From Naegleria gruberi (lineage: Eukaryota): 64,000 nucleotides of DNA. The notes beneath the pieces are model-generated. The model was not told the DNA's origin. It did no database searches and was given only the letters and a program-made list of their open reading frames with translations. Below, piece after piece: positions 1-64,000 of this stretch; within the stretch, counting starts at the first letter, position 1; each line of letters opens with the position of its first letter. The stretch lies in assembly GCA_000004985.1 (NCBI GenBank), contig GG738876.1. The stretch is one strand, 5' to 3'. The translations under genes were made by a program, and so were the position numbers.

Positions 1-24
1 GAACACAACACACATCACAAGGAA

Positions 25-909
25 ATGACTTTGATGAATGAACATACAAAGGCTGACATGTTAGAAAAAATCGCTCACAAACTTGTTGATATTGAAATGA
101 GAAAGAATGATTCTGAAATTTTGAGTGTTAAAGCTTTATACGGACAATTATTGGCTTTCAAATCTACTAAGGATTCTTTGAAGATTTTTGAATTGTTGGA
201 ATTGAAGCACGGAAGAGATGTTAAATATCATTTTAACAGAATTGTTGAAGGTTCATTCTATGAAAAGTTGAAGAGTAATCTTAAATACATTCCTGATGAA
301 GATGCTACCATTGTTGCTATTTACTTTGGAAAGCAAGTTGAAAAGGAAGAAGATGGTCAACAAGTTATGGCTGAAAAGAATGAAACTATCACCTTTGAAG
401 TTAACAAGTCAACAGGAAAGTTGGAACAAATCAAGAAGAACGAACACACTAGGAATTATTACACTTTGAACTATGTTACTCCAATAACCAAGGGACGAAC
501 AGAATTGAACGATTTCAAGATTACCATTGCTAGTTATGTTCCAAATGAAGTTGAACAAGACGAAAAGAAGGCAGAAATTGATTCATTCTTGAGTGGATGT
601 ATTAATACTTGGGATAACCAAAATAATACTCTCAATACTGAATTGTTGAAGAACCCACCAAGCCCTTACAGATTCAAGGGAACTATTGTCAAGTTCAAGA
701 AACACTACCACTCTGAAGATGGTGCTATCAAGGTTACTCTCCACGAAATTCACGATCTTGATACTAAGGCTATCAACTATGAAGTTGTTGTTGTCAGTGA
801 AGAACTTTACAGATACTTGGATGACAAGGAACTGAAGCCAGCTGACAAGAAGAAGAAGTATAAGGAAAGTCTCGAAAAGTTGACTGACTGGTTGTTCACA
901 AACCAATAA
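25..909 (+). CDS. hypothetical Lys/Glu-rich protein, 294 aa, apparently single exon
   Basis: Complete ATG(25)..TAA ORF preceded by a CA/A-rich leader. No recognisable family motif. Coding-like codon usage. Confidence 0.4.
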   Translation: MTLMNEHTKADMLEKIAHKLVDIEMRKNDSEILSVKALYGQLLAFKSTKDSLKIFELLELKHGRDVKYHFNRIVEGSFYEKLKSNLKYIPDEDATIVAIYFGKQVEKEEDGQQVMAEKNETITFEVNKSTGKLEQIKKNEHTRNYYTLNYVTPITKGRTELNDFKITIASYVPNEVEQDEKKAEIDSFLSGCINTWDNQNNTLNTELLKNPPSPYRFKGTIVKFKKHYHSEDGAIKVTLHEIHDLDTKAINYEVVVVSEELYRYLDDKELKPADKKKKYKESLEKLTDWLFTNQ

Positions 910-1038
910 ATTTACACAACTGCTTGAGTGTTTAATTTATTATCATTTCAATTATCCATTTTTTGTTATCCTATTTCAATTCAGTTTTCAAGTGTGGAGA
1001 ACTTGTGTTCATAGTACTCTGAACTTTAAATCAAAAAA

Positions 1039-1320
1039 ATGACTAACAAGTATAGCCTGCATAGTGACATGAAGATCTTTAGAACTCGTTTATTATTTGT
1101 TGGATGGGTGTTTGTCTTTCTATTCCCACCTGCTGTTCCTTGTCTATTGATGTATTATGAGAAGAGAAAGGTTGAGGCTGAGCACACTGAGACTGGAATT
1201 GGATGTTGTACGAATTATTATTTTGTTTGTGGAATGGTGGATGTTTGTACCATACTGTTGACAATACTAGGTTGGCTTCCTGGTTCAATATTCACAGCAG
1301 TACTATTATCTGGAATATAA
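1039..1320 (+). CDS. Pmp3/UPF0057 (YqaE/Rci2) family small membrane proteolipid with an unusually long inter-helix loop
   Basis: FLFPPAVPCL...ILLTILGWLPGSIFTAVLL matches the two-helix signature of the family (FLPPxxVFL...ILLTILGYIPGIIHA). A 93-aa ORF with about 25 extra loop residues containing a CC pair. Confidence 0.5.
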   Translation: MTNKYSLHSDMKIFRTRLLFVGWVFVFLFPPAVPCLLMYYEKRKVEAEHTETGIGCCTNYYFVCGMVDVCTILLTILGWLPGSIFTAVLLSGI

Positions 1321-1553
1321 TCATCTCCAACACAAAATTATACACTCACCCTATGAAAATAATTTGAAGAAAGAATAACAATTTTGAAGAGAATATTTAG
1401 AAAAGAAAATATTGCCATGGAGAACAATTCATAGCAATCATGAAAAAGTACCTTCCGATACCATTTGATCAAGTAATTAATTTGATAATAATAAATATCA
1501 TACGGCAATGATAATTTTAAAAATGATCAAGTATTGGAGATGAACTTAAAAAA

Positions 1554-2867
1554 ATGGAAAAGCAAGAAGAAATAGAAATTACAAACAATAACTTTGATTC
1601 GGAGGAGAGAATGGATCAACGAATGGATCAAGGGAAGGAAGGAATGGCTGATCATTATGGTTCTAGTGAAGATGAAGATACATTGTCTGATCAGTTGGTT
1701 GTTGAAGATGAAGAAGAATATGCTTATTATGATTGGGAAACGGTTGGATCTTCCTTACAAAATCAAGAAGAGGAACTAATTGATTTGTGGATGAGAATTA
1801 ATGATGCCTTTTCCGATAGGAAGAAATCCCTTGTCAACAAGTTTCAAGGAATTTCTAATAATTTGAAAAGAGAATTGGAAAATCAAAAGTTACAACTCAA
1901 ACAAAAGAAGGAAACATTAGTAAGGGAAATGAATCAGCCAGAGAATGTCAAGACCAAGGACAAGTATGCATTTACAATTGGTGTTTTGATTATGGTTTCT
2001 TCAACTTTCCTCTTGGCAAAATATCCCTACCTATTACCAGATTATTACATTGTAATGAGTGTAATTCTGATGGTGATTAGATTCTTTCACTATCATGGAA
2101 TGGGATTCCACTACTTTATGTTAGATTTTTGCTATTTGGCCAACTTTATCTTGATCTTTTATTTGGGATTTTATACAAACAGTCCTCACCTGTTTTTACT
2201 GAACTTTGTAAACAGCAGTGGACCTCTTGCAATTGCCATTGTAATGTGGAGAAATTCATTGGTATTTCATTCGATTGAAAAGGTAACTTCAGTCTTTATA
2301 CACATCTTCCCAGCCATTGTAACATTTGCGTTGAGGTGGTTAATGTTTAATGACAACACTCAAACACCAAAAATTATAACACCAATTGGGGAGAGCTACT
2401 CTATTTGTGTCAATGAAGATTGTTATGTATCATTGGTTGACATTTACGTACCTCACATTTGCTTATTCATATTTTGGCAATTAAGCTATACAATCAAGAC
2501 ACATTTCCTTGACAGAGAATATCTACAAAAACAAAATAATATTCAAACCAGCTACAATTACCTTATCAAGTCTAAAGCGTTCATTCAAACATTGAGTGAC
2601 AAGTTGTATGGAAAGGAACATAGACTTTTAGGATTCATTTCTTTACAATTTTTATTTCATATGTGTACTTTGATTCCTATAAAATTTATGTTTGACCATT
2701 TTTGGGTTCATGTGGCTGTGTTGACAAGTGTATTCTTGGTTTCTGTTTGGAATGGAGCCAACTTTTACTTTGAGAGATTTGCAAAGGTTTATCTTCATGA
2801 CTTGAGAAAGATGGCAGAAAAATTGGAGATGGAAAACAAAGAACAAACTTCAGCAATCACTCAATGA
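1554..2867 (+). CDS. polytopic membrane protein, DUF2838/Gpc1 (glycerophosphocholine acyltransferase)-like
   Basis: 437-aa ORF from ATG 1554. Acidic N-terminus, then about 8 hydrophobic helices, with an HYHGMGFHYFMLDFCY motif that I recall as typical of DUF2838. Assignment is from memory of the family signature. Confidence 0.4.
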   Translation: MEKQEEIEITNNNFDSEERMDQRMDQGKEGMADHYGSSEDEDTLSDQLVVEDEEEYAYYDWETVGSSLQNQEEELIDLWMRINDAFSDRKKSLVNKFQGISNNLKRELENQKLQLKQKKETLVREMNQPENVKTKDKYAFTIGVLIMVSSTFLLAKYPYLLPDYYIVMSVILMVIRFFHYHGMGFHYFMLDFCYLANFILIFYLGFYTNSPHLFLLNFVNSSGPLAIAIVMWRNSLVFHSIEKVTSVFIHIFPAIVTFALRWLMFNDNTQTPKIITPIGESYSICVNEDCYVSLVDIYVPHICLFIFWQLSYTIKTHFLDREYLQKQNNIQTSYNYLIKSKAFIQTLSDKLYGKEHRLLGFISLQFLFHMCTLIPIKFMFDHFWVHVAVLTSVFLVSVWNGANFYFERFAKVYLHDLRKMAEKLEMENKEQTSAITQ

Positions 2868-3106
2868 TAGCGACAAGCAATTTGTAGAGATGACATAATT
2901 TTTTCCAATATTATACTTTTCTAGATAGTACGGTTAAAAAAGCCCTTACAATTTGGAGCTGAAGAACTGATTTTTCTTACTAATTCGTCTAATATTTGCC
3001 ATGGCAGGATTTTTCAGTGATTCTCAGGATGATGCGGTGAGGACACTCTGTAAACTTTTATGAATGTACTCAGGAGTTTGACAGATATTAATAATTCAAA
3101 AAGAAC

Positions 3107-4006
3107 ATGTCGACAAGGGTGACTGAAAGTATTCACAGGTTGCTCTCCTCCTTCAGATCTCTTGACTCTCTGTTGGAATCTTCAGGAGTGGAACACAAAC
3201 ACGAATCACTCAATGTTCTCAAAGGTTATCTTGTAAATAGAAGGAATAGCGAATTGATGGAGTGTATTCTCTTCATCAGAAATTGTAATAATAATGTATA
3301 TACTGTAGATAGTTTCATAGAATTTTATAGAGAGTTTATCAATGTAAATAGTAACAAGTCCTTGAATTTACCAAGCCAAGCAATTCAACAAGCTTTTGAT
3401 CTCTATCAACAATTAACCTGTACAAAAGTCATTTCAAATCATCAATTAATTTCACTCAAGATTGAATCAATTATAAAGAATATTTTCAATCTTATTGAGT
3501 ATCAGATAGATATTGAAATATTACCACAATTCAGAAAGTCAACTGAATACAAGACATATATTTTAGAGAAAGTCATCGAGTTGGGAAGTGATAATCCGCA
3601 ACAACCATCTGGTTTATCTTCTTCACAGAGGGGAAGTTGCCATGACTTGACAGCACATTTAGATGATGCACTTTCGGATTCTGATCAAGATCAGCTCGAT
3701 AAGTCAACAACTATCGAACATATGTTAAAGGAGGGTAACATGTTGGAACATCTCAAAGCATTCCAAAAGAAAAAATTAATTCATCTCTATCAGATTAAAG
3801 ACTTTACAACGCAAGATCTAAAAGACAAGATTGGTATTAAAAAGATTGGACATTTGAAAAGAATTGTACGTCTAGTTAATCAACATTTCAATAATAAACC
3901 CAACGATCTTTCATTGTATTGGTTTGGCTCATTCTCTTTTCACATTTTGTTCCTAACATTTCTCATTGAGAAAGAATGTATTCAGTCTCAATTAGATTCT
4001 GATTGA
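3107..4006 (+). CDS. hypothetical protein, possible C-terminal SAM-like helical domain
   Basis: 299-aa ORF from ATG 3107. The C-terminal segment LIHLYQIKDFTTQDLKDKIGIKKIGHLKRIVRLV resembles SAM-domain spacing. Otherwise unassigned. Confidence 0.3.
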   Translation: MSTRVTESIHRLLSSFRSLDSLLESSGVEHKHESLNVLKGYLVNRRNSELMECILFIRNCNNNVYTVDSFIEFYREFINVNSNKSLNLPSQAIQQAFDLYQQLTCTKVISNHQLISLKIESIIKNIFNLIEYQIDIEILPQFRKSTEYKTYILEKVIELGSDNPQQPSGLSSSQRGSCHDLTAHLDDALSDSDQDQLDKSTTIEHMLKEGNMLEHLKAFQKKKLIHLYQIKDFTTQDLKDKIGIKKIGHLKRIVRLVNQHFNNKPNDLSLYWFGSFSFHILFLTFLIEKECIQSQLDSD

Positions 4007-4332
4007 TTCTCAAGGTTTTACGATAATTCCTTCCCATTGAACGTTGATATATATTTAAGTAAATAATTCAATTCAAAACTCTCCAAATATTTCATTGTAA
4101 TGGCCAGCTCATTCCAAATCTCAAATGTCTTTCCTTATAAAGGGAGATTTCTGGATGCCCCTAATTACCTTTCTCTACAAATTCAATAAAACGGTAAAAT
4201 CTATTTATTAATACATTATAGAAACTAGATGTATTTACTATTTCACTCCAAAGACCAAATACAAATTGATTCAATTCTGCCTTAAATAGTTCGATTTCCA
4301 GCAAACTATTAGAAAACAACAAAAAAAACAAA

Positions 4333-5310
4333 ATGAAAACAAGTTTAATTATTGCAGCAATTGCAATTCTACTCTTCATTGCAGTTGTACAAGCAACTGA
4401 CAGCTATGCTCCAAAGCCTGACAGTTATGCTCCAAAGCCAGACAGTTACAAGCCACCTGTTAAGAGAGTGTGCAAGAAGAAATGTGTTGCTCACAAGTAT
4501 GTCAATGGAAAGTGTTTGAAACATAAGATTGTTGGTCAAAAGAAGGTCTGTGATAAGTATGCTATTGTTGGTGCTGGAAAATGCTTGAAATACAAAAAGT
4601 TCTCCAAGTGTGACAAGTACAGTAAGCCAATTAAGAAGTGTGTTAAGCATGCATACAAGAAGACTACTTGTGCTAAGAAGAAGTACTGGAAGGTTTGCGA
4701 TTCTTATGGAAGTAAGAAGGTCTGTGCTAAGAAGGCAAGCAAGAAGTATTGTGCCAAGTATGAAAATGTCACCAAGTGTGTCAAACATGCTACCAAGAAG
4801 GTCTGTAAGAAATTCAAGAAGGTTCCAATTAAGAAGTGTGAAAAGAAGAAGGTCTGTGACAAGTACACCACTGATTCATATGCTCCAGCCAAGTGCAAAT
4901 ATGTTAAGAAGTGTAAGGTTGTCTCCTATGCTAAGAAGTGTTGTCAATATAAGAAGATTAAGTATTGTAAGCAAAAGAAGACTTTCAAGAAGTGTTGTCA
5001 ATATAAGACTAAGCATTATTGTGCCAAGCATAAGACTATCAAATTCTGTAAGCACAAGAAGACTTTGAGCAAGTGTATCAAGTACAATAAGAAGAAGTAC
5101 TGTTGTCAATATAAGACCATTCCTTCCAAGTGTATCCATAAGAAGCATTGGAAGAAGTGTGTTAAAAAGTCAAAGGGAAAGAGAATTTGTAAGAAGCACA
5201 AGTTGACTGGTGGAAAGAAGGTCTGTAAGAAGTATGCTCAAAAGAAGGTCTGTGCTAAGAGAAAGAAGGTCTGTAAGAAGGTTGACTCTTATTTTGGTAA
5301 GAAGTGGTAA
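4333..5310 (+). CDS. secreted, highly basic Lys/Cys-rich repetitive protein (signal peptide, 3x DSYAPKP, then many KKVC/CVKH/KKC repeats)
   Basis: N-terminal MKTSLIIAAIAILLFIAVVQA looks like a signal peptide. About 325 aa with roughly 50 Cys and 90 Lys. The DNA shows imperfect tandem repeats (gacagctatgctccaaagcct x3; aagaaggtctgtg recurring). Confidence 0.6.
   Translation: MKTSLIIAAIAILLFIAVVQATDSYAPKPDSYAPKPDSYKPPVKRVCKKKCVAHKYVNGKCLKHKIVGQKKVCDKYAIVGAGKCLKYKKFSKCDKYSKPIKKCVKHAYKKTTCAKKKYWKVCDSYGSKKVCAKKASKKYCAKYENVTKCVKHATKKVCKKFKKVPIKKCEKKKVCDKYTTDSYAPAKCKYVKKCKVVSYAKKCCQYKKIKYCKQKKTFKKCCQYKTKHYCAKHKTIKFCKHKKTLSKCIKYNKKKYCCQYKTIPSKCIHKKHWKKCVKKSKGKRICKKHKLTGGKKVCKKYAQKKVCAKRKKVCKKVDSYFGKKW
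4390..5290 (+). repeat. imperfect tandem coding repeats (Lys/Cys-rich units) inside the 4333..5310 gene
   Basis: Recurring aagaagtgtgt/aagaaggtctgt nucleotide motifs. They generate spurious overlapping ORFs on both strands in the track. Confidence 0.6.
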
Positions 5311-5417
5311 GGTGAAGGAGATGAAACAATTTTGAAAATTTTGTAATTTTGAAATGAAATAGTGAGAATAAATGTGTTCACCTTAATATATATTCGAAAT
5401 GATCATATCATGCTTCT

Positions 5418-5913
5418 CTAATCAATAATTGATTGTAAACTTTGTAAATGAGCCTCAATTCGAGAAGATTTCTTTTTCATATCTTCAATTTCCTTATTAA
5501 ATTGTTCAGTGAGAGGTTCCACTAGCATCATTTGTGATTTTTCAAATCGGAGTCGTATTGTTTTTTTCTCATTCTCTAGTGAACTAATTACTTTTTGAAT
5601 GGTGGCATGATTTTTTTTGGATTTGATGATTTCCTCTTGTTTTAATTCGAATAGTTCGAGAAGGTTCATTTTGGCGACTGTGTAATTCTCTGCTCGAATG
5701 ATCGTGAATGATTTTAAGTGGTACTTTCACAATAATTACAATTAATTTCGAATAACCTTCCAGCAGATTCCTCCAAAATATTTCGGAATTAATTAATTGA
5801 TCGTGAGTTGATTTGTCGATAGAGAGAATACTTCCAAGATGTTTCACGGAGAGGAATGTAAATATTTCTATTAGAATTTCTGTTGGTAAAGAGATTGACA
5901 TTTTTTTAAACAT
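5418..5913 (-). CDS. F-box-like protein with C-terminal coiled coil. Two exons, with a short intron around 5700-5750.
   Basis: The N-terminal LPTEILIEIFTFLSVKHLGSILSIDKSTHD is an F-box motif. The downstream ORF 5418..5669 is coiled-coil-like and in another frame. The best donor/acceptor pair found is gtaatt...gcagag (about 51 nt). Exact junction is uncertain. Confidence 0.4.
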
Positions 5914-6076
5914 GAAAACTAACCTAACACGTTCGAAACTTTAATTTTGAAGGTTTGGATGGCTTCATATCATTTTCTTGTCATGGTGATAGAACATGTA
6001 CCAATTTCTTCAAACACATAATAAACATTTCGTTTTTGTTTCATTGAAATCATAAAGATCTCAAGTACTTAGTTTT

Positions 6077-8014
6077 TTAAAGCTCCTTTTTAATGAAAAC
6101 TGAATGATAGGAACGAAATGGATTTCTAATATCTTGATTTCTTCTATAAGAAGATGATGAGGATGTTTGTTGTGATATCTGATCTACATCTTCACTATAG
6201 TCCACTTCAAATCCATATAATTTTTCACCATCTTGATATTTGAGAGAGCTAATGAGATTGGACCACTCTTCTCTAGATCTATATTCTGCATAGTATTCAG
6301 TGCAAAAATTTGGCATTTCTCTAGGAGAAGACCAAACCATAGAGTACAGTCCGTGCATAATGTCCAACACGAGTGAAATCTCTGTGGGTGTGCAATCGTG
6401 TTCTCTAATAATGAATACACCACCAGGTTCTAAAACTCTGTGAATTTCCTTGATGGTCTCCTCTACATTCTTAATGTGATGAAGAGACATAAGGGCTACC
6501 ACAAGAGAAAACGAATTAGACTCATAGGGAAGCTTATTATTATCCTCACTGATGAGTGTAAAGGTAAATCCTGTTGTGTAACTCTTTCCAATATCTCTGA
6601 CATCGCAGCCGTGAATGTTTTCCTTACTTAATCCCAATTCAGTACCAACTACAGCAGTAATGGATCCTTCTGAACATCCAATGTCTAACATGTTTCTTAT
6701 TTTTGCATTGCTTGGAAGAATTTCCTTAATCTTACTCGATCTATTGTTTGCTCTATATGACGTATCAACAGATGAATCAGATGTCATTTTGGTTAAATTC
6801 ACAGGATTTTCTTGAAGATATTCACGTGATTTGAATATTTCGTTCTGAAACAAGTTGTAAAGTTGATCATAAATTTCCTGATCCTTCTCGTATTGTTCTA
6901 TAATTTTTCCAATCTTGTTTTGTACAATTTCTTGTTGCTTGAAACATTTCCTGAGCATTTGTTTTGAAAGAATTTGAATAAATCTCTTCTTGATATCTCC
7001 AGCAGAATTGAACCAAACATAACTGAATTGTTTTTGGGAGAGTACAGTTGGAAGACCATTCTTATCCAAATCCGTTTCCTTATCTGTATCTGATTCGAGA
7101 ATTGGCAATATAGCTACCATTGTATGGCCATCTTGAATGTTTCTATTTTCAATGATTTTTCTCGTTTTGCATTTTCCCTCTATTTGTTTCACCAGAGCTT
7201 CTGATTCTTCGTCTCTACCTCTGAAAATAAGTAAGGGACATTCTAAATCTTCCAAAATCTCTCTACTCATTTCACAAAGTGAATTAGTTTTGTCCTCAGC
7301 AGATTCGAATAATTTTGTCTTTGAAAAGAGGTCAATGTCAACATATATTATAGATTTGAAATATTCTACTTTTGAGTAGGATTCCCTCATCCAATCCATG
7401 AAATCCTGATTTACACAATTTACCAAATCATTAAATTTGAAGGATTTCAAATTATCTTTCAAACATTCAAATATTTCTCTATTATTTTCTACAGCCACAA
7501 TATTATCAAAGGATCCACTCTTTCTAATTAATAATAAACTTGTAGCTCCAACTCCAGCAAAACCATCTATAAGAGTATTCTTACTTCTACTCTTCTTTGA
7601 ATAGCTGAGTAATGGACAATTTTCATCTCTTACATCCAAAATCCAATTCATCATTAAAAGTTGTGATTCTTCTGGAACGAAACTCTTATAATCCAAACCA
7701 GCCAACTTGGCTAATTTATAATCACGGAATGGAAAGGCATCCTCCAAGTCTCTACATTTACTTGCTCCAATTTTATTCCTCTTATTGTAACTTCCTCTAT
7801 CATTGTGATGAGAAGATGATGAAGAAGAGTAATTCTGTTTCTTTCCATCATGATTATATTCATCTTTATTGTATTTTCCATAATCATCATAATTTCTCTT
7901 CTTATTGTAGGAACCATATGATGATGTCGAGTAATTATTCTTGTTATTACTTCGTCCCGAGGAATTATTGTATGAAGAATTGGATGATGAATTGTGATGA
8001 TAATTTCTTCTCAT
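6077..8014 (-). CDS. two-domain SAM-dependent methyltransferase. An N-terminal SY/N-rich low-complexity region is followed by an RsmD/TGS1-like N-methyltransferase fold and a C-terminal Methyltransf_11-type domain.
   Basis: LIDGFAGVGATSLLLIRKSG...VAVENN is a DxFxGxG motif of the m2G/TGS1 type. The C-terminal NMLDIGCSEGSITAVVG ... GCDVRD ... LEPGGVFIIREHD supplies motifs I, post-I and III of class I methyltransferases. 645-aa single ORF from ATG 8014. Confidence 0.6.
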   Translation of the reverse strand: MRRNYHHNSSSNSSYNNSSGRSNNKNNYSTSSYGSYNKKRNYDDYGKYNKDEYNHDGKKQNYSSSSSSHHNDRGSYNKRNKIGASKCRDLEDAFPFRDYKLAKLAGLDYKSFVPEESQLLMMNWILDVRDENCPLLSYSKKSRSKNTLIDGFAGVGATSLLLIRKSGSFDNIVAVENNREIFECLKDNLKSFKFNDLVNCVNQDFMDWMRESYSKVEYFKSIIYVDIDLFSKTKLFESAEDKTNSLCEMSREILEDLECPLLIFRGRDEESEALVKQIEGKCKTRKIIENRNIQDGHTMVAILPILESDTDKETDLDKNGLPTVLSQKQFSYVWFNSAGDIKKRFIQILSKQMLRKCFKQQEIVQNKIGKIIEQYEKDQEIYDQLYNLFQNEIFKSREYLQENPVNLTKMTSDSSVDTSYRANNRSSKIKEILPSNAKIRNMLDIGCSEGSITAVVGTELGLSKENIHGCDVRDIGKSYTTGFTFTLISEDNNKLPYESNSFSLVVALMSLHHIKNVEETIKEIHRVLEPGGVFIIREHDCTPTEISLVLDIMHGLYSMVWSSPREMPNFCTEYYAEYRSREEWSNLISSLKYQDGEKLYGFEVDYSEDVDQISQQTSSSSSYRRNQDIRNPFRSYHSVFIKKEL

Positions 8015-8089
8015 TTTTTTTAATAATTAAAAATAGAAATTATTTACAAAATTAAATAATTAAAAGTAAAATAAATATTATAAAATGTA

Positions 8090-9754
8090 TTATATCAAAT
8101 TAACGTAGGATTTCTTTCTATAAATTCTACAATAAATAGTGGTCACTGAAATGATTAGTCCAGCCACCAGTAAAGCTCCAATTATACTAAACGAAACTGA
8201 AAGAGGAACAACTAGATCATTCACTGGACTTGGAGTATAAACTTGGAATGAGAATGAACACTGCTCAGATGGATCAGTACTTGAACATTGCAAAAGGAAT
8301 GCGATATTTTTGGTGGTTTCTGAAATTGGTAAGTTGAATTTTCTCTTTTCTTGTTTTGGTAATAAGGTAAACTTTTCTGAAAAGCTAACAGGAGATGGCA
8401 ATGGAATGCTATCATAAACATCATCTTGGATATAAATTTCCAGTTTTGTTTCATCAGATTTTGAGAGGGTATTGAAATTACCTTCCATAACGAGCTTTCT
8501 TGAATTTGAGATTGGAATTGCAAAGTAAATATTTTCTCCCACCTTGATAGTACCATTGATTTGTTCGTAAACTTTGTGGATGACCGGGGATGGTTTGAAT
8601 TCTGTTTGACCCATGATTGATAGGACAGTTTGATTCTTAATTGGATTCAATTCGAATTGCAAAATTTCAGATGTGTTGGAGGCAAGTTTAGTATAGCTAG
8701 ATTCGTAAAAGACTCCTTCGAATTGTGTAGCTACCAATAAACTATCATCTAGTAAATTCACTTGTTTTCCATTAATATCTGTTCTTGTGTTGTTAATCGA
8801 TTCAAAAGTATACTTGATGGTAAGTCTTGAAATATAATCTGGAATATTTGCTGTTCCATTATCTGTTTTGAAAGTGAATGAAAATGCATCCAGGAAGATA
8901 TACTCTCGATTTCTAAAACGGTGGAATTTCATATCTTTGGAATTGTAAGGGTTAAGATTAAATTGAATTGGAATGCTTGGTTGTGAAAATAATAATCTCA
9001 TTCTTCTATCAGGAAATTGAGTGAGTGGCAATGAGAAGGAAGAATGATAGGATAAATCAACATTCTCTCCCATTTGAATTTCCTTCTCAATTGGCTTACT
9101 ATTAGACACAATTTGAATAGTAATATTTTCAATGTTCCATTTTTCAAGTGCACCCAAATCAAATTGCAAACCATCTTTGAAACTGGAAGAATCTATTATT
9201 TCCTCCTTGTTTCTTACTAGAATTCTCATAGATTTTGGATCCACATTCAATACACCAATTTTATCCCAAACAATAAAACCCATTGTCACATTGTGTGAAT
9301 TATTGAAAGATTCCCTCGGGAAGTAAAATTCATACGAATCCATCAAGTAATAAGTCGAGTTATCAATCATTGAAAAGCATCTCCCTTCACAATTCTTTGT
9401 CGCCTCAAATTCAATGATTGGTTCGGAACTGTTTCCTTCAGGAATTGGAGCTGCAAAGATCAAATTGACACCAGCCAACTCTGACAAGGCAGATGGTAAG
9501 AAGAATAATTCACTCAGTGCCGTTTCATTATTAACACGAAACCATTTTGAAACTCTGCCCAACTCGCCAATATTACACGAATCAGCCTTCACCATATTAT
9601 CCATTCCATTCACTATCATCATCAGCAGCACTATTGCAATCATCAACATGCTTGAAATCACAGAATGCTTTCCCAATCGGTGATAATCAACTAGAGCACG
9701 ATTATTTCCTCTTCTTCTTGTTACAGCAGCTGCTCCGTTAAAATCTTGAATCAT
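8090..9754 (-). CDS. type I membrane glycoprotein of unknown family, with a large N-glycosylated ectodomain
   Basis: N-terminal hydrophobic signal/anchor (SSMLMIAIVLLMMIVNG), many NxS/T sequons, and a C-terminal TM (IIGALLVAGLIISVTTIYCRIYRKK) followed by a short tail. The true ATG is at 9754; the track starts 6 nt upstream at TTG. Confidence 0.45.
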   Translation of the reverse strand: MIQDFNGAAAVTRRRGNNRALVDYHRLGKHSVISSMLMIAIVLLMMIVNGMDNMVKADSCNIGELGRVSKWFRVNNETALSELFFLPSALSELAGVNLIFAAPIPEGNSSEPIIEFEATKNCEGRCFSMIDNSTYYLMDSYEFYFPRESFNNSHNVTMGFIVWDKIGVLNVDPKSMRILVRNKEEIIDSSSFKDGLQFDLGALEKWNIENITIQIVSNSKPIEKEIQMGENVDLSYHSSFSLPLTQFPDRRMRLLFSQPSIPIQFNLNPYNSKDMKFHRFRNREYIFLDAFSFTFKTDNGTANIPDYISRLTIKYTFESINNTRTDINGKQVNLLDDSLLVATQFEGVFYESSYTKLASNTSEILQFELNPIKNQTVLSIMGQTEFKPSPVIHKVYEQINGTIKVGENIYFAIPISNSRKLVMEGNFNTLSKSDETKLEIYIQDDVYDSIPLPSPVSFSEKFTLLPKQEKRKFNLPISETTKNIAFLLQCSSTDPSEQCSFSFQVYTPSPVNDLVVPLSVSFSIIGALLVAGLIISVTTIYCRIYRKKSYVNLI

Positions 9755-10053
9755 TTTCAAAGATTTGGTGTGGGACTTTTTTTTTTGGTTTGAGATTTTT
9801 CAAAAATCGTTTTTCTAGAATGCTTCCAATTTGTTTTGACTGAATTTTGATGAGCCAAGCAAAGCGCGTAAAATAGTATTGTAACACAACAAAATTGTTC
9901 CATTGCACAATGAGAAGATATTGAGGGTAACCATCTAAAAGATAGGTTAGGACCTAGATATATGGTATAAGGCAGGTTGACTTGTATTGAAAATAAATAT
10001 TATTTAAATATTTACAATTTAATAAAATTTAAATTAAATATTCCTTTAAAAAA

Positions 10054-11635
10054 ATGAATCAAGATGAAACTCTAGAAAATTCATCACCATCATCATCCGC
10101 TCTACCCAATTCAACTTCCGATATTAATCCTTCAGCTCCTATTATTAACAATGGTAATAAGAGTTTCTTTGCATTTGAAAAGAGTCCCATCGACATTGAT
10201 AGAGTAAAATTAATTCCAACCCAACATGTTCTCCAATCTCAAGTTTATGAAGCCATTTCCATGATGAATGATAAGAATGATTTAAATAATAACAATAATA
10301 ATAAGGAAATATTATCATCATCATTAATGTTGAAGAATTTTCCATTGTTAGAATGTATTCCACGTGTTCCGATGACAACTTCCTCTCATCAGATGGTCTA
10401 CGTTCCGAATATGAGAAGTATTTTAGTATGGGGAGGAGCAAAGGTTGAAATTAGACCTTTGGATTATAATTTATTGAGTGGAAGATATGTTAATGATGAG
10501 AATAGTGAGAAGGAGATTGGATTGAATCATTGGATTGATTCGGATGGATTGAAGATTGATGTTTCTGAAGTGAATGATAATGTCTTGTCGAGTTATTTGG
10601 ATACTTCATTCTCATGTTTGGATTTGAAGAGTGAGAAATGGGAAACTAGGATACATTGCTCTTTTAAAGAGTTTGAATCATCTATTCAAATGGAAAGTGG
10701 AAAATGATGAAAATGTGGAGACTATTTTCAATTGTTCACCAACTTCTTCAAAGACAAGTCATTCATGTATTTACAATGATAAGGATAATTTAATTTATAT
10801 TTTGGGAGGTGTTTCACATGATGTGGAACAAACATTGAAAATATTTACTTTTTCATTACAAAATAGACAGTGGACTTGTTATAATTTCAAAGATACACTC
10901 AATCCTAATATCCCTTCTCCACATTTGAAAGGTCAAGTTGCCACCTATAGACCACAAACAAACACTATCCATGTCTATGGAGGTCAATATATAGATGACT
11001 ATGAATTAATATCAAACGATTGTATTTATGTTTACAATTGCACCACTAGTAAATGGGAAAATAGGTTGGTACCAGACTTACCTATTCTAGGTCGTTCCTT
11101 TTCCACCTGTGCATATTGCAAGAAGGCAGATTCCATGTTTGTATTTGGTGGTGTTCTAAATGTTATTGGAGAATTGACCAATGAATTGTGTCAGTACAGT
11201 TTTTCAGAAAACCAATGGACTGTCTACAAATACGCCTCCTCTAAGCCAATTAAACCAGTTTATGGACATTGTATGTGCTTAATTGACGATCGTTACATGT
11301 TCATTTATGGAGGTTGTGAACAAGCATTGACACCAATTCCTTCCTCTCAGTGTATTGTTTTTGACATTCTTGCTCAGAGATGGTACGATTTGAGTGAAGT
11401 TTTACAATTATTCAATTCAGTAGAAAATCCAGCTCAGATGCCACCTCTCAATTCTTCATCAATAATTTTCGATGAAAATAGTAGAAGAATTATCATTTAC
11501 GGAGGAAATGAAATTGAAAATGGAAACAAGACTTCCAATACCAGATTTTTATTCTTACTCAAAGATGGAAATAACAATTTAGAAAATATGATTGGAAAAC
11601 CAAAACTTTCAGATGTTCTAGTGGAGACCTTATAA
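10054..11635 (+). CDS. Kelch-repeat (beta-propeller) protein. The gene spans two track ORFs joined by a short intron or a frameshift near 10630-10760.
   Basis: Repeated ...(I/L)YxxGG... and W-containing blades (ILVWGG, LIYILGG, IHVYGG, MFVFGG, MFIYGG, IIIYGG). The 5' ORF (10054..10707) and the 3' ORF (10631..11635) overlap in different frames. The best candidate intron is 10671..10758 (gtttga...acaag, 88 nt). Confidence 0.6.
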
Positions 11636-11712
11636 AATGTCTATTTTCTATGTGAAATTCTTGATACTTCCAGTATCCACTCGAACTTCGTTCTCATACA
11701 CAAACCAAAAAA

Positions 11713-12213
11713 ATGCCAAAACCTGCACCGAGCAGAACTAAATTAACAACATCAATCGTATCCCATCCCTATGCAAAAAAGAAGGAAGAAATTAATCAAA
11801 TCAATTCAAAAATTCAAAAACTCACCACTTTTCAGAAAAGAGTGTATGTTGCATTAACTAGAATTCCTTCGGGTCGGGTTACAACTTATGCCGGGTTGGC
11901 CAATTACTTGGATTGTAAATCGTCACAAGCAGTTGGTCAGGCATTGAAGAGAAATCCATTTGCTCCTGAAATTCCTTGTCATCGTGTTATAAAATCCAAT
12001 ACGTTTCATATTGGAGGATTTATGGGGAAAACCGAGGGAGATGAAATTGTAAAAAAGACAAGGTTATTGAAAGAGGAAGGAGTTGAATTTGATTCTAGTG
12101 GTGTGTTGATTGATAGAAAATTGATTCATTCCTTTGCAGATGATTCTGAATTGGAGAAGGATGACAAGGAGCTTGATTCACTTCTTTGTGATTTGTTAAA
12201 TTTCAAAAAATAA
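11713..12213 (+). CDS. MGMT: O6-methylguanine-DNA methyltransferase (suicide alkyltransferase), active-site Cys present
   Basis: TTFQKRVYVALTRIPSGRVTTYAGLANYL...NPFAPEIPCHRVI contains the PCHRV active-site motif and the helix-turn-helix DNA-binding region. 166 aa, single exon. Confidence 0.8.
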   Translation: MPKPAPSRTKLTTSIVSHPYAKKKEEINQINSKIQKLTTFQKRVYVALTRIPSGRVTTYAGLANYLDCKSSQAVGQALKRNPFAPEIPCHRVIKSNTFHIGGFMGKTEGDEIVKKTRLLKEEGVEFDSSGVLIDRKLIHSFADDSELEKDDKELDSLLCDLLNFKK

Positions 12214-12250
12214 TATTGTAAATAGATTCCAATATTTGTAAATAATTACA

Positions 12251-13326
12251 TTATTTCATTTCCATCTTTTCTTCATACTTTTTATATTCTATAATTTCGT
12301 AGAGCTCGCTTCTAGTTTGCATTGTAGAAAGTACAGGTTCAACAGTTCCATTCTTGGAAATTGATTCGTACACATTCTTTGCAGCTTTAGCCATAGCTCT
12401 AAATGCACTCAATGGGTGGAGAACCATTGAAACACCAACACTAGCCAATTCTTCTCCAGTAAACAGAGGTGTTTTACCTAAAATTTAGATATTGAAATAT
12501 TGAAATTCAAATCTTTGAAATATTCGAAATAATACTTACCAAATTCTGTAATATTGGCCAAAATTGGAACATTTACTTGCTCTACAAAGGCTTTATACTC
12601 TTCCAGAGTTGTGCATGCTTCAGGGAACAACATATCTGCACCAGCATTCACATACTGTTTTGCTCTTTCAATTGCCTTTTCCAATCCTTCAACTGCCAAC
12701 GCATCAGTTCTAGCAATAATGACAAAATCCGAATCCACCCTAGCTTCACAAGCTGCCTTAATTTTCTCCACCATTTCCTCCGTACTAACTATTTGCTTAT
12801 TAGGTAAATGTCCACAACGTTTCACACTTTGAATTTGATCCTCAATATGAATAGCTGCTACTCCAACTCGTTCCATCTCTCTTACACACCTCATCACATT
12901 CAAAACTCCTCCAAATCCTTTTTCAAAATTAATATTTATTTCCATTCAATATAAATATAATATTAAATATAATATAATAAATATAATAATTAAAATATCA
13001 ATTCCATAAAAACACATACCAGTATCCACATCCACAAGTAATGGCAAATTAGTACATGATGTAATTCTCCTTGCATCCTCCAAAACATCACTCAAATTAG
13101 TCATTCCCATGTCTGGTAATCCAAAACTAGCTGTGGCCACACCACTTCCACTCAAATAAATTGCCTGATGACCACATTCTTCTGCTAACAAGGCTGTAAA
13201 TGCATTGATGGTTCCGACAATGTGGAGTGGTTGTTTATTGTTTTGGTTTTGGTTTTGGAGGGAAAGTTTGAATTTCTTCCCTGGAGAGAGTTTGGTAGAG
13301 GGTGATTGGCAAATTGTGTTGAGCAT
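12251..13326 (-). CDS. isocitrate lyase/PEP mutase superfamily enzyme (2-methylisocitrate lyase / carboxyvinyl-carboxyphosphonate phosphorylmutase-like), 3 exons
   Basis: Exons are about 13020..13326, 12540..12917 and 12251..12477 (minus strand). Splicing restores the DVDTG|FGG (DxDTGFG) and ITEFG|KTPLFT family motifs. Donors are gtatgt and gtaagt, acceptors aaaaag and ttttag; introns are 102 and 62 nt. The N-terminus SPGKKF...[11 protein letters not shown] aligns with PrpB-type proteins. Confidence 0.8.
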
Positions 13327-13854
13327 TTTTTTTTTGGTTTTGGAAATTTGGAATTGTTTTGAATTTCGAATAGAGGAATCGCTTAATATTTGGAGGATTA
13401 TTTGGTCAATATTCTTGAGGTTAATGAGAAGTGTTGAATTAATAAAGTTAGCTCTTAAAATTTATTCTATTTGTTTCAAGTTCTTGTTTGAACTATGTGA
13501 GGATTAGGATACGAATTTGATGTGGTGCTGTTTTAAACATAAATTCTTATTGGAAAGTTGTTTGATTTAATCAGAAAGGTCAATTGCTAAATTTTGGGTT
13601 TCCGATAGCCAAATTGTGGATTCGAATAGACTTCCTAGACCTGTAAGAACATGGCGACGAACTCTATAGAATTCCATTCCCTCTCCAAGCTCAAGTTCTG
13701 TGCGCTACATGACAACATGTGAAAGAAACTTACTGCAATAAAAACCTTCATATCTGCGTACATTTCGTACCAATAGAAAGAAAACTAAACCAATTTCCAA
13801 ACACCCAAAAAAAAACGAAACAAACTCTCAAGAACCCAACAACAAATTCTCAAA

Positions 13855-15183
13855 ATGAATCATCTTAAACGATTGATTGTTTTGGCTCTTGTAGTTGTAC
13901 TCATGTTTGTCGTCTCACTTTCACATGCTCAAGACGAACAACAGGAAAACAACAATAAGAGACCACCAAGACCTTTACCTTCAGGTAGACCACCAAGACC
14001 ACATCCAGATCATTCTGGAGGGCGACCACCTCGCCCATTCCCATCTGGAGGAAGACCACCACGTCCAGATCATTCAGGAAGAAGACCAAGACCAGATCAT
14101 TCTGGTGAGAGACCACATCCACCAGGTCCACAACCAGATCATTCAGGAAGAAGACCACCAAGACCTGGTCCACATCCTGGTCAATCAGGATTACCACCAC
14201 GTTCTGATGAACAAGATGGTCAAAGTGAAAATAGACCTCGTCCACCAAGACCTCATCCAGAACGTTCAGGTGAAAGACCACATCCAAGACCTTTCCCATC
14301 TGGAGGTAGACCACCAAGACCAGACCACTCAGGAAGAAGACCAGGTCCACATCCAGATCATTCTGGAAGACCACCTCGTCCACATCCAAGACCAGAACCA
14401 TCTTCTGAAGATGACGAACACTCTGATAGACTTGAACAAGGAAACAGACCTCGTCCACCAAGACCAGATCGTTCAGGTTTGCCACCTCGTCCATTCCCAT
14501 CTGGAGGAAGACCACCAAGACCAGATCATTCAGGAAGAAGACCACATCCAAGACCTGAACACTCTGGTGAGAGACCACATCCAAGACCAGCTCACTCTGG
14601 TGAAAGACCACCAAGACCAGATCATTCAGGAAGAAGACCAAGACCAGGTCCACAACCAGACCAATCGGGAAGACCACCTCGTCCTTATCCAGAACATTCT
14701 GGTGAAAGACCAGGCCCACGTCCTCAACCACAAGAATCAACTTCATCCTTAATAGGTGAAAGACCACCAAGACCTGATAGATCTGGAAGACCACCTCGTC
14801 CATTCCCATCTGGAGGCAGACCACCAAGACCAGGCCCATCTGGAGGAAGACCAGGTCCTGGACCAGGTCCACAACCTGATGTTTCATCTGTTGAAGATCC
14901 ACTCATTGATGCTCAAAATAATACCAAGAATGAAATTCCAAATGGACCATCCAATGGTTCTGATGCTTTGGCCATTGTCTTTGGTGTTATTGGTGCAATT
15001 GTTGTCATGGCTGCTATTGCTCTTGTCATTGGAAGTGGAATTGCTGTTTTTGTTTTGAAGAAGAAGGGTTATTCACTCTCATTGAAGAAACATCAAATGT
15101 TGAGAGATGAAGACGAATTTGAATATCCACAACAAGACCAAACTCCAATTTACTCTGTCAATCAACCAGTTGCTCAAAATTAG
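13855..15183 (+). CDS. type I membrane protein with a Pro/Arg-rich tandem-repeat ectodomain (GRPPRPDHSGRRP-type units)
   Basis: Signal peptide MNHLKRLIVLALVVVLMFVVSLSHA, then more than 20 imperfect repeats of RPPRPxPxHSG(E/R)RP. Near the C-terminus is a TM (LAIVFGVIGAIVVMAAIALVIGSGIAVFVL) followed by KKKGY and a roughly 40-aa tail. Confidence 0.6.
   Translation: MNHLKRLIVLALVVVLMFVVSLSHAQDEQQENNNKRPPRPLPSGRPPRPHPDHSGGRPPRPFPSGGRPPRPDHSGRRPRPDHSGERPHPPGPQPDHSGRRPPRPGPHPGQSGLPPRSDEQDGQSENRPRPPRPHPERSGERPHPRPFPSGGRPPRPDHSGRRPGPHPDHSGRPPRPHPRPEPSSEDDEHSDRLEQGNRPRPPRPDRSGLPPRPFPSGGRPPRPDHSGRRPHPRPEHSGERPHPRPAHSGERPPRPDHSGRRPRPGPQPDQSGRPPRPYPEHSGERPGPRPQPQESTSSLIGERPPRPDRSGRPPRPFPSGGRPPRPGPSGGRPGPGPGPQPDVSSVEDPLIDAQNNTKNEIPNGPSNGSDALAIVFGVIGAIVVMAAIALVIGSGIAVFVLKKKGYSLSLKKHQMLRDEDEFEYPQQDQTPIYSVNQPVAQN
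13960..14880 (+). repeat. about 39-nt imperfect tandem coding repeats (Pro/Arg-rich) within the 13855..15183 gene
   Basis: Recurring ggaagaccaccaagaccagatcattcaggaagaagacca units. They produce the artefactual track ORFs 13895..14752(+) and 13901..14902(-). Confidence 0.6.
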
Positions 15184-15579
15184 GTTCAATTTAAGTTTTT
15201 CAAAGATTATCGAGCGATAATAACACATTAATTTGCACTACTCTAAAGTGTGCATTCTCTCCTTGTGAGTACAAATTTACAAAATAAATACATTATTTCA
15301 TTGGTAAATTGATTGGTCTGAAAACTTAATTGTAATCTTTCCTTTATTAAAATCTCAAAGTAAAATTCCAACATCATCAATTTAAAAAATTGTCGTTAGA
15401 GCTCCTTCTCTTTGTTCATCATCATCAGTAATAATAATACTTGTGCGTTGAGAAGAATTGTTCTTTTGGTGGATCATCACAATTTGACTTGAGGAATTTA
15501 AATTATCTTTCACAAACAATTCAACGTTTTGATTAAACCTATTGCTTTTTTGTATATTTGTGGAACATTAGGTATTAGG

Positions 15580-17409
15580 ATGAAGAATAGTTATTCCACA
15601 TCAACGAGTGGTGGAATTTTATATAGTTCCGAATTTATTCAAGTTAATTTAGCTGCTGATGCAAAGGGTGATGAAGAAAATGGTTTTCAACCCAAGGCTG
15701 CATGTGTCTCTTGTAGAAAGCTACATCGTCGATGCTCAAAGGAATTTCCGAAATGCTCTGAATGTGTTACTCATCACAGAAAGTGTATTTACATGGATAC
15801 AAAAACAAAAGAAAGAAATCTAGCCTCATCATCATCAACAGATCGCACTACTAGTAGAGATAGTAGGGGTAATAACCAGAATAATAATAACAGCAAACGA
15901 TCAATGAGGAGAGCAGCGTCTACAATTGAAGAACCTCAAATTGCAATCACAGAGGGACTAATTAAGAAAAGTATCAAGAGACAAACGTTCAATGTCTATA
16001 TGGACTTGGTTTGTATGGGACTACCATTCATTACCCCTCAAAATTTTGAAAACATGCTCTTTTCTGAGAATATTCTGAATCAAAACACTAATGCAACCAG
16101 TATTAAGGCATTATTTCTATCAATACAGTCATTGTGTGATCAACGGTTTGGAAGAAGGGATGCTGCTATTGCTGCCTTCAATGAAGCAAAAAGTGAGCTA
16201 CATCAAGTTTTTGAAGATTACGATAACTATCTAAATATTTGTACATATAATAATTTAGCTTACTTTTCTGGTGCTGAGGGAGAGGATCAAATGTCACAAT
16301 GGTTCATGTCACCAGTAGAGTATTACCTATCAAAATATTCTGAATTGAATTTTAATTCCCATAACGAGCTGATAGGACTTGCCTTTGAAAATTTGAACAA
16401 AGGGAGTGGAATAACTAAATTATTTTATTTTGATAATAGATACAAATGGACAAGTCTCACTTTTGGAGATTATATAGGAATACCTTTCAAGTTATCTACT
16501 GGGAAAAGATTACCTCCTGAATTGAAGCAATTGGTGGATCGTGATTTGAATGAAAACACAGCACAAGCTGAGTCAGCAGTTCTTCAATGCATTCTTCAAT
16601 TTATGAAACAACACCATCAAAAGCTTGTGCATTCACCTGGTTTTCTCAACTTGTCTCGCATAGTGGATGTATCTAGTTTTACCAAAACAAGAATAGAATC
16701 ACTCCGAGTACTCTATTCAAAAGCAAATAGCCAAGAAAAGAGAGAGTTATTTTTCAAAGAAATGCTCAATCTTGCAAATACGACTACTGAACTAAGCAAG
16801 GATGATCTATTCCCATACATTTTACCTACCAATATTTTTGGTTTTGCTCTAGCTGCAGAAATTCATTTGGAAGCATTGTCTAATTTTTCTCATTTAGTAT
16901 CTGTTAGCGAAATTTTAGGGCATCTCAAACAAGATTTCCTAGCCCTTACTGTCCTTGCAAGGAAATATGGAAGAGTGCAGAAAGTTTATGGGTACATCTA
17001 TGATGAAATTCAGTCGGTATTGTTAAATAATGGAGTTCCTGCTGAAGAGTTATTGAACCTCATTTCTAATAATTCATTCAAAACACCATCTACCCCTAAA
17101 TTATATCCCCCTATTACTGTAAATAATCAAACCCATACAATTTCTCCCACCAACAACTCAACAGATCAAGTTATAACTTCTGAAAACTCTTCGCCCACTT
17201 CTGAAAATGTATCAAAGAAGAAGGATTTTCCATCGGCAGCTTTTCTTAATAATACGCTTCGTAATTTCAAGAAAACAATTTCCAACCAAGAAATTTGCAC
17301 GATAACTCCTCGAAGTTCTACAACATCAGATAGCCCAATTAATGAGGAAGAAATATCCTGCTTGAAAAATCAAACACTCTCAATACTGCAACAAACATTT
17401 TCAAAATAA
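15580..17409 (+). CDS. GAL4-type Zn(II)2Cys6 binuclear-cluster transcription factor
   Basis: ACVSCRKLHRRCSKEFPKCSECVTHHRKCIY has the CX2CX6CX5-6CX2CX6C spacing, followed by a basic/N-rich linker and a long helical middle-homology-like region. The true ATG is at 15580; the track begins at an upstream TTG. Confidence 0.75.
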   Translation: MKNSYSTSTSGGILYSSEFIQVNLAADAKGDEENGFQPKAACVSCRKLHRRCSKEFPKCSECVTHHRKCIYMDTKTKERNLASSSSTDRTTSRDSRGNNQNNNNSKRSMRRAASTIEEPQIAITEGLIKKSIKRQTFNVYMDLVCMGLPFITPQNFENMLFSENILNQNTNATSIKALFLSIQSLCDQRFGRRDAAIAAFNEAKSELHQVFEDYDNYLNICTYNNLAYFSGAEGEDQMSQWFMSPVEYYLSKYSELNFNSHNELIGLAFENLNKGSGITKLFYFDNRYKWTSLTFGDYIGIPFKLSTGKRLPPELKQLVDRDLNENTAQAESAVLQCILQFMKQHHQKLVHSPGFLNLSRIVDVSSFTKTRIESLRVLYSKANSQEKRELFFKEMLNLANTTTELSKDDLFPYILPTNIFGFALAAEIHLEALSNFSHLVSVSEILGHLKQDFLALTVLARKYGRVQKVYGYIYDEIQSVLLNNGVPAEELLNLISNNSFKTPSTPKLYPPITVNNQTHTISPTNNSTDQVITSENSSPTSENVSKKKDFPSAAFLNNTLRNFKKTISNQEICTITPRSSTTSDSPINEEEISCLKNQTLSILQQTFSK

Positions 17410-18062
17410 TTCATGAAATAATACACCAAGTGACTTGATACATGATTGGTTTCAAGTTGGAGATTTGGAAAAGGAAAGAGAATATGATATTTAAAATAAT
17501 TCTTCCAACAAAATTCTCAGCAACTCATCCCTTCCCTTCTTGTCCAATATAACAAGAGAAAAAGTTTTTGCTGATTTCAGCAAGGAATTGAATTGGAACG
17601 CACGTTTAAAGCTAAAGAAAATTCTATTCCATAGATTATTGTAAAATGTTTTCAATTATACTCTTAATAAAACAAAACTCAAACTGGACCACCCTTTACA
17701 AAATCTTCACAACCTGTACAAAGATTCTCTCTCCTGAATTTCCCGTTGATGTCCTTCAAGCAATTTTTCAGCGATTGGCGACGGAAAATTAAAATCTAAA
17801 CATCGAAAAAAAAAATTCTCTCTCGTTGATTCTGTGTTTTCATCAATCATCACATTATCATTTTGTGCGGAGAGGATATCATCAAGAACAATAACAACAA
17901 CATCATTTCTCTCTCTGTGTGTGTAGACAAAGTAGAACAGGAGAAGATTTTATAGTAACAAAACCCGACGAGTGATTTTGATATCATCACGAAAGATTGT
18001 ATTTTCGATATTATACATCATCAATATAATTTATATAGTAGTACTACATTATTTAAATAAGA

Positions 18063-20207
18063 ATGCCTGCAACACACTCAAAAGTAGAATTGCCAACCAA
18101 GAGTGATTATTGGCTTGAACAAATGATTCTTGATATGATTCATTCGTTTGATGGACTCACCGCTAGGAAAGTACTCACAAGTAAATATACATACATTGCA
18201 ATTGCACTTGCTGTTGCTGTCAAGTTTGGTTCATCCTACTTGTTAAAAAAGAAGAAGAAGAATTTACCAGCACACAACAAACCACGTTCCTCAAATACAT
18301 CAAAAGATTCCACTTTGAAAAAGTTCTGGAGTTTGGTTAAAATTGGTCTTTTTAATCCAAATGGAGCAGGAAATTCTAGTGCAATGAAATATAAAACAGA
18401 TCCTGCCAATGGAAGAGAAATATGGATTATGGTTGGCCTTGCTTCCCTTGTTATCTTCCAAACATATATTGTTAATAGAAACAACAGTGTCAGTGGTGAC
18501 TTGATGGCTAGTTTAGTTGCCAGAGATTCTGCAACTTGTATTTATAGATTACTCCAAATTACAGGTATTTTAATCTTACAATCTCTGGTCAATCCATCCG
18601 TTACATCACTTATTGAAACACTTGCTTTGAGAATGAGAAAGAATTTGACTATGGATATTCATGATCGTTATTATACAGATATGGTTTACTATAAGATTTT
18701 GAATTTGGATAAGAGAGTTGGTGCTCCAGATCAAAGAATTACTCAAGATGTTGAAGTTTTCTGCAAACAATTCTCTGAATTATTTATGGATCTCTTGAAT
18801 CCAATTGTAGAAGTTTTATTGTATACTTACGAGCTTACTAGATTGATTGGTTCTGGTGGTCCACTCAGTATTATTTCATATGTCGTCATTGCCTTTGGTG
18901 TTTTGGGTATGGTCACACCAAACTTTACAAAGATGTCATCTGAAGTTCAAAATAAGGAAGGTAAATTCAGATCCATTCACAATAGATGTAAGAATAATGC
19001 CGAACTTGTTGCCTTCTATGCTGGTGAAGAAACTGAACGTTTGAAGATTGAAAAACAATTCGAAGAATTGACATCATACAGTGACTATGTCATTAACAAG
19101 AATTTCTTATTCGGTGTTGTTAATGATTACTTTACCAAATATTCTCCTCATGCTGTTACCTCAGTCATTGTTGGTATTCCAGTCTTCTTTGGTAGATTAC
19201 GTCCATTGCCAAAGGACAAACTTATGGGTCAATTGAGATATTTAATCTCTGTTGTTGCATTTGAATTCTTTGCTTTGGGTAAAATCATTGAACTTTTCAG
19301 AAAGATTTTGAAATTGTCAGGTATGACACAACGTGTCCACTTGTTGTATCAAGTCATGGATGAACTCAAGCATGGTAACTCTGATAATGTTAACTTTAAG
19401 TTAAAGTCTGCCAAGGCTGGTGGTTCAGGAGGTGAAATTCTTGAAAGTGATGAAATCAAATTTGACAATGTCATTATCAGAACACCAGATAATATTACAT
19501 TGGCTCGTAATTTATCTTTCAATGTTGGTAAGAATCAACACATTGTTATTACTGGTCCAAATGGAGCTGGTAAATCATCATTGTTTAGAATTTTGGGTTC
19601 TTTGTGGCCTCTTCACAGTGGTATTGTCTACAAACCACAAGCTAAGGGTTCAAATGCTCAAGGTTTGCACAAGGAAATCTTCTACTTACCTCAAAAGCCA
19701 TACAATGTTATTGGATCTCTTCGTAGTCAAATTATCTATCCTGATACGCAATTGAAGGATGGATGGAAAGATTCTAATTTGAAGGAACTTTTGGATGACT
19801 TTAGTATTGGTTATTTGGCAGGACGTCACTCAGATGGATTTGATGGTAAACAAGATTGGGACACCTTGTCAAGAGGTGAACAACAAAAATTGGCCATGGT
19901 TCGTCTTTTCTACCACAAGCCAAAGTATGCCATTTTGGACGAATGTACCTCATGTATTTCTGCCGACTCTGAACAAGAATTATACGGAAGATGTGCCAAG
20001 AATGGTATTACTTGTATCACTATTTCACACAGACCAGCCCTCGAAAAGTATCACACTCAAAGACTTGTTTTCAATGGTATGGGTGGTTGGAAATGGGAAG
20101 CCATTAAGGAATGGACTGAAGAAAGTTCTAGTTATGAAGTTAAGGGTGAAGATAATACATTCCGTGACGATAAGGAAGAGGAAGCTGTTGAAGCAACCAA
20201 AGAATAA
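18063..20207 (+). CDS. peroxisomal ABC half-transporter, subfamily D (ALDP/PXA-like)
   Basis: An N-terminal TMD is followed by an NBD with Walker A ITGPNGAGKSSLFRILGSLWP, the ABCD-type signature LSRGEQQKLAMVRLFYHKPKYAILDECTS, and an H-loop ISHRP. 714 aa, single exon. Confidence 0.9.
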   Translation: MPATHSKVELPTKSDYWLEQMILDMIHSFDGLTARKVLTSKYTYIAIALAVAVKFGSSYLLKKKKKNLPAHNKPRSSNTSKDSTLKKFWSLVKIGLFNPNGAGNSSAMKYKTDPANGREIWIMVGLASLVIFQTYIVNRNNSVSGDLMASLVARDSATCIYRLLQITGILILQSLVNPSVTSLIETLALRMRKNLTMDIHDRYYTDMVYYKILNLDKRVGAPDQRITQDVEVFCKQFSELFMDLLNPIVEVLLYTYELTRLIGSGGPLSIISYVVIAFGVLGMVTPNFTKMSSEVQNKEGKFRSIHNRCKNNAELVAFYAGEETERLKIEKQFEELTSYSDYVINKNFLFGVVNDYFTKYSPHAVTSVIVGIPVFFGRLRPLPKDKLMGQLRYLISVVAFEFFALGKIIELFRKILKLSGMTQRVHLLYQVMDELKHGNSDNVNFKLKSAKAGGSGGEILESDEIKFDNVIIRTPDNITLARNLSFNVGKNQHIVITGPNGAGKSSLFRILGSLWPLHSGIVYKPQAKGSNAQGLHKEIFYLPQKPYNVIGSLRSQIIYPDTQLKDGWKDSNLKELLDDFSIGYLAGRHSDGFDGKQDWDTLSRGEQQKLAMVRLFYHKPKYAILDECTSCISADSEQELYGRCAKNGITCITISHRPALEKYHTQRLVFNGMGGWKWEAIKEWTEESSSYEVKGEDNTFRDDKEEEAVEATKE

Positions 20208-20235
20208 CTCGATTCAAAAAATACAATTAAATTAT

Positions 20236-22694
20236 TTATTTCAAATTCTCCAATTCATCGAGTGGGATATCCTCCTCATAAATATCTCGATTTCTCTTCT
20301 TTCCAGTTTCTTCGATTTCCAATGAAAAATCAGCATCAAGAGCAGCATTAGGTGAAGTCAATTGAGCAATTTCATCCTCATCATTTTGTTTTGGAATTGT
20401 CTTAATCTCGAGTAATTTGGTCTTTGGAGCTGCTTGTTGCTTCTTAGGTTTGTGGGTTCTATTATTGAGCTTTGTTTCAACAATCGAAAGCTTGTTTGCA
20501 GTTTCATTCATATGAGAAACAACTCCATTCTTCAAATTTTGTAAATCAGTAACACTAACATTTCTACCAAACGTTTCCTCGCAAGATTTTAACAATGCCT
20601 CTTCTGCTTCCAGACCAGAAGAAGCATTTGTTGATAAAATATTTCCAAATGAGCAAATATATGATTCTAAAACATCTGTCAGCACATTGAGGGCACCTGC
20701 TTTAGCTCCTTCAAATCCTTCATGACATAAAATCATTGATGTAATGCAACTGAGAGCAGAATGTGCATTCTCTTTGGAAAGATTTTGCTCTAACATTTCA
20801 TCTGGGCTCGAACTACTAGCTGAACCTTCAGAGCTTGCACTTACTGCTTTAAGGGGAATGAGAAGGTTCTTTTTCTTTTCTCTTAATTGAATAATCTTAT
20901 CTACATTTTGTTTAACTAGAGTATTGCTTGGCGAATAAATAAATGTGTCATCTTCATTGGAAATGGATGAGATTTGTTTCTTTCCTGGTGGTGGTGGACT
21001 TGTTGGCTCTCTACTCATTTGCAATGTTTGCAATAAATTATTACTTCCACTATTGCAAGAATTTTTGAGAATAGTTTGGGCCAAGTTCTGAAGTTTTGGT
21101 TCCTGTTGAGCTTTGTGAGATTGGCTATATATTTTCTTAATGGTTGACACATCTCGTAATCCCAATTTATATCCTAGATTGGAAATTATACTTAATTGTT
21201 GTTTTGCAAAATCTTTTGAGTTGTTTCGTGTTGCTATCGATGTTAAATGTGAATTTGAGAGACTTTCACCATAATCTGGCAATGTCTCATCATATGTATA
21301 TTCTGGGAAAATACATCTACTATTACTACTTAGGTTTTCAAAATAGAATGAGCTTAGAGAGTTCTCGTGGATACATTTTTGAGTTGATTTTTCTCCTCTT
21401 AGTTTCTTTTTAAATTATTGTTAAAATTCAAATAAGCTATATTCAAACTTACTAATTTTGGAAGTCTAACTTGTGCTGTTGATAAATTCCATCTTTCTTC
21501 CCTGTCGAAAATATCTACATTTTTAATTTCTTTTTGATTCTCTTGTTGAATTTTTTCCTTCAAATCTAAATAAATATCCAAATCCTTTGATGGAAGTATT
21601 TCTACAGTATTTACCTTTTGAGCCATCTCTGTATCAATTATATTCCAAGAATCTGGATCTGAATCCTTATCCTGTAAAGTGCTGAGTTTTATCTTTTTTC
21701 TTGGCTTTGATGTTGATGGCACAGTTGGTGTTTGTTCAGATTCAGAATCAGACATTGGTAATACCATAGAGCTGGCATCTTGCATTTTGGAGAGAGCATC
21801 CAATTTTTCCTCGTCATAGATAGCATTTATAGATGTTGTAGGATTATATAAATTAGAAATGATCATTTGATCAATTTGATTATACTTGTAGAGATCCACA
21901 ATATTTGTATTTTCATCATTTTGCAAATGCATATTTTCTAATAAATCCCTATCTTTTTCCAATGTGTGAAATTCACTCATTTGGAAATATGGCAATAAAG
22001 AAATGTCATCATCGTACAATACATGATTTGTTACAAATGAATCGTATAAAATTGATCTCAATCTCAAAGATAATTCCATAATTAAATTATGTGACACTTC
22101 TCCAGAGGCTTGATTATTGTTCCAGAAATTACCAAATGTATCCTTATTCACAGTAACTTGTTGATACAATTTATACAATTTATCATTGCTAGCTTGTTGA
22201 AAAATGTTGGAAATCTTCTTTTTAGGAGATCGATCCAATTCTTGAACAAGTGAAAACCACTGATCAGATGATGATGTTTGTAGCATACAAGGAGAACAAC
22301 AAGAAGACGAAGTAGGTGAATAATCAGATGGTGATACAACAGCTCTCCTTCCTCCAACAACAATACCTCCCGACGATGATAACAGTGGTGTATTATTATT
22401 ACCAGGCTTTCTCTTTCTTCGTGTATTTGGTGTTTTCAATTGTGTATTATTATTATTACTAATGCTGCTACTACCACAACTCGTTGAAGATGGTGGAGTA
22501 TTATTTCCACCTCCTTGTTGTTGTTGCAATGTTGTAGTACCATGAATACCACTTGTATTGACCGTCAGTTGATGCTGTTGCTGTTGTTGCTGAAGTAAAG
22601 AAGAAGCTTCGCCAACTTCTTTGCCCGTTATTATTGTTGGTGTTGCTTCATGTAAATGGTTGGGCATTTTTTGGAAATGATAGGTTGGCGCCAA
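20236..22694 (-). CDS. Gln/Asn/Ser-rich hypothetical protein, probably 2 exons (track ORFs 21399..22694 and 20236..21282), with an acidic C-terminus
   Basis: The upstream ORF ends next to a gtaagt donor (aaattaGTAAGT, around 21410 on the minus strand). The downstream ORF's frame is open for about 90 nt upstream of its TTG, consistent with a short intron. The joined product has a poly-Q/N N-terminus. The exact junction is unresolved. Confidence 0.35.
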
Positions 22695-22989
22695 ATAATA
22701 TTTTCCTTTTCTCTTCTTGCTTCTTGTGATGGTGATGATGAATTAATTGTCATCATATTGAACAAGAGGATAGATATAATTTGATATGTATGTTAGGAAG
22801 ATGGTTGCTGAAGAAGAATTTTAATGTGAGGATTTGAATTTTGAGTTTTTTGCTTCACCTTCAAGAGAGAAGGTTCTTCATTGAAAAATTAAAGTTAAAA
22901 AAATGTATTGCAATAGTATGTAGGAGATGTTTTTGAAGATTGTTCTAATGTGTTGTGTTATTAATCCTTGTTGTTGTTTGTATTGTGTG

Positions 22990-24499
22990 ATGCGGATTCT
23001 AGTTAGTGAAACAGCACCACTTCATCCTGTAATTTCTAAAAAGACTGGACACTTGTTTGAAAAGAGTTTGATCTTAAAGTATATTGAAGAACACGGAAAG
23101 TGTCCAATTACTGGACAAGATTTAACTCCTAATGATTTAATTGATGTAATTTGTAGGTATCGGATCTTTAATTTCTCTCATCATTGATCATCTTGTATTA
23201 TTGTTCATCTGAATAATTGTTTTAATAGATAAGAAAGGCACTGAATCATCGGTGAAGCCTAGTCAAGCTATTGCCAGTATTCCAAGCATGTTACAAACAT
23301 TCCAAAATGAATGGGACTCTGTAATGTTGGAAACTTTTACTTTGAGACAACAATTGGATAAATCAAGAAAGGAACTTTCACACTCACTTTATCAACATGA
23401 TGCTGCTTGCAGAGTTATTGCAAGATTAATGAAGGATAATGATGACACAAAGAGTATTCTCAGAAAAAATCAAAATAATATGGAAGATGAAACTTCTAAT
23501 ACTCTCTCAGAGACTGTTTCAGAAAGACTTACAAATACTGCAGAAATTCTCTCATCAAATAGAAAACAAAGAACTATTTCACCATCTCTTAAATCACCAG
23601 AGGAAATGTCAAATTCCAACACTCGTTTGTTAAATAGTGAATACAGACTCCATCAAGGAAAGGGTATTCAATCCATTGACGTTTTAAATTCATTGATTTT
23701 AACTGGAGGTAGAGATGGATCAATTTCAGTTTTTGATAAGCAATATAATACTTGTATTGGAGAGTTGAATTCTAATTCTGGACCTGTAAATTGTGCCATT
23801 TTCCACAATACTCCTGAATTTGCCTTTTCAAGTCACAATAGAGATGTTAAAATATGGTCTCTTAAGGATTCTACCTGTCTTCACACTATGGAAAAACTTC
23901 ATTTGGAACGTGTTACTGGACTTGCCTTGCATCAATCTGGTCACTACTTCTTGACATCATCTCTCGATCAGACATGGTCTTTCTGTGAAATTGAAACTGG
24001 AACTAGTTTGTTAAAGAGTAGCAATGATGAATCAGGATATACTTGTATTCAATTCCATCCAGATGGTTTATTATTTGGTACTGGTCTTCAAAATAATGCT
24101 GTAAAGATTTGGGACGTCAAGTCTCAACAAGTAGCTGCTACATTACAAGGACACTCTGGAGAAGTTACCTCACTTTCATTCTCTGAAAATGGTTACTATC
24201 TCGCTTCTTCATCAAAGGATAAGACTGTTCGTATTTGGGATTTAAGAAAAGTGGTACCTCTGCACACATTGCAATTCAATTCACCAGTTAGCAATGCTTC
24301 CTTCGACTATTCTGGTATTTATCTAGGTGCAACCTGTACTGATGGTACTGTTGGAGTTTATCAAGCTAAGGTTTGGACTGAACTCATTAATACAACAGTT
24401 CCAAACACCTGTTCTCCATCAAGCATTCGCTTTGGACCTAATGCTAGTTTTATTGCTGTTTCCGGATTGGAGGACAGCACTTTGCGATTCATTGAATAA
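22990..24499 (+). CDS. PRP19: pre-mRNA-processing factor 19 (U-box E3 ligase plus WD40), 2 exons
   Basis: The MRILVSETAPLHPVISKKTGHLFEKSLILKYIEEHGKCPITGQ U-box aligns with the Prp19 N-terminus. An intron at about 23146..23233 (gtaatt...ataag, 88 nt) joins ...LID|KGTESSVKPSQAIASIP. Then come QNEWDSVMLETFTLRQQLD...LYQHDAACRVIARL and C-terminal WD repeats. Confidence 0.85.
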
Positions 24500-24559
24500 A
24501 AAGAAATTGTAAAGTAAACGAATTTAACACGAACTTCGAGATCAAAAAACAAGAAAAAA

Positions 24560-25478
24560 ATGGGTGTAGACGTTACCGTGCTAATGGTCAATCTGGACCA
24601 ATTTGAAGATTTGGGTATGCATCTACTTTTTTACTTTATTATTTAATACTTTGTAAATAGCTGAGAAACTTGTCTCCGATGAAACAGAAGATCCATCTTC
24701 CTACAAACAAGATTTGTTAGAATTAGATAGCAGATTTTATATTAACAGTTTCCGCTTGAGAGCTGCCGGTGAATTAGCAAAATTTGCAGCTAAATTCGGA
24801 TTATCAGAAACTTGGTCTGATTCAACCCAATTAGATGAATTGTTGTGTAGTATTGGCACATTTAGACAAGACAGTACAATCATACTAACTCAGGAAAACT
24901 CTGATGAAGTGGAGGAATATGTTGAATTTCCTAACTTGATTGAGTTGGGAGAAGCTTACCAATCAGTTGCAGAGTACACTTTCACATTCATTCATCCACT
25001 TTTGATTGCAGAATTGAGTGCTCATTTCGAACATCAAAATAGCATTCCTATTGAATTATTGGAAAAAGTATTCGAAAATGAATATGAAGAATATGTTCGT
25101 CCAAAGAAATTGAGAAAACCAAATTCCAATGAAGAAAGCATCGATGGAATAAGAGAATGGTTAAGCCATAATGATGAATATGTATTCTTCACCAATATCC
25201 TATTGTATTACAATACACCTGAACGTGTCTTTTCTCTTTTGGAAAAACCAAAAATTGGAAAGGAAAAAGTGAAAAATATTTTACAACCACTGCTGATGAA
25301 ATTTGAAGATATTGCAGATGAATATTGGATTTTAATTATGGAATTTATTGAAGATCCATTTTCATTGACAAGATTTGGAATGGCTCATTCGAAATTCTAC
25401 AATATTCTTTGTAAGAATCGAAAAGAATGGTATGCAGAATTCAAAAGAAATATTGGATTATTCTCATACCTGAGCTAA
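24560..25478 (+). CDS. conserved hypothetical protein, 2 exons (24560..24614 and 24661..25478), family not recognised
   Basis: The first exon MGVDVTVLMVNLDQFEDL ends at a gtatgc donor. The aaatag acceptor rejoins the frame at AEKLVSDETEDPSSYKQ..., continuous with track ORF 24714..25478. Confidence 0.45.
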
Positions 25479-25603
25479 TTACCCTTCAAATGTTCTTCAC
25501 ATTGTACGAATTAGTTCTTGTTTTGCTAGATCATTAAATTTATTAAAGCATTCTCTAATAATTTGTAAGAAAGTATTCAATTAATTTAAAAAGAGTTCCA
25601 GCA

Positions 25604-26338
25604 ATGTATGTTGCTAATCAAGCTGTATTGGCATTGTATTCATCTGGAAAGACTAATGGAATGGTTATGGATTCAAGAGATGGAATTACACATGCTGTTC
25701 CAATTAATGATGGATTTGCCGTTTCAGATGCAATTGTGAGTTTAGAATTGGCAGGCAGTGACATTACTGATTGTTTAATGGAAATGTTGAAGGGGAAAGG
25801 GTTTCCTCAACTCCAATCCTTAACAAACGAAAGAAGAATCTTTAGAGATATTAAGGAGAAGCACTGTTATATTTCTCTTGATTTCAATACTGAAATGGTA
25901 AATGAAACATCTTTATCTATTCAAAGAGAATATGAACTACCAGATGGGTCTATCATTCCAATTGATAAAGAACGATTCAAATGCACAGAAGTTCTTTTCC
26001 AACCAAATTTGATGGAATTAGAATGTGCCTCCATTCATGAAACTATTCTCAGCTCAATTGGTAAATGTAATATTGAAATGAGAAAGAATTTGTTCAGTAA
26101 CATTCATATATCAGGTGGAAATACAATGTTTGAGGGAATTTCTGAACTATTGACCAAGGAACTGACTGCACTAGCTCCATCTGCAATGAATGTTAAGATT
26201 ATTGCTCCTCCTAAGAGGAAATATTCTGTTTGGATTGGTGGTTCGATTCTTGCGAGTTTTATTGAACATGATATGTGGCTTTCGAAAGAGAATTATGAAG
26301 AATTTGGATATGAAGTTGTTCATAGAAAGTGTTATTGA
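25604..26338 (+). CDS. actin-like protein, C-terminal half only (homologous to about actin residues 132-375). Orphan 3' fragment, possibly a truncated paralogue or pseudogene.
   Basis: MYVANQAVLALYSSGKTNGMVMDSRDGITHAVPI...DIKEKHCYISLDF...YELPDGS...KYSVWIGGSILAS...HRKCY is roughly 50-55% identical to actin subdomains 3/4. Homology extends 3 codons upstream of the Met (VPA|MYVA). The N-terminal 130 residues are absent, because the preceding gene ends about 125 bp upstream. Confidence 0.6.
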   Translation: MYVANQAVLALYSSGKTNGMVMDSRDGITHAVPINDGFAVSDAIVSLELAGSDITDCLMEMLKGKGFPQLQSLTNERRIFRDIKEKHCYISLDFNTEMVNETSLSIQREYELPDGSIIPIDKERFKCTEVLFQPNLMELECASIHETILSSIGKCNIEMRKNLFSNIHISGGNTMFEGISELLTKELTALAPSAMNVKIIAPPKRKYSVWIGGSILASFIEHDMWLSKENYEEFGYEVVHRKCY

Positions 26339-26720
26339 GTTCAGTATTCTTCTTGCTGGAATACTATTGATCACCATTCAGAGATGTCAGATGCGAAGAA
26401 CGCAGAAGTGTTTGTTGTTTGTAAAAATTATTACGGAAATATTTACTGAAATTTGTTTTAGTTATTCGAAAGAAATGCATTTACGAATCCACAAAGATGC
26501 ATCATCATATCTTAAAGGATAATAATGCCGATCCAGTAGGGCGGCAATCCTCTTATTTCTAACAATTTGTACGAAACCAAGTTGAAATTGTAGAATCTTG
26601 TTTGTAAATGGAAAGAGATGGTATTTTACAAATTAATTTAAACTGTCCCTAGTACGTACATTTTGTTTGAAATGATTGAAAGAAAGTAAGAGTAAAGGGT
26701 TTATTAATCATTCAAAAAGA

Positions 26721-28520
26721 ATGTCAACAATACTTTCGAATAGTTTATTCATCATTACTTTACTCTTGCTTGTTGTTTCGAATAGTTACCAATCAACCAA
26801 CAACAGCAACTTGACAACCGTTACTTCATTCTACTACCCACAATACGAATGTCTCAAACACACTCCAGTCAACCAATTCTACTATCCTTTCATGTTCACT
26901 CTCGATACTCCCTTCTATGATTATTGTAAATTGCCAACGATTGGAAATGCACCACAAGATTTCTATAAGGACTCTCAATTGATCAGTTCATTATTGGATG
27001 GTTCATTCTCTTGTGTTGATTTCCTGTGTTCCAATGACAAGGAATGGAACCTTTCGAATAAGACTCAGCTCACTACACTTGGAGTCATGTGGAATTATTG
27101 TTTTTATTGTAATACTGAGGGAAGAAATTCATCATCAATTAATTCGACAAGTGAAATATTTAGAGAAAAACTAATGTTGGGTCAATGTGATGCATTTTCA
27201 ATTGCAAATTCATCGTTGAATTTCTTGGAGAATTTCAATCGAGTTTCGAATAGGCATTGTAATGGAGATAGCTATGTGGAGAGACGTCATTTACCATTCC
27301 TTGAATATTACTTTTTCCAAACAGATTACTTTATCAATTCGTTTGCTAGATATAGAAAGAATAATTTCAATGAAGTTTATTCTGATGCAAAGACTTACAT
27401 TTCCAAAGTTAAACTTCAATCCATTCTCACCTTTTATTTTAAAGATTTATTCGAAAGGTCAACACTTGATTCAGCCCCTCTCAACATTCCAGTTTCATGT
27501 TGGTGTGATTATGGATCTAGCTCCAAAACCATTGGTTTTCAATGCTACGATTATTATCAGGGATGGCAATTATTATGTACCTATAGAATATGTGTTGTGA
27601 TATTTACTCTATTATATGGCAGTTGTTCATTGTTTTATTCATTGGTTTTGGTGGTACCGAGAATTGTGGAGAGAATTTCCTCATTCAAACAGAGAAATGA
27701 TATTAGATTAATGGAAACTAATTGTAAGAAACCTCTCTATTTCATTAGACATTTTTTAGATATTGTAACACAACCTCCAATTTTCTTTACATTATCTGCA
27801 TTCTTTGGAATGTTGGAAAACTGTTTCAGATTTCTATTTAATTTTAGTGTTTTTAATGGATTTTTCAATTCTTTCTATTCGGGAATTTTTAGATCGATTT
27901 CAATTGGTTTGGCATGTTGTGGATATTCTGCATTGGTTATTTCATGGGCTCATGTGATTGATTTGGCAAAGAGAAAGACATCCTCTGCTCCCTTTTCAAG
28001 TCAATTGTCAAAATTGAATGTTGTAATCTTGACAATTTGTTACATTGGCATGTTAATATCAGGAATTGTGAGTGCAATCATTTTGATTGTTGTGAAGAAC
28101 TCATCTACTGGTTATATCTTCTTGACAGTTGCTGTACTGATCTATCTCTTTACATTTGTAGTTGGCTTTGCATTTTATGGAATCAAGATTTTACTTTCCC
28201 TCAGAAAAACCTCAGATACTAGCTCAATTATTGAGTATCGTTTCACCAAATTCATTCTATTAGAAACGGTCTTCTTCCTTATTGGTTGGATTGTTTCACT
28301 CTTCATGTTAGTTTCGTACGTGTTTGGTTTCGATTCGATGGGACTTTTCTGGGGACTCAATAGAAATATTTTCATGGATACCATGTTGAATGCAGTTTCC
28401 ATTCTCTCATGTTACATTACTTTCAATAGGAATGCATTCGAAATGGTGTATGGAAAGAAGTTTCTTTCATTGTGTTCATGTGAAAAGAATAATGATACTA
28501 CAAGTGATAATAAACAATAA
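26721..28520 (+). CDS. seven-transmembrane receptor-like protein with an N-terminal secreted Cys-rich ectodomain (putative GPCR)
   Basis: Signal peptide MSTILSNSLFIITLLLLVVSNSYQ, a roughly 300-aa ectodomain with many Cys and NxS/T sites, then 7 hydrophobic helices (LLCTYRICVVIFTLLYG ... NAVSILSCYITF) and a short tail. The true ATG is at 26721. Confidence 0.55.
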   Translation: MSTILSNSLFIITLLLLVVSNSYQSTNNSNLTTVTSFYYPQYECLKHTPVNQFYYPFMFTLDTPFYDYCKLPTIGNAPQDFYKDSQLISSLLDGSFSCVDFLCSNDKEWNLSNKTQLTTLGVMWNYCFYCNTEGRNSSSINSTSEIFREKLMLGQCDAFSIANSSLNFLENFNRVSNRHCNGDSYVERRHLPFLEYYFFQTDYFINSFARYRKNNFNEVYSDAKTYISKVKLQSILTFYFKDLFERSTLDSAPLNIPVSCWCDYGSSSKTIGFQCYDYYQGWQLLCTYRICVVIFTLLYGSCSLFYSLVLVVPRIVERISSFKQRNDIRLMETNCKKPLYFIRHFLDIVTQPPIFFTLSAFFGMLENCFRFLFNFSVFNGFFNSFYSGIFRSISIGLACCGYSALVISWAHVIDLAKRKTSSAPFSSQLSKLNVVILTICYIGMLISGIVSAIILIVVKNSSTGYIFLTVAVLIYLFTFVVGFAFYGIKILLSLRKTSDTSSIIEYRFTKFILLETVFFLIGWIVSLFMLVSYVFGFDSMGLFWGLNRNIFMDTMLNAVSILSCYITFNRNAFEMVYGKKFLSLCSCEKNNDTTSDNKQ

Positions 28521-29047
28521 TGTGATTGGTAAAGGATTGAATATTCTTGATCTCTGTTTCAATTTTCGTTCAAACTTGCACCTCATCTCCCATTTTCCTT
28601 GAAATTCAATTGTTCGGAGATGAGTGGGAGTTATTAATTGAAAATTCCGCAGTAGTAAGCACAATCTGTTCACAAGTCCATTACTTCTCCTCATGAAATC
28701 ATCAATTAATATTGAAAATTATTTGGATGTAGATATTGCAATTTCCTTCGTGTTCTCCATCTTTATTTCTCTGTGCATTATCAAAAACTACACACAGGTG
28801 CGCCCAATGATTGATCAATATTGAACCTTTTTTCATTCCTCCCACACGTGTGTGCTCCCTATCAATCATTAAGAGCATCAACATGATCCATTCAACAAAT
28901 GCAAGAGAGGCTCTCTTGAAAATTTTGGCGCGCAACTAAAATCTATGTGATTGTGTATTTGAGACTGATGGGAAGATGCTTTGAAAAAATATCTTTTTAA
29001 AATAATTTTAAATAAATTATTGTTGAAGAAAATTGATTCTAGAAAAA

Positions 29048-32017
29048 ATGTCTTCGTACGGAACGCACGGCGATGGTGGAGATGGGTTGGAATCGAGTAA
29101 ACAACTCAATGTGCTCCAAAAGATTGCTAGAAATAGAGTGGTGAATATTGTTGGTGCGATAATATTATCAATTATTTTATTATTGAGTATTGGATGTTGT
29201 GTTGTTGTTGGTGTGCTTCATTCACATTTGCTTTTCCAATGTGGATTTGCTGAATTTATATTTATGTTACTTCTTGAAGGCGCTACATTCTTCTTCTGTA
29301 TTTATCACTTGTACAATATTTACAAGTTTTTCAAGACTAGAGCACGACACTCTGGTAAGAAGGGAATTTCCGCTATTGTTGCTGCTTTATGTTCATCAGA
29401 AGTAAATCAATACAATGCATATTCTGATTCCAGACAAGGAAATGAAGAAGATGATTTTGATGATGAAGAAGATGATGAAGATGACGAAGAAGAGGAGGAA
29501 GAAGAAAGCAAATTTTCCAAGTTTGTTGTCGGCTTTTTGAAGATTGCTGCCAATGCTATTGCTGTTTTATGTTTCATCATTTTGGTACTTTTCACAGTTG
29601 TTGTCGTTCCATTGCAACAACAAACCTACCCAACTTATAACGGTACTCTTAAACTTCCAAAGTTTACACCAAAGGGATCTTCTGCTCCTACAATTTCACG
29701 TGAAAGTAATGGTGTTGTTCACATCAAGGCTTCACACGATTATGATTTATATTTCGCACAAGGTGTAGCTGTTGCTCAAGATCGTTTGTGGCAATTGGAA
29801 TTTAATCGTAGATTGTCAAATGGTATTTTGGCTGAAGTTGCTGGTGCTGATGCTGTCAATGTTGACAGTTGGTTCAGAACTCTCGGATTTGCTCGTTCTG
29901 CTGCCAACATTTTACCAACCATTGATGCTGAAACTCTTTCATTCATTCAAGCATATTGTGATGGTATTAACTCTTATATTAATAGTAATCCACCACTTCA
30001 ACCTGAATTTGTTCTCCTCAACACTAAACCAGTTGAATGGACTCCAAGTGATGTTATTGCTTATATGAAGTTTGTTTCATTCTCTCTTTCTGATAATATG
30101 GAAAAGGAAGTTTGGAGATTCAAGATGATGCAAAGAAATATCACAAAGGACAGAGTTAACGAATTGGTTCCTTTCTACCCAACTGATATGCCAACTATTT
30201 TGAGTTTGGAAGAAATGAATTTGCAAAACGTTCCAGTTGAAGAAAGAGAAAAGATTGAAAAGGCTCAACAAGATGATTCTGCTGCTTTTATTCCAAAGGC
30301 TATTCACAATTTGACCATGTCTGTCATGGAAGAAATGTTCGCTTCATTGGAAGAATCTGGTGAATGGGGTAAACAAGCTGTCAGATCAGTTTTGAAGGGT
30401 ATGGTTGCTCCAGATATCACTGGTAACAAGGCCTCAAACAATTGGGTTCTCGGAACCAAGATTACAGCAAACAATGGATCATTGTTGGCTAACGATCCTC
30501 ATTTGGATTTGACTGCTCCAGGTATTTGGTATTTGGCTCATTTGGAAGGTCCAACTCACAATGTTATTGGTTCTACTTTTGTTGGTCTTCCAGGTATTGT
30601 TATTGGTAAGAATGATTTCATTTCATGGGGTGTTACTACTGGTCTTGTTGATGCTCAAGATTTGTACGTCATGTCCGAAGTTGAAGAAGGTAAAACTTAC
30701 AACTACAATGGTAAAGTTCTCCAATATGAAACTCGTACCGAAACTATTAATGTTAAGGGAGCTGCTGCCAAGACTATTACTGTTAAGGAATCTGTCTACG
30801 GTCCAGTTATTAATGACCACTACCAAGTTGATGGTAACGTTTTGTGTTTGAAGTCTTTGACTACCTACACTAATGATACCACACTCCAAGCTTTCCTCAA
30901 GTTGAACAGAGAAGCTAAGGATTGGAACTCATTTGTTGATGTTGTCTCCTTGTTCGTTTCCCCATCCCAAAACTTTGTCTTTGCTGACAAGAGTGGTAAC
31001 ATTGGTTACTATTTGGCTGGTTTGGTTCCAATTAGAAAGGAAGGTCACAATGGTAGATTCCCAGTTATTGGTGATGGTAGCTATGATTGGCAAGGATTTA
31101 TTCCAGCTGCTGAAAAGCCAAGCGTTTACAATCCAAAGAAGGATTACATTGCTTCTGCAAACAACAGAGTTACTCCTGTTGGTTACAAGTACAGTATTAC
31201 CCAAGATTGGTACTCTTTCTATAGAGCTAGCAGAATTGTCTCATTGATTGAAACTGCTATTGAAAAGGGAACTCCACTCAATTTTGAATACATGAAGAAG
31301 ATGCAACACGACGTTCACTCACCAGTCTTTGATCAATTCAAGTTTGTTTTTGAAGCTATTCCAAAGTTCAGAAATCTCACTGAAAATAAGGAAAAGTTGA
31401 GAGAAAAGTTGATTAATTGGGACGGTGATGAAATTTTGTACTCTCAATCTGCTTCCATCTTTGAAATGTGGTACAAGATTATGGGTAACCTCACCAAGGT
31501 TGAAACTGTCAATAGATGGTCTTTCGGTCCATATCTTTACAATGCCTTGAAGAATGGTGATAGTGCTTGTGAAAATTATCACAACACTACTTGTATGTTG
31601 TTCGCTATTGACAGCTTTGAAAATGCCATTGATGCTCTTGAAGCCACTTACGGTTCTATTCCATTGTGGGGTTCTGATATTCACGAATCTGAATTCCCTA
31701 ACCCGGTAATGGATAATACTGTTCTCAAATGTTTGGCTGGAGCTACTCGTACTACTGTTGGTGGTTCTTCAACCATTAATGTTGGTGAAACTCAATATCC
31801 TGCCCTCAATTCAAGATGGGGTGTTTCTTATAGACAAGTTGTTGATTGGCGAGGCAATCAAGCTTCATTCATCATTCCACTCGGTCAATCTGGTAACTTC
31901 TTATCTCCTCTTTACACCAACTTGTTAGAAATGTGGTCTGACCCAACTGGTCAATACTTGGACATGAAATCTGCTGGTTACACTGCAACCAATACCCTTT
32001 CTCTTTCCTCTCAATAA
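29048..32017 (+). CDS. penicillin amidase / N-acyl-homoserine-lactone acylase family Ntn-hydrolase with an N-terminal 3-TM anchor and an acidic (D/E) loop
   Basis: Family motifs ...GNKASNNWVLGTKITANNGSLLANDPHLDLTAPGIWY (Ser nucleophile at the start of the beta-subunit, SNxW) and downstream segments conserved with PvdQ/PGA. The N-terminus has three hydrophobic helices flanking EEDDFDDEEDDEDDEEEEEEE. 990 aa, single exon. The true ATG is at 29048. Confidence 0.8.
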   Translation: MSSYGTHGDGGDGLESSKQLNVLQKIARNRVVNIVGAIILSIILLLSIGCCVVVGVLHSHLLFQCGFAEFIFMLLLEGATFFFCIYHLYNIYKFFKTRARHSGKKGISAIVAALCSSEVNQYNAYSDSRQGNEEDDFDDEEDDEDDEEEEEEESKFSKFVVGFLKIAANAIAVLCFIILVLFTVVVVPLQQQTYPTYNGTLKLPKFTPKGSSAPTISRESNGVVHIKASHDYDLYFAQGVAVAQDRLWQLEFNRRLSNGILAEVAGADAVNVDSWFRTLGFARSAANILPTIDAETLSFIQAYCDGINSYINSNPPLQPEFVLLNTKPVEWTPSDVIAYMKFVSFSLSDNMEKEVWRFKMMQRNITKDRVNELVPFYPTDMPTILSLEEMNLQNVPVEEREKIEKAQQDDSAAFIPKAIHNLTMSVMEEMFASLEESGEWGKQAVRSVLKGMVAPDITGNKASNNWVLGTKITANNGSLLANDPHLDLTAPGIWYLAHLEGPTHNVIGSTFVGLPGIVIGKNDFISWGVTTGLVDAQDLYVMSEVEEGKTYNYNGKVLQYETRTETINVKGAAAKTITVKESVYGPVINDHYQVDGNVLCLKSLTTYTNDTTLQAFLKLNREAKDWNSFVDVVSLFVSPSQNFVFADKSGNIGYYLAGLVPIRKEGHNGRFPVIGDGSYDWQGFIPAAEKPSVYNPKKDYIASANNRVTPVGYKYSITQDWYSFYRASRIVSLIETAIEKGTPLNFEYMKKMQHDVHSPVFDQFKFVFEAIPKFRNLTENKEKLREKLINWDGDEILYSQSASIFEMWYKIMGNLTKVETVNRWSFGPYLYNALKNGDSACENYHNTTCMLFAIDSFENAIDALEATYGSIPLWGSDIHESEFPNPVMDNTVLKCLAGATRTTVGGSSTINVGETQYPALNSRWGVSYRQVVDWRGNQASFIIPLGQSGNFLSPLYTNLLEMWSDPTGQYLDMKSAGYTATNTLSLSSQ
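29441..29506 (+). repeat. GAA/GAT (Glu/Asp) trinucleotide-rich coding microsatellite within the acylase gene
   Basis: gaagaagatgattttgatgatgaagaagatgatgaagatgacgaagaagaggaggaagaagaa. It also yields a poly-Ser antisense ORF (29407..29595) in the track. Confidence 0.6.
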
Positions 32018-32195
32018 TTTAAAGTCATTATTAAATAAATAATCTAGTTTGTATATATTTACTGTTGTTGTTAATATGAAAGAAGCGTTTCTGTGGCGAA
32101 ATTCAACATCTTCAACTGGATTCACTGAGGTTTGATCATTGTCACTTTTCAATATCTTCCTGAAAAGGGCACAAACTAAAGTTGAAAAAAACAAA

Positions 32196-33590
32196 ATGAC
32201 CAATGCCAGTTCTTCCACAACACGAACAACAAGTGCAAGCTACAGACAGCAAAAATTGAAAAGTAAACAAATAGATAATCAACTGTACGGAAATTTATCA
32301 GCACAACTTGTCTCCACCAACAACAATCAGCTCCAACTTGAACAATTACAAAAAACAACGAGACCTCTTCGAATATTATTGATGGGACCAAGAAATTGCG
32401 GAATTAAAACCTTTCTAATGAATGCTCTTGATATGGAAGCTGATGATTTCATGATTCGAACCATGTTATCAATGTCTCATAGAGTGAATCAAATTTCGAA
32501 TAGTAATCTTGCTGGACTTGATGATACAGAACTTACACGTCCATTGACTTTTCAACAAAAGGCAGAGGGTCTCTTTTCAGAGAAGAATAGAAATCTGACG
32601 CTCAATGTGTACATGTATATTTGTAGAGGAATCAAAGTTTTTGTAAAATGGGAATGGAAATATTTTGAAAGATTGAAGAGGAAAATTCATGAAAATTATG
32701 AACATCATCATTATCATGAGGAACATTTTGATTTGGTTTATAATTGGGAAGGTGACGAAGATGGTAAATTATTGGATGAGTTGATAAATGATTGTCGAGA
32801 GCAGAAACAATTGAATTCCAAAATTATTTCAATTTATTCCAAAATTGTGAATTATGGAAAAAAGGAAGTAATGAACGAATTTTACAATTCATTATTAAGA
32901 TCGACAAATATTAGATATTTGGATAATATTCAATAGTATGTTTGTCATAAGTTCAAATTTCATTCAAAAAATTTCAGTTTTTTCACACTTGATGCTTTCA
33001 ATAGAATTACTTCCAATGATTACAAGCCACTCAACCAAGATTTGCTCAAATCTCATCATCCAGACGATAAGGGAATTATTTCAATTCGGAGGGATGAGTT
33101 TGAATTTATTGACATTACAGGTCAATTGAATGAAAGAAGAAAGTGGATTCATCAATTTTCCAACTCTATTGATGTTATAATGTTCTTCATTCCAATTTCA
33201 GATTACAATCTAATCAATCCACTGACTGGAATGAATAGACTTGATGAGGCTTTTCATTTATACAATGAAATTCAAACAACGAAACTTTTTGAGAGAGCTG
33301 ACATTTCAATCATGTTAACAAAAATGGATTTGTTTAAAAAGAAACTAGTTTTGGATCCAATTTCGAATTATTTTGAAAAGTTTCAAGCGTCGAATGGAAA
33401 TTTAAAAGAAACTATGGAAGTGATGAGAGGAATATTTAGTCAAAATTTTGGGGAAGATTCGAATTATAGGAGACTGTTTGTGCATCAGGTTGATTTGACT
33501 GATGTGAATGATTTTAAAGTGGTTTATAGAGGAATTTCCAGTTCTCTTCGATTGGGAACTTTCATTTCAATTTTTGCTAGAAGGAGATGA
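32196..33590 (+). CDS. heterotrimeric G-protein alpha-subunit-like protein with degenerate nucleotide-binding motifs, at least 2 exons (32196..32935 and 32978..33590)
   Basis: Exon 2 aligns to the G-alpha switch/Ras-like region: DDKGIISIRRDEFEFIDITGQLNERRKWIHQFSNSIDVIMFFIPISDYN...RLDEAFHLYNEIQT...ISIMLTKMDLF. The 42-nt intron gtatgt...tttcag joins LDNIQ|YFFTLDAFNRITSNDYKPLNQDLL. However, G1 is GPRNCGIKT (not GxGxxGKS), the switch-I Thr is absent, NKxD is replaced by TKMD, and there is no MG myristoylation N-terminus. Confidence 0.65.
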
Positions 33591-33613
33591 AACCTTTCGA
33601 ATAATTTACAATT

Positions 33614-35056
33614 TTATTGAGAATTTTGATGTTTCATAACCAAACCATGAATCTTTTTAACTCTCATTTCCTTGAGGAATTCCATCGAAAGTTTGAACCT
33701 GTAATGAGAATCCAACATTACAATTTCAATTTCCTTCTCCAAGAAATCAAACAAATCGTCTGGAAGCGACGAAATTTGACGATTCTTATACAATTCAATT
33801 TGAAACAAAACATCATGTGTGGACTTCTTATCAATATTTACAGATTTAGGGCCATTAACATTCAGGAATTCTTCATATATTTCCTGAGCTAATTGGAATT
33901 TCTTTGCTTCAACAACTTCTAATTCAGTTTCGAGTTCTTGAGTAGTTGAAAGATTTTTCTTTCTCTTGGTTGTTGGTTGACCAACACTGAGAGAAGTATT
34001 GGATTTGGAAGACTGATCAACAACAGAGATGGTGGAAGGAGTTGCGTTATTGGAAACTTCAGATAATTCGAAAGAAACGCTACCTAAACTATTAGAACTT
34101 TCAGTTTCTTCACTCAATGTTTGAACCAATTCAATTTGATATTCACACAATCGCTTGTACTGCTGAACTTTTTCAAGGAATTCAAAGTTTTCAGAGTTAA
34201 ATTCCTTCTTACAATGATTCTTAAAGAGATTTCTCAATCTGTCATTATTCATGGTGTGTGAAATGTCAACTGCTAGTGCTTCTCTTAATTTTTGAACATT
34301 GTTGGAGTCTGATCTAATAGCCAACCCAAAAACAAAGATAATGACTGGAACTGTAACTACAACTGCCAAGCAAATAATTGATAATGAAGTTATGGACATA
34401 GCATTAGTGATTTTTGACACTTGTTCTTGAGAAGCAAGTACATAATCAAGTACAACATCTTGTGCAGTTCTAAAAGTGTTTCTTCTTGCGATATAAGTGG
34501 CGGAAGTAAGCAATCGAACAGCTTCCGTAAAGTTTCCATCTCTAATATTCGAAACAGCTTGAGAATCAGTATCAGTCAAATAATTAACAATTCCCTGCAA
34601 ATTATTTCTATACTGCTGCGAAATACTCTGAGGTATCTTTTGAAGCATATTTTCAGTCAACTCATCATTCACTTTCGAATAATTATTATAATAAGCCAAA
34701 TATCCCTCATTTCCCGAATAGGCAGCCACCAACGTATAAGCTTGAATATAGGCAGTATACGTAGATACCTTCGCTCTAGTAGCCAACAAATCAATATCCT
34801 CATTCATCTGACTATTTTCACTATAAATCAGCAAACCAAGGAGAATGAGGAAAGTAATGGTATTGAGGACCATGGCAACCATTGCAAAGATTTTAATGAA
34901 ATTCAATTCGAGTTTGAAGAAACAGCAGTGGACTGTGAAGGTTTTTGGCTGTTTTTGATGTTTACGAAAGGAATCGTCGAGAGAGGATTGCTGGCGTTTG
35001 AGAGGAGGTGAAGATTCAATGCTTGTTTCGATTGGTTTCTTTGTTTCGTTTTCCAT
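33614..35056 (-). CDS. membrane-anchored RGS (regulator of G-protein signalling) domain protein, 2 TM helices plus a C-terminal RGS domain
   Basis: The C-terminal half contains FKNHCKKEFNSENFEFLEKVQQYKRL...AQEIYEEFLNVNGPKSVNID...FQIELY...VMLDSHYRFKLSMEF, which matches the RGS box. The N-terminal part has two TM helices (FAMVAMVLNTITFLILLGLLIY and SLSIICLAVVVTVPVIIFVFGLAI) flanking a roughly 150-aa loop. Single 480-aa ORF. Confidence 0.75.
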   Translation of the reverse strand: MENETKKPIETSIESSPPLKRQQSSLDDSFRKHQKQPKTFTVHCCFFKLELNFIKIFAMVAMVLNTITFLILLGLLIYSENSQMNEDIDLLATRAKVSTYTAYIQAYTLVAAYSGNEGYLAYYNNYSKVNDELTENMLQKIPQSISQQYRNNLQGIVNYLTDTDSQAVSNIRDGNFTEAVRLLTSATYIARRNTFRTAQDVVLDYVLASQEQVSKITNAMSITSLSIICLAVVVTVPVIIFVFGLAIRSDSNNVQKLREALAVDISHTMNNDRLRNLFKNHCKKEFNSENFEFLEKVQQYKRLCEYQIELVQTLSEETESSNSLGSVSFELSEVSNNATPSTISVVDQSSKSNTSLSVGQPTTKRKKNLSTTQELETELEVVEAKKFQLAQEIYEEFLNVNGPKSVNIDKKSTHDVLFQIELYKNRQISSLPDDLFDFLEKEIEIVMLDSHYRFKLSMEFLKEMRVKKIHGLVMKHQNSQ

Positions 35057-35980
35057 TGTGTAAGGTGAGAAGAGATGAATTTGGAGAGAAGTAATGCAAA
35101 TGTGTTGCTTAATTTGTTATTGTTGTTGTGGAGGAGGAGTGAATTTGTTTTTTTCAATGTGGAAATTAATTTTTTAACTTTTTAACATGGAGGTATTAAT
35201 AATATGGTGAGAATGAGGATGAGGATTGTAATTTTGGATTTTATATAATCCGAGGGTCTTTCAACTTACATTCTGGTAATACTTCTCGATATCCTGATAA
35301 AAATCAAAAGATTTAAAAAGTTGACCCCGAGTATCTCTCACACGTATGGAGTCAACTAAGGACTTTCCCAAAATGGATATCAATAACGATGAAAAATTAT
35401 TATACATTCCACATTTGAAAATTGTTGAATTTTATCAGTCTGTTCATTCAGCACGTTTCTTTTATTGTGAAATCCGTTTGTTGACTTTTGGCAGCCAGTT
35501 CTGTAACCAGTATACTTGAGGAGCAGATCATGCACACATAACCATCAAGAATGCAATCTTCGTAGCCGGTGATTATATCCTCAATATTAATAAATGTCAA
35601 GTGCCAATCACAATTTCCAATTCAAGAAAATTACGACAACTAACTTATTTCAAGTATAGAACATGAACATATGGACAGTAAAGTATTGGAGGTAGAATAC
35701 CATACTGTTTAATTTGTACAGCTTTTCATATTAGGACACCTAATTGCTTTTAGTGTAAAACCACATACAATTTCATATCCATAAGTTTCCAACACTTTCA
35801 ACTGTAAATCTTTCAAAAACACATTTGTAAACTGTTTTTTTTACCATCATTCTCCTCTGTTGATTAGTCAAAATCAACTTCACCACATTCACCAATTTCA
35901 TGACAAGTTCCAATCATCACCAACACTCATTGTAATGATGATGAACTATTCTAAAATTTTACAATAATTCAAAAAAAAAA

Positions 35981-36970
35981 ATGCAAAATCATACTTCACA
36001 AGTACAGGGTGATTCTTTCTCATTGCCACCTTCTTCATCACCACCACCACCACCACAAGAAGTCTCTACACAACAGCAAACATCGTACTATTCATGGAGT
36101 CCAACTAGTCTTTCAGAAGCTGCCAAACAACAGCAAACAGAGTATTACAGTGGAGGTTCTCCAAGCTATTCACCAACTTCACCGAGCTATTCACCAACTA
36201 CACCCGTCTATGCTCCAACTTCACCAGCATATTCACCAACTTATACTCCAACCTCTCCTTGTTATTCTTATACCTCTCCATATTATAGTACGATTTTTTA
36301 TCTTCCGAGAGAGACAGTGCTGAGTTTTGATTTGGATCAAAGTGTATTGGAAAGGATTGAGAAGGAAACAAGAAATTGGGGAGTGTTGAGGTGGAGAAAT
36401 CCAGAGTTGGGTGAAAGATTTTGGGGACATGTTTATATGAGTGTTGATTCAAAGATTGTGGAAATTATTAGAGAACATTATGGACCGAAGGGATTAATTA
36501 CTAAAGTTAGGGAATTGTTGGGAGAGGTAGGAGAATCGCACTCTACGGTTGAGTATAATGCATTCTTGTTGCCAACACATTTTACTGTAATTGGGAGTAA
36601 GGAGTGGCAACAGGCATTCTTGGGATTGGAGAAGGAGGTTGAGTATTTTACAGTTAAAAATCCTGCAGAAAATGTATTCGAAAGTTCAATTGAGTTTGTG
36701 AATAGTCCATATAAGAGTTATTCAAAATTGTTTAAGGAAGAGAAAATTCAGGAATTGTGCAATTTTACCTATTTTACAAGATCTGGATTTGCAAATTCAC
36801 TTCCCAACGAAATTGTATCCCACATTAAACAATTTCTAATCATTGATCTGAAAGAAAGTGGACGAAAGGTTAAATTCTCAATCACTGGCCAAATTAGTTT
36901 AGTTCCAAGACAGTTTGGAGAAAAGCTTGGTTTCATTCTCCATGTCGATTGTCCAGAAATGAATAATTGA
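35981..36970 (+). CDS. hypothetical protein with an N-terminal poly-Pro tract and about six RNA polymerase II CTD-like heptads (YSPTSPS-type), plus an unassigned C-terminal domain
   Basis: ATG 35981 follows a 10-nt A-run. Residues about 47-100 read [47 protein letters not shown]. The remaining roughly 230 aa have no recognised motif. Confidence 0.5.
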
Positions 36971-37238
36971 GAGAGAATACGGATTCCAAAGTATGGACTA
37001 TTCCATTCCTTTAGGACTTGATTGGCGTGATTACAAGTATCCTCAATTACCAAAAAAGGTAGTTATTAAGAATTTTTCAAAGAAGAGAACTCGTGACACA
37101 TTTGAAGAATGCAATATTAAATAAAATCTAAAAGCTTTTTAATAATCCATTTTGGTGGAAAACAAAGCAGTATTATTGGAAACTATTTAGAATATTGATG
37201 ATAAATAACACTTGAATAGCAATTTGTAATATTTGAGT

Positions 37239-38905
37239 TTATTCGAAATTTAGATCATCATAACATTCCACAAATTCATCAGAATACCAAAGTGCTCTGA
37301 GAAGAATCTTTCTTGGAAGATTCATCATTTCAGCTTCTTTCAACATTTCCTCAACAATTTGATTCAATTCCAATAGAAATTCTCCCATTCTGTCATAGAG
37401 TGAAGAATTGACTGATAACTCCTCAAGATGATTGGATGCTCTGTTCCAAGCAACTACAGCCTTGTTGAATAATTCATCTTCTTCTCCTACTAAACTGGAA
37501 TAGGTCTGAATAACTTCACTATATTTGTCAAGAACTGATCTTTTGGCCAACTTGAAACTTCCTTTTCTGTTGATGGAATCAATTAATTGGACCAGTTTAG
37601 TTCTGTTTTGTTGAGAATGTTCTGCTGGAGAGTTCAAAACACATTCACAATAATCAATCATAAGTTGGTCAACTGGAAATTCTGGAAGTGGATGCTCTAC
37701 AAAATTGTTGATTTGTTTGTAAACTTGATTTTGTAAAGTGATGAGGGAATAATCTTTTGGAAATAGCTCTTCACTCAAGTCATTTAACATGATGAAATTC
37801 TTTCTCTTCTTTCTACTACTTTCGAATGGTTTAAAAGAAACCTTTGCATTTGGAAAGAGTAATCTAAATGCAAAAGAAATGCTTCCACACACGAAAGGAT
37901 GAGATTCAGGAGAGTGAATCAAATTAATCTGATTAATCTTGGATGGAATCTCCTGCAATGCATATTTAGCAATGTGAAATAATTTGAAACAACTTTCAGA
38001 AATGGTCAACTCTTCACAATTTGGAAACATTTTAGCAATTTGCTTCATTCTAACCCCTTGTCCTTGAAATCAAAATCAAAGTCACCAACTGACAATTTCT
38101 TGACACTTGGCAGTATCTTGTCAACTGAACCAAGGTAATCAACTTTCAAGGTACATGGATTGGAATGTACATGTTCAATAGATGGTACACTGATACTTTC
38201 CATATTTTTGGCACAAGGTGGTACTTTGAAATTTTGTTTTTGGTTGAGGAATTTGACATTTCTGAGATTTCCAATACTTGCTTGAACTAATTTACAATCT
38301 TCTTCAGAAATTGGAGAGTTAAAGACGAGTTTTCTATATTGGGATGATTTCATATCCAAGAATTGAACGATCGAATTGAATGGATTGTGTTCTCTTTGGT
38401 AAACATTCTTAAATGAGATGGATGATAAGGTTGGGGTAATTCTGACAGGTTGTCTCTTTGGCAGTTGACTTGTGTCACATTGGCTATTGCTGAAATGCAA
38501 TTTTCTTAAATTGCAATCATGTGGATTGAGAATGGAGAGTAAAATTCTTGGATTAATTTCACATCCTTCAAATTCGAGTTCTGTAAAACGATTGATAAGT
38601 GACACATGCTTTTCCTTCAGCTGATCAACACCTGACAGTATCAGCTTGGCATCCATTGCAAATTTCTTCAATCCCAAATAATTTCCAACACATTCAATAT
38701 CTTTAACTGTACAACAAGTCAATTCTTCCCTTTCTCTCAACATTTTCCTAATATAGGATTGTTGAGAAGTAATTCCATCACATGCTCGATGACACAAACC
38801 AACCATTCTTCTCAACATGATCAAAATTGCATCATTTGGAATGAAACTCAATATTTGACATGCAATTTCTGGAACGAATAGAATAGAATAATTAATAGAA
38901 TGCAT
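37239..38905 (-). CDS. F-box/LRR-like protein interrupted by a frameshift or assembly error (track ORFs 38045..38905 and 37239..38048 overlap at ATGA)
   Basis: N-terminal ORF: VPEIACQILSFIPNDAILIMLRRMVGLCHRACD (F-box-like) plus Leu-rich repeats. Its TGA stop overlaps the ATG of the next ORF (MKQIAKMFPNCEELTISESCFKL..., also Leu-rich). There is no room for an intron between them. Confidence 0.4.
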
Positions 38906-39426
38906 TCTTTTCTAATATTAATAATATATTAATAAATAGCAGTAGATATATTAATAAAGCAGATCACTGATTGTCTGTTTTTTTTGTGATTTGAAAATCG
39001 AGAAAGTTTGCTTGAGCAAGGTATTTAAAAGGATTTTCATTATTTGTTGTGAATTCAAACGTGATGACGCCAATTTATTTTCGGAAGAGCAAATGTTCAC
39101 GTGAACAAAGCAAAACAAGCAAGAGTGGGAAACGTGTGAATTGGCAATGTTTGAAAAACGAGATGGAAATTAGGAATACATATCAATAGAGCTTTCAAAA
39201 ATATTCATTTCTATCAATATTTGACTTTGAAATGAATCATTGGAAGGTACTGTTGATAGTTTTGTTCAAAAAAGAGCAAATTTCAAAAGAAGAAACTTTT
39301 AAGAACTTGGAACTATTTAATGTTACAAGCAGTGAATTCATTGAAAGTAATCTTAAGATTGCCACACGAGATTGTCACCCTAGATACGCCATTTGGCAAT
39401 AAAAAAGAACAAGGAACATTTCCCAT

Positions 39427-40068
39427 ATGAATAAATACCACTTTCGAATAACATTCTTCAACACAACAACAATCAAAAAAAAAATGTACAATCCAATCAT
39501 GCATATCATTCTCAATAAACCAAACACGAATCAAATCTGGACCACCACAAAACTCTACGATCCTCTCTTATTAAAATCCTTGGAATCTTTCAGAGAATTG
39601 ATAATTGCGGAATTTTATAGAGAACAATTTTTACAAGAATCATCATTGAAAGAGTTTGAGATTCTTGTGGTGAAGGTAAAGATGGAAGATGGCAATTACA
39701 AGACATTGAATGATGAATTGGAATGGGAACAATTTGTTCAACAAATTGTAAAGATGGGTCAAACTTTACAATTTCAAGTAAAATTAAAACCTGCTAGAAA
39801 AGTTTACAAAAAGCAATTGAGGGAAATTGAGCAACGTTTGAAGGAATTGGAACATGAAACTCAACTATTGAAATTGAAAAAGAAGATTATAGAGTTGAGT
39901 AAGATTAAATCTGAAGAGAAACCTCAAGATCCAAGAGATACACTATTGGAAAGTATTAGAAATGGAAAGAAACTCAAGAAAACTCCAACTAGCACCAAAA
40001 TTATAACAAATCCAAGAGATTTGTTGATGAATAGCATCAAGCAGCGTTCCAATAATTCTGAAAATTGA
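39427..40068 (+). CDS. coiled-coil protein with C-terminal WH2 (actin-monomer-binding) motifs
   Basis: RDTLLESIRNGKKLKKTP matches the WH2 consensus (LLxxIxxGxxLKKV). A second, weaker copy is RDLLMNSIKQRS. The central region is a heptad-rich coiled coil. An alternative start Met is at 39484. Confidence 0.5.
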   Translation: MNKYHFRITFFNTTTIKKKMYNPIMHIILNKPNTNQIWTTTKLYDPLLLKSLESFRELIIAEFYREQFLQESSLKEFEILVVKVKMEDGNYKTLNDELEWEQFVQQIVKMGQTLQFQVKLKPARKVYKKQLREIEQRLKELEHETQLLKLKKKIIELSKIKSEEKPQDPRDTLLESIRNGKKLKKTPTSTKIITNPRDLLMNSIKQRSNNSEN

Positions 40069-40235
40069 AATTTCCATTCATTTTCCTCATTGTAAATATG
40101 TAAATATAAATTCTTTATTATTCGAATCATTGATTTGCAGAAATGTTTCACAAGTTGTGGAGTGTGTGCACATTATCTTATTGAGATACCTTTTTGGTCA
40201 GTTTGTGATTATAATCATCTTGTCGAAAGTCATCA

Positions 40236-41946
40236 ATGTTTAAAAAAATGAAAAAACAAGTTTCGTCCACTTTCTTACTGGTTATTTATTGTATTTTCGC
40301 TGCTTGTTTCTTGCTCAGTTCTGCTGAAGGATTAGTTCCATCCACACAACCATACTTTTTATGGCCTAATCCACAAACAGGAGAAGCAACAGTTTATTTT
40401 AAAAACGGAGGTTCGAAACCAGTCGAAACTTTGTGGGTTGGTTATGCTGCTTGGAAAGATGCCCCACAAGTTAAAAGCAAAATTTCCAATTTGATTTCAA
40501 GAGGAATTGTTCCATTCATGTAGGTTTTGATTAACTTATTTTATTGGAAATATTATTGGAAAGTCAATCTTATCATTTTGGAGATAATGGACTCAGAGGA
40601 CAATTCGAATTAGCTCTTGCTTTTGATAGAGAAATTGCTAGTGCTATTGGAAACTCTTTTGCCATTGTAAATTTGGAACCAGAATGGGATGTTGATGTTG
40701 TTTTGAATTTATTCAAATCTTCTCAAGGAACTCAATCATTATTGAATAGAATTCAAACATTTAAGAGTCTGGCTCCAAATTCAGTGGTTGTGAGTACTCC
40801 AGGATTGTGGAAATCAGCTCAGGACTATTCATTCTTTAGCTCTGTAGATTCCAAATTGAATGCTCGTGCCATGTTGATGCATGTTGTGAATTCTGGAGAT
40901 GCATCATGTGCTAAGAAACAAGATGGATCATTGTGGCCATATGGTGTAAAATCTTTGAGTGAGGGAATTTCAATGGTCAAGAGTAAGATTGATGAAAATT
41001 TGAACAAGATGACACAAGCTTGGGGTGGTTCTTTACCATTTGAGTGGATTTTGAGTGATGTTGGTGTTACTAGTTGTGGATGGGGAGCTGATGGACAAGC
41101 TGCTATTGTTAATGAATTGATTAAGGTGAGTAATTTTTTATATAACAATGAATATTCGAATTATTGAAATATTGTGGAATTATTTATAATATCAGAATTT
41201 GGATTGTTTATATGCTAGTGGATTCCGTGGATTTAATTTGAGAAATTCAGGTCCATCTGATTTATGGGAAAGAGCTATGGGTATCAACAATGAAGGAATG
41301 TTCACATTCACCACAAGTGCAGCAACCATGAATGTTATTAAAACTGGATTGACCAAGGTTAATGCATTCCTTGTCAATGGCCAAAAACCTTCATGCTCTT
41401 CAAATAATGGTGGATCAAATTCTGGTTCAACTTCCTCATACAAGGTCAATGTCATTAGTGGAAGTAATGATTGGTGGACTCAAATTGAAGTTTTGCCAAC
41501 TTCATCTGTTCAAACAGTTGTCTTGAAATGTGGATCTGCATCAACTTCATTGGAAAGACCAGCTTGGTCCCAAACTCAATTTGTCAAAGGACTTTCCGCA
41601 CAATGCCCAATGGGATCAGATATTCAAGTTATTGTCAACTCAAAATATACCTATCCTATCAAGTATACTGTTGGAGCTAGCTCTGCAAATACTCTCAGCG
41701 ATATGCCACCTCTATTCCAAAATTCTCCAACCAAATANNNNNNNNNNNNNNNNNNNNNNNNNNNNNNNNNNNNNNNNNNNNNNNNNNAGTTTGAAGCAAA
41801 TTAGTGAAAATACTTGGGAAGGTGAAATGCAAAATGGTTTTTGCCCAATTGGTGCCAATGTTCAATTGTTTGTAGTGTTGAGAAATGGACATGTTGAAAG
41901 ATATGATATTATTTATGGTTATGATAATGTTGCCAGATTGTATTAA
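40236..41946 (+). CDS. secreted multi-exon protein with C-terminal tandem Trp/Cys-containing beta-domain-like repeats (possible carbohydrate-binding). The gene is interrupted by an assembly gap.
   Basis: Signal peptide MFKKMKKQVSSTFLLVIYCIFAACFLLSSAEG. Exons are about 40236..40519, 40564..41125 and 41196..>41747, with the stop at 41946. Introns are 44 nt (gtaggt...gaaag) and 70 nt (gtgagt...atatcag). Repeated C-terminal segments are ...DWWTQIEVL...CPMGSDIQVIVNSKYTYPIKYTVG and ...NTWEGEMQNGFCPIGANVQLFVVL...YDIIYGYD. Family unassigned. Confidence 0.45.
41748..41787. other. assembly gap (40 N) inside the 40236..41946 gene
   Basis: A run of n characters. The reading frame differs on the two sides, so the true gap length is unknown. 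Confidence 0.95.
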
Positions 41947-41991
41947 TAAATATCATTAGATTTTTCAATATTCCTTTGATTTGCCAAGTCT

Positions 41992-43323
41992 CTATTGGTA
42001 TGTCTCATCAATTGGTGAAATGCATGTTTCATGTTTCTTCCCAAACAAAAAACCAATTGTTTCAAAGACAGTCGCAAGAGTAACAGGTGCAAATGTGAAA
42101 TAAGAACAATGACCACAACCAAGTATTGCCAAACTGACACCTAAAGCAAAACGAGACAGTCCAAAAAAACCTACTTTAAGTTTCTCCTTAATATATAGGG
42201 CATTCACTTCCCAACTATCGGCCAATAGTGTGACTGCTATTGGAAGAGCACTCAAACATCCACCTCCCAATTTATAACACGACACTCCCAAGAATAGGGA
42301 TATTATATAATTTGATAGTAAGCTTTGGATAGTAACTGTTGGTGGCACAATCATTTTGAAAATCTTTTTCAACTCACTGATGCTTACAACTCCCAAATAA
42401 ATCCAAATTGGGAAGGAAAGATAATAATTGATCGTATTTACAAGTATATGGGAATAGCTCATCTCAATTCCAAGTATACTATACAGTAATGACTTTACAG
42501 AATACATTCCATATCCATTAAATAGTAGAATGAGTCCAGCAAATACAGGTATTGCCAAATTGGCAACGAATAAATTGACATCCTTATGAAATTTAGTGGT
42601 AAATCTATGAATATTCAATTTTCTCAATATTCCAATCCCTCTTAATAGTGAAAATGCTGTAAATCCACACCAAACACCTCCCAATAGAGTTTGCACGACG
42701 GCAAAGCAATACGGAATCCACCAAAACACTCCATTCCAATCTTTTTCACCAACCTGGTTACTGGAATACTGTCCAACACAAACCTGAGCAGCAATACTCA
42801 TCAATGTGAGTATCACACCAAACAGTACAGTTGGATCTCTCTTTGCCACACGTGCAATCAGCTCCTGAACTTTTCTATCAAAAGCAGAAAATTTAACATC
42901 CATTCTAGCAAAATAAAAAGCATTCACCAATTTCTCCTTTGAATTCAGTGCCATTCTACATTCCTCTCTCTTCTCCTCCTCACTTTTAATTTGCCTCTCT
43001 ATTATGGTGGCAGTGGAGGAGGAGGCGGTCCAGTAATCTCTCACCAAATCATAGATGGTTCCAAATGGTCGTTTTATCAATTTTTCAAATAAGAAACCCC
43101 TTCTCAAGTATTCACTTGTTTCAATCTTGATCATCTCGAATAGATTTATCGATTGATCATCATTTGTACTACTATTACTTGTATTGGAGAGAGAATTTTC
43201 AACAAGTTTTTCAAATCTCCGACAAGTATGAGATAATATGATTAAATCTCTTGGATTCCGAGAGGTAAAATTCAATATGGTGAGGAGCATTTCATCAGGC
43301 AATTCGAGTAGTGGTTGCTTCAT
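41992..43323 (-). CDS. F-box domain fused to a polytopic (about 8-9 TM) membrane domain
   Basis: The N-terminal LELPDEMLLTILNFTSRNPRDLIILSHTCRRFEKL is an F-box. From residue about 170 onward there are multiple hydrophobic helices (VLFGVILTLMSIAAQV, VFWWIPYCFAVVQTLLGGVW, LFVANLAIPVFAGLILLF, ...). 443 aa, single ORF from ATG 43323. Confidence 0.55.
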   Translation of the reverse strand: MKQPLLELPDEMLLTILNFTSRNPRDLIILSHTCRRFEKLVENSLSNTSNSSTNDDQSINLFEMIKIETSEYLRRGFLFEKLIKRPFGTIYDLVRDYWTASSSTATIIERQIKSEEEKREECRMALNSKEKLVNAFYFARMDVKFSAFDRKVQELIARVAKRDPTVLFGVILTLMSIAAQVCVGQYSSNQVGEKDWNGVFWWIPYCFAVVQTLLGGVWCGFTAFSLLRGIGILRKLNIHRFTTKFHKDVNLFVANLAIPVFAGLILLFNGYGMYSVKSLLYSILGIEMSYSHILVNTINYYLSFPIWIYLGVVSISELKKIFKMIVPPTVTIQSLLSNYIISLFLGVSCYKLGGGCLSALPIAVTLLADSWEVNALYIKEKLKVGFFGLSRFALGVSLAILGCGHCSYFTFAPVTLATVFETIGFLFGKKHETCISPIDETYQ

Positions 43324-43444
43324 TTTTTTTTGCTATTGTATGAACTTGTAAAGTTTACAATATTTTAAATATTTATTAAATATAATTAAATTCAATTATC
43401 CATATTAATACAAAAGAAATAATTTTTTAAATTAAAAAAAAAAA

Positions 43445-44275
43445 ATGGCCACACGTTCCGTGATGAAAATATTCATGAAGAGTTATATGCAATTTGCAAA
43501 TCGATACTATGTACCTTTCATGTTCAGGTTTGCATTGAAAAAGGCTTTGAAATTTGATCCGAATGTGATGAGTGGTCGACAATTATTGAAAGATATCAAG
43601 GATGAACAGGATATTTTGCTCCGATCACAAACTACAAGGAGTTTCATGGAGAAGGAAGCTCGTGAGAGGAATATGACTGATGATAGTTGGTTGCCTTTGG
43701 TTTGTCAATATATTGCATCGAATAAGGTGTTGGCTAGGGGGTTATTTGAAGGTGATGAAGCAAAAGCCATGTTGTATATTAATGATAGAGCTATTTCACC
43801 TCCTGTGGAAAGAATGATGCAATTGGTTTTGGGAAAAAAGAATCAGAAAGGTTTACTAGGTGGAATGTTATTTAGAAAGGATGAACAGAATGAAAATTCG
43901 GATGTTTTGGGAAATATGTGGACATTGATGTGTGTTACAAATGAAATGTTGCAATGTTGGATATTATCTCACGAAATTTATAATGAAATTTCTGAGCAGG
44001 ATGGTCATGTACATAGGGTATCTTCAATTAAGGTTCACGACTGTATGCTCAATAGATTTTTCAGAGAGCATGAGGCAACTCATTTGATGCCAGTAATTTG
44101 CTCTTTTGACTCTGTGTGGGCTAGGAATGCTTTTGAGAATACTGGATACAAATACAGAAGAAATCAAACACTCAGCTTGGGAGGAAATCATTGTGCGTTT
44201 GATTTTTCGAAAGGTTTCGAAGAGAATGAGAAGGATGTAGTATTGGATGAATTGGAAAAAATAAGAAAACAATAA
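43445..44275 (+). CDS. hypothetical protein with an HExxH motif (REHEATHL), possible small zinc-metallopeptidase-like protein
   Basis: 276-aa ORF from ATG 43445, after a 13-nt A-run. HEATH is followed 30-40 aa later by conserved acidic/His residues (GGNHCAFDFSKGFEENE). Not assignable to a specific peptidase family by eye. Confidence 0.3.
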   Translation: MATRSVMKIFMKSYMQFANRYYVPFMFRFALKKALKFDPNVMSGRQLLKDIKDEQDILLRSQTTRSFMEKEARERNMTDDSWLPLVCQYIASNKVLARGLFEGDEAKAMLYINDRAISPPVERMMQLVLGKKNQKGLLGGMLFRKDEQNENSDVLGNMWTLMCVTNEMLQCWILSHEIYNEISEQDGHVHRVSSIKVHDCMLNRFFREHEATHLMPVICSFDSVWARNAFENTGYKYRRNQTLSLGGNHCAFDFSKGFEENEKDVVLDELEKIRKQ

Positions 44276-44287
44276 TGAAAATGACAA

Positions 44288-47200
44288 TTAATTTAATTTG
44301 TTCTTTTCCATTTCACTTTTAAGGATATTGGCCAACTTGTAAATATCAGGAAGTTGGAGATTTTGCTGTATCTCTTGAGGTATGTTTAGGGAGTAGTTGT
44401 CCTCGTGATTGTAAGAGTTGTTAAATAAATTATTTGGGTGTGACTGAAATTGAATACTTTCAAATAATTGGTTAGATCTTCTTTGCTTGAACAGTTCCAT
44501 TCTTTCAATAAGATAGGCATACTTATCATTTCCGTATCTATCTTTCCATGTATTTAGCGCATTAATATCCAAATCTATCATATCCAAGAGTTGCTGCTCG
44601 AATTGTGATATAACTTGTTTGTGAGCTAATGGATTTTGAATATCTTGTGCACTGAAAGTTGAACCAAAGTAATTTGAAAGCTCCAAAGTTTCTACAATGG
44701 AAGCAAATGGAAGTTGTGAAATTTCTGAAAGTGCCTCCAACAATTCTAAATGAACCTCAGCCGCACTCGCAACTGAATTCATCAAGTTTGGTTTCAACAA
44801 TTCAAAATTCTCAATAGTGGTACATTTTGTAACAACATTGGAGAGTTTTAAAATTTCAGAATTGAGAAAATGTAAAACTCCCTTATTTGTCATTGTGGAA
44901 TTAGGGGAGGAGTTCTTTTGGGTTGCTTTGGTCTTTCTGTATACTTCCTTAACAAGGAATAACTTGGTACCAAAGACAAACAAGTTGAAAATACACAAGG
45001 CCAATGGTAGCTGTAAATCATTGAATTTTCTTCTCTTTTCATGTTCTCTGTAAATCTTGGAGAGGTTATCGATTATTTCCATGTATGAGGATAGATTGTC
45101 TAGGGTTGGTTGTACCTCTGTTAACATGTGAAGTACATGCTTAGGGATTCTGCCTGTGATATATAAATGCATATCAGCCAAAATTTTACAAAAGTAAGAA
45201 CTGAAAGAATATCTCTTGAAATTGGATGAGTCCATCTTTACAAGTCCATCAGAGAGATGAAAAGTACCCTCTGGACTGACTTTACCCAACAGTGACAAGT
45301 CATTTGATGTTTCTGGTGATTTGATAGCAAATGGTGGATCGATACGTAACATGACAGGATATTGATCCTTGCCACATGCATCAAGAGTAATTCCACACAA
45401 AATTCTAAATTTGAGCAATTTAAAATCAGCCTCCTTTGGAAGTCTCTCATAAATGTGACGAGTAGGTGATGATTGAGTATTTCGAAGTAAGAGCTCAGTT
45501 GAATTAATTCCCAAATTTTGCATAATATTCTTAATATTAGGATCGTCAGCATGTTTGGTCATTAAATCCCTCAAAGAATTATCATTTGAATCTATTACAT
45601 ATTCTTCCAGTCTATCAAAGTCAATCTTGTGTCTATTTCCAAAGTAAAAATCAACAAAGTTCAAATAAAATTTTGCTGTATCAGAATCTCCCTTGCTTGC
45701 GCAATAAACAGACAAATGACAATATGTAGTAGCAACCAAAATATTTGACCAAGAATCAAAGAAATTAGCAAGGCAATTCTTTGCCTTTTGGAATGATAAA
45801 AATCCCTGTTGATCGTGTCCCAATGCCTGACAAGTTACAGCATGAATAGAGTATAACAGAGAAAGAATTTCAGGAGAGTAGTTTGAATTACTGTCAATAC
45901 TTTCGCTCTCAAATAAAGCTTGCTCTATTAAATTAATGTCTACAAGTGAATATCCTAGAGAAATTACTCCTTCATAAAGTTCAATAGTTTTCTTCCTATA
46001 AGCAGCAATATTCAATTTTTCAGCAATTTGATTTTGGAAAAATGGTAATTGTGAAGTGTTTGATAGCATTTCAGTCCAGTTAATTCCATGTTGATCCAAA
46101 TTATTTGAAAATCCCATTTGTGAGGCAAGAATTCGTTTAAGCTCATCTGTAAACTCTAAATGAACATCATTATTCTTACTTGTTTGTGGATATGGTTGAT
46201 ATCTAGAGTTATTGCTGTTGTTTGTAGTTGCTACCACTGTTGTTGATGAACTAGCTTTGGCTGATTTAGTATTTGATTGATTATTATGTCTTCCCTTCTT
46301 TTTTGGTGACCTGTAAAGACAATCAACACCTCTTTTTGTGCATTGCGAACAAGAAGGCCACATTTTATCACACTTTAAAGTAATAAATATTAATTTGTTG
46401 TTAAATTGTTATTCACTTACCTTTTTGTGCCTACTTCTGCAGTTAACACAAGCAATTGGGAAATACATCTTCTCAGGATCTTGATTCAACTCGAGTGAAC
46501 CAGGATGTGGCACGTGTTCATCTTGATTATTATCCATAGGCTTTTCTGTCAAACTTCCATTACTGCTGCTTGTAATCATTTGGTTATCATTTAAATTGGT
46601 AACATCCAAACTAGGGTTTTGGTTATTATTATTAAACATATTGGATGAATTAGATGTCGTTACTGTTGTTGGTTGAAGAGTGTTAATGATTTGTTGTAGT
46701 ATCTCATCGTTTGAATTATTCATATTTACTGTTGATACATTGTCGTTCGGTTTCATATAATTATTTACATCAGAAAGTAATAATTGTGTCATATTATCCA
46801 TATTATTGTTGTTATTCATATTATTGTAATTGTTATTATTATTATTAGAAGGGAAATATTGATTTGTTGATTGTAACAATTGGTTTAAATCGAGATTATT
46901 CAATAAATTATTATTAGTGGAGGGGTTTGGTTGATTAATGGCTTTAGGAGTTTGTAATCCCATCATTAAATTTTGAACAATACTTGATGAATCCATAGTA
47001 CGAGAATTTAATTGACCATTTGATGTTGATGATGGAATTAAGTTATTGTTACTACTTGAATATTCTCCACCATTTTGCTGTTGTTGTTGTTGAGAGAATA
47101 ACAAATTGATGAGCATATCCTGTTGATTGTTTGTTGTATTCATCATTGATTGTCCTCCAACAGTGTTATTATTATTGCTTTGATTTGTTTTAAAGGAGGA

Positions 47201-47623
47201 AGGAGTATTGCCGATGATGTTTTCCAATGATAATGCTCTATTCATAGAAGAGGAGGTTGCTGTTGGATTGTTTAGTTGTGTGGATGGAGATAGAAATTGT
47301 TGGTGTACACTCGACGATAGATTCAAAGTATTGGTGAGTTGGCTGTTCAATCCATGTGGTGGACTATTTTGGGTGTTCGTAAATTGTTGACTATTAATTA
47401 GGTTTTGGAGTTGCTGTTCGAGCAATAAATTTTTATTATTGTTATTACTCAAAGATCCATTATTATTATTATTCAACAGTGTCGTTGTTGTTGATATGGA
47501 CGAATTGTTTGTCGTGAGCATCTGTGATGATGAGGAATGCTGCAGCGATTGTTGCTGTTGTTGTCCAGAGTTTGATGGTTGTTGGTTTGTCCTCATTTTT
47601 TTTTGATGATGTGAAACAATCAT
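44288..47623 (-). CDS. GAL4-type Zn2Cys6 transcription factor with a long poly-Asn/Gln/Ser N-terminus, 2 exons (46421..47623 and 44288..46372)
   Basis: A 48-nt intron (gtaagt...ctttaaag) splits the zinc cluster: ...FPIACVNCRSRHKK|CDKMWPSCSQCTKRGVDCLYRSPKKKGRHN. Downstream is a helical, middle-homology-like region (LLYSIHAVTCQALG..., FYLNFVDFYFG). Confidence 0.75.
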
Positions 47624-47805
47624 GGAAAGGATAAACGTATTTTTGTGGCCAAATTTTCCAGTTTCTATTTTTTTCCTAGAACATATTGGGCATTACATAC
47701 TATTTGAAAACAAGTGGACACATAAAGAAAGTAAGGAACAAAGTTTGGTAAGGATCCTTCTGTGTAATGGAAGAAGAACTAAGCTGGTTGGCCCACTCTA
47801 TGTTA

Positions 47806-49994
47806 CTAACGAGTATGTAAAAATCTGTGAGGATGATTTCTCTTGGTTTCTTCATAAACTTCCAAACAAAATCCAACATGCATTTGAAGGTGAAGATATC
47901 TTCTGTGTAAAAGTGGTGACCTCTCTGTCATTTGTTTGAGGTTTCTCAGGTCTTGATAGAGATATTGAGCGAGCTCTTCTACGTAATCATACAATAAATT
48001 AATGCTTGGATCATTTAGTAGATTGGATAACACATCATAGTGAATCTTGGCAGCAACTTCAACTGAGTAAATAACAGGGAGTTGGCAATACTTGAAAAAT
48101 GGTAATTGGGTTACCTTGGTAATTTCATTGGCGGCAGAGGTTATATCTGCCGAAGAAGATATTCTGTACTTGTGTTGTTTGAATAGAATCAAAGCTTTAA
48201 CTCCAAGACAAACAACAAGGAATGTGTAGGTACGATCAGAATTCATACTTGAAAATACCTTCACAATCATGTCCAATTTTGTCATTATTTGTTGAACTGG
48301 TTCTTCCAAGCTGAAAAGTTGTGGCCTTCCAGAGTGGGACATAATAGATGACCTAAGTTGGTTGAATGTAGGACTGCTCACAGCAGTATTGAGACACGCA
48401 ATGTGCTTCTCAACAACAAATTTAGAATACTCATCAAAATCTAAAATGTCACCAAATGTCAAATTGTTGACAATTTTCTTATTAATTGCATCAATCTCAC
48501 TTTCCACAACATCTGTTAGTGAGGATAATTAGAAAATTAATAACCAAAATTTAACAACATACCACTCAAATAGAATAATTCTGAAACACATAGACCTTGT
48601 CTAATAAAACTACAATGTTCATCCATGTCCTTTTCTCTTTCTTTCAAATACCATGTGCAAATAGAATAGAAATATTTGGATCTTGCCACACAATCCAAAT
48701 AACATTTAGAGTTGGCTGCTTTTGAACATGCTGTGGCTGAAGAACATTTGGATGGACTTTTGCATTCAGCACTCAATAGATAGTATGCCATCAACGTGTA
48801 CGTATAAATGACAGAACTGTCATTGGTTTGATCGAAACACTTGGAAATGTGATCTCTTCCCTTCTCGAAAAATATTTTAGCAAATCCCATATTACCAATC
48901 CTGAAGAATGAAATAGCATGCATTAAAAACAAGAATGCCAGCTTGGAGTTTCCTAGGGGCTCTCTAGGGTCAATCTTGTCTTCCAGCTCGCTCTCTAGGT
49001 CAGTTTTTCCTGTAATAGAAACACTGAGCCAATACATTAATTCATCTCTGTTGGATGGTGGGACCATAGAATAGGAAAGACTCTTATACACATCTAATGA
49101 AATATTGTCAAAATATTTTCTATCAAGCTCAATTTGTCGTAAGTTATTGAGATAGGCTCTTTCATTGATATACCTTGATTCTCTTTTCACTGGAATTGGA
49201 ACTGATGGAGGTGATTCCTTCCTTTTGGATATTGTTTTGCTCTTTCTCTCAGTAATTACAGATGAGTCATCAACAAATTGATACTCTACAACACCTGTCA
49301 ATGAATTATTCGAATTTAGTATGGTTTTTGGACCTCTTTTTCTTGCTTGAGCATAAACACATTGCTTTTGTGAACGTAGACAATTGGAGCAACCAGGATA
49401 AGCCACACGGTCACACTTTTTGTGATTCAACTTGCAAAAGATACAAGCATTATTCATCAATACAACATCTACATTTGTTGATTGAGCTGTTATTGAATCT
49501 ATATTTGAAGGACTTGTTTTATCACATGAATTAGAGGCTTTAGAAGATGCTGTAAATGTTGATGAACTCTCGGATGAGTTGTGTACAAGTAAACCTGTAT
49601 TCAGCATTGTGAATGGAGTATTTACCTGTGTAAGATTGAAGAAGTGATCAGTTGTATTGTTGGTAGTGTTTGTTGGTAATGTTGGAGTCTTCTTCTTCGT
49701 ACTTACAAAGGCTGGATTGAAATTGTTTTCCATTTGATTATTACTCCTCATCACATCACTTGATGAAGTGGCTGATGAGGTTGCATGATGATTAGATTGT
49801 TGCGCCATCATTTGTGTGATGTTATTGTTGGAGAACATGTTTTGTGAATTAAATAAGAGGTTTGAGCCAACATTAGGAAGAGTCACCCTTTCGCTCTGAC
49901 CAGTCCAGGAATTTGTCTGTTGGCATGTTGACGAAGAAGGCTGCTGATGCAAGTTCAAATTAAATTGCTGATGTTGTTGTTGATGATGTTGCAT
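47806..49994 (-). CDS. GAL4-type Zn2Cys6 transcription factor with a poly-Gln/Asn N-terminus, 2 exons (48563..49994 and 47806..48512). It is a tandem neighbour of the 44288..47623 gene.
   Basis: ACIFCKLNHKKCDRVAYPGCSNCLRSQKQCVYAQARKRGPK. A 50-nt intron (gtatgt...taacag) joins ...ELFYLS|DVVESEIDAINKK. The true ATG is at 49994; the track starts at an upstream TTG. Confidence 0.75.
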
Positions 49995-50557
49995 TATCAA
50001 AGGCTTCCGAAATGTGTGTTGATAACGATGAAAAATCTAATGGTGAACACCTCCTAAAAGATATATTAACAAATCGCAAGATGCAGCTGTATGCAGATTC
50101 GCTTTTTTAGAGAGAGGTACAGCTGATGAGAGCAAGAGAGCTTGGAACTTGTATTTTTTTGTTGGAAATCGCCGTTACTCTCGTGGCCAGCAACTCCATG
50201 CTTTGTGTCAGATTGTATCTGAAAATTTCACTATTTTGGAGTTTGAAAGGTGAGATTCAATTTTTTTAAGAGATAAAACAGACGCTTCGTTAGGTTGAAA
50301 TACAATACTAAAAAAGATCTTTTTTTTTTATATAAAACAAAAACTTGGTGAACCGAGTTTTTGAATTATCGACAATTGTATTCAATGTTTGAATAGGAAT
50401 TAACTTTAACGTGAGATATTCCATATTGGAATCAAAGTTATGTTATTATTGGTGATCAAGCTCATTATGAAAAGAATTCTTAATTAGCAACCATTCCAAG
50501 CTAATAAGTTGCCAAGTTGTGATCGAAATTTAGGAGTTTATTGATTTTCGATATGAA

Positions 50558-50932
50558 TTACTTGTCAACTGACTTGGACATCTTTTTGAGAGTTTTCTTG
50601 AATGCTTTTGATGATTCATCCAAACATTGATTTGCTTTCTTTTCAGTTTCTGCATGAAGAATGCATTGTGCCATTGGTAAACTCAAAGCTGATTTACAAT
50701 AATCCAAACAGCTCTGTTGCCATTTCTTCATGGAATCTCCCGATTGTTCTTGAATGGCTTGATGAGATGATTTTTTAATATTTAAAATCTCCTCTCTGAG
50801 TGTTACTTGTTTGTTCTTATCATAGAGAAGGGGAACGAGATGAGAACAAACTGTTTCGCATTGATCTTGGTTGGTTCCTGTTCTTCTCAATTGCTCCTTC
50901 ACTTCTTTGGTGTTCTTTTTGTCTTTGCCCAT
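50558..50932 (-). CDS. small Cys-containing helical protein, 124 aa (possibly FAM136/DUF842-like twin-Cx-C protein)
   Basis: MGKDKKNTKEVKEQ...QCETVC...SCLDYC...AQCILHAETEKKANQC shows spaced Cys pairs in predicted helices. The family call is tentative. Confidence 0.3.
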   Translation of the reverse strand: MGKDKKNTKEVKEQLRRTGTNQDQCETVCSHLVPLLYDKNKQVTLREEILNIKKSSHQAIQEQSGDSMKKWQQSCLDYCKSALSLPMAQCILHAETEKKANQCLDESSKAFKKTLKKMSKSVDK

Positions 50933-51077
50933 TTTTTTTTTGAAAAGATTGTTGTTTGAAGGGATCGTCCATTTTGGGTTTAACTTGATTTGTGTGTTTC
51001 GTATTTGTTGATTTACTTAATGAATTAAAAACCTTACATAGCATTTTCCAACAAGTATAAAGCTAAAAAATTACAAC

Positions 51078-51150
51078 CGCCCCACGTGGGGCTCGAACCC
51101 ACGACCGTTGGATTAAAAGTCCAACGCTCTACCGACTGAGCTAGCGGGGC
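51078..51150 (-). tRNA. tRNA-Lys (anticodon UUU)
   Basis: The minus-strand read GCCCCGCTAGCTCAGTCGGTAGAGCGTTGGACTTTTAATCCAACGGTCGTGGGTTCGAGCCCCACGTGGGGCG folds as a cloverleaf. It has a 7-bp acceptor stem, D-arm GCTC/GAGC, anticodon loop CTTTTAA, and T-arm GTGGG-TTCGAGC-CCCAC. 73 nt, no intron. Confidence 0.9.
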
Positions 51151-51292
51151 TGCTCATGAGTAATGAAAATTAATGTTTCTTGAGGCTAATAACGAAACTA
51201 ACTCTGAATTATTACGTTGCAATTGGTTTGTTATGTCTGAAATTACAAATTATTGCTATTTGGTATCTTCATATGAATAATAGTTTGAAAAA

Positions 51293-51847
51293 ATGATGCG
51301 TAAAGCCACCGTGGAAACGGAACAACCTCTTCATGTACAAACTTTTGATAAAATAATAGAAGATGTGATGAGCAAGGAAGAAATTACTCTCCCAATCGGA
51401 TTGTGTATTGAAGATTTGGAAATTTTGTGTGAGGCAATTAGTAATGTTTCTACTCTCCGAAAATTGACCTTCATCGGAGAACTTTCTGGCATACAACAAC
51501 AAGAATCTAGTTTTGTTGATGAGGAACAATTTGAATTAATTTCAAAATCAATTTTAGGAGGAGCCAGTAGCTTGCAATCCATCGGGTTCTTGGCAATGCA
51601 CTTGAGAGATGATCATTTAAATTTCTTCTTGAATATTGCTAAAAGTTTGTCAGAAACTAGCTTGCCTGTTTCTTCATTGGAATCGATTGTTTTTTGTGGA
51701 AATGAATTTACTGCTGAAATGACAACAACAGCCACTTTGCAAATTAAAGAAATCTTTAAGAATGTTAAGGAAATACATATGGATGAAACAACAAGAGTGG
51801 ATGAATCTGCCTCTATTTCTCAACAAGTTTCAAACTTGGAGCTCTAA
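51293..51847 (+). CDS. small Leu-rich-repeat-like hypothetical protein, 184 aa
   Basis: Repeated LxxLxL-type segments (ITLPIGLCIEDLEILCEAISNVSTLRKLTFIGELSGIQ...LQSIGFLAMHL...LESIVFCGNEF). No further assignment. Confidence 0.3.
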   Translation: MMRKATVETEQPLHVQTFDKIIEDVMSKEEITLPIGLCIEDLEILCEAISNVSTLRKLTFIGELSGIQQQESSFVDEEQFELISKSILGGASSLQSIGFLAMHLRDDHLNFFLNIAKSLSETSLPVSSLESIVFCGNEFTAEMTTTATLQIKEIFKNVKEIHMDETTRVDESASISQQVSNLEL

Positions 51848-52345
51848 TACATTTATATTCTTTAGTTCAAATTATAATACATGTTTCAAAAATTATGCAG
51901 ATTCTATTCCAACATGTTATGGAAATAACTCTTATTCTTGCTTCCTATCTATCTCTTTTCAAGGAGCTGGAAAGTTTTCATCTTTTGGATTACGATACAA
52001 CTCAAAGTTTAATCCATTCTAATTGGAATAATTCTAATCCTCACCAATAATCTGTAAAGACATTTTAAAGTGGTGTAAATAATTATTTGAAAAACTGATA
52101 ATACAATCACTTTCCAAAAACATCCTTACAATTCTTCCTTCCTTTCATGGCTTTCTTTTTAAATTACGAATGTTGACAACAGCAAACCCAAAAAAAACAA
52201 TCGTTCATTACGACGACAATTAATCATCTGTTTTCGTTCTGTGGAAGTGACATTGTTTTCCATCTTACCACACAATCCATTATTCAACAATTGTGTTCGA
52301 GGTGTCAACCACAAGTGTTGTTAGTTGACCATCATCATCAAAAGC

Positions 52346-55300
52346 ATGGGCAACAAGGCCACAAAATTCGAACCAACTCCTAACAACAATCATCATGAGG
52401 AAACTCCACTATCTTCCCTAAGAAAATCCTCCACTACTACTAATAACAACAACAACTCAACCCGATCCTTTCGTTCCAACTTATCGAGAGCAAACACCAA
52501 TTCACTCTCAAGACCAGGAGGACTCACTTCAAGTCGTTCTCAGCCTACATTGGTTCGTTTCAGAGAGAATACTACTGATGATGAAGATAGCAGTGATGAG
52601 GATGAAGACAAAAACCGCCAAAATTCTGAAACTCTAAAAAGAAAAACACCAACAGGTTCATCGCCAGCGGCTGTTACTGATAATTCTTCTTCCTCTTCAC
52701 CATCAAGATCTTCCGTGTCTTCGCCAGCAGCTAGGAACAAACGACGTTCAATTTTATTGTTTTTAGGAAGGAATAATGAAGATGAACAACAACAGGAACA
52801 ACAACAAAATGGGATGCAATATTTGGGGAATGATATAGTGATGAGTGATAAGGTGATGGATAGGAGTACGGAATTGAATGAATCGTTTCTGAGGCAAATG
52901 AAGAGAAGAACATTGAATTTGGGTTCTGCATTGTTTAATAGAAAATTAGTTTCTAATAACTCACCATCTTCGAGCAGTGGTAGGTTACAATCACCTCTCA
53001 CAGCATTGAATAGTTCTACCGTTAGTGTGCTTGCACAAATGCCACTTTCGGATGATGATTCGGATATGGAGGAAGAAACTCCAAAAACACCAACAAATAA
53101 CAGATTATCACTTGTGATAGAGAATGTTCCTACAGTTTCAAGCCCAAATTCTTCTCCTACAACAAATACAATGAATTACAGTGGTGAACAATCAGTCATT
53201 TCCTCTCCTCTTAGTGGTCCAAATAACAAACAACTCAATTCACCTGGTAACAGAAAGAGTCAACTCTTACTCAACCTAGTTATGATGGGCAGAAAGAATG
53301 TGAAAAATGTGGAATCAGCATCTGAAAGTAGTGGAAATTTGAATCAGAAAACAGTTGTGGAGCTAATTCAAATGGAAAATGAAAACCTGTCAAGGACTCC
53401 ACCTTCTCCTTCTGGATCTTCAACAAATTCATCCACATCAATGAACTCTATCCAGATGACATTTAGTCAAGCACAATCGAACAACAAACTTCCATCTCCC
53501 ACTCCTTTGCATGCTACAACATCTAGCTCAAACCTTACAAGACAACATTCCCAGTTGTCCTCTCGAAGAAAGAGTATTGGTGCTTTTGTTTTTGAGCCAT
53601 TAAGATTCAACAAAATTTCCAATCATTCTATATCACCAAATACCAACAGTATCACTTCCTCTCCTAATATTAATAACAGTAATTCTAAAACTACAATTAC
53701 AAATGATGTATCCACTACTAACAGTCCTTTTAGTAATTCTTTACATACCTTACCAACAAGTACTACTCGTAACACTAGTCCTTCAACCTCTACATCTATC
53801 ATTTCTTCACCTAACATTGTCAAGAATACAAGTGCTAACAATCTATTGACAATCAATTTTCCAAGTCATGCAACATTGACACCTACAACATCTCAAAACT
53901 CTATTTCACCTTTATCTCCTAGGTCACCAAGATCACCAATCGATAGAACTCTTGGTGAATCAAGAATAGAGCTTAGAAAGAAAGTCTTCTCAGTTCGTCT
54001 TGAAAATAAGGAAGGATCCAATAATTCTCTCGTTTCACTTGCATTCAATGGAAAGGCAATAGACGAAACCAACCATTCGCATCATCATGAAGGTGTATCA
54101 GATCAGGAGGCTGCAGAAATTGATCATGCCAACCTGATAGATTACAAGTTCCACTTTTTATTTTCAATGAGTACAACTGAAGGACTAATTGATAAACAGT
54201 TGGACTTGGAGGATTTGGAAAATTCATCACTCTCTGGAACTATAGAGACCGACTCACACCGATTGAATCAGAGTATGATATTTCTCTCATCTGCCAGTAA
54301 CTTCCACGATAGGAATAGTAGAAAGGCCTCATACATCAAGGGATTGCAAACCATATTCGAGAAATTATACAAAACCCAAATGAATTTGAACGAGAGCCAT
54401 GTGGAAGATTATGAAATTCACCAACAAGACAGAGATACATTCAAGATGACTCTCATGTTAGGTATTCCTCACCTTGCCGACAAGATGATCAAATCAGAAT
54501 TGGATCAAGTTCTTCAATTTAATGGAGAATATGAAACCTATGTGGAGAAAAAGAGAAAGGAGAAGAGAGACCTAACTATTGCTTTACAAAAAATGGTGCC
54601 CAACACAACAGAATACGAGTTTACAAAGGGTAAAATTGATAACTTTTTAATTTTGAAGAGGGAAGAATTTTTCCTTGCTGGAAGTGATGTTGAATCTTCC
54701 AAGGTTTCTTCAAAAGACAACTCATCCAACAACTTACTAATTGACACTTCAAATGTTTTCAGAATTGATAGAATCGATTCGACATCTAACTTTATTTCTG
54801 AGAAGGAACGAGTTTTAATTGAGCAAGACCAAATCAAGCTCAAACATCCAATCAAATTATTTATCCTCTTTACAACTAACAATAACCAAATTACAAATGC
54901 TCCTAATGTTCCAGGAACATTTGTAAATTCTAAATTTTTCATCAAGTTGTTATCCAAGATTGGTAAGATTACTGGTCTTTTGCCACAGTTTGGATTTTTG
55001 CACATGTCTTTGATAGTATCATCAATGAGATTTGATTGGCTAGATAGTGAGCTGTGTGTTCCAAAGACCAAACTCAAGTCCATGAGGGCTATTGCTTGTG
55101 TGGAGGTTGGATCTGTTGACAACTTTTCAGATTTAAAGAAGGTGACCAAAATTATGGGCAGCAAAATTAGTTTCTGGAATAGAAATATTCACTATTGCAG
55201 AGGAATTGGATATCACTATAACACTAGTACAGTGGAAGAGAAGGCCAATCATCAAGGTAGTTGTCATCAATTTGTATTTGATCTGTTGGATTCTCTCAGT

Positions 55301-56251
55301 TCTGATATTACACTAGTATCAGAAAAACCATCTATTATTGGTATGCACGATTTGTTGAAAGACGATTTGCTGCTGGGAAAGAAAGGATGTATTGGGTCAT
55401 ATCTCGATTGGTGTGCCAATAATCTGGTTAGAGATTCACCTCAACCAGACAATTCAGAATGGTGCAGAATAGAATTGGGTGAAGCAAGGAGAAAGCAATT
55501 TGCCCCTCTACTTAGAAACAAGATTAACCAACTCTCCTCTCAGATGATTATTGATGAAGAGGAAGATGATTCTAGAGAAATCCAACTCACGAGCTATAAC
55601 AAGACTCTCAACTTGATTCTATTTGGTAATTCGTTTATTTCCAGTCAAAAGAGGAGAAAATCCAGAGCTCTTTCGATTGGCATAGTTAGATCTCCAACCT
55701 CCTCTCCATCAACACCATTATCTGAGGATTCTCCACGTAAAAAGAAGAAGAGTGATTCTGTTTCGAGTGGAACTGTTGTTATTTGTTTCCCAACTCATTC
55801 CTCTTTGGATGAATTTGTACGGGATATGGTTGAAGTTTCCAAAGATGAGCAAAAACCATTCAGTATTACTCCAGAATTTTACTTGTTGAAGAGTTTTGAT
55901 AGAGCTCTTTGGTTGAGAAATAATTTTGACAAGAATAAGATTTGTAGAGATTTGGACAATTCTAAACTCCCAACTCATGAATTTCTTGTTGGTGACAATA
56001 GAAAACGAATCATTCAAGGCAAAGACCCTCTTACCTCTCTAGATTATTTAGATGAATTATTGTACAATGATGAGGAAGATTCTGCTCTGGAATTGATTAA
56101 ATCACTCAAGAATGAACCAGCTAAAATCAGAATTTCAAATTCCAAGAACAATGGAAAGGCCAGTTTACCGACTATGAAATGTTTGTGCCCATTCGGTGAC
56201 CCTAGAAGAGAACTTCCCTTCATAGAAAATGCCACAATTCCAACTGATTAA
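52346..56251 (+). CDS. large (about 1300 aa) Ser/Thr/Asn-rich protein with an N-myristoylation-type start (MGNKATK) and an unassigned C-terminal globular region
   Basis: In-frame ATG at 52346 gives M-G-N-K-A-T (Gly2, Thr6). The first roughly 600 aa are low-complexity S/T/N/P. The C-terminal roughly 600 aa are more complex (…FGFLHMSLIVSSMRFDWLDSELCVPKTKLKSMRAIACVEVG…). Single ORF. Confidence 0.45.
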   Translation: MGNKATKFEPTPNNNHHEETPLSSLRKSSTTTNNNNNSTRSFRSNLSRANTNSLSRPGGLTSSRSQPTLVRFRENTTDDEDSSDEDEDKNRQNSETLKRKTPTGSSPAAVTDNSSSSSPSRSSVSSPAARNKRRSILLFLGRNNEDEQQQEQQQNGMQYLGNDIVMSDKVMDRSTELNESFLRQMKRRTLNLGSALFNRKLVSNNSPSSSSGRLQSPLTALNSSTVSVLAQMPLSDDDSDMEEETPKTPTNNRLSLVIENVPTVSSPNSSPTTNTMNYSGEQSVISSPLSGPNNKQLNSPGNRKSQLLLNLVMMGRKNVKNVESASESSGNLNQKTVVELIQMENENLSRTPPSPSGSSTNSSTSMNSIQMTFSQAQSNNKLPSPTPLHATTSSSNLTRQHSQLSSRRKSIGAFVFEPLRFNKISNHSISPNTNSITSSPNINNSNSKTTITNDVSTTNSPFSNSLHTLPTSTTRNTSPSTSTSIISSPNIVKNTSANNLLTINFPSHATLTPTTSQNSISPLSPRSPRSPIDRTLGESRIELRKKVFSVRLENKEGSNNSLVSLAFNGKAIDETNHSHHHEGVSDQEAAEIDHANLIDYKFHFLFSMSTTEGLIDKQLDLEDLENSSLSGTIETDSHRLNQSMIFLSSASNFHDRNSRKASYIKGLQTIFEKLYKTQMNLNESHVEDYEIHQQDRDTFKMTLMLGIPHLADKMIKSELDQVLQFNGEYETYVEKKRKEKRDLTIALQKMVPNTTEYEFTKGKIDNFLILKREEFFLAGSDVESSKVSSKDNSSNNLLIDTSNVFRIDRIDSTSNFISEKERVLIEQDQIKLKHPIKLFILFTTNNNQITNAPNVPGTFVNSKFFIKLLSKIGKITGLLPQFGFLHMSLIVSSMRFDWLDSELCVPKTKLKSMRAIACVEVGSVDNFSDLKKVTKIMGSKISFWNRNIHYCRGIGYHYNTSTVEEKANHQGSCHQFVFDLLDSLSSDITLVSEKPSIIGMHDLLKDDLLLGKKGCIGSYLDWCANNLVRDSPQPDNSEWCRIELGEARRKQFAPLLRNKINQLSSQMIIDEEEDDSREIQLTSYNKTLNLILFGNSFISSQKRRKSRALSIGIVRSPTSSPSTPLSEDSPRKKKKSDSVSSGTVVICFPTHSSLDEFVRDMVEVSKDEQKPFSITPEFYLLKSFDRALWLRNNFDKNKICRDLDNSKLPTHEFLVGDNRKRIIQGKDPLTSLDYLDELLYNDEEDSALELIKSLKNEPAKIRISNSKNNGKASLPTMKCLCPFGDPRRELPFIENATIPTD

Positions 56252-56306
56252 TAATTTAGTCTAAAATTTACAAGTAATGATCCAATAAAATAGAAAGCTC
56301 TAAAAT

Positions 56307-57611
56307 TTATACTCTACTAAGCCAAATATCACTCTTACCAACTCCATTGATAATAAATCTGGCTATTTGATCGTAGGTTGGATTGATAAAGGTTTGGGAA
56401 GGAGCTCTCTTAACGAAAAATCCCCAAACATAACGAGGCTCTTCCAAAACTGTTATTTTGTTAAAACCTGCTTTCATCAAAGCTCCCAAAACATTCAAAG
56501 TATATCTGGTAATTTCCACAACAGTATTATCAACGAGTGGGAGTAATTGTTTACCACCTTCAATCACAGATCCTTCATTTCCTTCAACATCAATTTTAAG
56601 AATTGTAATTCTCTTCTGTTTTTTAATGTGCTCACTGAATGCATCATCCAAGGATACTGATAATATTTGATCATTTGAAACTGTAGTACTCTCAAATGCA
56701 TAGGCAGATCCCTTATTTTGATCATCTCCATATCCAAATGAGAATGATTTACCAGAAACCTATATTACATCCAAAATTTAATTTCCACATTGCAAAATGT
56801 TAAATAATTGTGAATAAATAGATGAATTATTGCTAAAACTTACACTAGTTACAGCATTATTATGGACTTGAATATTCTTAAATCCATTAATTGTAGCAGA
56901 AGCTTTAATTCTCTCAACCATTTCAGGTTGAACTTCAAAAGTAGAAACTTGACATCCATAAGCTGCACTCAACAAGGAGAAGAATCCTAAATTTCCACCC
57001 ACATCAATCATATTACACTCAACATTTGGTTTCTTGAATACGTCATCCAACACTTCCTCAAATGTTTTTTCAATAGCACTTTCCCACCATCCTCTACGAA
57101 CTAATTGATTAGAAATCCAAACATCACTCTTCGGAGATAGTGTCAAAATCAAGAATGAAGGATTTGTATTCGTCTTGACCAAATACAAACTCTCCTTATT
57201 CTTATTAGCATAGACTGGACCTGCCATCTCTACGGCCCAATCAGGTCCATTATACACATAAATAAACCATCTCAATATGAACAAAATTATAAAAACAATT
57301 AATAGGAGAATGAATAATCCCTTTCGAGTACAGAGCAAACTTCTCAACATGCCTCCAATCCTACGCGGAAGTGTTGATGTTTTAATTTGATCGTATTGTC
57401 TTGTTGATGATGATGATACTGATGAAAAACTCTCGGAACGTTGTGTTGATGATGACGGCATATTCTTTTCAATATCGAAAAGTTCATCACCGACATGTTG
57501 TTGTTGTTGTTTGGAGTGATTCTCATCATCCGTATTGGTGTAATTATTCTGATGAGGAGGGTTGTTGTTGGATGATGATGGGGTGATGGTAGAGTTTCGT
57601 TGTTGCAACAT
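56307..57611 (-). CDS. FkbM-family SAM-dependent methyltransferase with an N-terminal type-II signal anchor, 2 exons (56844..57611 and 56307..56759)
   Basis: TM LFILLLIVFIILFILRWFIYVY after an N/Q-rich cytosolic head. FkbM motifs MIDVGGNLGFFSLLSAAYGCQVSTFEVQPEMVERIKASATINGF...NNAVTS|VSGKSFSFG...ILKIDVEGNEGSVIEGG. An 84-nt intron (gtaagt...aatatag) restores the frame. Confidence 0.7.
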
Positions 57612-57746
57612 TTTTTTGTCTTTTGAAATGTTGGTGGATTACAAAATTGATCAGTGATTTGAAAAAGAAAAGAATGTTTTAAATCAGGATAGGTTGATCA
57701 GTTTTCATAAAATTGGTTTAAGGGAGATAAGTGAAAAAACAATGTT

Positions 57747-57819
57747 TGGAGATGCGGGGTATCGATCCCCGTACCTCTTCCATGCTAAAGAAGCGCTCTA
57801 CCATGTGAGCTACATCCCC
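57747..57819 (-). tRNA. tRNA-Ala (anticodon AGC)
   Basis: The minus-strand read GGGGATGTAGCTCACATGGTAGAGCGCTTCTTTAGCATGGAAGAGGTACGGGGATCGATACCCCGCATCTCCA has the G3:U70 Ala identity pair, anticodon loop TTAGCAT, and T-arm ACGGGGATCGATACCCCGC. Confidence 0.9.
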
Positions 57820-57887
57820 TTACATTCATTTTGCAAAAAAAGAACAAAATAGACTTGTTGCCTTAATAAATTACCTTTTGTTTTTTA

Positions 57888-58987
57888 TTAATATACACTG
57901 ATGGAGTTGATAATTTCAATGATTAGATTCTCAATTTTATAACCTAGTTGAGAAATGTCAGATGAGCTGCTCAATCTCTTTCTATATTCAATAATACACA
58001 TTCTATTACTCTTTCTTGGATCAATTCTGAATGAAGCCATTGAAATAAACATGTGCAAACCTTCTCTAGAGGTGAATGTCCACTTATCAATTGTACTTCT
58101 ATCAGAGAGACACTCATTCGATATCTGACTCTGAATATCTTTAGAGCGAGCAATGTTTTTGCAAGATCCATTCGAATCCTCATCCATTTCTCTTTTCAAT
58201 TCAACCACTTTACTATCTTCATTCACAATCATGATATTGAAAATGTCATACTCCAATGAGGCATCTTTCTTTGAGATAACCTCAAATGTGTTGGAGCATC
58301 CAGATGCTGTTGCACAATGTTCCAACATGTGAAAATTGGAAGGAAGCATAAAGTTGTATCCACTAATGGCATGCATTTCCATGGATGCTTGGTTTCTCTT
58401 TCGAAGTGATTTAGTTGGAGCTGATGTTTCATTGAGTGAGAGAGTGAAATGTACTTGGCATGCATTCAATGGTGCTGATGTTGATGCTTTCCTATTACAT
58501 GATGTAGATGGAGTGAGACCTAATAATTGGTCAAGAACAATTCCCTTATCACTTGATGCAGATGGAAATAAATCATTCATGGAGAATGTCATCATTCCCT
58601 CAAACATGTTCTCATTCTAATGCATCATCAAATTTTGAAACGAATTAACACATGTGAAAAACTATTTTTGAAATAACTACTTACTTTTTTGATAAACATT
58701 TTGGTGCATTCCTTGTAAAGTGCAATTGATATGGAATGTGAATGATTTCCTTTGAGAAAGACTTGATATTTAGTCTGAATAGGAACCTTCTCTTCATGAA
58801 CAGGCGAATTGACCAAGTTCATCTTTCCAAACTGTTCCAACGAATAGTTCCACACATGAATCGAGTCCACACAAATCTCCAACTGATACGGTTTCATATC
58901 AAAACTCCAATTCCTACCCTTGAACATTCTCTTATCCATGAATTGCAACACCAATGAATGAACATTAATATTCAACATGTTGTTCAA
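57888..58987 (-). CDS. hypothetical protein, 2 exons (58675..58987 and 57888..58616)
   Basis: A 58-nt intron (gtaagt...gcattag) joins ...KECTKMFIKK|NENMFEGMMTFSMNDLF, making track ORF 57888..58607 continuous with ORF 58628..58987. No family recognised. Confidence 0.4.
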
Positions 58988-59194
58988 TTATTATTCAGTT
59001 GTTGCTTTCTTTTTTTTTGAAAAGATAACTGAATGAATGGAATGCACATGTGTTCCAATGGATAACACATTTTGCTAGCATGGGAATACATCATTTTGGC
59101 AGATTGTCCAAATGTGGAAGTTGCATTTTTCAATACAATGACCAAATATTCACAGACATGGACAAATGGTGGCGTTGAGAGATACTGCTTCCAT

Positions 59195-60130
59195 TCATGG
59201 AAATTTGAATTTCTTCAAGTGAATTTTCAAGCCATGGATGCATGTTACATCAATATCTTCTTCCTTAAACTCCTCTTCTTTCTGTATTAAGGTTTCATGT
59301 TGTTTTGTTTTCTCCTCCGCATTGCCATCCCTATTACTCACATGATGTTGTAATTGATGATGTTCATGATGATGAGTATTCACCATTGGATTGATAGAGT
59401 ATTTTCTCCTATGAAAATCAATGCTATTACTTGTAAATATGTTAGTGGATTGAAAGTTGACATAACTTGCATGCAATAAACCTTCCTCTGATGCTGATAT
59501 GAATGGTAAAGATGAGGAAGGTATCTCCTCTCGTACTGGTTCTTGTACAGTAGAAGCAGCAGTTGCAGTAGCTGAAGATGCCTCAACATCCTCTGTACTA
59601 CTACAGGAGTATAGCAGAGGAGAGGATCCATCATACTGACTCTCACTGAGTGTATTGGTGGAAGAGTATTTGCTGTTTGATGTGGAGGATGAGGTCTTGG
59701 TGGCTATAGATGCATCCTCTATGGAAATAGATTCGGATGATGTCTGAACATGTGGTTCATTCACAACTTGGACTCCAGGAGATGCACTATGAAACCCTAG
59801 GACCATTTGTTTCTTGGAAGAGGATGCTTGTTCAACATTCTCTAAAGTAGCATTCATCTCGTAATGATTAGTGGAATCATCATCTTGTTGGTCTGTAATG
59901 TCTTTTTGAATAACATTCTCTTGATGTTCAGGAGTATTAATTGATGCAATTGTTTCAAACATAAGGAAGGATGAGAATCGACTGACCACTTGTCTGCCGA
60001 AACTCGATAAACCAAACACCAAGAGCAGCATGATTGAGCAAACTCCCTTAATAAACCTCTCTATCCAAACTATCATGTAAATATGTAAAAAATTGATGTG
60101 ATGATTGTTATAAGTGAAGATATTGAACAA
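59195..60130 (-). CDS. Ser-rich hypothetical protein with an N-terminal hydrophobic segment (signal peptide or anchor)
   Basis: 311-aa ORF. IVWIERFIKGVCSIMLLLVFGLSSFG is hydrophobic. The central region is S/T-rich and acidic, and the C-terminus is His-rich. Upstream is a CA-rich leader at 60131..60300. Confidence 0.35.
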   Translation of the reverse strand: MFNIFTYNNHHINFLHIYMIVWIERFIKGVCSIMLLLVFGLSSFGRQVVSRFSSFLMFETIASINTPEHQENVIQKDITDQQDDDSTNHYEMNATLENVEQASSSKKQMVLGFHSASPGVQVVNEPHVQTSSESISIEDASIATKTSSSTSNSKYSSTNTLSESQYDGSSPLLYSCSSTEDVEASSATATAASTVQEPVREEIPSSSLPFISASEEGLLHASYVNFQSTNIFTSNSIDFHRRKYSINPMVNTHHHEHHQLQHHVSNRDGNAEEKTKQHETLIQKEEEFKEEDIDVTCIHGLKIHLKKFKFP

Positions 60131-60966
60131 TCAAGTTGAAGAAAAGAGAGAGTGCGTTGATACTTTTTTAAATACACACTTGTGTGTGAAACAGAATATT
60201 GCGTGTCGTTGTTGATAATCTCGTTTTGTGTCTGTGTGTTGTGGTGTGAGAATTTAACAACCAACAACAACAACCAACTGTTTATGTACAATATGAGACT
60301 GTAAATGCATCATCTTATCAGCATCACACGAAATGGAGACCTTTGAGGGATTATTTGTTAATCATCCTCAAAGTGAAAATACGAATGGCGAAAGCATGAA
60401 TTAATTGGATTCAAAGAAAACATGCAGGGATCATGGCAAGTATATTTGGCAAGTCAAACGCCTTAAAATGTATAAAACAACTTTCCAAAAAAGCATCCCC
60501 TTACTTGCCTTAATAAATTATCTGACCTATCTAACACACTCGGGCTAATAAATTGTATCACCCTTCGCATTCCAATTTGTTATAGCATACATGAAATCCA
60601 TATTGAAACAACAAGCTTATATTTGATGACGAGATTCGGTCATTCGTTTACTTTATACTTTATAGGCGGGTGTTTGATTTTGGATCATGAAATTATCTAA
60701 TAAAGGTTGAATAATTTCCCAATTCATCAATTCATTCATTTCAATAATTATTTGTAGACCTGAAGAAGAATCTACAGCAAGAGAGTGTGATCTTTGACAT
60801 TTTCACATGTAGAGCAATTGGTATTCCTTAAATTTTCTCACATTTGTGAAATTAGAAGAAGAAGATTAACCTATTTCTTTAATCAATTCTATCAATTTAA
60901 TCAGTAATAATCTCAAAGATTATCAATTTCAAATTTTCTAAATTTTGATTAAAGTGTTTAAAAAAA

Positions 60967-62418
60967 ATGGAAATTGCTCATCAAGAAGCGCTCAATGTTG
61001 CTAATTTTCTCGTCATTGATGATATTATTTATGAGGTAATGACCTTTTTACATTCGGAATTTATCATTCGGAATTGTTTGATGGTTTCTAGGCAGTGGTA
61101 TGGTGTGGTGAGGAGAGTTTCTTTAGAATTGAATATTAAAAATTCTGATCAATTAAATTTATTAATTGATGGCTATGATGATGGACTGAATCCAAGAATG
61201 GGTCGATTAAATATTCTGCCACAAGTGAATAGGTTTATTTATGAGTATTATTCAAAACTTGGAAAGGATTTGGTGAGGAAAATAACAAATTCGATGAAGA
61301 ATTTGAGAGAATTGGTACTTGTTGGAGTTGAGTTAGAAATTGATGATGTTAAATGCTTGGTAAATAGTCAATTGACCAGTTTGGATGTTTGCGACAATAG
61401 TATTGGAGATGAAGGGGTTACTCTAATAGCTAATTCATTAAAGCAATTAACAAAATTAGGAATTGGACAAGTAGGAGTTGGAGATGAAGGTGTTAGACAG
61501 TTAGAAAAATTAACTCAACTTACAGAACTCGATGCTAGTTGTAACGATTTCACAATATCTGTTCTTGTACAGGTTATAGATAACTCTCTGAAGCAATTGA
61601 AAACACTTTCAGTTTATTCATGTAACATAGAAGATGAGCATATGAAAGATATTACCACTCTCTCCCAGTTGACATCCCTCTCGGTCGGTATCAATAGAAT
61701 AACCGGAAATTCATTGAAACTTATAGGATATTCAATGAAGGACTTAACATATTTGGAAGTTGCAAATAATGAAATTGGAGATGCAGGTACTGAATACCTT
61801 TGTAATTTGAAAAAATTGAAGGAGCTCAGTATTTCCTCAAACAAGATTAGCCAGTTAGGATTTGAACATATAAAATCCATGGACCAGTTGAGAATACTTC
61901 AATGCAATAACACCAACATAATGAACCAAGTATCTACAATGTCTCATTTGGAAACACTAGTCGTTATTAGCGATTGCAAAATTAATATTGAAATATTTGA
62001 AAGCATGAGCAAGAATATGAAAAGCTTGACGAAATTAAATCTATACAAAAATGCTATCAATGACATGGACTTTGTGAGGTTTATTGCTTCTATTCAGCAT
62101 TTACGTGAGCTGCACCTCGAAAGCTGTTCTATTAACGATAATTCAGTAGAAATTATTAGCTCAATCCAAAATTTAAGAGGTTTATTTGTCCCTTCAAATG
62201 ACATTACAGATGGCGGTGTAAAGCATTTAACAAAATTGACCAGTCTCAGAGAGCTGGACATTTACTGTAATCCTATTGGCCTTGAAGGTGTGAAAATTAT
62301 TAGTTCAGGATTAAAAGGATTGACCTCACTAACCATTAGCAAGAAAGATATTGGAGAAAGGGGACAATATTTGATTCGTTTAATGAATTTGGATACACTT
62401 ACTTATGTGGATAAATGA
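60967..62418 (+). CDS. F-box-like N-terminus plus RNI-type leucine-rich-repeat protein, 483 aa
   Basis: About 14 repeats of ...L(T/K)xLxLxxNxIGDEGVxxL... (LTSLDVCDNSIGDEGVTLIANSLKQLTKLGIGQVGVGDEGVRQL...). The N-terminal IDDIIYEVMTFLHSEFIIRNCLMVSRQWYGVV is F-box-like. ATG at 60967 follows an A-run. Confidence 0.65.
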   Translation: MEIAHQEALNVANFLVIDDIIYEVMTFLHSEFIIRNCLMVSRQWYGVVRRVSLELNIKNSDQLNLLIDGYDDGLNPRMGRLNILPQVNRFIYEYYSKLGKDLVRKITNSMKNLRELVLVGVELEIDDVKCLVNSQLTSLDVCDNSIGDEGVTLIANSLKQLTKLGIGQVGVGDEGVRQLEKLTQLTELDASCNDFTISVLVQVIDNSLKQLKTLSVYSCNIEDEHMKDITTLSQLTSLSVGINRITGNSLKLIGYSMKDLTYLEVANNEIGDAGTEYLCNLKKLKELSISSNKISQLGFEHIKSMDQLRILQCNNTNIMNQVSTMSHLETLVVISDCKINIEIFESMSKNMKSLTKLNLYKNAINDMDFVRFIASIQHLRELHLESCSINDNSVEIISSIQNLRGLFVPSNDITDGGVKHLTKLTSLRELDIYCNPIGLEGVKIISSGLKGLTSLTISKKDIGERGQYLIRLMNLDTLTYVDK

Positions 62419-62980
62419 AAAACAAATTGTAAGATGTAGTTTAATGAGCTGGACTAGTGGCAAAACTATTTATTTTGGAAACATTTCACAAAAAATGGGA
62501 AACAATTCTCAAATCTTGAAGTGAGGTATAGCAAACATTTTGATGAATCAGATGATGATTATGAAACCTCTCTTAAATATTAGTAAGAACCAACTTTTAA
62601 TTTTCCTTGCCATTGGTGAATAGAAAGTTCTTGAAGATTCTTCTAACTTTCTTTGAAACATAGTAAATAGTTGAATTGGTAGCATGTTTTATCCAATACA
62701 GCATTCTCTTAATGTTGCACTTTTCTGCAATGGTAGCATACAGCATGAGATTGTGGCATAGCTCATTTGTGCAAGGAGATTCATCCATGATTTTAAGGTC
62801 TGCCCTTCATTGAATCTTCCCAAATCTATGCCAGCAAAATGACACAAATAGTCCAACATGAATGTTTTGACATTATTTTCAACTCAAAGTTTGGCGAAAC
62901 ATTTGTCGAATAATTTTTGAAAGATGTATGTTTTAATTCGGAAAATTTTAAATCTACATGTGTCCAGTTTACAAAAGATT

Positions 62981-63250
62981 TCAAGTACCAACTCTATAAA
63001 TTTCACTACTCATCAATTTCTTCCGCTGTTTTGCTTTCTTTTCCTGCAAATCTTCAGCAAATTCAAAAAAATCGGAACGAGTGCAAATAATTAGCAAATC
63101 AGAAAATTTCCCAAATTTGAAATTTTCTTCTTCCTCTTCTTGAACTTGCTGAAATAATTTGGTTTTAAATTGAAATTTGGAGTACATTTCCAACATTTCG
63201 GTGAAATAAATTGGTGCACTTCCTATGCAAATATGAACAATTGGTCTCAT
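62981..63250 (-). CDS. small hypothetical protein, 89 aa
   Basis: Isolated ORF MRPIVHICIGSAPIYF...EEEEENFKFGKF... with coding-like composition. No motif recognised. May be part of a larger spliced gene. Confidence 0.2.
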   Translation of the reverse strand: MRPIVHICIGSAPIYFTEMLEMYSKFQFKTKLFQQVQEEEEENFKFGKFSDLLIICTRSDFFEFAEDLQEKKAKQRKKLMSSEIYRVGT

Positions 63251-63440
63251 TTTTTTTTAATATTTAATTAAATTAAATATTTAAGTAGTATAATTTTGTT
63301 GTAAAGTATTGCTGCTTCAATTTAGCTCAACACATGTCCAAGCGCGTATTAATTCATTTTCATAAAATTCTATTACAATAAAATAATTAATACGTACTTC
63401 AAATTCTTAAAATGTAAGATCAACAACATTTCAAAAAAAA

Positions 63441-64000
63441 ATGAAAGCACAAGTCATTAATGATTATCTACAACCTTCTGAATTTAAATCTGATTGGGAA
63501 TTGCCAACATTCGATCCAAAGAGTGACCAAGTGATGGTTCGAATGAAATCATCTTCCATGAATCGTGGCGATTACACAATTAGAAGTGGAGCAGTCAAGA
63601 CTTTTGTTTCCTTAAAGTTTCCATATATTTTGGGAAAGGAAGGCAGTGGTATTGTGGAGAGAGTTGGAGAGAAGGTAAAATCAATTCAGATTGGTGAGCA
63701 AGTTGCTGGAATTTTTGGTGAGGTCACTAAAAATGGAACATTTGCAGAGTTTGCAGTTTTTAAAGAGAAGGAATTGGTTAGAAAACCTGATTGTCTGGAT
63801 TTTGATCAAGCTTCGATAATGCCTGCTATTGGAATGGCTATTGTGGAAATGTGTCGATCACATGATTGGATTTTACCAATTATTGAAAGAGAGGCAGATA
63901 GAATTGCCAATGGTCAAGGGCTGACACCAGAATATGATGAATCTGAAAAGAAATCCATGACCATTGTTGTGATTGGAGCTAGTTCAGGAACTGGATGTAT
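63441..64000 (+). CDS. medium-chain dehydrogenase/reductase (zinc-type ADH / quinone-oxidoreductase-like), 5' part. Continues beyond the window end.
   Basis: ATG 63441 follows aaaaaaaaa. GroES-like N-domain (VMVRMKSSSMNRGDY...FPYILGKEGSGIVERVGEKV...GEQVAGIFGE...GTFAEFAVFKEKELVRKP) and the start of a Rossmann domain (MTIVVIGASSGTGC). The ORF is open to position 64000. Confidence 0.7.
   Translation, partial: MKAQVINDYLQPSEFKSDWELPTFDPKSDQVMVRMKSSSMNRGDYTIRSGAVKTFVSLKFPYILGKEGSGIVERVGEKVKSIQIGEQVAGIFGEVTKNGTFAEFAVFKEKELVRKPDCLDFDQASIMPAIGMAIVEMCRSHDWILPIIEREADRIANGQGLTPEYDESEKKSMTIVVIGASSGTGC

What the first reader, a model, noticed from the sequence alone, without database searches (positions are those of the whole stretch)
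4333..5310. Secreted, extremely basic Lys/Cys-rich repeat protein
After a signal peptide and three DSYAPKP units, about 280 aa consist almost entirely of K, C, V, Y and H in short repeated motifs (KKVC, CVKH, KKCC, YCAK). Roughly one residue in six is Cys and one in three is Lys. Such a composition suggests a metal-binding, nucleic-acid-binding or polyanion-binding extracellular protein, or an antimicrobial or cell-wall component. I do not recognise a described family.
Basis: seen in the sequence. Interest (0 to 1): 0.5.

Follow-up and report, generated by a model that had tools for sequence, protein, structure and literature searches.

The report
Secreted lysine-rich disulfide-ladder hairpin protein
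This is a real gene of a Naegleria amoeba for a secreted, extremely positively charged protein; it belongs to a small, undescribed family found only in Naegleria and its relatives, and it is predicted to fold into one very long two-stranded ribbon pinned by about 15 disulfide rungs, most likely a building block of an extracellular coat such as the cyst wall.

Summary
The ORF at 4333..5310 (+) is real: 325 aa, a signal peptide, 32.6% Lys and a calculated pI of 10. It is 10% overall and 12% in the repeat region, not one residue in six.

The window comes from a Naegleria species that the protein databases hold no exact match for. Relatives occur only in N. gruberi (at least 6 paralogues), N. fowleri, N. 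lovaniensis, Willaertia and a few metagenome contigs. That is 23 hits among 1.84 billion representative proteins, every named one labelled hypothetical. There is no Pfam match, no PDB sequence match and no mention in the literature searched.

Two AlphaFold models, equal Cys counts in the two halves, and Cys spacings that mirror each other about a central DSYAP loop (P about 1e-4, with matched indels in paralogues) all point to one giant beta-hairpin with about 15 cross-arm disulfides. No solved structure resembles it.

Lys codons are 90% AAG against 50% in neighbouring genes, and A-runs are avoided, which argues for translation. The DNA repeats are degenerate, so this is not an assembly artefact.

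Function is inferred only. My best guess is a cross-linked polycationic strut of the cyst wall or extracellular matrix. An antimicrobial role is a weaker rival, and a metallothionein-like role is rejected.

The parts
4333..5310 (+). Complete single-exon coding sequence: 325 codons plus a TAA stop. It encodes a secreted Lys/Cys/Tyr-rich protein.
   Evidence: ORF list and sequence. Full-length alignment to Naegleria homologues. AAG makes up 95 of 106 Lys codons, against 50% in 36 other ORFs of the window. The longest A-run is 5.
4333..4395 (+). Signal peptide, residues 1-21 (MKTSLIIAAIAILLFIAVVQA). The likely cleavage site is VQA|TD.
   Evidence: The sequence shows an n-region (MK), a 16-residue hydrophobic core, and small residues at -3 and -1. 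AlphaFold models residues 4-18 as a helix. All full-length homologues start the same way. No signal-peptide predictor was available.
4399..4461 (+). N-terminal tail, residues 23-43, predicted disordered: DSYAPKP, DSYAPKP, DSYKPP, VKR.
   Evidence: TRF finds a 21-nt unit x 2.4 copies with 93% matches at 4399-4448. pLDDT is below 50 for residues 19-42. D-x-Y motifs lie at the same place in homologues.
4462..4857 (+). N-arm of the predicted hairpin, residues 44-175, carrying 15 Cys at about 9-residue intervals.
   Evidence: AlphaFold strands E44-61 through E100-175. Cys spacing. Cys columns conserved across the family.
4858..4893 (+). Central loop and hairpin tip, residues 176-187 (DKYTTDSYAPAK), carrying another DSYAP motif.
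   Evidence: The only non-strand stretch between E100-175 and E188-263. It lies at the midpoint between the first and last Cys: 180.5 against 181.5. The homologous loop is central in every full-length family member.
4894..5283 (+). C-arm of the predicted hairpin, residues 188-317: 18 Cys at 15 sites, three of them CC doublets.
   Evidence: AlphaFold strands E188-263 through E301-317 mirror those of the N-arm, with i+j about 361-363. Counted outward from the loop, Cys spacings in the C-arm mirror those in the N-arm: r=0.86, P=1e-4.
4939..4944 (+). CC doublet 1 (Cys203-Cys204). One of the two has no partner site in the N-arm.
   Evidence: The homologous position is a single Cys in N. gruberi NAEGRDRAFT_67458.
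4993..4998 (+). CC doublet 2 (Cys221-Cys222).
5101..5106 (+). CC doublet 3 (Cys257-Cys258).
4933..5121 (+). The most regular part of the array at DNA level: degenerate periodicity of 27, 54 and 81 nt (the CCQYK..C..C modules).
   Evidence: TRF periods 27, 54 and 81 with 64-77% matches. Repeat family D1 at 61-74% identity.
5284..5307 (+). C-terminal tail, residues 318-325 (DSYFGKKW), carrying the last D-S-Y motif. In the model it emerges next to the N-terminal tail.
   Evidence: pLDDT is below 50 for residues 321-325. D-x-Y motif positions. N. fowleri has four tandem IDSYKP-type units at this position.

Best explanation
The gene encodes a secreted structural protein of a family restricted to Naegleria and its relatives.

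Proposed mechanism:
1. The signal peptide is removed.
2. Residues 44-175 and 188-317 zip together antiparallel into one very long two-stranded beta-ribbon, about 130 residues per arm, or roughly 40 nm if fully extended.
3. About every ninth residue, a Cys of one arm meets a Cys of the other, giving around 15 disulfide rungs. The likely pairs are 175-188, 169-194, 158-203/204, 149-212, 140-221/222, 131-230, 122-239, 113-248, 103-257/258, 93-267, 84-276, 73-286, 61-298, 51-307 and 47-314.
4. About 100 Lys side chains cover the rod (net charge about +98).
5. Both tips carry D-S-Y-(A)-P motifs: the two tails at one end and the central loop at the other.
6. Three extra Cys, in the CC doublets, have no partner within the molecule.

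My proposal is that the rod is exported to build an extracellular coat, most probably the cyst wall. There it would bind anionic or polysaccharide wall material by charge. It would become insoluble through intermolecular disulfides from the spare Cys and through oxidative Tyr or Lys cross-links at the tips.

What is shown: the ORF, its composition, the 9-residue Cys period, the narrow family, the conserved Cys framework, the mirror symmetry of the Cys pattern, and the codon bias.

What is predicted: the hairpin fold and the disulfide pairing (about 0.65-0.7 on its own).

What is inferred only: the location in a wall or matrix and the cross-linking chemistry (about 0.35-0.4 for the cyst wall specifically). 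The confidence given is for the whole statement.
For: Gene and family
- The ORF is intact and the N-terminus has the features of a signal peptide.
- There are 23 relatives among 1.84e9 representative proteins. They come from N. gruberi (at least 6), N. fowleri, N. lovaniensis, Willaertia magna and metagenome contigs. Cys columns are invariant across them.

Periodicity
- Cys coincidences at lags 9, 18 and 27 number 36, against 9.8 +/- 2.8 in shuffles.

Hairpin
- The AlphaFold model of the window protein has pLDDT 77.7, reaching 85-92 over most of residues 85-280. Every strand break in one arm is mirrored in the other, about the loop at 176-187.
- A second model, of the 377-aa paralogue NAEGRDRAFT_64508, gives the same architecture around its own loop at 198-202. 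Its breaks at 128-135 and 267-274 are also mirrored.
- Independently of AlphaFold, Cys counts are equal in the two arms: 15/15, 16/16 (two proteins) and 18/18 (three proteins). The window protein has 15/18, the three extra being CC doublets.
- The central loop lies within 6 residues of the midpoint between first and last Cys in proteins of 301-475 aa.
- Spacings counted outward from the loop mirror each other. For the window protein they are N [6,11,9,9,9,9,9,10,10,9,11,12,10,4] and C [6,9,9,9,9,9,9,9,10,9,10,12,9,7], r=0.86, P=1e-4.
- In the N. fowleri and N. gruberi 64980 proteins, a 17-residue gap in one arm faces an 18-residue gap at the same rung of the other arm, r=0.94, P<1e-4.
- Tandem duplication produces direct symmetry, not mirror symmetry, so duplication alone does not explain this pattern.

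Charge
- All family members are basic: net +61 to +98 in Naegleria.

Translation and likely high expression
- AAG makes up 90% of Lys codons, against 50% in 36 neighbouring ORFs (binomial P = 4e-18).
- No A-run exceeds 5. Simulations with 50:50 Lys codon use never give a longest run below 6.

Structural role (from established knowledge, not tested here)
- Lys, Tyr and Cys-rich secreted repeat proteins with Pro-containing Tyr motifs are typical of cross-linked extracellular materials: extensins and proline-rich wall proteins, mussel foot proteins, and oocyst, spore-coat and eggshell proteins.
- All named organisms that carry the family form walled cysts.
Against: - There are no expression, proteomic or localisation data for any family member. 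Ten literature searches, including searches by locus tag, found nothing.
- The fold rests on AlphaFold runs with shallow alignments of 15-16 sequences. pTM was 0.22-0.23, and the five models ranged from pLDDT 51-78 and 38-68. I could not inspect the coordinates.
- Strand boundaries suggest a register of i+j about 363 in the middle of the model, while the Cys pairs sum to 361. The Cys may therefore sit diagonally rather than directly opposite.
- A 9-residue (odd) period would place successive rungs alternately at H-bonded and non-H-bonded positions. In solved structures, cross-strand disulfides strongly prefer non-H-bonded positions (from my own knowledge). The real ribbon would need bulges or a different local geometry.
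- The mirror-symmetry test with a fixed register was only marginal for the window protein itself (P=0.06).
- Family members are homologous, so their mirror patterns are not independent observations.
- The matching 12-residue modules near the two ends are also direct sequence repeats of each other (D7).
- No positional orthologue was found in N. fowleri next to the conserved neighbouring gene.
- Nothing ties the protein to cysts rather than to the trophozoite surface, to adhesion or to phagosomes.
Confidence: 0.4

Rival explanations
1. Antimicrobial or prey-killing polycation. The protein would be a giant version of the cationic, disulfide-pinned beta-hairpin peptides (protegrin, tachyplesin, theta-defensin). 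It would be delivered to phagosomes or the medium to bind and permeabilise the anionic envelopes of the bacteria Naegleria feeds on, possibly after being cut into smaller hairpins.
For: - It has a signal peptide, a net charge of +98 and a predicted two-stranded hairpin with cross-strand Cys.
- The family has expanded into paralogues and diverges quickly (37-50% identity between paralogues). No conserved synteny was found on the side of the gene that was examined in N. fowleri. This pattern is common for defence and offence genes.
- The only, non-significant, structural echoes are the long hairpins of pore-forming toxins.
Against: - At 35 kDa, the mature protein is more than ten times the size of known hairpin antimicrobial peptides.
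- Hydrophobic residues are few and are not separated onto one face. The odd 9-residue period places equivalent residues alternately on both faces, so there is no amphipathic surface.
- There are no obvious dibasic processing sites distinct from the general Lys background.
- The strict equality of arm lengths and Cys numbers across paralogues of 301-475 aa points to selection for an intact long rod rather than for releasable short peptides.
Confidence: 0.15
2. Adhesive or cement, or a surface-coat protein of the trophozoite or flagellate. A Lys- and Tyr-rich secreted protein would glue the cell or cyst to wet, negatively charged mineral or organic surfaces, as mussel foot proteins do. It would not be a load-bearing wall component.
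For: - Lys is 33% and Tyr 8%, with frequent K-Y neighbours.
- D-S-Y-A-P-K-P units resemble the Lys/Pro/Tyr decapeptides of mussel foot protein 1, and the Cys/Lys/Tyr-rich, basic composition resembles mussel foot protein 6 (composition; the resemblance is from my own knowledge).
- It has a signal peptide and no membrane anchor.
Against: - There are only 2.4 tandem copies of the heptad, against dozens in mussel proteins.
- Most of the protein is the Cys ladder, which mussel foot protein 1 lacks.
- No evidence for DOPA formation can be obtained from sequence.
- This reading overlaps largely with the best explanation, since both are extracellular material roles.
Confidence: 0.15
3. Metal-binding (metallothionein-like) or other small-ligand-binding protein, in which the thiols stay reduced and chelate Zn, Cu or Cd.
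For: It has 33 Cys, 10 His and three CC doublets.
Against: - The signal peptide sends the protein through the oxidising secretory pathway.
- Cys are isolated and spaced about 9 residues apart. There is no CxC or CxxC cluster, and only a single CxxxC.
- Cys numbers and positions are matched between the two arms, as expected for disulfide partners.
- It has 8% Tyr and 35 kDa of Lys-rich sequence, unlike metallothioneins.
- No metallothionein model in Pfam matches any of the 16 family members, even at E<=1.
Confidence: 0.03
4. Not a functional protein: a chance ORF in low-complexity AAG-rich DNA, or an assembly artefact of a collapsed repeat.
For: - The composition is low-complexity.
- Long spurious ORFs lie on the opposite strand.
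- The exact protein is not on record in the large protein collection searched.
Against: - P(no stop) is about 2e-11.
- Full-length homologues with conserved Cys columns and signal peptides occur in four named species.
- The codon bias is specific to the + frame.
- The DNA repeats are 60-77% identical, so they are too degenerate to collapse in assembly.
Confidence: 0.02

Closest known systems
Uncharacterised Naegleria/Willaertia proteins: NAEGRDRAFT_67458, NAEGRDRAFT_76199 (C-terminal part), NAEGRDRAFT_64508, NAEGRDRAFT_48501, NAEGRDRAFT_64980 and NAEGRDRAFT_66117; N. fowleri FDP41_004030; N. lovaniensis C9374_009239; W. magna ABK040_005866
   Same: These are true homologues (E from 1e-21 to 1e-103). 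They share the signal peptide, the Cys framework, the central D-x-Y loop, the equal-armed layout and the strong positive charge.
   Different: - None has a name, a Pfam family or a publication.
- The window protein is the most Lys-rich of those compared (33% Lys, net +98).
- It has three CC doublets.
- It is only 45-50% identical to its best full-length annotated relative. It is 70-73% identical to a partial protein from a sequencing read set (source 'SRC') and 72% identical to the C-terminal part of NAEGRDRAFT_76199.
Cystine-ladder cationic beta-hairpin peptides (theta-defensins, protegrins, tachyplesins)
   Same: Two antiparallel strands joined by parallel cross-strand disulfides, with high positive charge. 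Here this is predicted, not shown.
   Different: - Those peptides have 16-20 residues, 2-3 rungs spaced 2-4 residues apart, and an amphipathic surface.
- This protein has about 270 residues in the hairpin and about 15 rungs spaced 9 apart, and it is not amphipathic.
- There is no sequence relationship. The comparison is from my own knowledge.
Cys-periodic wall proteins of other protist resting stages (Cryptosporidium oocyst wall proteins, Dictyostelium spore coat proteins, Entamoeba Jacob lectins)
   Same: Secreted proteins with many regularly spaced Cys, thought to be insolubilised by disulfides in a resistant wall. This is an analogy of role.
   Different: - There is no sequence or profile similarity.
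- Those proteins are built of globular Cys-knot-like domains or lectin domains and are not polycationic.
- A wall location for the Naegleria family is unproven.
Lys/Tyr/Pro-rich cross-linked extracellular proteins (plant extensins and proline-rich proteins; mussel foot proteins 1 and 6)
   Same: - A basic, Lys- and Tyr-rich composition.
- Short Pro-containing Tyr motifs (DSYAPKP, DSYKPP).
- An expected role for oxidative Tyr or Lys cross-links.
- Mussel foot protein 6 is also Cys-rich.
   Different: - Only 2.4 tandem motif copies plus isolated copies at the tips.
- The bulk of the protein is a Cys ladder.
- Hydroxyproline, DOPA and dityrosine cannot be tested from sequence.
Disulfide-braced beta-helix antifreeze protein of Tenebrio molitor (12-residue Cys repeats)
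   Same: A short, regular Cys-containing repeat that forms a rigid, all-beta, disulfide-braced rod.
   Different: - That protein is a solenoid with both Cys of a pair inside the same coil (spacing 6).
- Here the period is 9, both AlphaFold models give a hairpin rather than a solenoid, and the mirror symmetry of the Cys spacings argues for long-range pairing between the arms.

Membership tests
Naegleria/Willaertia Lys-Cys ladder family (unnamed; NAEGRDRAFT_67458-like) | Significant full-length sequence similarity to the family | tested here: met
   E = 4e-64 over 88% of the length to NAEGRDRAFT_67458, and 2.6e-36 over 98% to NAEGRDRAFT_64508. The profile search recovers only this family.
Naegleria/Willaertia Lys-Cys ladder family (unnamed; NAEGRDRAFT_67458-like) | N-terminal signal peptide, conserved Cys columns, central D-x-Y loop midway between the first and last Cys, and equal numbers of Cys sites in the two halves | tested here: met
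   Alignments A1 and A2. Loop midpoint 181.5 against Cys midpoint 180.5. 15 Cys sites per arm.
Metallothioneins | Small cytosolic protein with Cys in CxC, CxxC or CC clusters, few or no aromatic residues, and thiols that stay reduced and bind metal | tested here: not met
   - The protein has a signal peptide and is 325 aa long.
- Cys are spaced about 9 apart, with no CxC or CxxC.
- Tyr is 7.7%.
- No Pfam metallothionein hit in 16 members at E<=1.
- Metal content is not testable here.
Cationic cystine-ladder beta-hairpin antimicrobial peptides | Antiparallel hairpin pinned by cross-strand disulfides | tested here: inconclusive
   The hairpin is predicted by two AlphaFold models and supported by mirror-symmetric Cys spacing. 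Disulfide connectivity has not been determined.
Cationic cystine-ladder beta-hairpin antimicrobial peptides | Short mature peptide (about 16-30 aa) with an amphipathic surface and membrane-disrupting activity | tested here: not met
   The mature protein is about 304 aa. The odd 9-residue period puts equivalent residues on both faces. Activity is not testable here.
Known Cys-rich repeat domains in Pfam (EGF, granulin, keratin-associated, oocyst wall and similar) | Match to the family profile at or near its gathering score | tested here: not met
   hmmscan of the window protein and of all 16 aligned members at E<=1 gave only chance hits to a signal-peptide-like DUF and to viral capsid models. 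A PDB profile search gave 0 hits at E<=1.
Beta-solenoid, disulfide-braced repeat proteins (Tenebrio antifreeze type) | Each repeat forms one coil, disulfides join Cys within a coil, and the fold matches solved solenoids | tested here: not met
Extensin, proline-rich protein and mussel-foot-protein type cross-linked structural proteins | Long tandem arrays of Pro/Tyr/Lys motifs | tested here: not met
   There are only 2.4 tandem copies of the 7-aa unit, plus single D-S-Y copies at residues 123, 181 and 318.
Extensin, proline-rich protein and mussel-foot-protein type cross-linked structural proteins | Post-translational hydroxyproline, DOPA or (iso)dityrosine, and insolubilisation in an extracellular material | not testable with these tools
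   This requires protein chemistry on native material.
Protist cyst, oocyst or spore wall proteins (a functional class) | Induced during encystation and physically present in purified walls | not testable with these tools
   No expression or proteomic data for any family member were found in ten literature searches or in the one cyst/trophozoite RNA-seq paper checked.

The most novel reading that the evidence does not exclude
The family represents a protein architecture with no solved precedent: a single two-stranded beta-ribbon about 130 residues long per arm (tens of nanometres), with no hydrophobic core, held together by a ladder of about 15 regularly spaced disulfides and coated with about 100 lysines. 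Naegleria and its relatives would use it as a rigid polycationic strut, cross-linked at its Tyr-bearing tips, to build the chemically resistant cyst wall. This would give the first molecular handle on the wall of the cysts of the brain-eating amoeba's genus.
Probability: 0.3. Interest if true: 0.7.

Novelty: new variant of a known kind. Interest (0 to 1): 0.5.

Why it matters
In the literature I could search I found no molecular description of Naegleria cyst wall proteins, although cysts are how these amoebae, including the lethal N. fowleri, survive drying, chlorine and drugs. A lineage-specific, apparently highly expressed, secreted protein family built for cross-linking is an obvious candidate wall component. 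That would also make it a candidate marker or target.

For protein science, a core-less beta-hairpin tens of nanometres long, stapled every nine residues, would be a new design principle for rigid, highly charged nanorods. It would also be a useful test case for structure prediction on repeat proteins.

The arm-length and Cys-count matching found here gives a concrete disulfide map that can be tested.

Tried and rejected
- Pfam scans of the protein and of 16 family members found nothing.
- A PDB sequence-profile search gave 0 hits.
- Foldseek against the PDB had no match at E<=0.001. The top, non-significant rows were the long hairpins of lysenin and aerolysin pores.
- The AFDB50 fold library was unavailable.
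- All ten literature searches, including searches by locus tag and accession, found no paper on the family.
- The N. fowleri cyst/trophozoite RNA-seq paper and its supplement do not mention the homologues.
- The 1967 J. Bacteriol. paper on N. gruberi cyst wall chemistry, which I recall only vaguely, is not held. I make no claim from it.
- I looked for paralogues elsewhere in the window and found none.
- I looked for a positional orthologue in N. fowleri:
  - The region upstream of the ABCD transporter is not collinear with the window.
  - No family member lies within 10 kb of the N. fowleri orthologue of the neighbouring methyltransferase.
  - As a result, no closely related DNA was available for a dN/dS test.
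- Exact-sequence look-ups found neither the window protein nor its neighbour on record.
- K-K cross-strand pairs in the proposed register are only slightly depleted: 9 against 12 expected, P = 0.10. This neither supports nor contradicts the hairpin.
- A fixed-register mirror test was marginal for the window protein (P = 0.06) but strong for paralogues. The test based on spacings was clearer.
- I considered and rejected a metallothionein, a beta-solenoid, a chance ORF and an assembly collapse. The reasons are under the rival explanations and the membership tests.
Full report
**1. The observation**

The window is AT-rich (34% GC) and gene-dense. At exactly 4333..5310 on the + strand there is an uninterrupted ORF of 325 codons, from ATG to TAA. 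At this base composition, the chance of 325 stop-free codons is about 2e-11.

The product begins MKTSLIIAAIAILLFIAVVQA|TD. This has a short charged n-region, a 16-residue hydrophobic core, and small residues at -3 and -1. I read it as a classical signal peptide; no predictor was available. There is no later hydrophobic segment and no C-terminal anchor signal.

|---|---|---|
| Lys about one in three | 106/325 = 32.6% | 3 |
| Cys about one in six | 33/325 = 10.2% overall; 12.3% in residues 47-314 | 3, 82 |
| About 280 aa 'almost entirely' K, C, V, Y, H | 67% of residues 44-325 | 82 |
| Three DSYAPKP units | Two exact copies plus DSYKPP | 3, 13 |
| Motifs KKVC, CVKH, KKCC, YCAK | Present 7, 2, 2 and 2 times | 3 |

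Tyr is 7.7% and the calculated pI is 10.0.

Cys recurs about every ninth residue, in roughly 30 modules of the form C-x-K-[Y/H/K]-x-x-x-K-[K/V/Y]-C. Cys-Cys coincidences at lags 9, 18 and 27 number 36, against 9.8 +/- 2.8 (maximum 21) in 2000 shuffles.

**2. A real, translated gene and not an artefact**

At DNA level the repeats are degenerate. Periods of 27, 54 and 81 nt show 64-77% matches. The only near-perfect repeat is the 21-nt x 2.4 DSYAPKP unit. A collapsed or expanded assembly is therefore unlikely.

Lys codons are AAG in 95 of 106 cases. In 36 other long ORFs of the same window the proportion is 50% (binomial P = 4e-18). As a result the ORF has no A-run longer than 5. In 2000 simulations with 50:50 Lys codon use, the longest run was never below 6 and averaged 8.9.

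This is what selection for efficient translation of a Lys-rich message would produce. AAG may be the preferred codon, poly(A) tracks may be avoided, or both. That interpretation is from general knowledge.

The long ORFs on the opposite strand are the expected by-product of AAG-rich coding DNA. They have no homologues.

**3. Organism and family**

The word-indexed search found six relatives. The named ones are all Naegleria gruberi 'predicted proteins'.

An exhaustive profile search of 1.84 billion representative proteins found only 23 hits. The three weakest (P0024, P0028 and P0029) are unrelated proteins with periodic Cys repeats and look spurious.

Cluster look-ups name the following members:
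- N. gruberi NAEGRDRAFT_67458, 76199, 64508, 48501, 64980 and 66117
- N. fowleri FDP41_004030
- N. lovaniensis C9374_009239
- Willaertia magna ABK040_005866

The rest are metagenome fragments. Two of these are divergent and less Lys-rich (13-14% Lys): a 333-aa fragment, and a 713-742-aa protein that carries an extra N-terminal Cys/Pro-rich domain.

No member has a Pfam domain. None matches any PDB sequence, even as a profile at E<=1. None appears in the literature I could search (and eight further searches).

The window itself comes from a Naegleria species whose proteins are not in the collection by exact sequence:
- Its ABCD transporter (18063-20207) is 86% identical to the N. fowleri protein and 100% identical to a protein from an ENA metagenome.
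- The stretch from 18 to 31.5 kb is collinear with N. fowleri contig VFQX01000027.1. Collinearity ends upstream of 18 kb.
- The methyltransferase next to the target (6077-8014, - strand) has a 53%-identical N. fowleri orthologue, but there is no family member within 10 kb of it.
- There is no second copy in the window.

The gene therefore lies in a rearranged neighbourhood, and no close orthologous DNA was available for a dN/dS test.

Conservation is still clear at protein level. Across paralogues of 29-73% identity, the Cys columns and several Lys, Asp and Tyr columns are invariant.

**4. Anatomy: one giant disulfide-laddered hairpin (predicted)**

AlphaFold2 with a 16-sequence family alignment gave mean pLDDT 77.7, reaching 85-92 over most of residues 85-280. 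pTM was low at 0.23, as expected for a very elongated object.

The secondary structure is striking. Apart from the signal helix and disordered tails, the chain is beta throughout. There are two unbroken 76-residue strands, 100-175 and 188-263, on either side of the loop at 176-187. Every break in one half is matched by a break in the other at i+j of about 362-363: 97-99 with 264-266, 80-83 with 280-282, 74-75 with 287-288, 68-69 with 293-294, and 62-63 with 299-300.

A second prediction used the 377-aa paralogue NAEGRDRAFT_64508 (pLDDT 67.9). It gives the same design around that protein's own loop at 198-202, with mirrored interruptions at 128-135 and 267-274.

AlphaFold on shallow alignments of repeats can mislead, so I looked for evidence that does not depend on it.

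(a) *Position of the loop.* In every full-length member (301-475 aa), the homologous central loop lies within 6 residues of the midpoint between the first and last Cys of the mature protein.

(b) *Cys counts in the two halves*:

| Protein(s) | Cys, N-arm / C-arm |
|---|---|
| NAEGRDRAFT_67458 | 15 / 15 |
| NAEGRDRAFT_64980; N. fowleri FDP41_004030 | 16 / 16 |
| NAEGRDRAFT_66117; N. lovaniensis C9374_009239; a JGI metagenome protein | 18 / 18 |
| NAEGRDRAFT_64508; NAEGRDRAFT_48501 | 18 / 16 |
| Window protein | 15 / 18 (the three extra are the second Cys of three CC doublets) |

(c) *Spacings.* Counted outward from the loop, the Cys-to-Cys spacings of the two arms mirror each other.
- For the window protein they are N [6,11,9,9,9,9,9,10,10,9,11,12,10,4] and C [6,9,9,9,9,9,9,9,10,9,10,12,9,7]. 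This gives r = 0.86, and 1 in 10,000 permutations of the C-arm spacings fits as well.
- In the N. fowleri and NAEGRDRAFT_64980 proteins, an unusual 17-residue gap at the second rung of the N-arm faces an 18-residue gap at the second rung of the C-arm (r = 0.94, P < 1e-4). So where one arm grew, the other grew at the mirrored place.

(d) *Fixed-register test.* A search for the best mirror point recovers the homologous loop in most members. It beats a null that permutes spacings and so preserves periodicity in 0 of 1000 trials for four paralogues. For the window protein it is only marginal, at P = 0.06.

Tandem duplication creates direct symmetry, not mirror symmetry. Long-range antiparallel pairing of the two arms is therefore the simplest explanation.

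The implied disulfide map is 175-188, 169-194, 158-203/204, 149-212, 140-221/222, 131-230, 122-239, 113-248, 103-257/258, 93-267, 84-276, 73-286, 61-298, 51-307 and 47-314.

**5. Caveats on the fold**

- I could not read the model coordinates.
- The strand boundaries imply a register of i+j about 363 where the Cys pairs sum to 361. The Cys may therefore be diagonal neighbours in the model.
- With an odd period of 9, successive rungs fall on alternate faces and alternate between H-bonded and non-H-bonded pair positions. In solved structures, cross-strand disulfides strongly prefer non-H-bonded positions (my own knowledge). Bulges or local irregularities would be needed.
- The matching 12-residue modules near the two ends are also direct sequence repeats of each other (D7), so part of the symmetry could come from duplication.
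- The family members are related, so they are not independent trials.
- K-K cross-strand contacts in the proposed register are only weakly depleted: 9 against 12 expected, P = 0.10.

I put the hairpin-ladder architecture at roughly 65-70%.

**6. What the architecture implies**

If the model is right, the mature protein is a rod of about 130 residues per arm, on the order of 40 nm if extended at 3.3 A per residue. It has no hydrophobic core, because both faces are equivalent. It carries about 100 Lys, for a net charge of +98.

Strong positive charge is shared by all family members examined. The net charge is +61 to +98 in the Naegleria proteins, +30 in the divergent 333-aa fragment and +69 in the divergent 742-aa protein.

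The non-ribbon parts are the N-terminal tail (DSYAPKP DSYAPKP DSYKPP), the central loop (TTDSYAPAK) and the C-terminal tail (VDSYFGKKW). In a hairpin these sit at the two tips, and all carry D-S-Y motifs. Homologues keep D-x-Y-x-P motifs at the same places. N. fowleri has four tandem IDSYKP-type units at its C-terminus.

The three CC doublets give three Cys with no partner in the opposite arm. With 33 Cys in total, at least one must be free or bonded to another molecule.

**7. Most likely function (inferred)**

The features are a secretory signal, no anchor, a rigid disulfide-stapled repeat body, unpaired Cys, Tyr- and Pro-containing tips, extreme Lys content, codon usage suggesting abundant synthesis, and restriction to cyst-forming amoeboflagellates of the Naegleria/Willaertia lineage. 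Together these fit a structural protein of an extracellular material. The obvious candidate in these organisms is the cyst wall.

The proposed mechanism has three steps:
1. The protein folds oxidatively in the ER into the ladder and is exported.
2. It binds electrostatically to anionic or polyhydroxyl wall polymers.
3. It is insolubilised by intermolecular disulfides and by oxidative Tyr or Lys chemistry at the tips.

No data place any family member in cysts. I therefore give this specific role about 35-40%, and the broader statement 'secreted structural or material protein' somewhat more.

Rivals:
- A giant analogue of cationic cystine-ladder antimicrobial hairpins: about 15%. It is too large, not amphipathic, and its arm length is under selection.
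- A mussel-like adhesive or surface coat: about 15%. This overlaps with the structural reading.
- A metallothionein-like metal binder: about 3%. It fails on cellular compartment, Cys pattern and aromatic content.
- A non-gene or artefact: about 2%.

**8. Comparison with known systems, and novelty**

By descent, the protein belongs only to the unnamed Naegleria/Willaertia family. It fails the tested defining features of metallothioneins, the Pfam Cys-rich domains, beta-solenoid antifreeze proteins and long-array proline-rich wall proteins.

It works most like two known kinds of protein:
- in fold logic, like the cystine-ladder beta-hairpins, but about 15 times longer and with widely spaced rungs;
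- in presumed role, like the Cys-periodic wall proteins of other protist resting stages and the Lys/Tyr-rich cross-linked extracellular proteins of plants and mussels.

I classify it as a new variant of a known kind, namely secreted, disulfide-braced, cross-linkable repeat proteins. The predicted architecture has no solved precedent, and if confirmed it would deserve to be called new. The sequences of relatives are already public but undescribed.

**9. Verdict**

- Metal binding is unlikely.
- The added value from this stage is the 9-residue rule, the narrow lineage-specific family, and the evidence for a mirror-symmetric disulfide ladder.
- Interest is 0.5. The structural prediction is surprising and testable, and it gives a lead on Naegleria cyst walls. 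However, there is no functional evidence, and the fold rests on prediction plus pattern analysis.

Noticed in passing
window 13855-15183 (+): A 442-aa ORF encodes a signal peptide, many degenerate Pro/Arg-rich repeats (GGRPPRPDHSGRRPRP...) and a C-terminal transmembrane segment followed by a short tail. This is a second unusual repeat protein, here of type I membrane topology. It causes the local GC rise to 41% and has no Pfam match.
   Followed up: partly
N. gruberi protein P0003 (NAEGRDRAFT_76199): The public gene model looks chimeric. An N-terminal SAM plus PB1 protein is fused to the C-terminal arm of a Lys/Cys-ladder family member, which is 72% identical to window residues 189-294. The true N. 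gruberi counterpart of the window gene is therefore probably mis-annotated.
   Followed up: partly
window 18063-31530 versus L005 (N. fowleri VFQX01000027.1): This stretch is collinear with N. fowleri: ABCD transporter 86% identical, then bromodomain, Prp19-like and penicillin-amidase genes. Collinearity stops upstream of about 18 kb. The window protein is 100% identical to an ENA metagenome protein but to no annotated genome, so the source appears to be a Naegleria species not yet represented in protein databases.
   Followed up: partly
window 29033-32017 (+): A large ORF matches the penicillin amidase family at E = 9e-180. It has a strong AAG bias (0.81) and is conserved at the syntenic place in N. 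fowleri. This family is mostly bacterial, so it may be an old horizontal acquisition.
   Followed up: no
L004 (N. lovaniensis PYSW02000038.1) 546-1838 (-) and 10001-12277 (+): The N. lovaniensis family member C9374_009239 lies about 8 kb from an ABCD transporter, C9374_009235, which is 53% identical to the window transporter. This echoes the 13-kb linkage of the two gene types in the window. It could be ancient linkage or coincidence.
   Followed up: no
window 5418-5669 and 5584-5913 (-): Two ORFs overlap in different frames just downstream of the target. The upstream one has an F-box-like match (E = 4e-5). They are probably two exons of one gene separated by a short intron.
   Followed up: no
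window 51078-51150 (-) and 57747-57819 (-): tRNA-Lys (anticodon TTT) and tRNA-Ala (anticodon AGC) genes. The tRNA-Lys found here reads AAA, whereas the target gene uses AAG almost exclusively.
   Followed up: no
L003 4825-7053 (metagenome contig MLSBCLC_10041413), protein P0031: This is a divergent relative of 742 aa. A Cys/Pro-rich N-terminal domain (repeated CP..C motifs) precedes a ladder domain with only 13% Lys. It sits on a eukaryote-like contig among Ras GTPase and SNF transporter genes. The Cys framework therefore extends beyond Naegleria and is older than the extreme Lys content.
   Followed up: partly

What the first reader, a model, noticed from the sequence alone, without database searches (positions are those of the whole stretch)
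25560..26338. Orphan actin 3' half starting exactly at a conserved internal methionine
The 244-aa ORF is co-linear with actin from about residue 132 to the C-terminus, and retains the VPA residues just 5' of the Met. There is no room for the missing N-terminal 130 residues, because the preceding same-strand gene ends about 125 bp upstream. The frame is intact but divergent (about 50% identity), for example CTEVLFQP in place of CPEALFQP. This suggests an old truncated duplicate that is either decaying or expressed as a half-actin.
Basis: partly seen in the sequence, partly recalled or inferred. Interest (0 to 1): 0.5.

Follow-up and report, generated by a model that had tools for sequence, protein, structure and literature searches.

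The report
Truncated divergent actin gene in Naegleria
This is a real but ordinary oddity: one of the many actin-family genes of the amoeba Naegleria gruberi has lost its first 128 codons, leaving an intact, strongly diverged open reading frame for the back two-thirds of actin that cannot work as a normal actin.

Summary
Window 25604-26338 (+) is a 244-codon ORF co-linear with actin residues 132-375 (E 4e-92; Pfam Actin 233 bits). It is identical to the annotated Naegleria gruberi gene NAEGRDRAFT_69091. Homology starts sharply at 25595 (codons V129-P130-A131) and nothing resembling actin residues 1-128 exists anywhere in the 64 kb. The same-strand gene ending 125 bp upstream is complete and independent, because its C-terminus is conserved in four Naegleria homologues. 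That rules out a fusion or a nearby 5' exon. The ORF lies in a 4.6-kb interval that N. lovaniensis and a metagenomic Naegleria lack at the syntenic Prp19/penicillin-amidase locus. It is 56-59% identical to every actin, while Naegleria actins are 82-99% identical to each other. The divergence is not neutral decay: simulated neutral drift to this level gives about 7 stop codons (0 of 2000 runs stop-free) and far more radical replacements. Catalytic residues and subdomain-1 core residues are largely retained, apart from G156R. My best reading is a fast-evolving, formerly full-length actin paralogue that lost its 5' end fairly recently. A selected, stand-alone half-actin is not excluded. Expression could not be tested. 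Low to moderate interest.

The parts
25604..26338 (+). 244-codon ORF (= NAEGRDRAFT_69091 / XP_002675721.1 / UniProt D2VJM4) corresponding to actin residues 132-375. By standard actin subdomain boundaries this is all of subdomains 3 and 4 plus two orphan pieces of subdomain 1 (residues 132-144 and 338-375).
25595..25603 (+). Three residual actin codons (V129 P130 A131) upstream of the ATG. Homology to actin DNA begins exactly at 25595, so the breakpoint lies between 25594 and 25595 (codon 128|129).
   Evidence: GTTCCAGCAATGTATGTTGCTAATCAAGCTGTATTG against N. lovaniensis actin GTTCCAGCCATGTATGTCGCTATTCAAGCTGTCTTG. The sequence 5' of this is unrelated.
25479..25594 (+). AT-rich spacer (about 26% GC) between the upstream gene's stop and the breakpoint. 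It holds the in-frame TAA at 25559-25561 and shows no residual similarity to the 5' part of actin.
   Evidence: local alignment score 10 against shuffles of 10.6 +/- 1.6
24561..25478 (+). Context: a complete, independent upstream gene (one intron, 24618-24661) from a small Naegleria-only family. Both its N- and C-termini are conserved in homologues.
   Evidence: the splice enumeration shows that the only well-formed in-frame join would delete the conserved C-terminus
24500..29100 (.). Context: an interval between Prp19 and penicillin amidase that is specific to N. gruberi among the genomes compared. It holds the upstream family gene, the half-actin and a 614-aa multi-pass membrane ORF. N. lovaniensis and a metagenomic Naegleria instead carry one LRR/F-box-type gene of about 610-620 aa here.

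Best explanation
This is the surviving 3' two-thirds of a fast-evolving, once full-length member of the greatly expanded N. gruberi actin family. A lineage-specific rearrangement of the Prp19/penicillin-amidase interval cut the gene between codons 128 and 129 and removed its 5' part and promoter. The universally conserved Met132 sits three codons past the breakpoint, so the remnant still reads as a clean ATG-to-stop ORF and gene callers annotate it. The product would lack the phosphate-1 loop, the DNase-I-binding loop and the core of subdomain 1. From established actin structure, it could therefore neither bind ATP normally nor polymerise as actin. Shown here: the truncation, the sharp breakpoint, the absence of the 5' half in 64 kb, the independence of the upstream gene, the locus being lineage-specific, and non-neutral divergence. 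Inferred: that most divergence happened while the gene was full-length, that the truncation is comparatively recent, and that the remnant is not functional as actin.
For: Truncation and breakpoint. The upstream gene is complete, with its C-terminal ..DIGLFxYLS* motif conserved in 4 homologues. Synteny: the flanks 20001-24499 and 29099-32020 are co-linear with N. lovaniensis L001 and metagenomic Naegleria L002, but 24500-29100 has no counterpart there. No actin lies near Prp19 in N. lovaniensis, L002 or Willaertia, nor beside the N. lovaniensis homologue of the upstream gene. Heterolobosean actin ancestry: the ORF shares the derived states N265, G283, I287, E311 and E363, and the best PDB matches are all actin, not Arps. 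Long private branch: 56-59% identity to all actins, against 82-99% among Naegleria actins and 80-86% between those and Dictyostelium. No closer paralogue or orthologue appears in a 5.8-billion-protein search. Non-neutral divergence: neutral simulation to 58% identity gives a mean of 7.4 stops and 0 of 2000 stop-free runs. The observed mean BLOSUM62 score of replacements is +0.37 against -0.56 +/- 0.16 simulated. dN is 0.30 against a saturated dS of about 1.9. Full-length context for most of that history: 15 of 17 nucleotide-contact or catalytic positions are kept (Q137, D154, D157, G158, H161, K213, E214, G301/302, K336). The two orphan subdomain-1 pieces are the best-conserved part (65% identity; 20 of 22 large hydrophobics still hydrophobic), although they have nothing to pack against in a half protein. 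Background: N. gruberi is reported to have 78 actins plus Arps (PMC7594500). EFC42977.1 sits in the large pangenome orthogroup OG0000001 'Actin-1' (PMC9928731 Table S5). Partial actin-domain pseudogenes of 41-135 aa are documented in Dictyostelium (PMC2441452).
Against: The ORF has no disabling mutation. It sits at normal tandem-gene spacing (125 bp upstream; Prp19 to the next gene is only 62 bp), so it could well be transcribed. The same facts fit a selected half-protein. No full-length parent or orthologue was found, so 'formerly full-length' is inferred, not observed. Retention of catalytic residues is only marginally above the 58% background (roughly P = 0.06 by my own calculation). Expression, the decisive datum, could not be examined.
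Confidence: 0.6

Rival explanations
1. A functional stand-alone 'half-actin'. The ORF is transcribed from the 125-bp spacer, translated from Met132 and kept by selection as an inner-domain (subdomains 3+4) protein. It might act as a filament-end blocker or as a decoy for proteins that bind subdomain 3 or the barbed-end groove.
For: The 244-codon ORF is intact despite 42% amino-acid divergence. Replacements are significantly conservative and stop-free, unlike neutral drift. Gene spacing is normal. GC3 of 0.25 matches neighbouring genes. G156R in the phosphate-2 loop could reflect release from ATP binding.
Against: No orthologue was found in N. lovaniensis, N. fowleri, Willaertia or metagenomes. 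The hydrophobic core residues of the orphan subdomain-1 pieces are retained rather than made polar or deleted, which is not expected for a long-lived soluble half. Residues useless without the N-terminal half (Q137, D154, H161) are also retained. There is no expression evidence. AlphaFold gave no confident fold, though the control was equally poor, so that result is uninformative.
Confidence: 0.2
2. A normal full-length actin-like gene whose 5' exons lie elsewhere (a very long intron, another scaffold, trans-splicing), or an assembly mis-join at 25594/25595.
For: The sequence just 5' of the breakpoint ends in ..TTTAAAAAG|, which could be read as a 3' splice site. A second N. gruberi model, NAEGRDRAFT_54894, also starts at Met132.
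Against: No N-terminal actin coding is present in 25.6 kb upstream or 37.7 kb downstream, and several unrelated genes intervene. The three introns reconstructed in this window are short (about 44-85 nt) and end in TAG, not AAG. The N. lovaniensis and N. fowleri actin genes checked are intronless. There are no Ns near the site. The ORF is too diverged (<=59%) from other actins for a repeat-induced mis-assembly.
Confidence: 0.07
3. An old, neutrally decaying pseudogene fragment whose open frame is chance.
For: It is truncated, has no close relatives, lacks the codon bias of expressed actins (GC3 0.25 against 0.43), and carries G156R.
Against: 0 of 2000 neutral simulations reaching the observed divergence stayed stop-free (mean 7.4 stops). 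The observed replacements lie 5.7 SD more conservative than the neutral expectation. The open frame limits neutral drift to under about 0.07 substitutions per site.
Confidence: 0.03

Closest known systems
Conventional actin (Pfam PF00022), in particular the expanded Naegleria actin family (pangenome orthogroup OG0000001 'Actin-1')
   Same: It is co-linear with actin residues 129-375. It keeps Q137, the D154/D157/G158 loop residues, H161, K213/E214, G301/G302, K336 and the C-terminal ..VHRKC(Y/F). It shares heterolobosean-specific states such as SIGKC and FEGI.
   Different: It lacks residues 1-128: the phosphate-1 loop, subdomain 2 with the D-loop, and most of subdomain 1. Identity is only 56-59%. 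G156R and T303N lie in nucleotide-binding motifs. It lacks the codon bias of expressed actins. It has no orthologue at the syntenic locus in relatives.
Partial actin-domain pseudogenes of Dictyostelium discoideum (act34_ps to act36_ps and others; Joseph et al. 2008, PMC2441452)
   Same: These are fragments of actin genes left in the genome of an amoeba with a large actin multigene family. Their homology covers only part of the actin domain.
   Different: The Dictyostelium fragments are short (41-135 aa) or frame-shifted. This one is 244 aa, uninterrupted, begins with an ATG, and shows a non-neutral substitution pattern.
NAEGRDRAFT_54894 (P0050), a second 244-aa N. gruberi actin model
   Same: It starts at the same Met132 and has the same length.
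   Different: It is 99% identical to the C-terminal part of full-length NAEGRDRAFT_48298 and lies on a 4-kb scaffold. It is therefore either a young copy or a scaffold-end artefact, not a diverged lineage. Its DNA could not be retrieved.
Actin-related proteins (Arp1 and others)
   Same: The level of identity to actin (about 55%) is similar, and a few residues are Arp1-like (THAVPI, LFSNI). The Arp1 comparison is from my own recollection of Arp1 sequences.
   Different: The 60 best PDB matches are all actins at about 294-299 bits, with no Arp among them. The ORF carries heterolobosean actin signatures.

Membership tests
Actin family (PF00022) | Significant match to the family profile | tested here: met
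   232.7 bits against a gathering cutoff of 27, E 7.8e-69; beta-actin 299 bits in the PDB search
Actin family (PF00022) | Complete two-lobed fold: all four subdomains, about 375 aa | tested here: not met
   Only profile positions 126-409 of 410 are matched. No N-terminal half is present in 64 kb.
Actin family (PF00022) | Phosphate-1 loop (residues 11-18, DNGSG) | tested here: not met
   The region is absent; the ORF starts at residue 132
Actin family (PF00022) | Phosphate-2 loop D154-S-G156-D-G158 intact | tested here: not met
   The ORF reads DSRDG (G156R); the other loop residues are kept
Actin family (PF00022) | Adenosine-pocket and catalytic residues of the C-terminal part (Q137, H161, K213, E214, G301/302, K336) | tested here: met
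   All are retained; T303N is also seen in the full-length paralogue P0024
Conventional (cytoskeletal) actin | Very high conservation (>80% identity to other eukaryotic actins) | tested here: not met
   56-59% identity to all actins compared
Pseudogene (non-processed fragment) | Incomplete relative to functional family members | tested here: met
   Lacks codons 1-128 with a sharp breakpoint at 25594/25595
Pseudogene (non-processed fragment) | Disabling mutations (stops, frameshifts) in the remaining part | tested here: not met
   The 244-codon frame is uninterrupted and co-linear with actin, with only small in-frame indels
Pseudogene (non-processed fragment) | Neutral substitution pattern | tested here: not met
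   Stop-codon and BLOSUM62 tests against 2000 neutral simulations; dN 0.30 against dS about 1.9
Pseudogene (non-processed fragment) | Not transcribed or translated | not testable with these tools
   No RNA-seq, EST or proteome data were reachable. The accession was not found in paper texts or in most supplements.
Processed (retro-) pseudogene | 3' poly(A) tract and flanking target-site duplications | tested here: not met
   No A-run follows the stop. Only short, chance-level repeats flank the ORF. Age could have erased such marks.
Actin-related proteins (Arps) | Closer to an Arp class than to actin | tested here: not met
   The top 60 solved-structure matches are all actin

The most novel reading that the evidence does not exclude
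N. gruberi expresses a stand-alone actin inner domain (subdomains 3+4 plus the C-terminal helices) that has been kept by selection since it lost the ATP-binding N-terminal lobe. It would act as a non-polymerising modulator, for example by occupying filament ends or sequestering partners that bind the barbed-end groove. If NAEGRDRAFT_54894 has the same breakpoint, half-actins might arise recurrently at codon ~129.
Probability: 0.15. Interest if true: 0.6.

Novelty: new member of a known kind. Interest (0 to 1): 0.2.

Why it matters
Mostly as annotation hygiene. NAEGRDRAFT_69091 (UniProt D2VJM4, named 'Actin') is counted among Naegleria's many actins, but it encodes only residues 132-375 and cannot be a working actin, so it should be flagged as a fragment. 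It also illustrates turnover in a very large actin family and a local rearrangement that distinguishes N. gruberi from N. lovaniensis. Only if the ORF proves to be expressed and under selection would it become interesting, as a natural single-lobe actin.

Tried and rejected
1. Splice fusion with the upstream gene. I enumerated every in-frame, stop-free GT..AG join. The one candidate with a good donor (GTAAGA at 25411 joined to the AG at 25594-95) would delete a C-terminus that is conserved in four homologues, so I rejected it.

2. Hidden N-terminal exons. tblastn and an HMM against all six frames found nothing.

3. Orthologue by synteny. I looked around Prp19 in N. lovaniensis, a metagenomic Naegleria and Willaertia, and around the N. 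lovaniensis homologue of the upstream gene. No actin was present.

4. Orthologue by motif. A metagenome scan for D-S-[R/S]-D-G..H.VPI..G returned 7 contigs. All are decayed or chimeric actin copies from other organisms, closer to normal actin than to this ORF.

5. N. gruberi genomic DNA for paralogues. P0001, P0024, P0037 and P0050 are not on record, so dN/dS used N. lovaniensis actin instead.

6. An ancestral intron at the breakpoint. N. lovaniensis and N. fowleri actin genes are intronless.

7. AlphaFold2. The half gave mean pLDDT 45. The control, the conventional-actin half P0050 with the same 34-sequence alignment, gave 51.6. The prediction is therefore uninformative and I ran no fold search.

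8. Flanking repeats, TSDs and a poly(A) tract: none credible.

9. A gene-conversion patch at the 5' end. Third-position identity is 0.73 in codons 129-143, but this is not significant after correcting for 16 windows.

10. Literature and supplement searches for expression of gene 69091. The only hit was its listing in the pangenome actin orthogroup.

Full report
**What is there**

The window is Naegleria gruberi. The ORF at 25604-26338 (+) translates to a 244-aa protein 100% identical to NAEGRDRAFT_69091 (EFC42977.1 / XP_002675721.1, UniProt D2VJM4 'Actin') on a 396,977-bp scaffold.

- tblastn of a full-length actin against the window gives one significant hit: actin aa 130-376 at 25595-26335, 56% identity, E 4e-92.
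- Pfam Actin scores 232.7 bits over profile positions 126-409 of 410.
- The best solved-structure matches are all actins at about 294-299 bits, with no Arp among the top 60.
- The three codons before the ATG encode VPA as in Naegleria actins (..FSVPAMYVA..), and an in-frame TAA lies at 25559-61.
- At DNA level, similarity to an N. lovaniensis actin gene begins exactly at 25595 (GTTCCAGC.ATGTATGT..). The 116 nt upstream show no residual similarity to the actin 5' part (score 10 against shuffles of 10.6 +/- 1.6).

The one correction is that identity is 56-59%, not about 50%.

**Is the N-terminal half really missing?**

Yes, within this window.

- No actin-like coding sequence for residues 1-128 is found in any frame of the 64 kb (tblastn to E 10; HMM of aa 1-131 against six-frame pieces, best E 3.5).
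- The only assembly gap is 15 kb away.
- The preceding same-strand gene (24561-25478, one 44-nt intron) is real and complete. A full HMMER scan of 1.8 billion representatives finds four homologues, all Naegleria (N. lovaniensis C9374_013243 and C9374_009080, N. gruberi NAEGRDRAFT_73009, and a metagenomic one).
- The alignment with those homologues conserves both the N-terminus (MGxD..NL) and the very C-terminus (..DIGLFxYLS*). The stop at 25476-78 is thus the true end of that gene.
- The one well-formed in-frame GT..AG join to the actin frame (25411 to 25595) would delete that conserved tail, so I reject it.
- A 125-nt spacer is normal for tandem genes here. Prp19 to the next gene is only 62 nt, and spacers in N. 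lovaniensis are 168-312 nt.
- The two Naegleria actin genes whose DNA I could fetch are intronless. The three introns reconstructed in this window are short and end in TAG. The ..AAAAAG just 5' of the breakpoint is therefore a poor candidate acceptor.

**Genomic context**

- Window 20001-24499 (ABC transporter end, bromodomain gene, Prp19) and 29099-32020 (penicillin amidase) are co-linear with N. lovaniensis (L001) and a metagenomic Naegleria contig (L002).
- The 4.6 kb in between (upstream family gene, half-actin, 614-aa membrane ORF) has no counterpart there. Those genomes carry a single LRR/F-box-type gene of about 610-620 aa instead.
- No actin lies near Prp19 in Willaertia or next to the N. 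lovaniensis homologue of the upstream gene.
- The half-actin therefore sits in a rearranged interval that is specific to N. gruberi among the genomes compared.
- No protein in a 5.8-billion-sequence search is closer to it than ordinary actins, at <=60% identity.
- A metagenome scan for its unusual DSRDG motif found only degenerate actin copies from other organisms.

**Origin and mode of evolution**

- The ORF shares several derived heterolobosean actin states (N265, G283 in SIGKC, I287, E311, E363) and a few states seen only in the divergent N. gruberi actins P0024 and P0037 (T258, L266, F294, N303). It descends from a Naegleria actin, not from an Arp or a foreign gene.
- It is about equally distant (56-59%) from all actins. 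Naegleria actins are 82-99% identical to each other and 80-86% to Dictyostelium. Almost all the change is on its own branch.
- Against N. lovaniensis actin, dN is 0.30 and dS about 1.9 (saturated). GC3 is 0.25, like its neighbours, against 0.43 for actin.
- For scale, N. gruberi/N. lovaniensis orthologues at this locus have dS about 1.4 and dN 0.17-0.20.
- I simulated neutral drift of an actin C-terminal coding sequence, with an AT-biased spectrum, down to 58% identity. This takes about 0.25 substitutions per site and yields a mean of 7.4 stop codons. None of 2000 runs stayed stop-free.
- The simulated replacements average BLOSUM62 -0.56 +/- 0.16, whereas the observed replacements average +0.37. 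The divergence was thus filtered by selection on a protein.
- About 5.9% of neutral point changes in the present ORF would create a stop. An open frame is therefore compatible with at most about 0.07 neutral substitutions per site.

**Was that selection on a full-length protein or on the half?**

This is inferred, not shown.

- 15 of 17 nucleotide-contact or catalytic positions of the C-terminal part are unchanged (Q137, D154, D157, G158, H161, K213, E214, G301/302, K336). The exceptions are G156R and T303N.
- The two pieces that belong to subdomain 1 (132-144 and 338-375, by standard actin subdomain boundaries) are the best-conserved part at 65% identity, against 58% for subdomain 3 and 54% for subdomain 4.
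- 20 of their 22 large hydrophobic residues are still hydrophobic, although in a half protein they would have no core to pack into.
- This pattern is what a complete, ATP-binding, fast-evolving actin paralogue would leave. It is not what I would expect after long adaptation to life as a soluble half.
- Together with the sharp breakpoint and the rearranged locus, I conclude the following. The most likely history is a divergent full-length paralogue that lost codons 1-128 comparatively recently. The frame survives because little time has passed, and conserved Met132 supplies a start codon.
- I cannot exclude that the remnant is transcribed and has acquired, or kept, some function.

**What it could and could not do**

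This section rests on established actin structure. The product would lack the phosphate-1 loop, the sensor loop, the DNase-I-binding loop and most of subdomain 1. It could not close a nucleotide cleft or make the D-loop/groove contact needed for polymerisation.

**Structure prediction**

AlphaFold2 gave mean pLDDT 45 for the half. It gave 51.6 for the equivalent fragment of a conventional actin (P0050) with the same alignment. The prediction says nothing either way.

**Comparison with what is known**

- N. gruberi is reported to encode 78 actins and Arps, with more than 20 actins in each Naegleria genome (PMC7594500).
- EFC42977.1 is simply listed among more than 30 N. gruberi members of orthogroup OG0000001 'Actin-1' in the Naegleria pangenome (PMC9928731 Table S5).
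- Partial actin-domain pseudogenes are documented in Dictyostelium (PMC2441452).
- A truncated member of a large, dynamic actin family is thus a known kind of thing. What is unusual here is the long, clean, non-neutrally diverged frame.

**An unresolved lead**

A second N. gruberi model, NAEGRDRAFT_54894, is also exactly 244 aa and starts at the same Met132. It is 99% identical to full-length NAEGRDRAFT_48298 and lies on a 4-kb scaffold. Whether that reflects a scaffold end or a shared breakpoint could not be checked.

**Verdict**

It is a truncated, divergent actin-family gene remnant, already annotated but not flagged as a fragment. It is probably non-functional as actin. A minority possibility, about 15-20%, is an expressed and selected half-actin. 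Interest is low to moderate.

Noticed in passing
window 24500-29100 vs L001 11776-14194 and L002 1935-3925: There is a synteny break between Prp19 and penicillin amidase. N. gruberi carries three ORFs here (Naegleria-only family gene, half-actin, 614-aa membrane protein). N. lovaniensis and a metagenomic Naegleria carry one LRR/F-box-type gene of about 610-620 aa. tblastx finds no similarity between the two versions, and that LRR gene is not elsewhere in the 64-kb window.
   Followed up: yes
window 24561-25478 (+), intron 24618-24661: This gene belongs to a small family found only in Naegleria (4 homologues among 1.8 billion representatives; one is named 'F-box domain-containing' by UniProt). 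The N-terminal MGxD..NL and C-terminal DIGLFxYLS motifs are conserved. It has no Pfam hit. Neither this protein nor N. gruberi Prp19 appeared in the word-indexed protein search, although the half-actin did.
   Followed up: partly
P0050 = NAEGRDRAFT_54894 (not in the window): This is a second N. gruberi actin model of exactly 244 aa that starts at the same Met132. It is 99% identical to the C-terminal part of full-length NAEGRDRAFT_48298 and lies on a 4,096-bp scaffold. Its 5' break must fall within codons 124-131, the same narrow window as the breakpoint here. It may be a scaffold-end artefact or a recurrent breakpoint.
   Followed up: partly
L008-L014 (metagenome contigs): All seven metagenomic matches to an actin phosphate-2 loop with Ser or Arg in place of G156 look like degenerate or chimeric actin copies (unrelated sequence or stops just upstream, other invariant residues changed). 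Loss of G156 may therefore be a marker of non-functional actin copies.
   Followed up: partly
window 26721-28520 (+): A 600-aa ORF has a signal-peptide-like start, many N-x-S/T sites and a C-terminal multi-pass hydrophobic region. It has no Pfam match and lies in the same lineage-specific block as the half-actin.
   Followed up: no
hits P0002-P0007, P0020: The top-scoring 'homologues' after the self-hit are actin models from other genomes that contain internal tandem duplications of actin segments. These are likely mis-assemblies or mis-predictions, and they outrank normal actins only because of the duplicated stretch.
   Followed up: no
window 41738-41787: This 50-N run is the only assembly gap in the window, and it is far from the feature.
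   Followed up: no

What the first reader, a model, noticed from the sequence alone, without database searches (positions are those of the whole stretch)
29048..32017. Penicillin/AHL-acylase (Ntn hydrolase) fused to an N-terminal 3-TM anchor with a poly-acidic loop
This Ntn-hydrolase family is predominantly bacterial, so a eukaryotic copy suggests acquisition by horizontal transfer. The catalytic core carries the SNxW nucleophile segment and a LLANDPH motif typical of PvdQ/AiiD-like acylases. It is preceded by about 190 aa containing three predicted TM helices and a 25-residue D/E run. That run is encoded by a GAA/GAT microsatellite and so is potentially length-polymorphic. The gene lacks introns, unlike most neighbours.
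Basis: partly seen in the sequence, partly recalled or inferred. Interest (0 to 1): 0.6.

Follow-up and report, generated by a model that had tools for sequence, protein, structure and literature searches.

The report
Membrane-anchored bacterial-type acylase in Naegleria
This Naegleria gruberi gene encodes an intact bacterial-type "penicillin amidase" (S45 acylase) fixed to a membrane by a three-helix anchor; it belongs to an old, eukaryote-only branch of the family that shares this anchor, so it is a known gene with an undescribed architecture, not a recent gene transfer.

Summary
Window 29048-32017 (+) is one uninterrupted 989-codon ORF in Naegleria gruberi. It matches Pfam Penicil_amidase at E=8.6e-180 and keeps the catalytic residues Ser463 (SNNW), His485 (LLANDPH) and Asn705. 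About 195 residues precede the catalytic domain: three hydrophobic helices and a 21-residue D/E tract.

The interpretation needs correcting.
- The gene is already annotated, but the deposited model is N-terminally truncated.
- It is not a recent transfer. All 29 long, eukaryote-type homologues recovered share the layout "two TM helices, loop, third TM helix". They form one clade in a rough NJ tree (100% bootstrap), nested among single-anchor bacterial acylases in 88.5% of replicates.
- This fits one ancient bacterial acquisition. The bacterial signal-anchor became TM3, and a new TM hairpin was added in front of it.
- The hairpin is found nowhere else among 1.84 billion representative proteins.
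- The acidic tract is conserved in composition across heterolobosean orthologues. It is an interrupted GAA/GAT tract, not a clean microsatellite.
- The closest solved relative is D-succinylase, not PvdQ. The substrate is unknown.

One new lead: a cysteine at the hairpin turn (Cys65) and Cys895 are both eukaryote-specific, which suggests a disulfide tether. This is untested.

The parts
29048..32017 (+). Complete single-exon CDS (989 codons plus TAA) of the membrane-anchored S45 acylase
   Evidence: ORF list and translation. 100% identical to the deposited N. gruberi 'penicillin amidase' P0001, which starts only at Met73. Orthologues share the Met1 start MSSYGTH.
29138..29218 (+). TM1 (about residues 31-57). 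It is preceded by the K/R-rich segment QKIARNR, so the N-terminus is predicted to be cytosolic.
   Evidence: Hydropathy peak of 3.0; AlphaFold2 helix 22-57; conserved in orthologues.
29219..29245 (+). Short lumenal/extracellular turn HSHLLFQCG (residues 58-66). It contains H60 and C65, which are invariant in alignment A1, and the nearly invariant H58.
   Evidence: Alignment A1 (A1 position + 19 = protein residue). A Cys at this turn is present in all 13 representatives across the eukaryote groups.
29246..29323 (+). TM2 (about residues 67-92), with invariant intramembrane E69, E77 and C84 and nearly invariant H87. It is followed by the K/R-rich, cytosolic segment YKFFKTRARHSGKK.
   Evidence: The TM1-TM2 profile finds only 7 proteins among 1.84e9 representatives, and all are N-termini of S45 acylases.
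29324..29518 (+). Predicted cytosolic TM2-TM3 loop (residues 93-157), disordered in the model
   Evidence: pLDDT below 50 for residues 118-151. Net loop charge of -10 to -13 is conserved in the orthologue subclade.
29444..29506 (+). Poly-acidic tract EEDDFDDEEDDEDDEEEEEEE (residues 133-153), encoded by interrupted GAA/GAT codons
   Evidence: A compositionally conserved tract ending in EES[KR] is present in N. fowleri, Willaertia and the environmental orthologues. It is absent from the paralogues and the other eukaryote groups.
29519..29617 (+). TM3 (about residues 158-190). It occupies the same position as the single N-terminal signal-anchor of the bacterial homologues.
   Evidence: Hydropathy peak of 3.24; helix 155-193. 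Bacterial relatives have one hydrophobic segment (123 of 139) or none (16 of 139) at this position. The following segment, P..NGTL.L...G..HI.A, aligns with them.
29642..30127 (+). Alpha-subunit domain (about residues 199-360)
   Evidence: Pfam match begins at residue 215. Matches the alpha chains of PGA and glutaryl acylase in the PDB. pLDDT above 90.
30128..30433 (+). Alpha-beta linker/spacer (about residues 361-462), ending ...GNKA just before Ser463. It is longer than in bacteria.
   Evidence: The stretch from reference residue 345 to Ser463 has a median length of 114 aa in eukaryote-type sequences against 73 aa in bacteria. Low pLDDT at residues 424-447.
30434..32014 (+). Beta-subunit (residues 463-989). 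Key residues: Ser463 nucleophile (30434-30436), His485 = beta23 (30500-30502), Asn705 = PGA Asn-beta241 (31160-31162), Arg726 and Arg729.
   Evidence: Conservation among 165 aligned sequences: Ser 165, His 164, Asn 164, Arg726 164, Arg729 162. Residue equivalence to E. coli PGA comes from the PDB alignment. Foldseek best matches are D-succinylase, cephalosporin acylase and PGA.
31730..31732 (+). Cys895, a eukaryote-specific invariant cysteine in the beta chain and the candidate disulfide partner of Cys65
   Evidence: Cys in 23 of 23 non-redundant eukaryote-type sequences and 0 of 135 bacterial ones, where the column holds mostly R, K or D.

Best explanation
The gene encodes a polytopic, membrane-anchored S45 N-terminal-nucleophile acylase of Naegleria gruberi.

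Topology (inferred)
- The N-terminus is cytosolic.
- TM1 and TM2 form a hairpin. Its short turn (HSHLLFQCG) faces the lumen or the outside of the cell.
- A disordered, strongly acidic loop lies in the cytosol.
- TM3 carries the roughly 790-residue catalytic domain to the lumenal/extracellular side. That is the equivalent of the periplasm, where the bacterial enzymes work.

Mechanism (inferred from family knowledge)
- The precursor cuts itself between Ala462 and Ser463.
- The new N-terminal Ser463 is the nucleophile.
- Asn705 and a backbone NH form the oxyanion hole, assisted by His485 and Arg726/Arg729.
- The enzyme hydrolyses an N-acyl amide bond.

Evolution (shown at the level of a rough tree plus shared architecture)
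- One old acquisition of a single-anchor bacterial acylase gave rise to a eukaryote-only clade.
- The bacterial signal-anchor was kept as TM3.
- A new TM hairpin and loop were added in front of it.
- The heterolobosean orthologue line then evolved the conserved H/C/E hairpin residues and the acidic tract.

Substrate and role (inference only)
- The likely substrates are acylated bacterial metabolites: acyl-homoserine lactones, lipopeptides, acylated siderophores or beta-lactams.
- A bacterivorous amoeba would meet these at its surface or in phagosomes.
- The acidic loop plausibly acts as a sorting or interaction element.
For: Family and chemistry
- Pfam match at E=8.6e-180.
- PDB sequence matches to D-succinylase, PGA and cephalosporin acylases.
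- AlphaFold2 model with mean pLDDT 88 and pTM 0.85. Foldseek best hit is D-succinylase at E=7.6e-47.
- All catalytic residues are invariant or nearly so in 165 sequences.

Topology
- K/R residues flank the N-terminal side of TM1, the C-terminal side of TM2 and the N-terminal side of TM3. The TM1-TM2 turn has none.
- All 8 N-x-S/T sequons lie after TM3.
- TM3 is collinear with the bacterial anchor.

One gene, correct start
- Collinear orthologues with the same N-terminus in N. fowleri (73% identity), Willaertia (55%) and environmental eukaryotic contigs.

Genuine eukaryotic locus
- Neighbours are Prp19, an actin-like gene, G-alpha and an RGS gene.
- GC3 is 0.31, within the neighbours' range of 0.23-0.32.

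Eukaryote-only clade
- All 29 long forms have three TM segments. Bacteria have one (123 sequences) or none (16).
- NJ bootstrap support for the clade is 100%, and 99.5% when rooted with D-succinylase and PGA. It is nested among bacteria in 88.5% of replicates.
- Contigs L001, L002 and L003 carry eukaryotic genes. Two members come from EukProt transcriptomes.

Hairpin exclusivity
- Only 7 hits among 1.84e9 representative proteins, all of them S45 N-termini.

Expression
- The N. fowleri 'penicillin amidase homolog' was identified by mass spectrometry in extracellular-vesicle cargo and in an immunoreactive gel band (PMC9312180, PMC7350353).
- A Willaertia transcript was detected at a low level (PMC7285305).
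Against: - No experiment on this protein shows processing, topology, localisation or activity.
- The substrate cannot be read from the sequence. No NCBIfam equivalog matches, and the nearest solved enzyme shares only about 23-24% identity.
- The tree is neighbour-joining with a simple distance. Taxon sampling is limited to the best hits of two queries. The bacterial sister group is unresolved (support 5-13%), so the donor is unknown.
- The taxa behind most environmental members are not identified. 'Several eukaryotic lineages' is therefore inferred from sequence divergence (37-41% identity between groups) and from contig content, not from named organisms.
- Mass-spectrometry identification of the N. 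fowleri protein in bands of about 100-140 kDa would fit an unprocessed precursor of about 110 kDa better than separated 52- and 59-kDa chains. Those bands also contained actin, so gel position is unreliable.
Confidence: 0.72

Rival explanations
1. Recent, Naegleria-specific horizontal transfer of a bacterial AHL/penicillin acylase, followed by chance fusion to a local TM-encoding sequence.
For: The family is overwhelmingly bacterial. The best non-eukaryotic hits are proteobacterial acylases at 30-33% identity. The gene has no introns.
Against: - Orthologues with the same three-TM module exist in N. fowleri, Willaertia and more distant environmental eukaryotes, and there is an old paralogue line.
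- All eukaryote-type sequences form one clade at 100% bootstrap.
- Identity to any bacterium is only about 33-37% over conserved columns.
- There is no clear compositional anomaly.
Confidence: 0.04
2. The gene is anciently eukaryotic and vertically inherited from an early eukaryote. It was lost many times, and there was no bacteria-to-eukaryote transfer of this subfamily; alternatively, the transfer dates to the origin of eukaryotes.
For: There is a eukaryote-only clade with a shared derived architecture and a shared Cys895. Divergence between eukaryote groups is deep (37-41% identity). The bacterial sister group is unresolved.
Against: - With D-succinylase and PGA as outgroups, the sampled bacteria are never monophyletic, and the eukaryote clade is nested among them in 88.5% of bootstraps.
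- Published surveys report a patchy distribution: a single chytrid among fungi (PMC5567314) and a few protists.
Confidence: 0.12
3. It is a genuine penicillin G acylase involved in penicillin or antibiotic metabolism, as the KEGG-based statements in the Willaertia papers imply.
For: Pfam, KEGG and NCBI all use the name 'penicillin amidase'. E. coli PGA beta aligns at E of about 1e-37.
Against: The name is only the family label. Position beta23-24 reads His-Leu (NDPHL), not the Gln-Phe (NGPQF) of PGA. D-succinylase is closer than any PGA. No biosynthetic context is present in the window.
Confidence: 0.08
4. The N-terminal region is only a generic membrane anchor, and the acidic run is a neutral slippage product with no function of its own.
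For: The tract is encoded by GAA/GAT repeats. The paralogues and the other eukaryote groups lack an acidic run. Two close relatives differ by one codon within it.
Against: - H60, C65, E69, E77 and C84 are invariant, and many hairpin residues are conserved down to 30-35% identity.
- The number of acidic residues (18-23) and the net loop charge (-10 to -13) are kept across orthologues at 43-73% identity, although the exact sequence and codons differ.
Confidence: 0.15
5. Bacterial contamination or an assembly artefact in the Naegleria assembly.
For: None beyond the bacterial affinity of the family.
Against: The gene lies between typical eukaryotic genes: Prp19, actin-like, G-alpha with an intron, and RGS. 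Its AT-rich codon usage matches the neighbours. Orthologues occur in two other sequenced heteroloboseans.
Confidence: 0.01

Closest known systems
Bacterial 'penicillin acylase family protein' subfamily of about 800 aa with a single N-terminal anchor (Xanthomonas, Lysobacter, Noviherbaspirillum, Janthinobacterium, Pseudoalteromonas and others).
   Same: 30-33% identity over the whole catalytic region. It shares the SN[NA]W nucleophile segment, the NDPH His-beta23, ANN and YRAxR, the C841/C849 cysteine pair, and an N-terminal hydrophobic anchor collinear with TM3.
   Different: The bacterial proteins have no TM1-TM2 hairpin, no cytosolic loop and no Cys895. Their alpha-beta linker is shorter, with a median of 73 aa against 114 aa.
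D-succinylase (DSA) of Cupriavidus sp. P4-10-C, PDB 7EBY / 7EA4
   Same: It is the closest solved structure by sequence (E=3.6e-57) and by fold (Foldseek E=7.6e-47, target TM-score 0.78-0.82). It has the same SNNW and NDPH motifs.
   Different: Identity is only 23-24%. It is a soluble bacterial enzyme. Nothing here shows that its substrate, N-succinyl-D-amino acids, applies to the Naegleria protein.
AHL / siderophore acylases PvdQ, MacQ and relatives (S45)
   Same: They share the Ntn fold, the Ser-beta1 nucleophile and His-beta23, and they act outside the cytoplasm on N-acylated bacterial metabolites. The Naegleria enzyme may work in the same way.
   Different: They are much more distant. PvdQ matches at E=2e-8 and the NCBIfam PvdQ equivalog scores 47.7 bits against a cut-off of 950. 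MacQ ranks below D-succinylase, cephalosporin acylase and several PGA chains by fold.
Penicillin G acylase of E. coli / Kluyvera (EC 3.5.1.11)
   Same: Same family, same alpha-spacer-beta precursor logic, and an equivalent oxyanion Asn (beta241 = Asn705).
   Different: PGA has Gln-Phe at beta23-24 where this protein has His-Leu. PGA is a soluble periplasmic protein with a signal peptide. Only the first ~335 beta-chain residues align.
Other reported eukaryotic S45 genes: N. fowleri 'penicillin amidase homolog' Q25548, Willaertia magna K01434, Acanthamoeba, the diplonemid Rhynchopus, the chytrid Gonapodya prolifera
   Same: The N. fowleri and Willaertia proteins are direct orthologues with the same architecture. 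The literature treats such genes as bacterial acquisitions.
   Different: None of the papers found describes the three-TM module, the acidic loop or the eukaryote-specific cysteines. Whether the Acanthamoeba, Rhynchopus and Gonapodya genes belong to the three-TM clade was not tested.

Membership tests
Peptidase family S45 / Pfam PF01804 (penicillin amidase, Ntn-hydrolase acylases) | Full-length match to the family profile above the curated threshold | tested here: met
   600.5 bits against a gathering score of 21.3; E=8.6e-180; profile positions 3-667 of 675.
Peptidase family S45 / Pfam PF01804 | N-terminal nucleophile Ser at the start of the beta chain (S-N-x-W), preceded by a small residue | tested here: met
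   ...GNKA|S463-N-N-W. Ser is present in 165 of 165 aligned sequences. It aligns to Ser-beta1 of E. coli PGA and to residue 282 of D-succinylase.
Peptidase family S45 / Pfam PF01804 | Oxyanion-hole Asn (PGA Asn-beta241) and the conserved Arg behind the active site | tested here: met
   Asn705 aligns without gaps to PGA beta241 and is present in 164 of 165 sequences. Arg726 (164/165) and Arg729 (162/165) are also conserved. The exact equivalence to PGA Arg-beta263 is uncertain by one alignment position.
Peptidase family S45 / Pfam PF01804 | Alpha-beta-beta-alpha Ntn-hydrolase fold made of an alpha and a beta subunit | tested here: met
   AlphaFold2 model with pLDDT above 90 over the catalytic domain. 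Foldseek probability is 1.00 to D-succinylase, cephalosporin acylase, PGA, MacQ and PvdQ.
Peptidase family S45 / Pfam PF01804 | Autoproteolytic maturation of the precursor into alpha and beta chains | not testable with these tools
   Only the residues required for it are present. The published N. fowleri gel-band data are ambiguous.
Peptidase family S45 / Pfam PF01804 | Export of the catalytic domain out of the cytoplasm (a signal peptide in bacteria) | tested here: inconclusive
   TM3 is collinear with the bacterial anchor. The charge distribution and the sequon positions predict a lumenal/extracellular domain. There is no experimental topology.
PvdQ-type bifunctional AHL/pyoverdine acylase (NCBIfam NF051460 equivalog) | Score above the equivalog cut-off | tested here: not met
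   47.7 bits against a cut-off of 950, and only residues 460-661 match. PvdQ in the PDB matches at E=2e-8.
AHL acylases in general (AiiD, QuiP, MacQ and others) | Hydrolysis of the amide bond of acyl-homoserine lactones | not testable with these tools
   His-beta23 (NDPH) is shared, but it is also present in 164 of 165 sequences of this subfamily and in D-succinylase. It therefore does not discriminate.
Penicillin G acylase (EC 3.5.1.11) | PGA-type residues at beta23-24 (Gln-Phe in N-G-P-Q-F), next to the nucleophile in the phenylacetyl pocket | tested here: not met
   The query has N-D-P-H-L at the aligned positions.
Gene of horizontal (bacterial) origin in a eukaryote | Eukaryotic sequences nested within bacterial diversity in a rooted tree | tested here: met
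   Nested in 88.5% of 200 NJ bootstraps with D-succinylase and PGA beta chains as outgroups. The sampled bacteria were never monophyletic. This is a rough method, and the donor is unresolved.
Gene of horizontal (bacterial) origin in a eukaryote | Recent transfer: a close bacterial relative, restriction to one lineage, or anomalous composition | tested here: not met
   The best bacterial identity is 30-33%. Orthologues and paralogues occur across heteroloboseans and other eukaryote-type groups. GC3 lies within the neighbours' range, and RSCU distance is only slightly higher (0.169 against 0.08-0.15).

The most novel reading that the evidence does not exclude
Eukaryotes converted a soluble or single-anchor bacterial Ntn acylase into a covalently membrane-tethered ecto- or phagosomal enzyme.

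- The added TM1-TM2 hairpin presents a universally conserved cysteine (Cys65) at the lumenal membrane face.
- That cysteine would form a disulfide with the eukaryote-specific Cys895 of the beta chain.
- After self-cleavage at Ser463, both chains would then stay fixed to the membrane.
- The conserved cytosolic acidic loop of the heterolobosean orthologues would direct the enzyme to phagosomes, the cell surface or extracellular vesicles.
- There it would strip acyl chains from bacterial signals, lipopeptides or siderophores.

This would define a protist-wide family of quorum-quenching or 'delipidating' enzymes used by bacterivores.
Probability: 0.2. Interest if true: 0.65.

Novelty: new variant of a known kind. 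Interest (0 to 1): 0.4.

Why it matters
The enzyme family is well known and the gene is already annotated, so the core finding is ordinary. What goes beyond existing annotation is as follows.

1. **The deposited N. gruberi protein is truncated.** It lacks 72 N-terminal residues, including TM1 and the most conserved motif of the N-terminal module.

2. **There is a eukaryote-only branch of the S45 acylases.** It is defined by a three-TM N-terminal module and a clade-specific cysteine. This changes the story from a sporadic transfer into Naegleria to one old acquisition followed by eukaryote-specific remodelling. It is a clean example of how a periplasmic bacterial enzyme was adapted to the eukaryotic secretory and endocytic system.

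3. **The function is directly testable and of ecological interest.** Bacterivorous and pathogenic amoebae (N. fowleri, Willaertia) may use the enzyme to inactivate bacterial acylated signals, lipopeptide antibiotics or siderophores. The N. fowleri orthologue has been detected in extracellular vesicles and in an immunoreactive gel band.

Tried and rejected
- **Hairpin in other protein contexts.** An exhaustive profile search of 1.84e9 representative proteins returned 7 hits, all of them S45 N-termini. Pfam at E<=10 gave only sub-threshold matches: PBP1_TM and CENP-B through the acidic run, DUF4728 at 16.8 bits against a cut-off of 26.7, and TMEM_230_134 at E=0.7. I rejected all of these as not significant.
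- **Naming a second eukaryotic lineage.** I used the last homology search on the amino-acid transporter next to P0143 on the 563-kb contig (L003). The nearest named hits were animal CAT transporters at only 36-47% identity, so the organism remains unidentified.
- **Cluster look-up.** It returned no species names for the EukProt or environmental members.
- **AFDB fold search for named relatives.** The library was unavailable.
- **Giant-virus or phage vector.** Scanning viral contigs with the family alignment found no relative.
- **Bacterial donor.** The sister group has only 5-13% bootstrap support, so no donor is claimed.
- **Cysteine parity of the ectodomain.** I tried this as a test of the disulfide idea. 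Counts vary between sequences and are uninformative.
- **Cys65-Cys895 distance in the model.** The structure tool does not return model coordinates, so the distance could not be measured.
- **Contamination.** Rejected from the gene neighbourhood and codon usage.
- **Microsatellite reading.** Downgraded: the tract is interrupted, with low Tandem Repeats Finder scores.

Full report
**What is in the sequence**

Window 29033-32017 (+) is one open reading frame. Its first ATG is at 29048 and it ends with TAA at 32015-32017, giving a 989-aa product. Residues 215-974 match Pfam PF01804 (Penicil_amidase) at E=8.6e-180, covering essentially the whole profile. SNNW begins at residue 463 and LLANDPH at residue 479.

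Three strongly hydrophobic segments precede the catalytic domain, at about residues 31-57, 67-92 and 158-190. AlphaFold2 predicts them as long helices: 22-57, 59-65/67-102 and 155-193.

A disordered loop lies between the second and third helix. It holds the acidic run EEDDFDDEEDDEDDEEEEEEE at residues 133-153 (window 29444-29506). That is 21 residues, 20 of them D/E, not 25.
- Its codons are GAA x10, GAT x7, GAG x2, GAC x1 and TTT x1.
- Tandem Repeats Finder reports only an imperfect period-3 array: 75-82% matches, scores 37-42.
- The longest pure run is (GAA)3.

**Whose gene it is, and the annotation**

The product is 100% identical to the deposited Naegleria gruberi 'penicillin amidase' (P0001). 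The window's 34% GC fits that genome. The neighbours are ordinary eukaryotic genes: Prp19, an actin-like gene, a G-alpha gene split by an intron, and an RGS gene. The acylase's GC3 of 0.31 lies within the neighbours' range. Contamination is excluded.

The deposited model has only 917 aa. It starts at Met73, inside TM2. N. fowleri (1002 aa, 73% identity), Willaertia magna (1008 aa, 55%) and environmental relatives at 34-45% identity all begin M-[ST]-[ST]-Y-G and are collinear through TM1, TM2, the acidic tract and TM3. The possibility that the TM region belongs to a separate upstream gene is not supported.

**The enzyme**

The closest solved proteins by sequence are, in order:
- D-succinylase of Cupriavidus (E=3.6e-57);
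- penicillin G acylases (about 1e-37 to 1e-50);
- glutaryl/cephalosporin acylases;
- PvdQ, which is far weaker (2e-8).

The NCBIfam PvdQ equivalog scores 47.7 bits against a cut-off of 950. An AlphaFold2 model built from an 82-sequence alignment has mean pLDDT 88 and pTM 0.85, with pLDDT above 90 across the catalytic domain. Its best Foldseek matches are D-succinylase (E=7.6e-47, target TM-score about 0.8), then cephalosporin acylase, PGA, MacQ and PvdQ.

Catalytic residues were checked against the ungapped alignment to the E. coli PGA beta chain.
- Ser463 corresponds to Ser-beta1.
- His485 occupies position beta23, where PGA has Gln (NGPQF against NDPHL).
- Asn705 corresponds to the oxyanion-hole Asn-beta241.

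Conservation in a 165-sequence alignment is: Ser463 in 165, His485 in 164, Asn705 in 164, Arg726 in 164 and Arg729 in 162. The catalytic apparatus is intact.

The expected chemistry follows from established knowledge of S45 enzymes and is not shown here: autoproteolysis before Ser463, then hydrolysis of an N-acyl amide through the new N-terminal serine. The LLANDPH motif is general to this subfamily and to D-succinylase. It does not mark the protein as PvdQ/AiiD-like. 'Penicillin amidase' is a family label, not a substrate assignment.

**Topology (inferred)**

Lys/Arg residues cluster before TM1 (QKIARNR), after TM2 (YKFFKTRARHSGKK) and before TM3 (SKFSK). The TM1-TM2 turn has none. All eight N-x-S/T sequons lie after TM3.

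Bacterial homologues have a single N-terminal hydrophobic segment that is collinear with TM3. The following stretch (P..NGTL.L...G..HI.A) also aligns.

The simplest reading is a cytosolic N-terminus, a TM1-TM2 hairpin with a short lumenal turn, a cytosolic acidic loop, and TM3 as the retained signal-anchor. TM3 places the catalytic domain in the lumen or outside the cell. Only about eight residues separate TM3 from the first strand of the catalytic domain, so the domain should sit directly on the membrane.

**The N-terminal module is conserved and exclusive**

In ten heterolobosean-type sequences, down to 30% identity, the hairpin keeps H60, L62, C65, E69, E77 and C84 invariant. H58, H87 and many other residues are nearly invariant (alignment position + 19 gives the protein residue).

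A profile of this hairpin was searched exhaustively against 1.84 billion representative proteins. It found seven proteins, and every one is the N-terminus of an S45 acylase. Pfam has nothing significant for the region.

The acidic tract is conserved as a composition. There are 18-23 D/E residues and a net loop charge of -10 to -13 in all orthologues at 43-73% identity, always ending in EES[KR]. The exact sequence and codons differ. The tract is weak or absent in the paralogue line (N. fowleri P0013, P0139, P0011) and in the other eukaryote groups. It is therefore a selected feature of one subclade, not a neutral slippage product. The only direct hint of length polymorphism is a one-codon difference between two members of the same 90% cluster (P0003 / P0135).

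**A eukaryote-only clade**

Every 'long' homologue recovered has exactly the layout 'two TM helices, loop, third TM helix' in front of the acylase. This set comprises 29 sequences of at least 920 aa, or shown to be truncated versions of such proteins. Bacterial homologues have one hydrophobic segment (123 sequences) or none (16). One bacterial protein is an MFS-transporter fusion. P0014, called as an 814-aa protein, gains TM1 and TM2 when its ORF is extended upstream on its contig.

Evidence that these sequences are eukaryotic:
- P0005, P0014 and P0143 lie on contigs with eukaryotic genes: STAG and synaptobrevin; DOT1 and split genes; CENP-C and IFT57.
- Two members come from EukProt transcriptomes.
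- The P0012 cluster appears as exon-sized fragments on contigs of about 400 kb.

A neighbour-joining tree (Kimura distance, 699 columns, 165 sequences, 200 bootstraps) gives the following support:
- all 29 long forms together: 100%;
- the heterolobosean-type subclade: 96%;
- its orthologue part: 97.5%;
- Naegleria plus Willaertia: 100%;
- a second group of eight sequences: 94.5%.

I then added the beta chains of D-succinylase and E. coli PGA as outgroups, using the sequences printed. The eukaryote clade was kept in 99.5% of replicates and the sampled bacteria were never monophyletic. The eukaryote clade was nested among bacteria in 88.5% of replicates. The bacterial sister group is unresolved (5-13% support).

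Identity between eukaryote groups (37-41%) is barely higher than identity to bacteria (33-37%), so the clade is old.

The conclusion is that a bacterial origin is likely but the acquisition is ancient. It appears to have happened once, before the module was added. The method is rough, and most members are not assigned to named taxa.

**A new lead: two eukaryote-specific cysteines**

Cys895 is present in 23 of 23 non-redundant eukaryote-type sequences and in 0 of 135 bacterial ones. In the bacterial sequences the column holds mostly Arg, Lys or Asp, which suggests a surface position.

The hairpins of all 13 representative eukaryote sequences, from every group, align with a cysteine at the TM1-TM2 turn. 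This is Cys65 in N. gruberi.

The only other widely conserved pair, C841/C849, is shared with bacteria.

In the predicted topology both eukaryote-specific cysteines face the lumen, and the catalytic domain sits on the membrane. I therefore propose a Cys65-Cys895 disulfide that keeps the beta chain tethered to the membrane module after self-cleavage. This is inference only.

**Literature**

- The N. fowleri 'penicillin amidase homolog' (Q25548) was identified by mass spectrometry in extracellular-vesicle cargo, in a band of about 140 kDa, and in a roughly 100-kDa immunoreactive band (PMC9312180, PMC7350353).
- Willaertia papers list the gene under 'penicillin biosynthesis' from KEGG mapping and report a low-level transcript (PMC6892926, PMC7285305).
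- A diplonemid preprint notes penicillin amidase in several protists.
- A survey of fungal serine proteases found S45 only in the chytrid Gonapodya and read it as horizontal transfer (PMC5567314).
- None of the papers found describes the three-TM module, the acidic loop or the cysteines.

**Verdict**

This is a real, intact and already-annotated gene of a well-known enzyme family. As a gene it is ordinary. Its architecture and its membership of a eukaryote-only, three-TM clade are undescribed.
- Substrate and cellular role remain open.
- My best guess is deacylation of bacterial acylated metabolites at the cell surface or in phagosomes.

Noticed in passing
window 29048-29264 (codons 1-72 of the ORF): The deposited N. 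gruberi protein (P0001, 917 aa) starts at Met73. It omits TM1 and the conserved HSHLLFQCG turn. Orthologues in N. fowleri, Willaertia and environmental contigs support the start at 29048.
   Followed up: yes
window 13855-15183 (+): A 442-aa ORF with a signal-like N-terminus, about two dozen degenerate Pro/Arg/His/Gly repeats (HSG[ER]RP[PH]PRP...) and one C-terminal TM segment. It coincides with the local GC bump (0.41) at 14-16 kb.
   Followed up: no
window 26676-28520 (+), 32139-33590 (+), 33614-35056 (-): Three genes flank the acylase.
- Upstream is a 614-aa ORF with no Pfam hit. It has a signal-like start, 11 Cys in the first 290 aa, and at least five hydrophobic segments.
- Downstream is a G-alpha gene (PF00503, E=5e-31) split by an intron.
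- Next to it is a convergent RGS-domain gene (PF00615).
Together they may form a receptor / G-alpha / RGS neighbourhood.
   Followed up: partly
protein P0164 (bacterial, 1281 aa; not in the window): A bacterial member of the same acylase subfamily is fused behind a 12-TM MFS transporter (PF05977 MFS_3, PF07690). This fusion hints that bacterial relatives may act on exported compounds.
   Followed up: no
L002 1-793 (contig of P0014): The called 814-aa gene is N-terminally truncated. The same frame continues upstream to an ATG and encodes two more hydrophobic helices with cysteines in the turn. This environmental eukaryote therefore also has the three-TM layout.
   Followed up: yes
cluster of P0012 (P0121-P0134; not in the window): Members of 116-232 aa lie on contigs of about 400 kb, while versions of 780-945 aa lie on short contigs. 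This suggests an intron-split copy of the gene in an unidentified eukaryote.
   Followed up: no
window 51078-51150 (-) and 57747-57819 (-): tRNA-Lys (anticodon ttt) and tRNA-Ala (anticodon agc) genes.
   Followed up: no

What the first reader, a model, noticed from the sequence alone, without database searches (positions are those of the whole stretch)
32196..33590. G-alpha-like protein with degenerate GTP-binding motifs (candidate pseudo-GTPase)
The protein aligns well with the G-alpha switch region (DITGQLNERRKWIHQF versus DVGGQRSERKKWIHCF). It has lost the canonical P-loop: GPRNCGIKT instead of GAGESGKST, which inserts one residue. It also lacks the switch-I Thr of RVKTTGI, has TKMD in place of NKKD, and has no MG myristoylation start. 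The catalytic Gln of DxxGQ is retained. Either GTP binding is atypical or the protein acts as a nucleotide-independent scaffold.
Basis: partly seen in the sequence, partly recalled or inferred. Interest (0 to 1): 0.6.

Follow-up and report, generated by a model that had tools for sequence, protein, structure and literature searches.

The report
Divergent Naegleria G-alpha, likely pseudo-GTPase
This is a real, two-exon Naegleria gruberi gene for a very divergent G-protein alpha subunit that has lost the residues needed to hold and split GTP; public annotation cuts it off at its intron, so it has not been recognised as a G-alpha, although G-alphas of this degenerate kind are already known.

Summary
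The window is Naegleria gruberi NEG-M. Positions 32196-33590 (+) encode a 450-aa protein from two exons joined across a 42-nt GT..AG intron. It matches Pfam G-alpha at E=1.4e-41. The nucleotide pocket is degenerate: P-loop GPRNCGIKT (Lys46->Ile, Ser47->Lys in Gαi1 numbering), arginine finger ->His, switch-I Thr ->Asp, G5 TCAT->VDLT. DxxGQ and the Asp of TKMD are kept. Two reader details need correcting. There is no P-loop insertion, and TKxD is an allowed G4 variant. The gene is not a pseudogene: a 44%-identical metagenomic homologue shares the derived motifs, the C-terminal tail and the intron position and phase, and evolves at dN/dS 0.21. It groups with other Naegleria-type G-alpha-likes that all lack the arginine finger but mostly keep a normal P-loop. 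The public model (246 aa, 'predicted protein') stops inside the intron and has no Pfam hit, so domain censuses probably miss it. The best reading is a GTPase-dead, probably nucleotide-free G-alpha that acts through its conserved switch II and C-terminal surfaces, like the plant XLG 'decoy' G-alphas. Deviant G-alphas in Naegleria are already noted in the literature, so this is a new member of a known kind.

The parts
32196..32935 (+). Exon 1 (aa 1-246 plus 2 nt). Contains the N-terminal helix, β1/P-loop/α1 and an enlarged helical domain. It is identical to the public 246-aa model P0163.
32244..32285 (+). αN signature RQQKLKSKQIDNQL (compare Gαi1 ERSKMIDRNL). There is no Gly2 and no Cys for lipidation upstream.
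32385..32411 (+). Degenerate P-loop GPRNCGIKT (aa 64-72): Gly42->Arg, Glu43->Asn, Lys46->Ile70, Ser47->Lys71, Thr48 kept.
32936..32977 (+). 42-nt phase-2 intron, GTATGT...TTTCAG. If unspliced, a TAG follows codon 246 at once. Position and phase are conserved in the 44%-identical homologue (L005, 40-nt intron).
32978..33590 (+). Exon 2 (aa 247-450 plus TGA): the rest of the Ras-like domain. It is absent from the public protein set. On its own it scores Pfam G-alpha 2.9e-36.
33039..33080 (+). Switch I region DLLKSHHPDDKGII (aa 268-281): Arg178->His273, Thr181->Asp277, Thr182->Lys278, Gly183 kept, with a one-residue insertion.
33111..33161 (+). G3/switch II DITGQLNERRKWIHQFS (aa 292-308). Asp200, Gly203, Gln204, Arg208, Trp211 and His213 equivalents are kept. 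This is the best-conserved segment of the protein.
33318..33329 (+). G4 TKMD (aa 361-364). Lys and the guanine-specificity Asp are kept; Asn->Thr is an allowed variant.
33489..33503 (+). Degenerate G5 VDLTD (aa 418-422) in place of TCATD, with Ala326->Leu420. Relatives share this state (VNLTD, VDLTD, VNLCD, VNITS).
33543..33590 (+). C-terminal tail SLRLGTFISIFARRR plus stop. The homologue has the same pattern and the same end point (TLKLGNLYTMFAKQRQ*).

Best explanation
Positions 32196-33590 hold a functional, lineage-specific paralogue of the heterotrimeric G-protein α subunit in Naegleria gruberi. The fold and the partner-binding surfaces are retained: the αN signature, switch II, the Arg208/Glu245/Arg242 switch II-III residues, and a conserved C-terminal tail. 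The nucleotide pocket has lost the P-loop Lys and the Mg-binding Ser, the arginine finger, the switch-I Thr and the G5 Ala.

Inference: the protein cannot hydrolyse GTP, and it most likely binds Mg·GTP very weakly or not at all. It would then act without a nucleotide cycle, as a constitutive binder (a decoy or scaffold) of Gβγ and/or of receptor or RGS-type partners, as the plant XLG 'decoy' Gα does. It has no lipid anchor of its own.

My step probabilities: Gα family paralogue, about 0.97. Maintained by selection rather than a pseudogene, about 0.85. GTPase-dead, about 0.8. Essentially nucleotide-free in vivo, about 0.55. Gβγ decoy/scaffold as the specific mode of action, about 0.35.
For: Family membership. 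Pfam G-alpha 143 bits; PDB Gα chains at about 1e-21; a local HMM built from 37 canonical Gα plus GNAI1 gives 2e-42.

Pocket loss. Among the 150 nearest relatives out of 1.84 billion representatives, position 46 is Lys in 88/88, position 47 is Ser/Thr in 87/88, Thr181 is Thr/Ser in 145/146, Arg178 is Arg in 137/146, and Ala326 is Ala in 112/128. This protein has Ile, Lys, Asp, His and Leu at those positions.

Retained elements. D292, G295, Q296, R300, W303, N333, R334, E337, K362 and D364.

Selection.
- A 44%-identical homologue (P0002/P0160/P0161) keeps an open frame.
- It shares DISGQ, TKLD, V/INLTD and the same C-terminal tail and stop.
- It has an intron at the same codon and phase.
- Two variants of that homologue differ by 13 synonymous and 12 non-synonymous changes, giving dN/dS 0.21, binomial p=3e-4.
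- A second N. gruberi-like contig (L002, 99.5% identical) keeps the frame and an identical intron.

Clade. This protein groups with P0160, P0050 (N. lovaniensis XP_044544303.1), P0068 and P0007 at 99% NJ bootstrap. All share a one-residue deletion after 'SDYN' and all lack the arginine finger.

Precedent. XLG2 has Lys46->Ala, no arginine finger and Ala326->Gln. It binds GTPγS 100-1000 times more weakly than canonical Gα yet binds RGS1 and Gβγ normally (bioRxiv 10.1101/795088).
Against: - No biochemical, expression or structural data could be obtained.
- The P-loop sequence rests on one assembly. L002 starts at 32775 and does not cover it.
- Retention of DxxGQ, the G4 Lys/Asp and the switch II/III ionic residues could mean that some nucleotide-dependent switching persists. 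Lys71, next to the lost Lys, might partly compensate.
- The P-loop state of the nearest homologue is unknown, because its contigs end before that exon. The Lys46 loss may therefore be recent.
- Thr182->Lys would probably disturb canonical RGS docking.
- NJ clustering of long branches can be an artefact.
Confidence: 0.6

Rival explanations
1. It is an atypical but still nucleotide-regulated Gα. It binds GTP or GDP through a non-canonical P-loop, for example with Lys71 and Thr72 taking over, and either stays locked GTP-bound (hydrolysis-dead) or switches with unusual kinetics.
For: DxxGQ with the catalytic Gln, the G4 Lys and Asp, Thr48, and the Arg208/Glu245/Trp211 equivalents are all kept. Clade relatives P0068 and the L003 gene keep a canonical GxxxxGKT P-loop despite degenerate G2, G4 and G5. 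N. fowleri Gα1 tolerates an unusual P-loop with only slower hydrolysis (PMC9283941).
Against: Ile sits at the invariant Walker Lys position (88/88 Lys in relatives). Both Mg ligands are lost (Ser47->Lys, Thr181->Asp). Ala326->Leu is expected to crowd the guanine, since even A326S weakens binding. The clade alignment shows no insertion that would put Lys71 into register.
Confidence: 0.25
2. It is a decaying or functionless duplicate within the very large Naegleria Gα expansion, on its way to becoming a pseudogene.
For: Several core motifs are degenerate. The closest annotated relatives are only about 30% identical. No close orthologue appears among annotated N. lovaniensis or N. fowleri proteins (only 2 hits below 1e-30). 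The 5 differences from L002 are 3 non-synonymous to 2 synonymous, which is uninformative.
Against: The 450 codons are intact and the splice sites are intact in 32% GC DNA. A 44%-identical homologue conserves the motifs, tail, stop and intron phase, and evolves at dN/dS 0.21. Switch II is strongly conserved.
Confidence: 0.1
3. The public annotation is right. The product is the 246-aa exon-1 protein, and the downstream G-alpha-like ORF is an untranslated relic.
For: The public model P0163 is 246 aa and ends at the TAG formed at the intron start.
Against: The Pfam match runs as one stretch across the junction. Exon 2 alone scores 2.9e-36 while P0163 alone has no Pfam hit. The intron position and phase are conserved in the homologue. 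The exon 2 frame, tail and stop are conserved.
Confidence: 0.04

Closest known systems
Canonical heterotrimeric Gα subunits (Pfam PF00503; e.g. Gαi1, Gαo, Gαt structures 1GIA, 3C7K, 1GOT)
   Same: αN helix signature; a Ras-like domain with an inserted helical domain; DxxGQ; switch II ERRKWIH; NR..E in α3; [NT]KxD; overall 26-33% identity over the Ras-like half.
   Different: Lys46->Ile, Ser47->Lys, Gly42->Arg, Glu43->Asn, Arg178->His, Thr181->Asp, Thr182->Lys, TCAT->VDLT. No myristoyl or palmitoyl site. The segment between the P-loop and switch I is about 200 aa against about 130 in Gαi1, and contains a His/acidic-rich stretch. The C-terminus is extended and basic.
Plant extra-large G proteins (XLG2, the 'decoy' Gα)
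   Same: A Gα homologue lacking the P-loop Lys, the arginine finger and the G5 Ala. XLG2 is shown to be nearly nucleotide-free yet to bind Gβγ and RGS (10.1101/795088; PMC8584482). This is the best functional analogue.
   Different: Independent origin (Heterolobosea versus plants). No Cys-rich/NLS N-terminal extension. This protein keeps DxxGQ with the catalytic Gln, which XLG2 has lost. Nothing has been measured for it.
Naegleria-type divergent Gα clade: N. lovaniensis XP_044544303.1 (P0050) and metagenomic P0068, P0007/L003, P0002/P0160/P0161
   Same: The shared derived characters are:
- a one-residue deletion after SDYN;
- a [TS]G.N motif;
- loss of the arginine finger;
- a V[DN][LI][TC] G5;
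- TKxD-like G4.
NJ bootstrap for the clade is 99%.
   Different: P0068 and the L003 gene keep a canonical GxxxxGKT, and P0050 keeps Lys46 (GKKT). Only this protein has Ile at position 46. P0050 is not syntenic with it. Identity is 27-33%, or 44% to P0160.
Characterised Naegleria fowleri Gα1-7 (PMC9283941)
   Same: Same genus and the same expanded signalling system (13 Gα, more than 100 RGS proteins). P-loop variation there is already known to tune kinetics (Gα1 'TAQ').
   Different: Five of the six N. fowleri subunits tested were activated by GTP or GppNHp and the sixth (Gα6) only by AMF, so all six showed activation. The P-loop variation reported there concerns only Gα1 residues 23-25 (TAQ). 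The present protein lacks the Walker Lys.

Membership tests
Gα subunit family (Pfam PF00503) | Significant match to the family profile above the curated cut-off | tested here: met
   143.2 bits against 48.8, E=1.4e-41, aa 127-433 on profile positions 49-329. A local canonical-Gα HMM gives 2e-42.
Gα subunit family (Pfam PF00503) | Architecture: αN helix, then β1/P-loop/α1, then a helical-domain insert, then switch I to α5 | tested here: met
   KSKQIDNQL (αN), RILLMGPRNCGIKTFL (β1/P-loop/α1), a helical region about 200 aa long, then a colinear match to the C-terminus. The AF2 single-sequence model of exon 1 was too poor to add anything.
Gα subunit family (Pfam PF00503) | G1 P-loop G(A/T/Q/P)G(E/D)SGK(S/T) | tested here: not met
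   GPRNCGIKT: Ile at the Lys position and Lys at the Ser position.
Gα subunit family (Pfam PF00503) | G2/switch I arginine finger and Mg-binding Thr (RxxTTG) | tested here: not met
   HHPDDKG: Arg178->His, Thr181->Asp, Thr182->Lys.
Gα subunit family (Pfam PF00503) | G3 DxxGQ with the catalytic Gln, and the switch II Trp | tested here: met
   DITGQ...RRKWIH.
Gα subunit family (Pfam PF00503) | G4 (N/T)KxD | tested here: met
   TKMD. Thr is an allowed variant and occurs in 9 of 150 relatives.
Gα subunit family (Pfam PF00503) | G5 (T/S)CA(T) with a small Ala | tested here: not met
   VDLT, with Leu at the Ala326 position.
Gα subunit family (Pfam PF00503) | N-terminal myristoylation or palmitoylation site | tested here: not met
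   The protein starts MTNASS and has no Cys before residue 68. An in-frame stop lies 61 nt upstream, and there is no room for another exon.
Gα subunit family (Pfam PF00503) | GTP binding and hydrolysis; Gβγ, receptor and RGS binding | not testable with these tools
   These need recombinant protein assays.
PseudoGTPase (GTPase fold without a catalytic or nucleotide cycle) | GTPase-fold homology together with loss of catalytic or nucleotide-binding G-motif residues | tested here: met
PseudoGTPase (GTPase fold without a catalytic or nucleotide cycle) | Maintained by selection, not a pseudogene | tested here: inconclusive
   The homologue lineage has dN/dS 0.21 (p=3e-4), and the intron, tail and motifs are conserved. 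The direct test on this gene has only 5 differences, and there are no expression data.
PseudoGTPase (GTPase fold without a catalytic or nucleotide cycle) | Measured absence of nucleotide binding or hydrolysis | not testable with these tools
   No assay was possible.
Plant XLG proteins | N-terminal Cys-rich/NLS extension fused to a Gα-like domain, plant lineage | tested here: not met
   No such extension is present and the organism is a heterolobosean amoeba. The resemblance is functional analogy only.

The most novel reading that the evidence does not exclude
This would be a naturally 'empty-pocket' Gα that arose independently of the plant XLGs, inside a heterolobosean clade that records stepwise conversion of a Gα into a pseudoenzyme. 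In that series the arginine finger is lost in all members, G4 and G5 erode in most, the Mg-binding Ser is lost in N. lovaniensis P0050, and the Walker Lys is lost only here. The protein would work as a lipid-free constitutive Gβγ or receptor decoy that tunes the very large Naegleria G-protein network.
Probability: 0.3. Interest if true: 0.55.

Novelty: new member of a known kind. Interest (0 to 1): 0.35.

Why it matters
Naegleria has one of the largest Gα repertoires known. A review reports 44 in N. gruberi and says some have deviant catalytic motifs (PMC8584482).

This gene is mis-annotated. The public model is a 246-aa 'predicted protein' that is truncated at an unrecognised intron and has no Pfam hit. 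HMM-based censuses of the annotated proteome would therefore miss it.

If it is nucleotide-free yet functional, it would be a second, independent case beside the plant XLGs of a Gα turned into a nucleotide-independent decoy. Its relatives would offer a graded natural series for studying how the Gα switch is dismantled.

The practical result here is a corrected gene model and a concrete candidate for biochemical testing.

Tried and rejected
1. A word-indexed search with the full 450-aa protein returned nothing. It also missed the 99%-identical fragment P0001, so that result is not evidence of absence. Separate exon queries worked.
Only exon 2 could be searched, so relatives' P-loops had to be read from their full sequences or contigs.
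3. The AF2 model of exon 1 (P0163, single sequence) gave pLDDT 42 and is uninformative. No fold search was run.
4. A dN/dS test against L002 has only 5 differences and no power.
5. Contigs of the nearest homologue (L001, L004, L005) end before the P-loop exon.
6. The JGI metagenome scan returned only two distant, 45% GC Gα genes with introns, L006 and L007.
7. Anantharaman et al. 2011 (PMC3396428) is not held. Its content is cited only through PMC8584482.
8. A functional link to the adjacent RGS gene was considered and set aside. The two genes are convergent, RGS genes are very numerous in Naegleria (108 in N. fowleri), and the homologue's contig L004 has no RGS neighbour.
9. The first bootstrap script timed out. 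The second had saturated distances. The corrected run is.
10. No second Gα-like gene was found in the window.

Full report
**Source and gene model**

Exact look-ups of neighbouring ORFs identify the window as a 397-kb scaffold of Naegleria gruberi NEG-M. For example, 33617-35056(-) is NAEGRDRAFT_69095 and 1554-2864(+) is NAEGRDRAFT_69080. The window is 32-35% GC almost throughout.

The finding's coordinates are right. An ATG lies at 32196, an in-frame TGA at 32133-32135, and the preceding penicillin-amidase gene ends at 32017. Removing a 42-nt GTATGT...TTTCAG intron (32936-32977, phase 2) joins two long open frames into a 1353-nt CDS of 450 aa.

The intron is well supported.
- The Pfam G-alpha match is a single stretch (aa 127-433) that crosses the junction.
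- A scan of the window for GT..AG introns that join at least 120 open codons on each side finds this one on the + strand. It also finds similar short introns at 48513-48562(-) and 56760-56843(-).
- The intron is identical in a 99.5%-identical metagenomic contig, L002.
- A 44%-identical homologue has a 40-nt GTAAGT...AG intron in the same codon and the same phase, directly before the conserved 'FF' (L005).

**Annotation status**

The spliced protein is not in the 15-billion-protein collection. A search with exon 1 returns P0163, the public N. gruberi 'predicted protein' of 246 aa. That model is exon 1 read into the TAG at the intron start. A search with exon 2 returns only a 136-aa metagenomic fragment. 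P0163 has no Pfam hit at E<=0.01, whereas exon 2 alone scores 2.9e-36 for G-alpha. The G-alpha nature of the gene is therefore invisible in the public annotation. By inference, the gene is missing from domain-based counts.

**Family and motifs**

Pfam G-alpha scores 143.2 bits against a cut-off of 48.8, E=1.4e-41. The best solved structures are Gt/Gi/Go α chains at about 1e-21. I built a local HMM from 37 canonical Gα sequences plus human Gαi1 and aligned the protein to it.

| Motif | Sequence here | State in Gαi1 numbering |
|---|---|---|
| G1 (P-loop) | GPRNCGIKT | Gly40 and Gly45 kept; Gly42->Arg; Glu43->Asn; Lys46->Ile70; Ser47->Lys71; Thr48 kept |
| G2 (switch I) | DLLKSHHPDDKGII | Arg178->His273; Thr181->Asp277; Thr182->Lys278; Gly183 kept |
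| G3 (switch II) | DITGQLNERRKWIHQF | Asp200, Gly203, Gln204, Arg208, Trp211 kept |
| G4 | TKMD | Lys270 and Asp272 kept; Asn269->Thr |
| G5 | VDLTD | Thr324->Val; Cys325->Asp; Ala326->Leu420 |

Among the 150 nearest relatives from a HMMER scan of 1.84 billion representatives, the substituted positions are almost invariant. Lys46 is Lys in 88/88. Ser47 is Ser/Thr in 87/88. Thr181 is Thr/Ser in 145/146. Arg178 is Arg in 137/146. Ala326 is Ala in 112/128.

Two reader details need correcting.
- The P-loop has no insertion. The alignment is ungapped, and the distance from the first Gly to the following Phe is the same as in the clade relatives GSANSGKKTF, GSSGSGKTSF and GMHGSGKTTF.
- TKxD fits the (N/T)KxD consensus.

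**Relatives**

Only two representatives score below 1e-30.
- P0001 is 99% identical and comes from L002.
- P0002 is 44% identical. Its cluster members P0160 and P0161 sit on L001, L004 and L005, which are JGI and ENA metagenome contigs of 35-39% GC.

This homologue shares DISGQ, TKLD, V/INLTD, the switch II block, an equally degenerate switch I (QDILGSYHQD...), and a C-terminal tail with the same stop position (LKLGNLYTMFAKQRQ* against LRLGTFISIFARRR*). Two variants of it differ by 13 synonymous and 12 non-synonymous changes, which gives dN/dS 0.21 and binomial p=3e-4. The lineage is therefore under purifying selection. Its contigs end before the P-loop exon, so its P-loop state is unknown.

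More distant relatives share a one-residue deletion after 'SDYN', a [TS]G.N motif, loss of the arginine finger and a degenerate G5.
- P0050 is N. lovaniensis XP_044544303.1, with GSANSGKKT, DPNEQ, TKSD and VNLCD.
- P0068 has GSSGSGKTS, DTSGQ, THID and VNITS.
- P0007 and the L003 gene have GMHGSGKTT, DPSGQ, TYVD and VDLTD.

In an NJ tree of 161 columns and 43 sequences, these five form a clade with 99% bootstrap, and this protein pairs with P0160 at 86%. Long-branch attraction is a caveat. P0050 is not syntenic with this locus. Within the clade, only this protein has lost the Walker Lys.

**Mechanism**

What is shown: Gα homology, loss of the named residues, and retention of switch II, the α3 residues and the tail.

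What is inferred: without Lys46, Ser47, Thr181, Arg178, the Glu43-Arg178 pair and a small residue at position 326, Mg·GTP binding should be very weak and hydrolysis absent. Arabidopsis XLG2 has Lys46->Ala, no arginine finger and Ala326->Gln. It binds GTPγS 100-1000 times more weakly than canonical Gα but binds RGS1 and Gβγ with normal affinity, and it is proposed to act as a decoy (10.1101/795088; PMC8584482).

The strongest conservation in this protein is in switch II, which is the Gβγ, effector and RGS face in established Gα structures. The C-terminal tail is also conserved. This fits a nucleotide-independent partner-binding role, and I rate it the most likely mode. The main rival is residual or locked nucleotide binding, because DxxGQ, the G4 Lys/Asp and the Arg208/Glu245 equivalents persist and some clade members keep a normal P-loop.

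**Comparison with what is known, and novelty**

A review states that N. gruberi has about 44 Gα subunits. It also states that deviation of catalytic motifs, and lack of N-terminal tethering residues, occur in some Gα of Dictyostelium, Naegleria and plants (PMC8584482, citing Anantharaman et al. 2011).

N. fowleri has 13 Gα and 108 RGS-domain proteins. Of the six N. fowleri Gα tested, five were activated by GTP or GppNHp and Gα6 only by AMF (PMC9283941).

The phenomenon is therefore known. This gene is a new, mis-annotated and unusually extreme member, the only one of 88 comparable sequences lacking the Walker Lys. Interest is moderate.

**Limits**

There are no expression data, no usable structural model and no biochemical data. 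The AF2 model of exon 1 had pLDDT 42. The P-loop sequence rests on one assembly.

Noticed in passing
window 33614-35056 (-): The neighbouring gene NAEGRDRAFT_69095 encodes a 480-aa protein. By eye it has two hydrophobic segments flanking a putative extracellular region. It has a C-terminal RGS box (Pfam 2.1e-08) that keeps the SEN and VN(I)D Asn signatures. It is tail-to-tail with the Gα-like gene, with the stop codons only 23 nt apart, so the 3' ends probably overlap. The adjacency is not conserved on the homologue's contig L004.
   Followed up: partly
window 32196-32936 (+), public model P0163: The public N. gruberi gene model is truncated at an unrecognised 42-nt intron. The same kind of error may hide other Gα or other genes with short introns in this genome.
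   Followed up: partly
window 29033-32017 (+): A 994-aa penicillin-amidase-family protein (Pfam 8.7e-180) with an N-terminal hydrophobic and acidic extension. It is a bacterial-type enzyme in an amoeba and may have been acquired horizontally.
   Followed up: no
window 13855-15183 (+): A 442-aa ORF with a signal-peptide-like start, many Pro/Arg-rich repeats of about 10 aa (GRPPRPDHSG; DNA periods 27-42) and a C-terminal transmembrane segment. The locus has raised GC (41%), a long antisense ORF and no Pfam hit.
   Followed up: partly
window 15529-17409 (+) and 48537-50000 (-): Two proteins with the 'fungal' Zn(2)-Cys(6) binuclear cluster domain. The second appears to be joined to 47806-48507 by a 50-nt GTATGT...CTAACAG intron (48513-48562).
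   Followed up: no
window 51078-51150 (-) and 57747-57819 (-): tRNA-Lys(UUU) and tRNA-Ala(AGC) genes.
   Followed up: no
L005 279-320 and L004 about 279-315: The 44%-identical homologue has a second short intron (GTAGGT...TAG) directly before DISGQ, which N. gruberi lacks. In L005 it is in frame and was translated by the metagenome gene caller, giving the spurious 'GRFTLRNIPTLLF' in P0160.
   Followed up: partly
L007 409-1083 (JGI metagenome contig, 45% GC): An unrelated Gα-like gene that also has degenerate motifs (DQAGSHRARDW, TKMD, LNLFD). This suggests that pocket-degenerate Gα homologues arise repeatedly in different eukaryotes.
   Followed up: no
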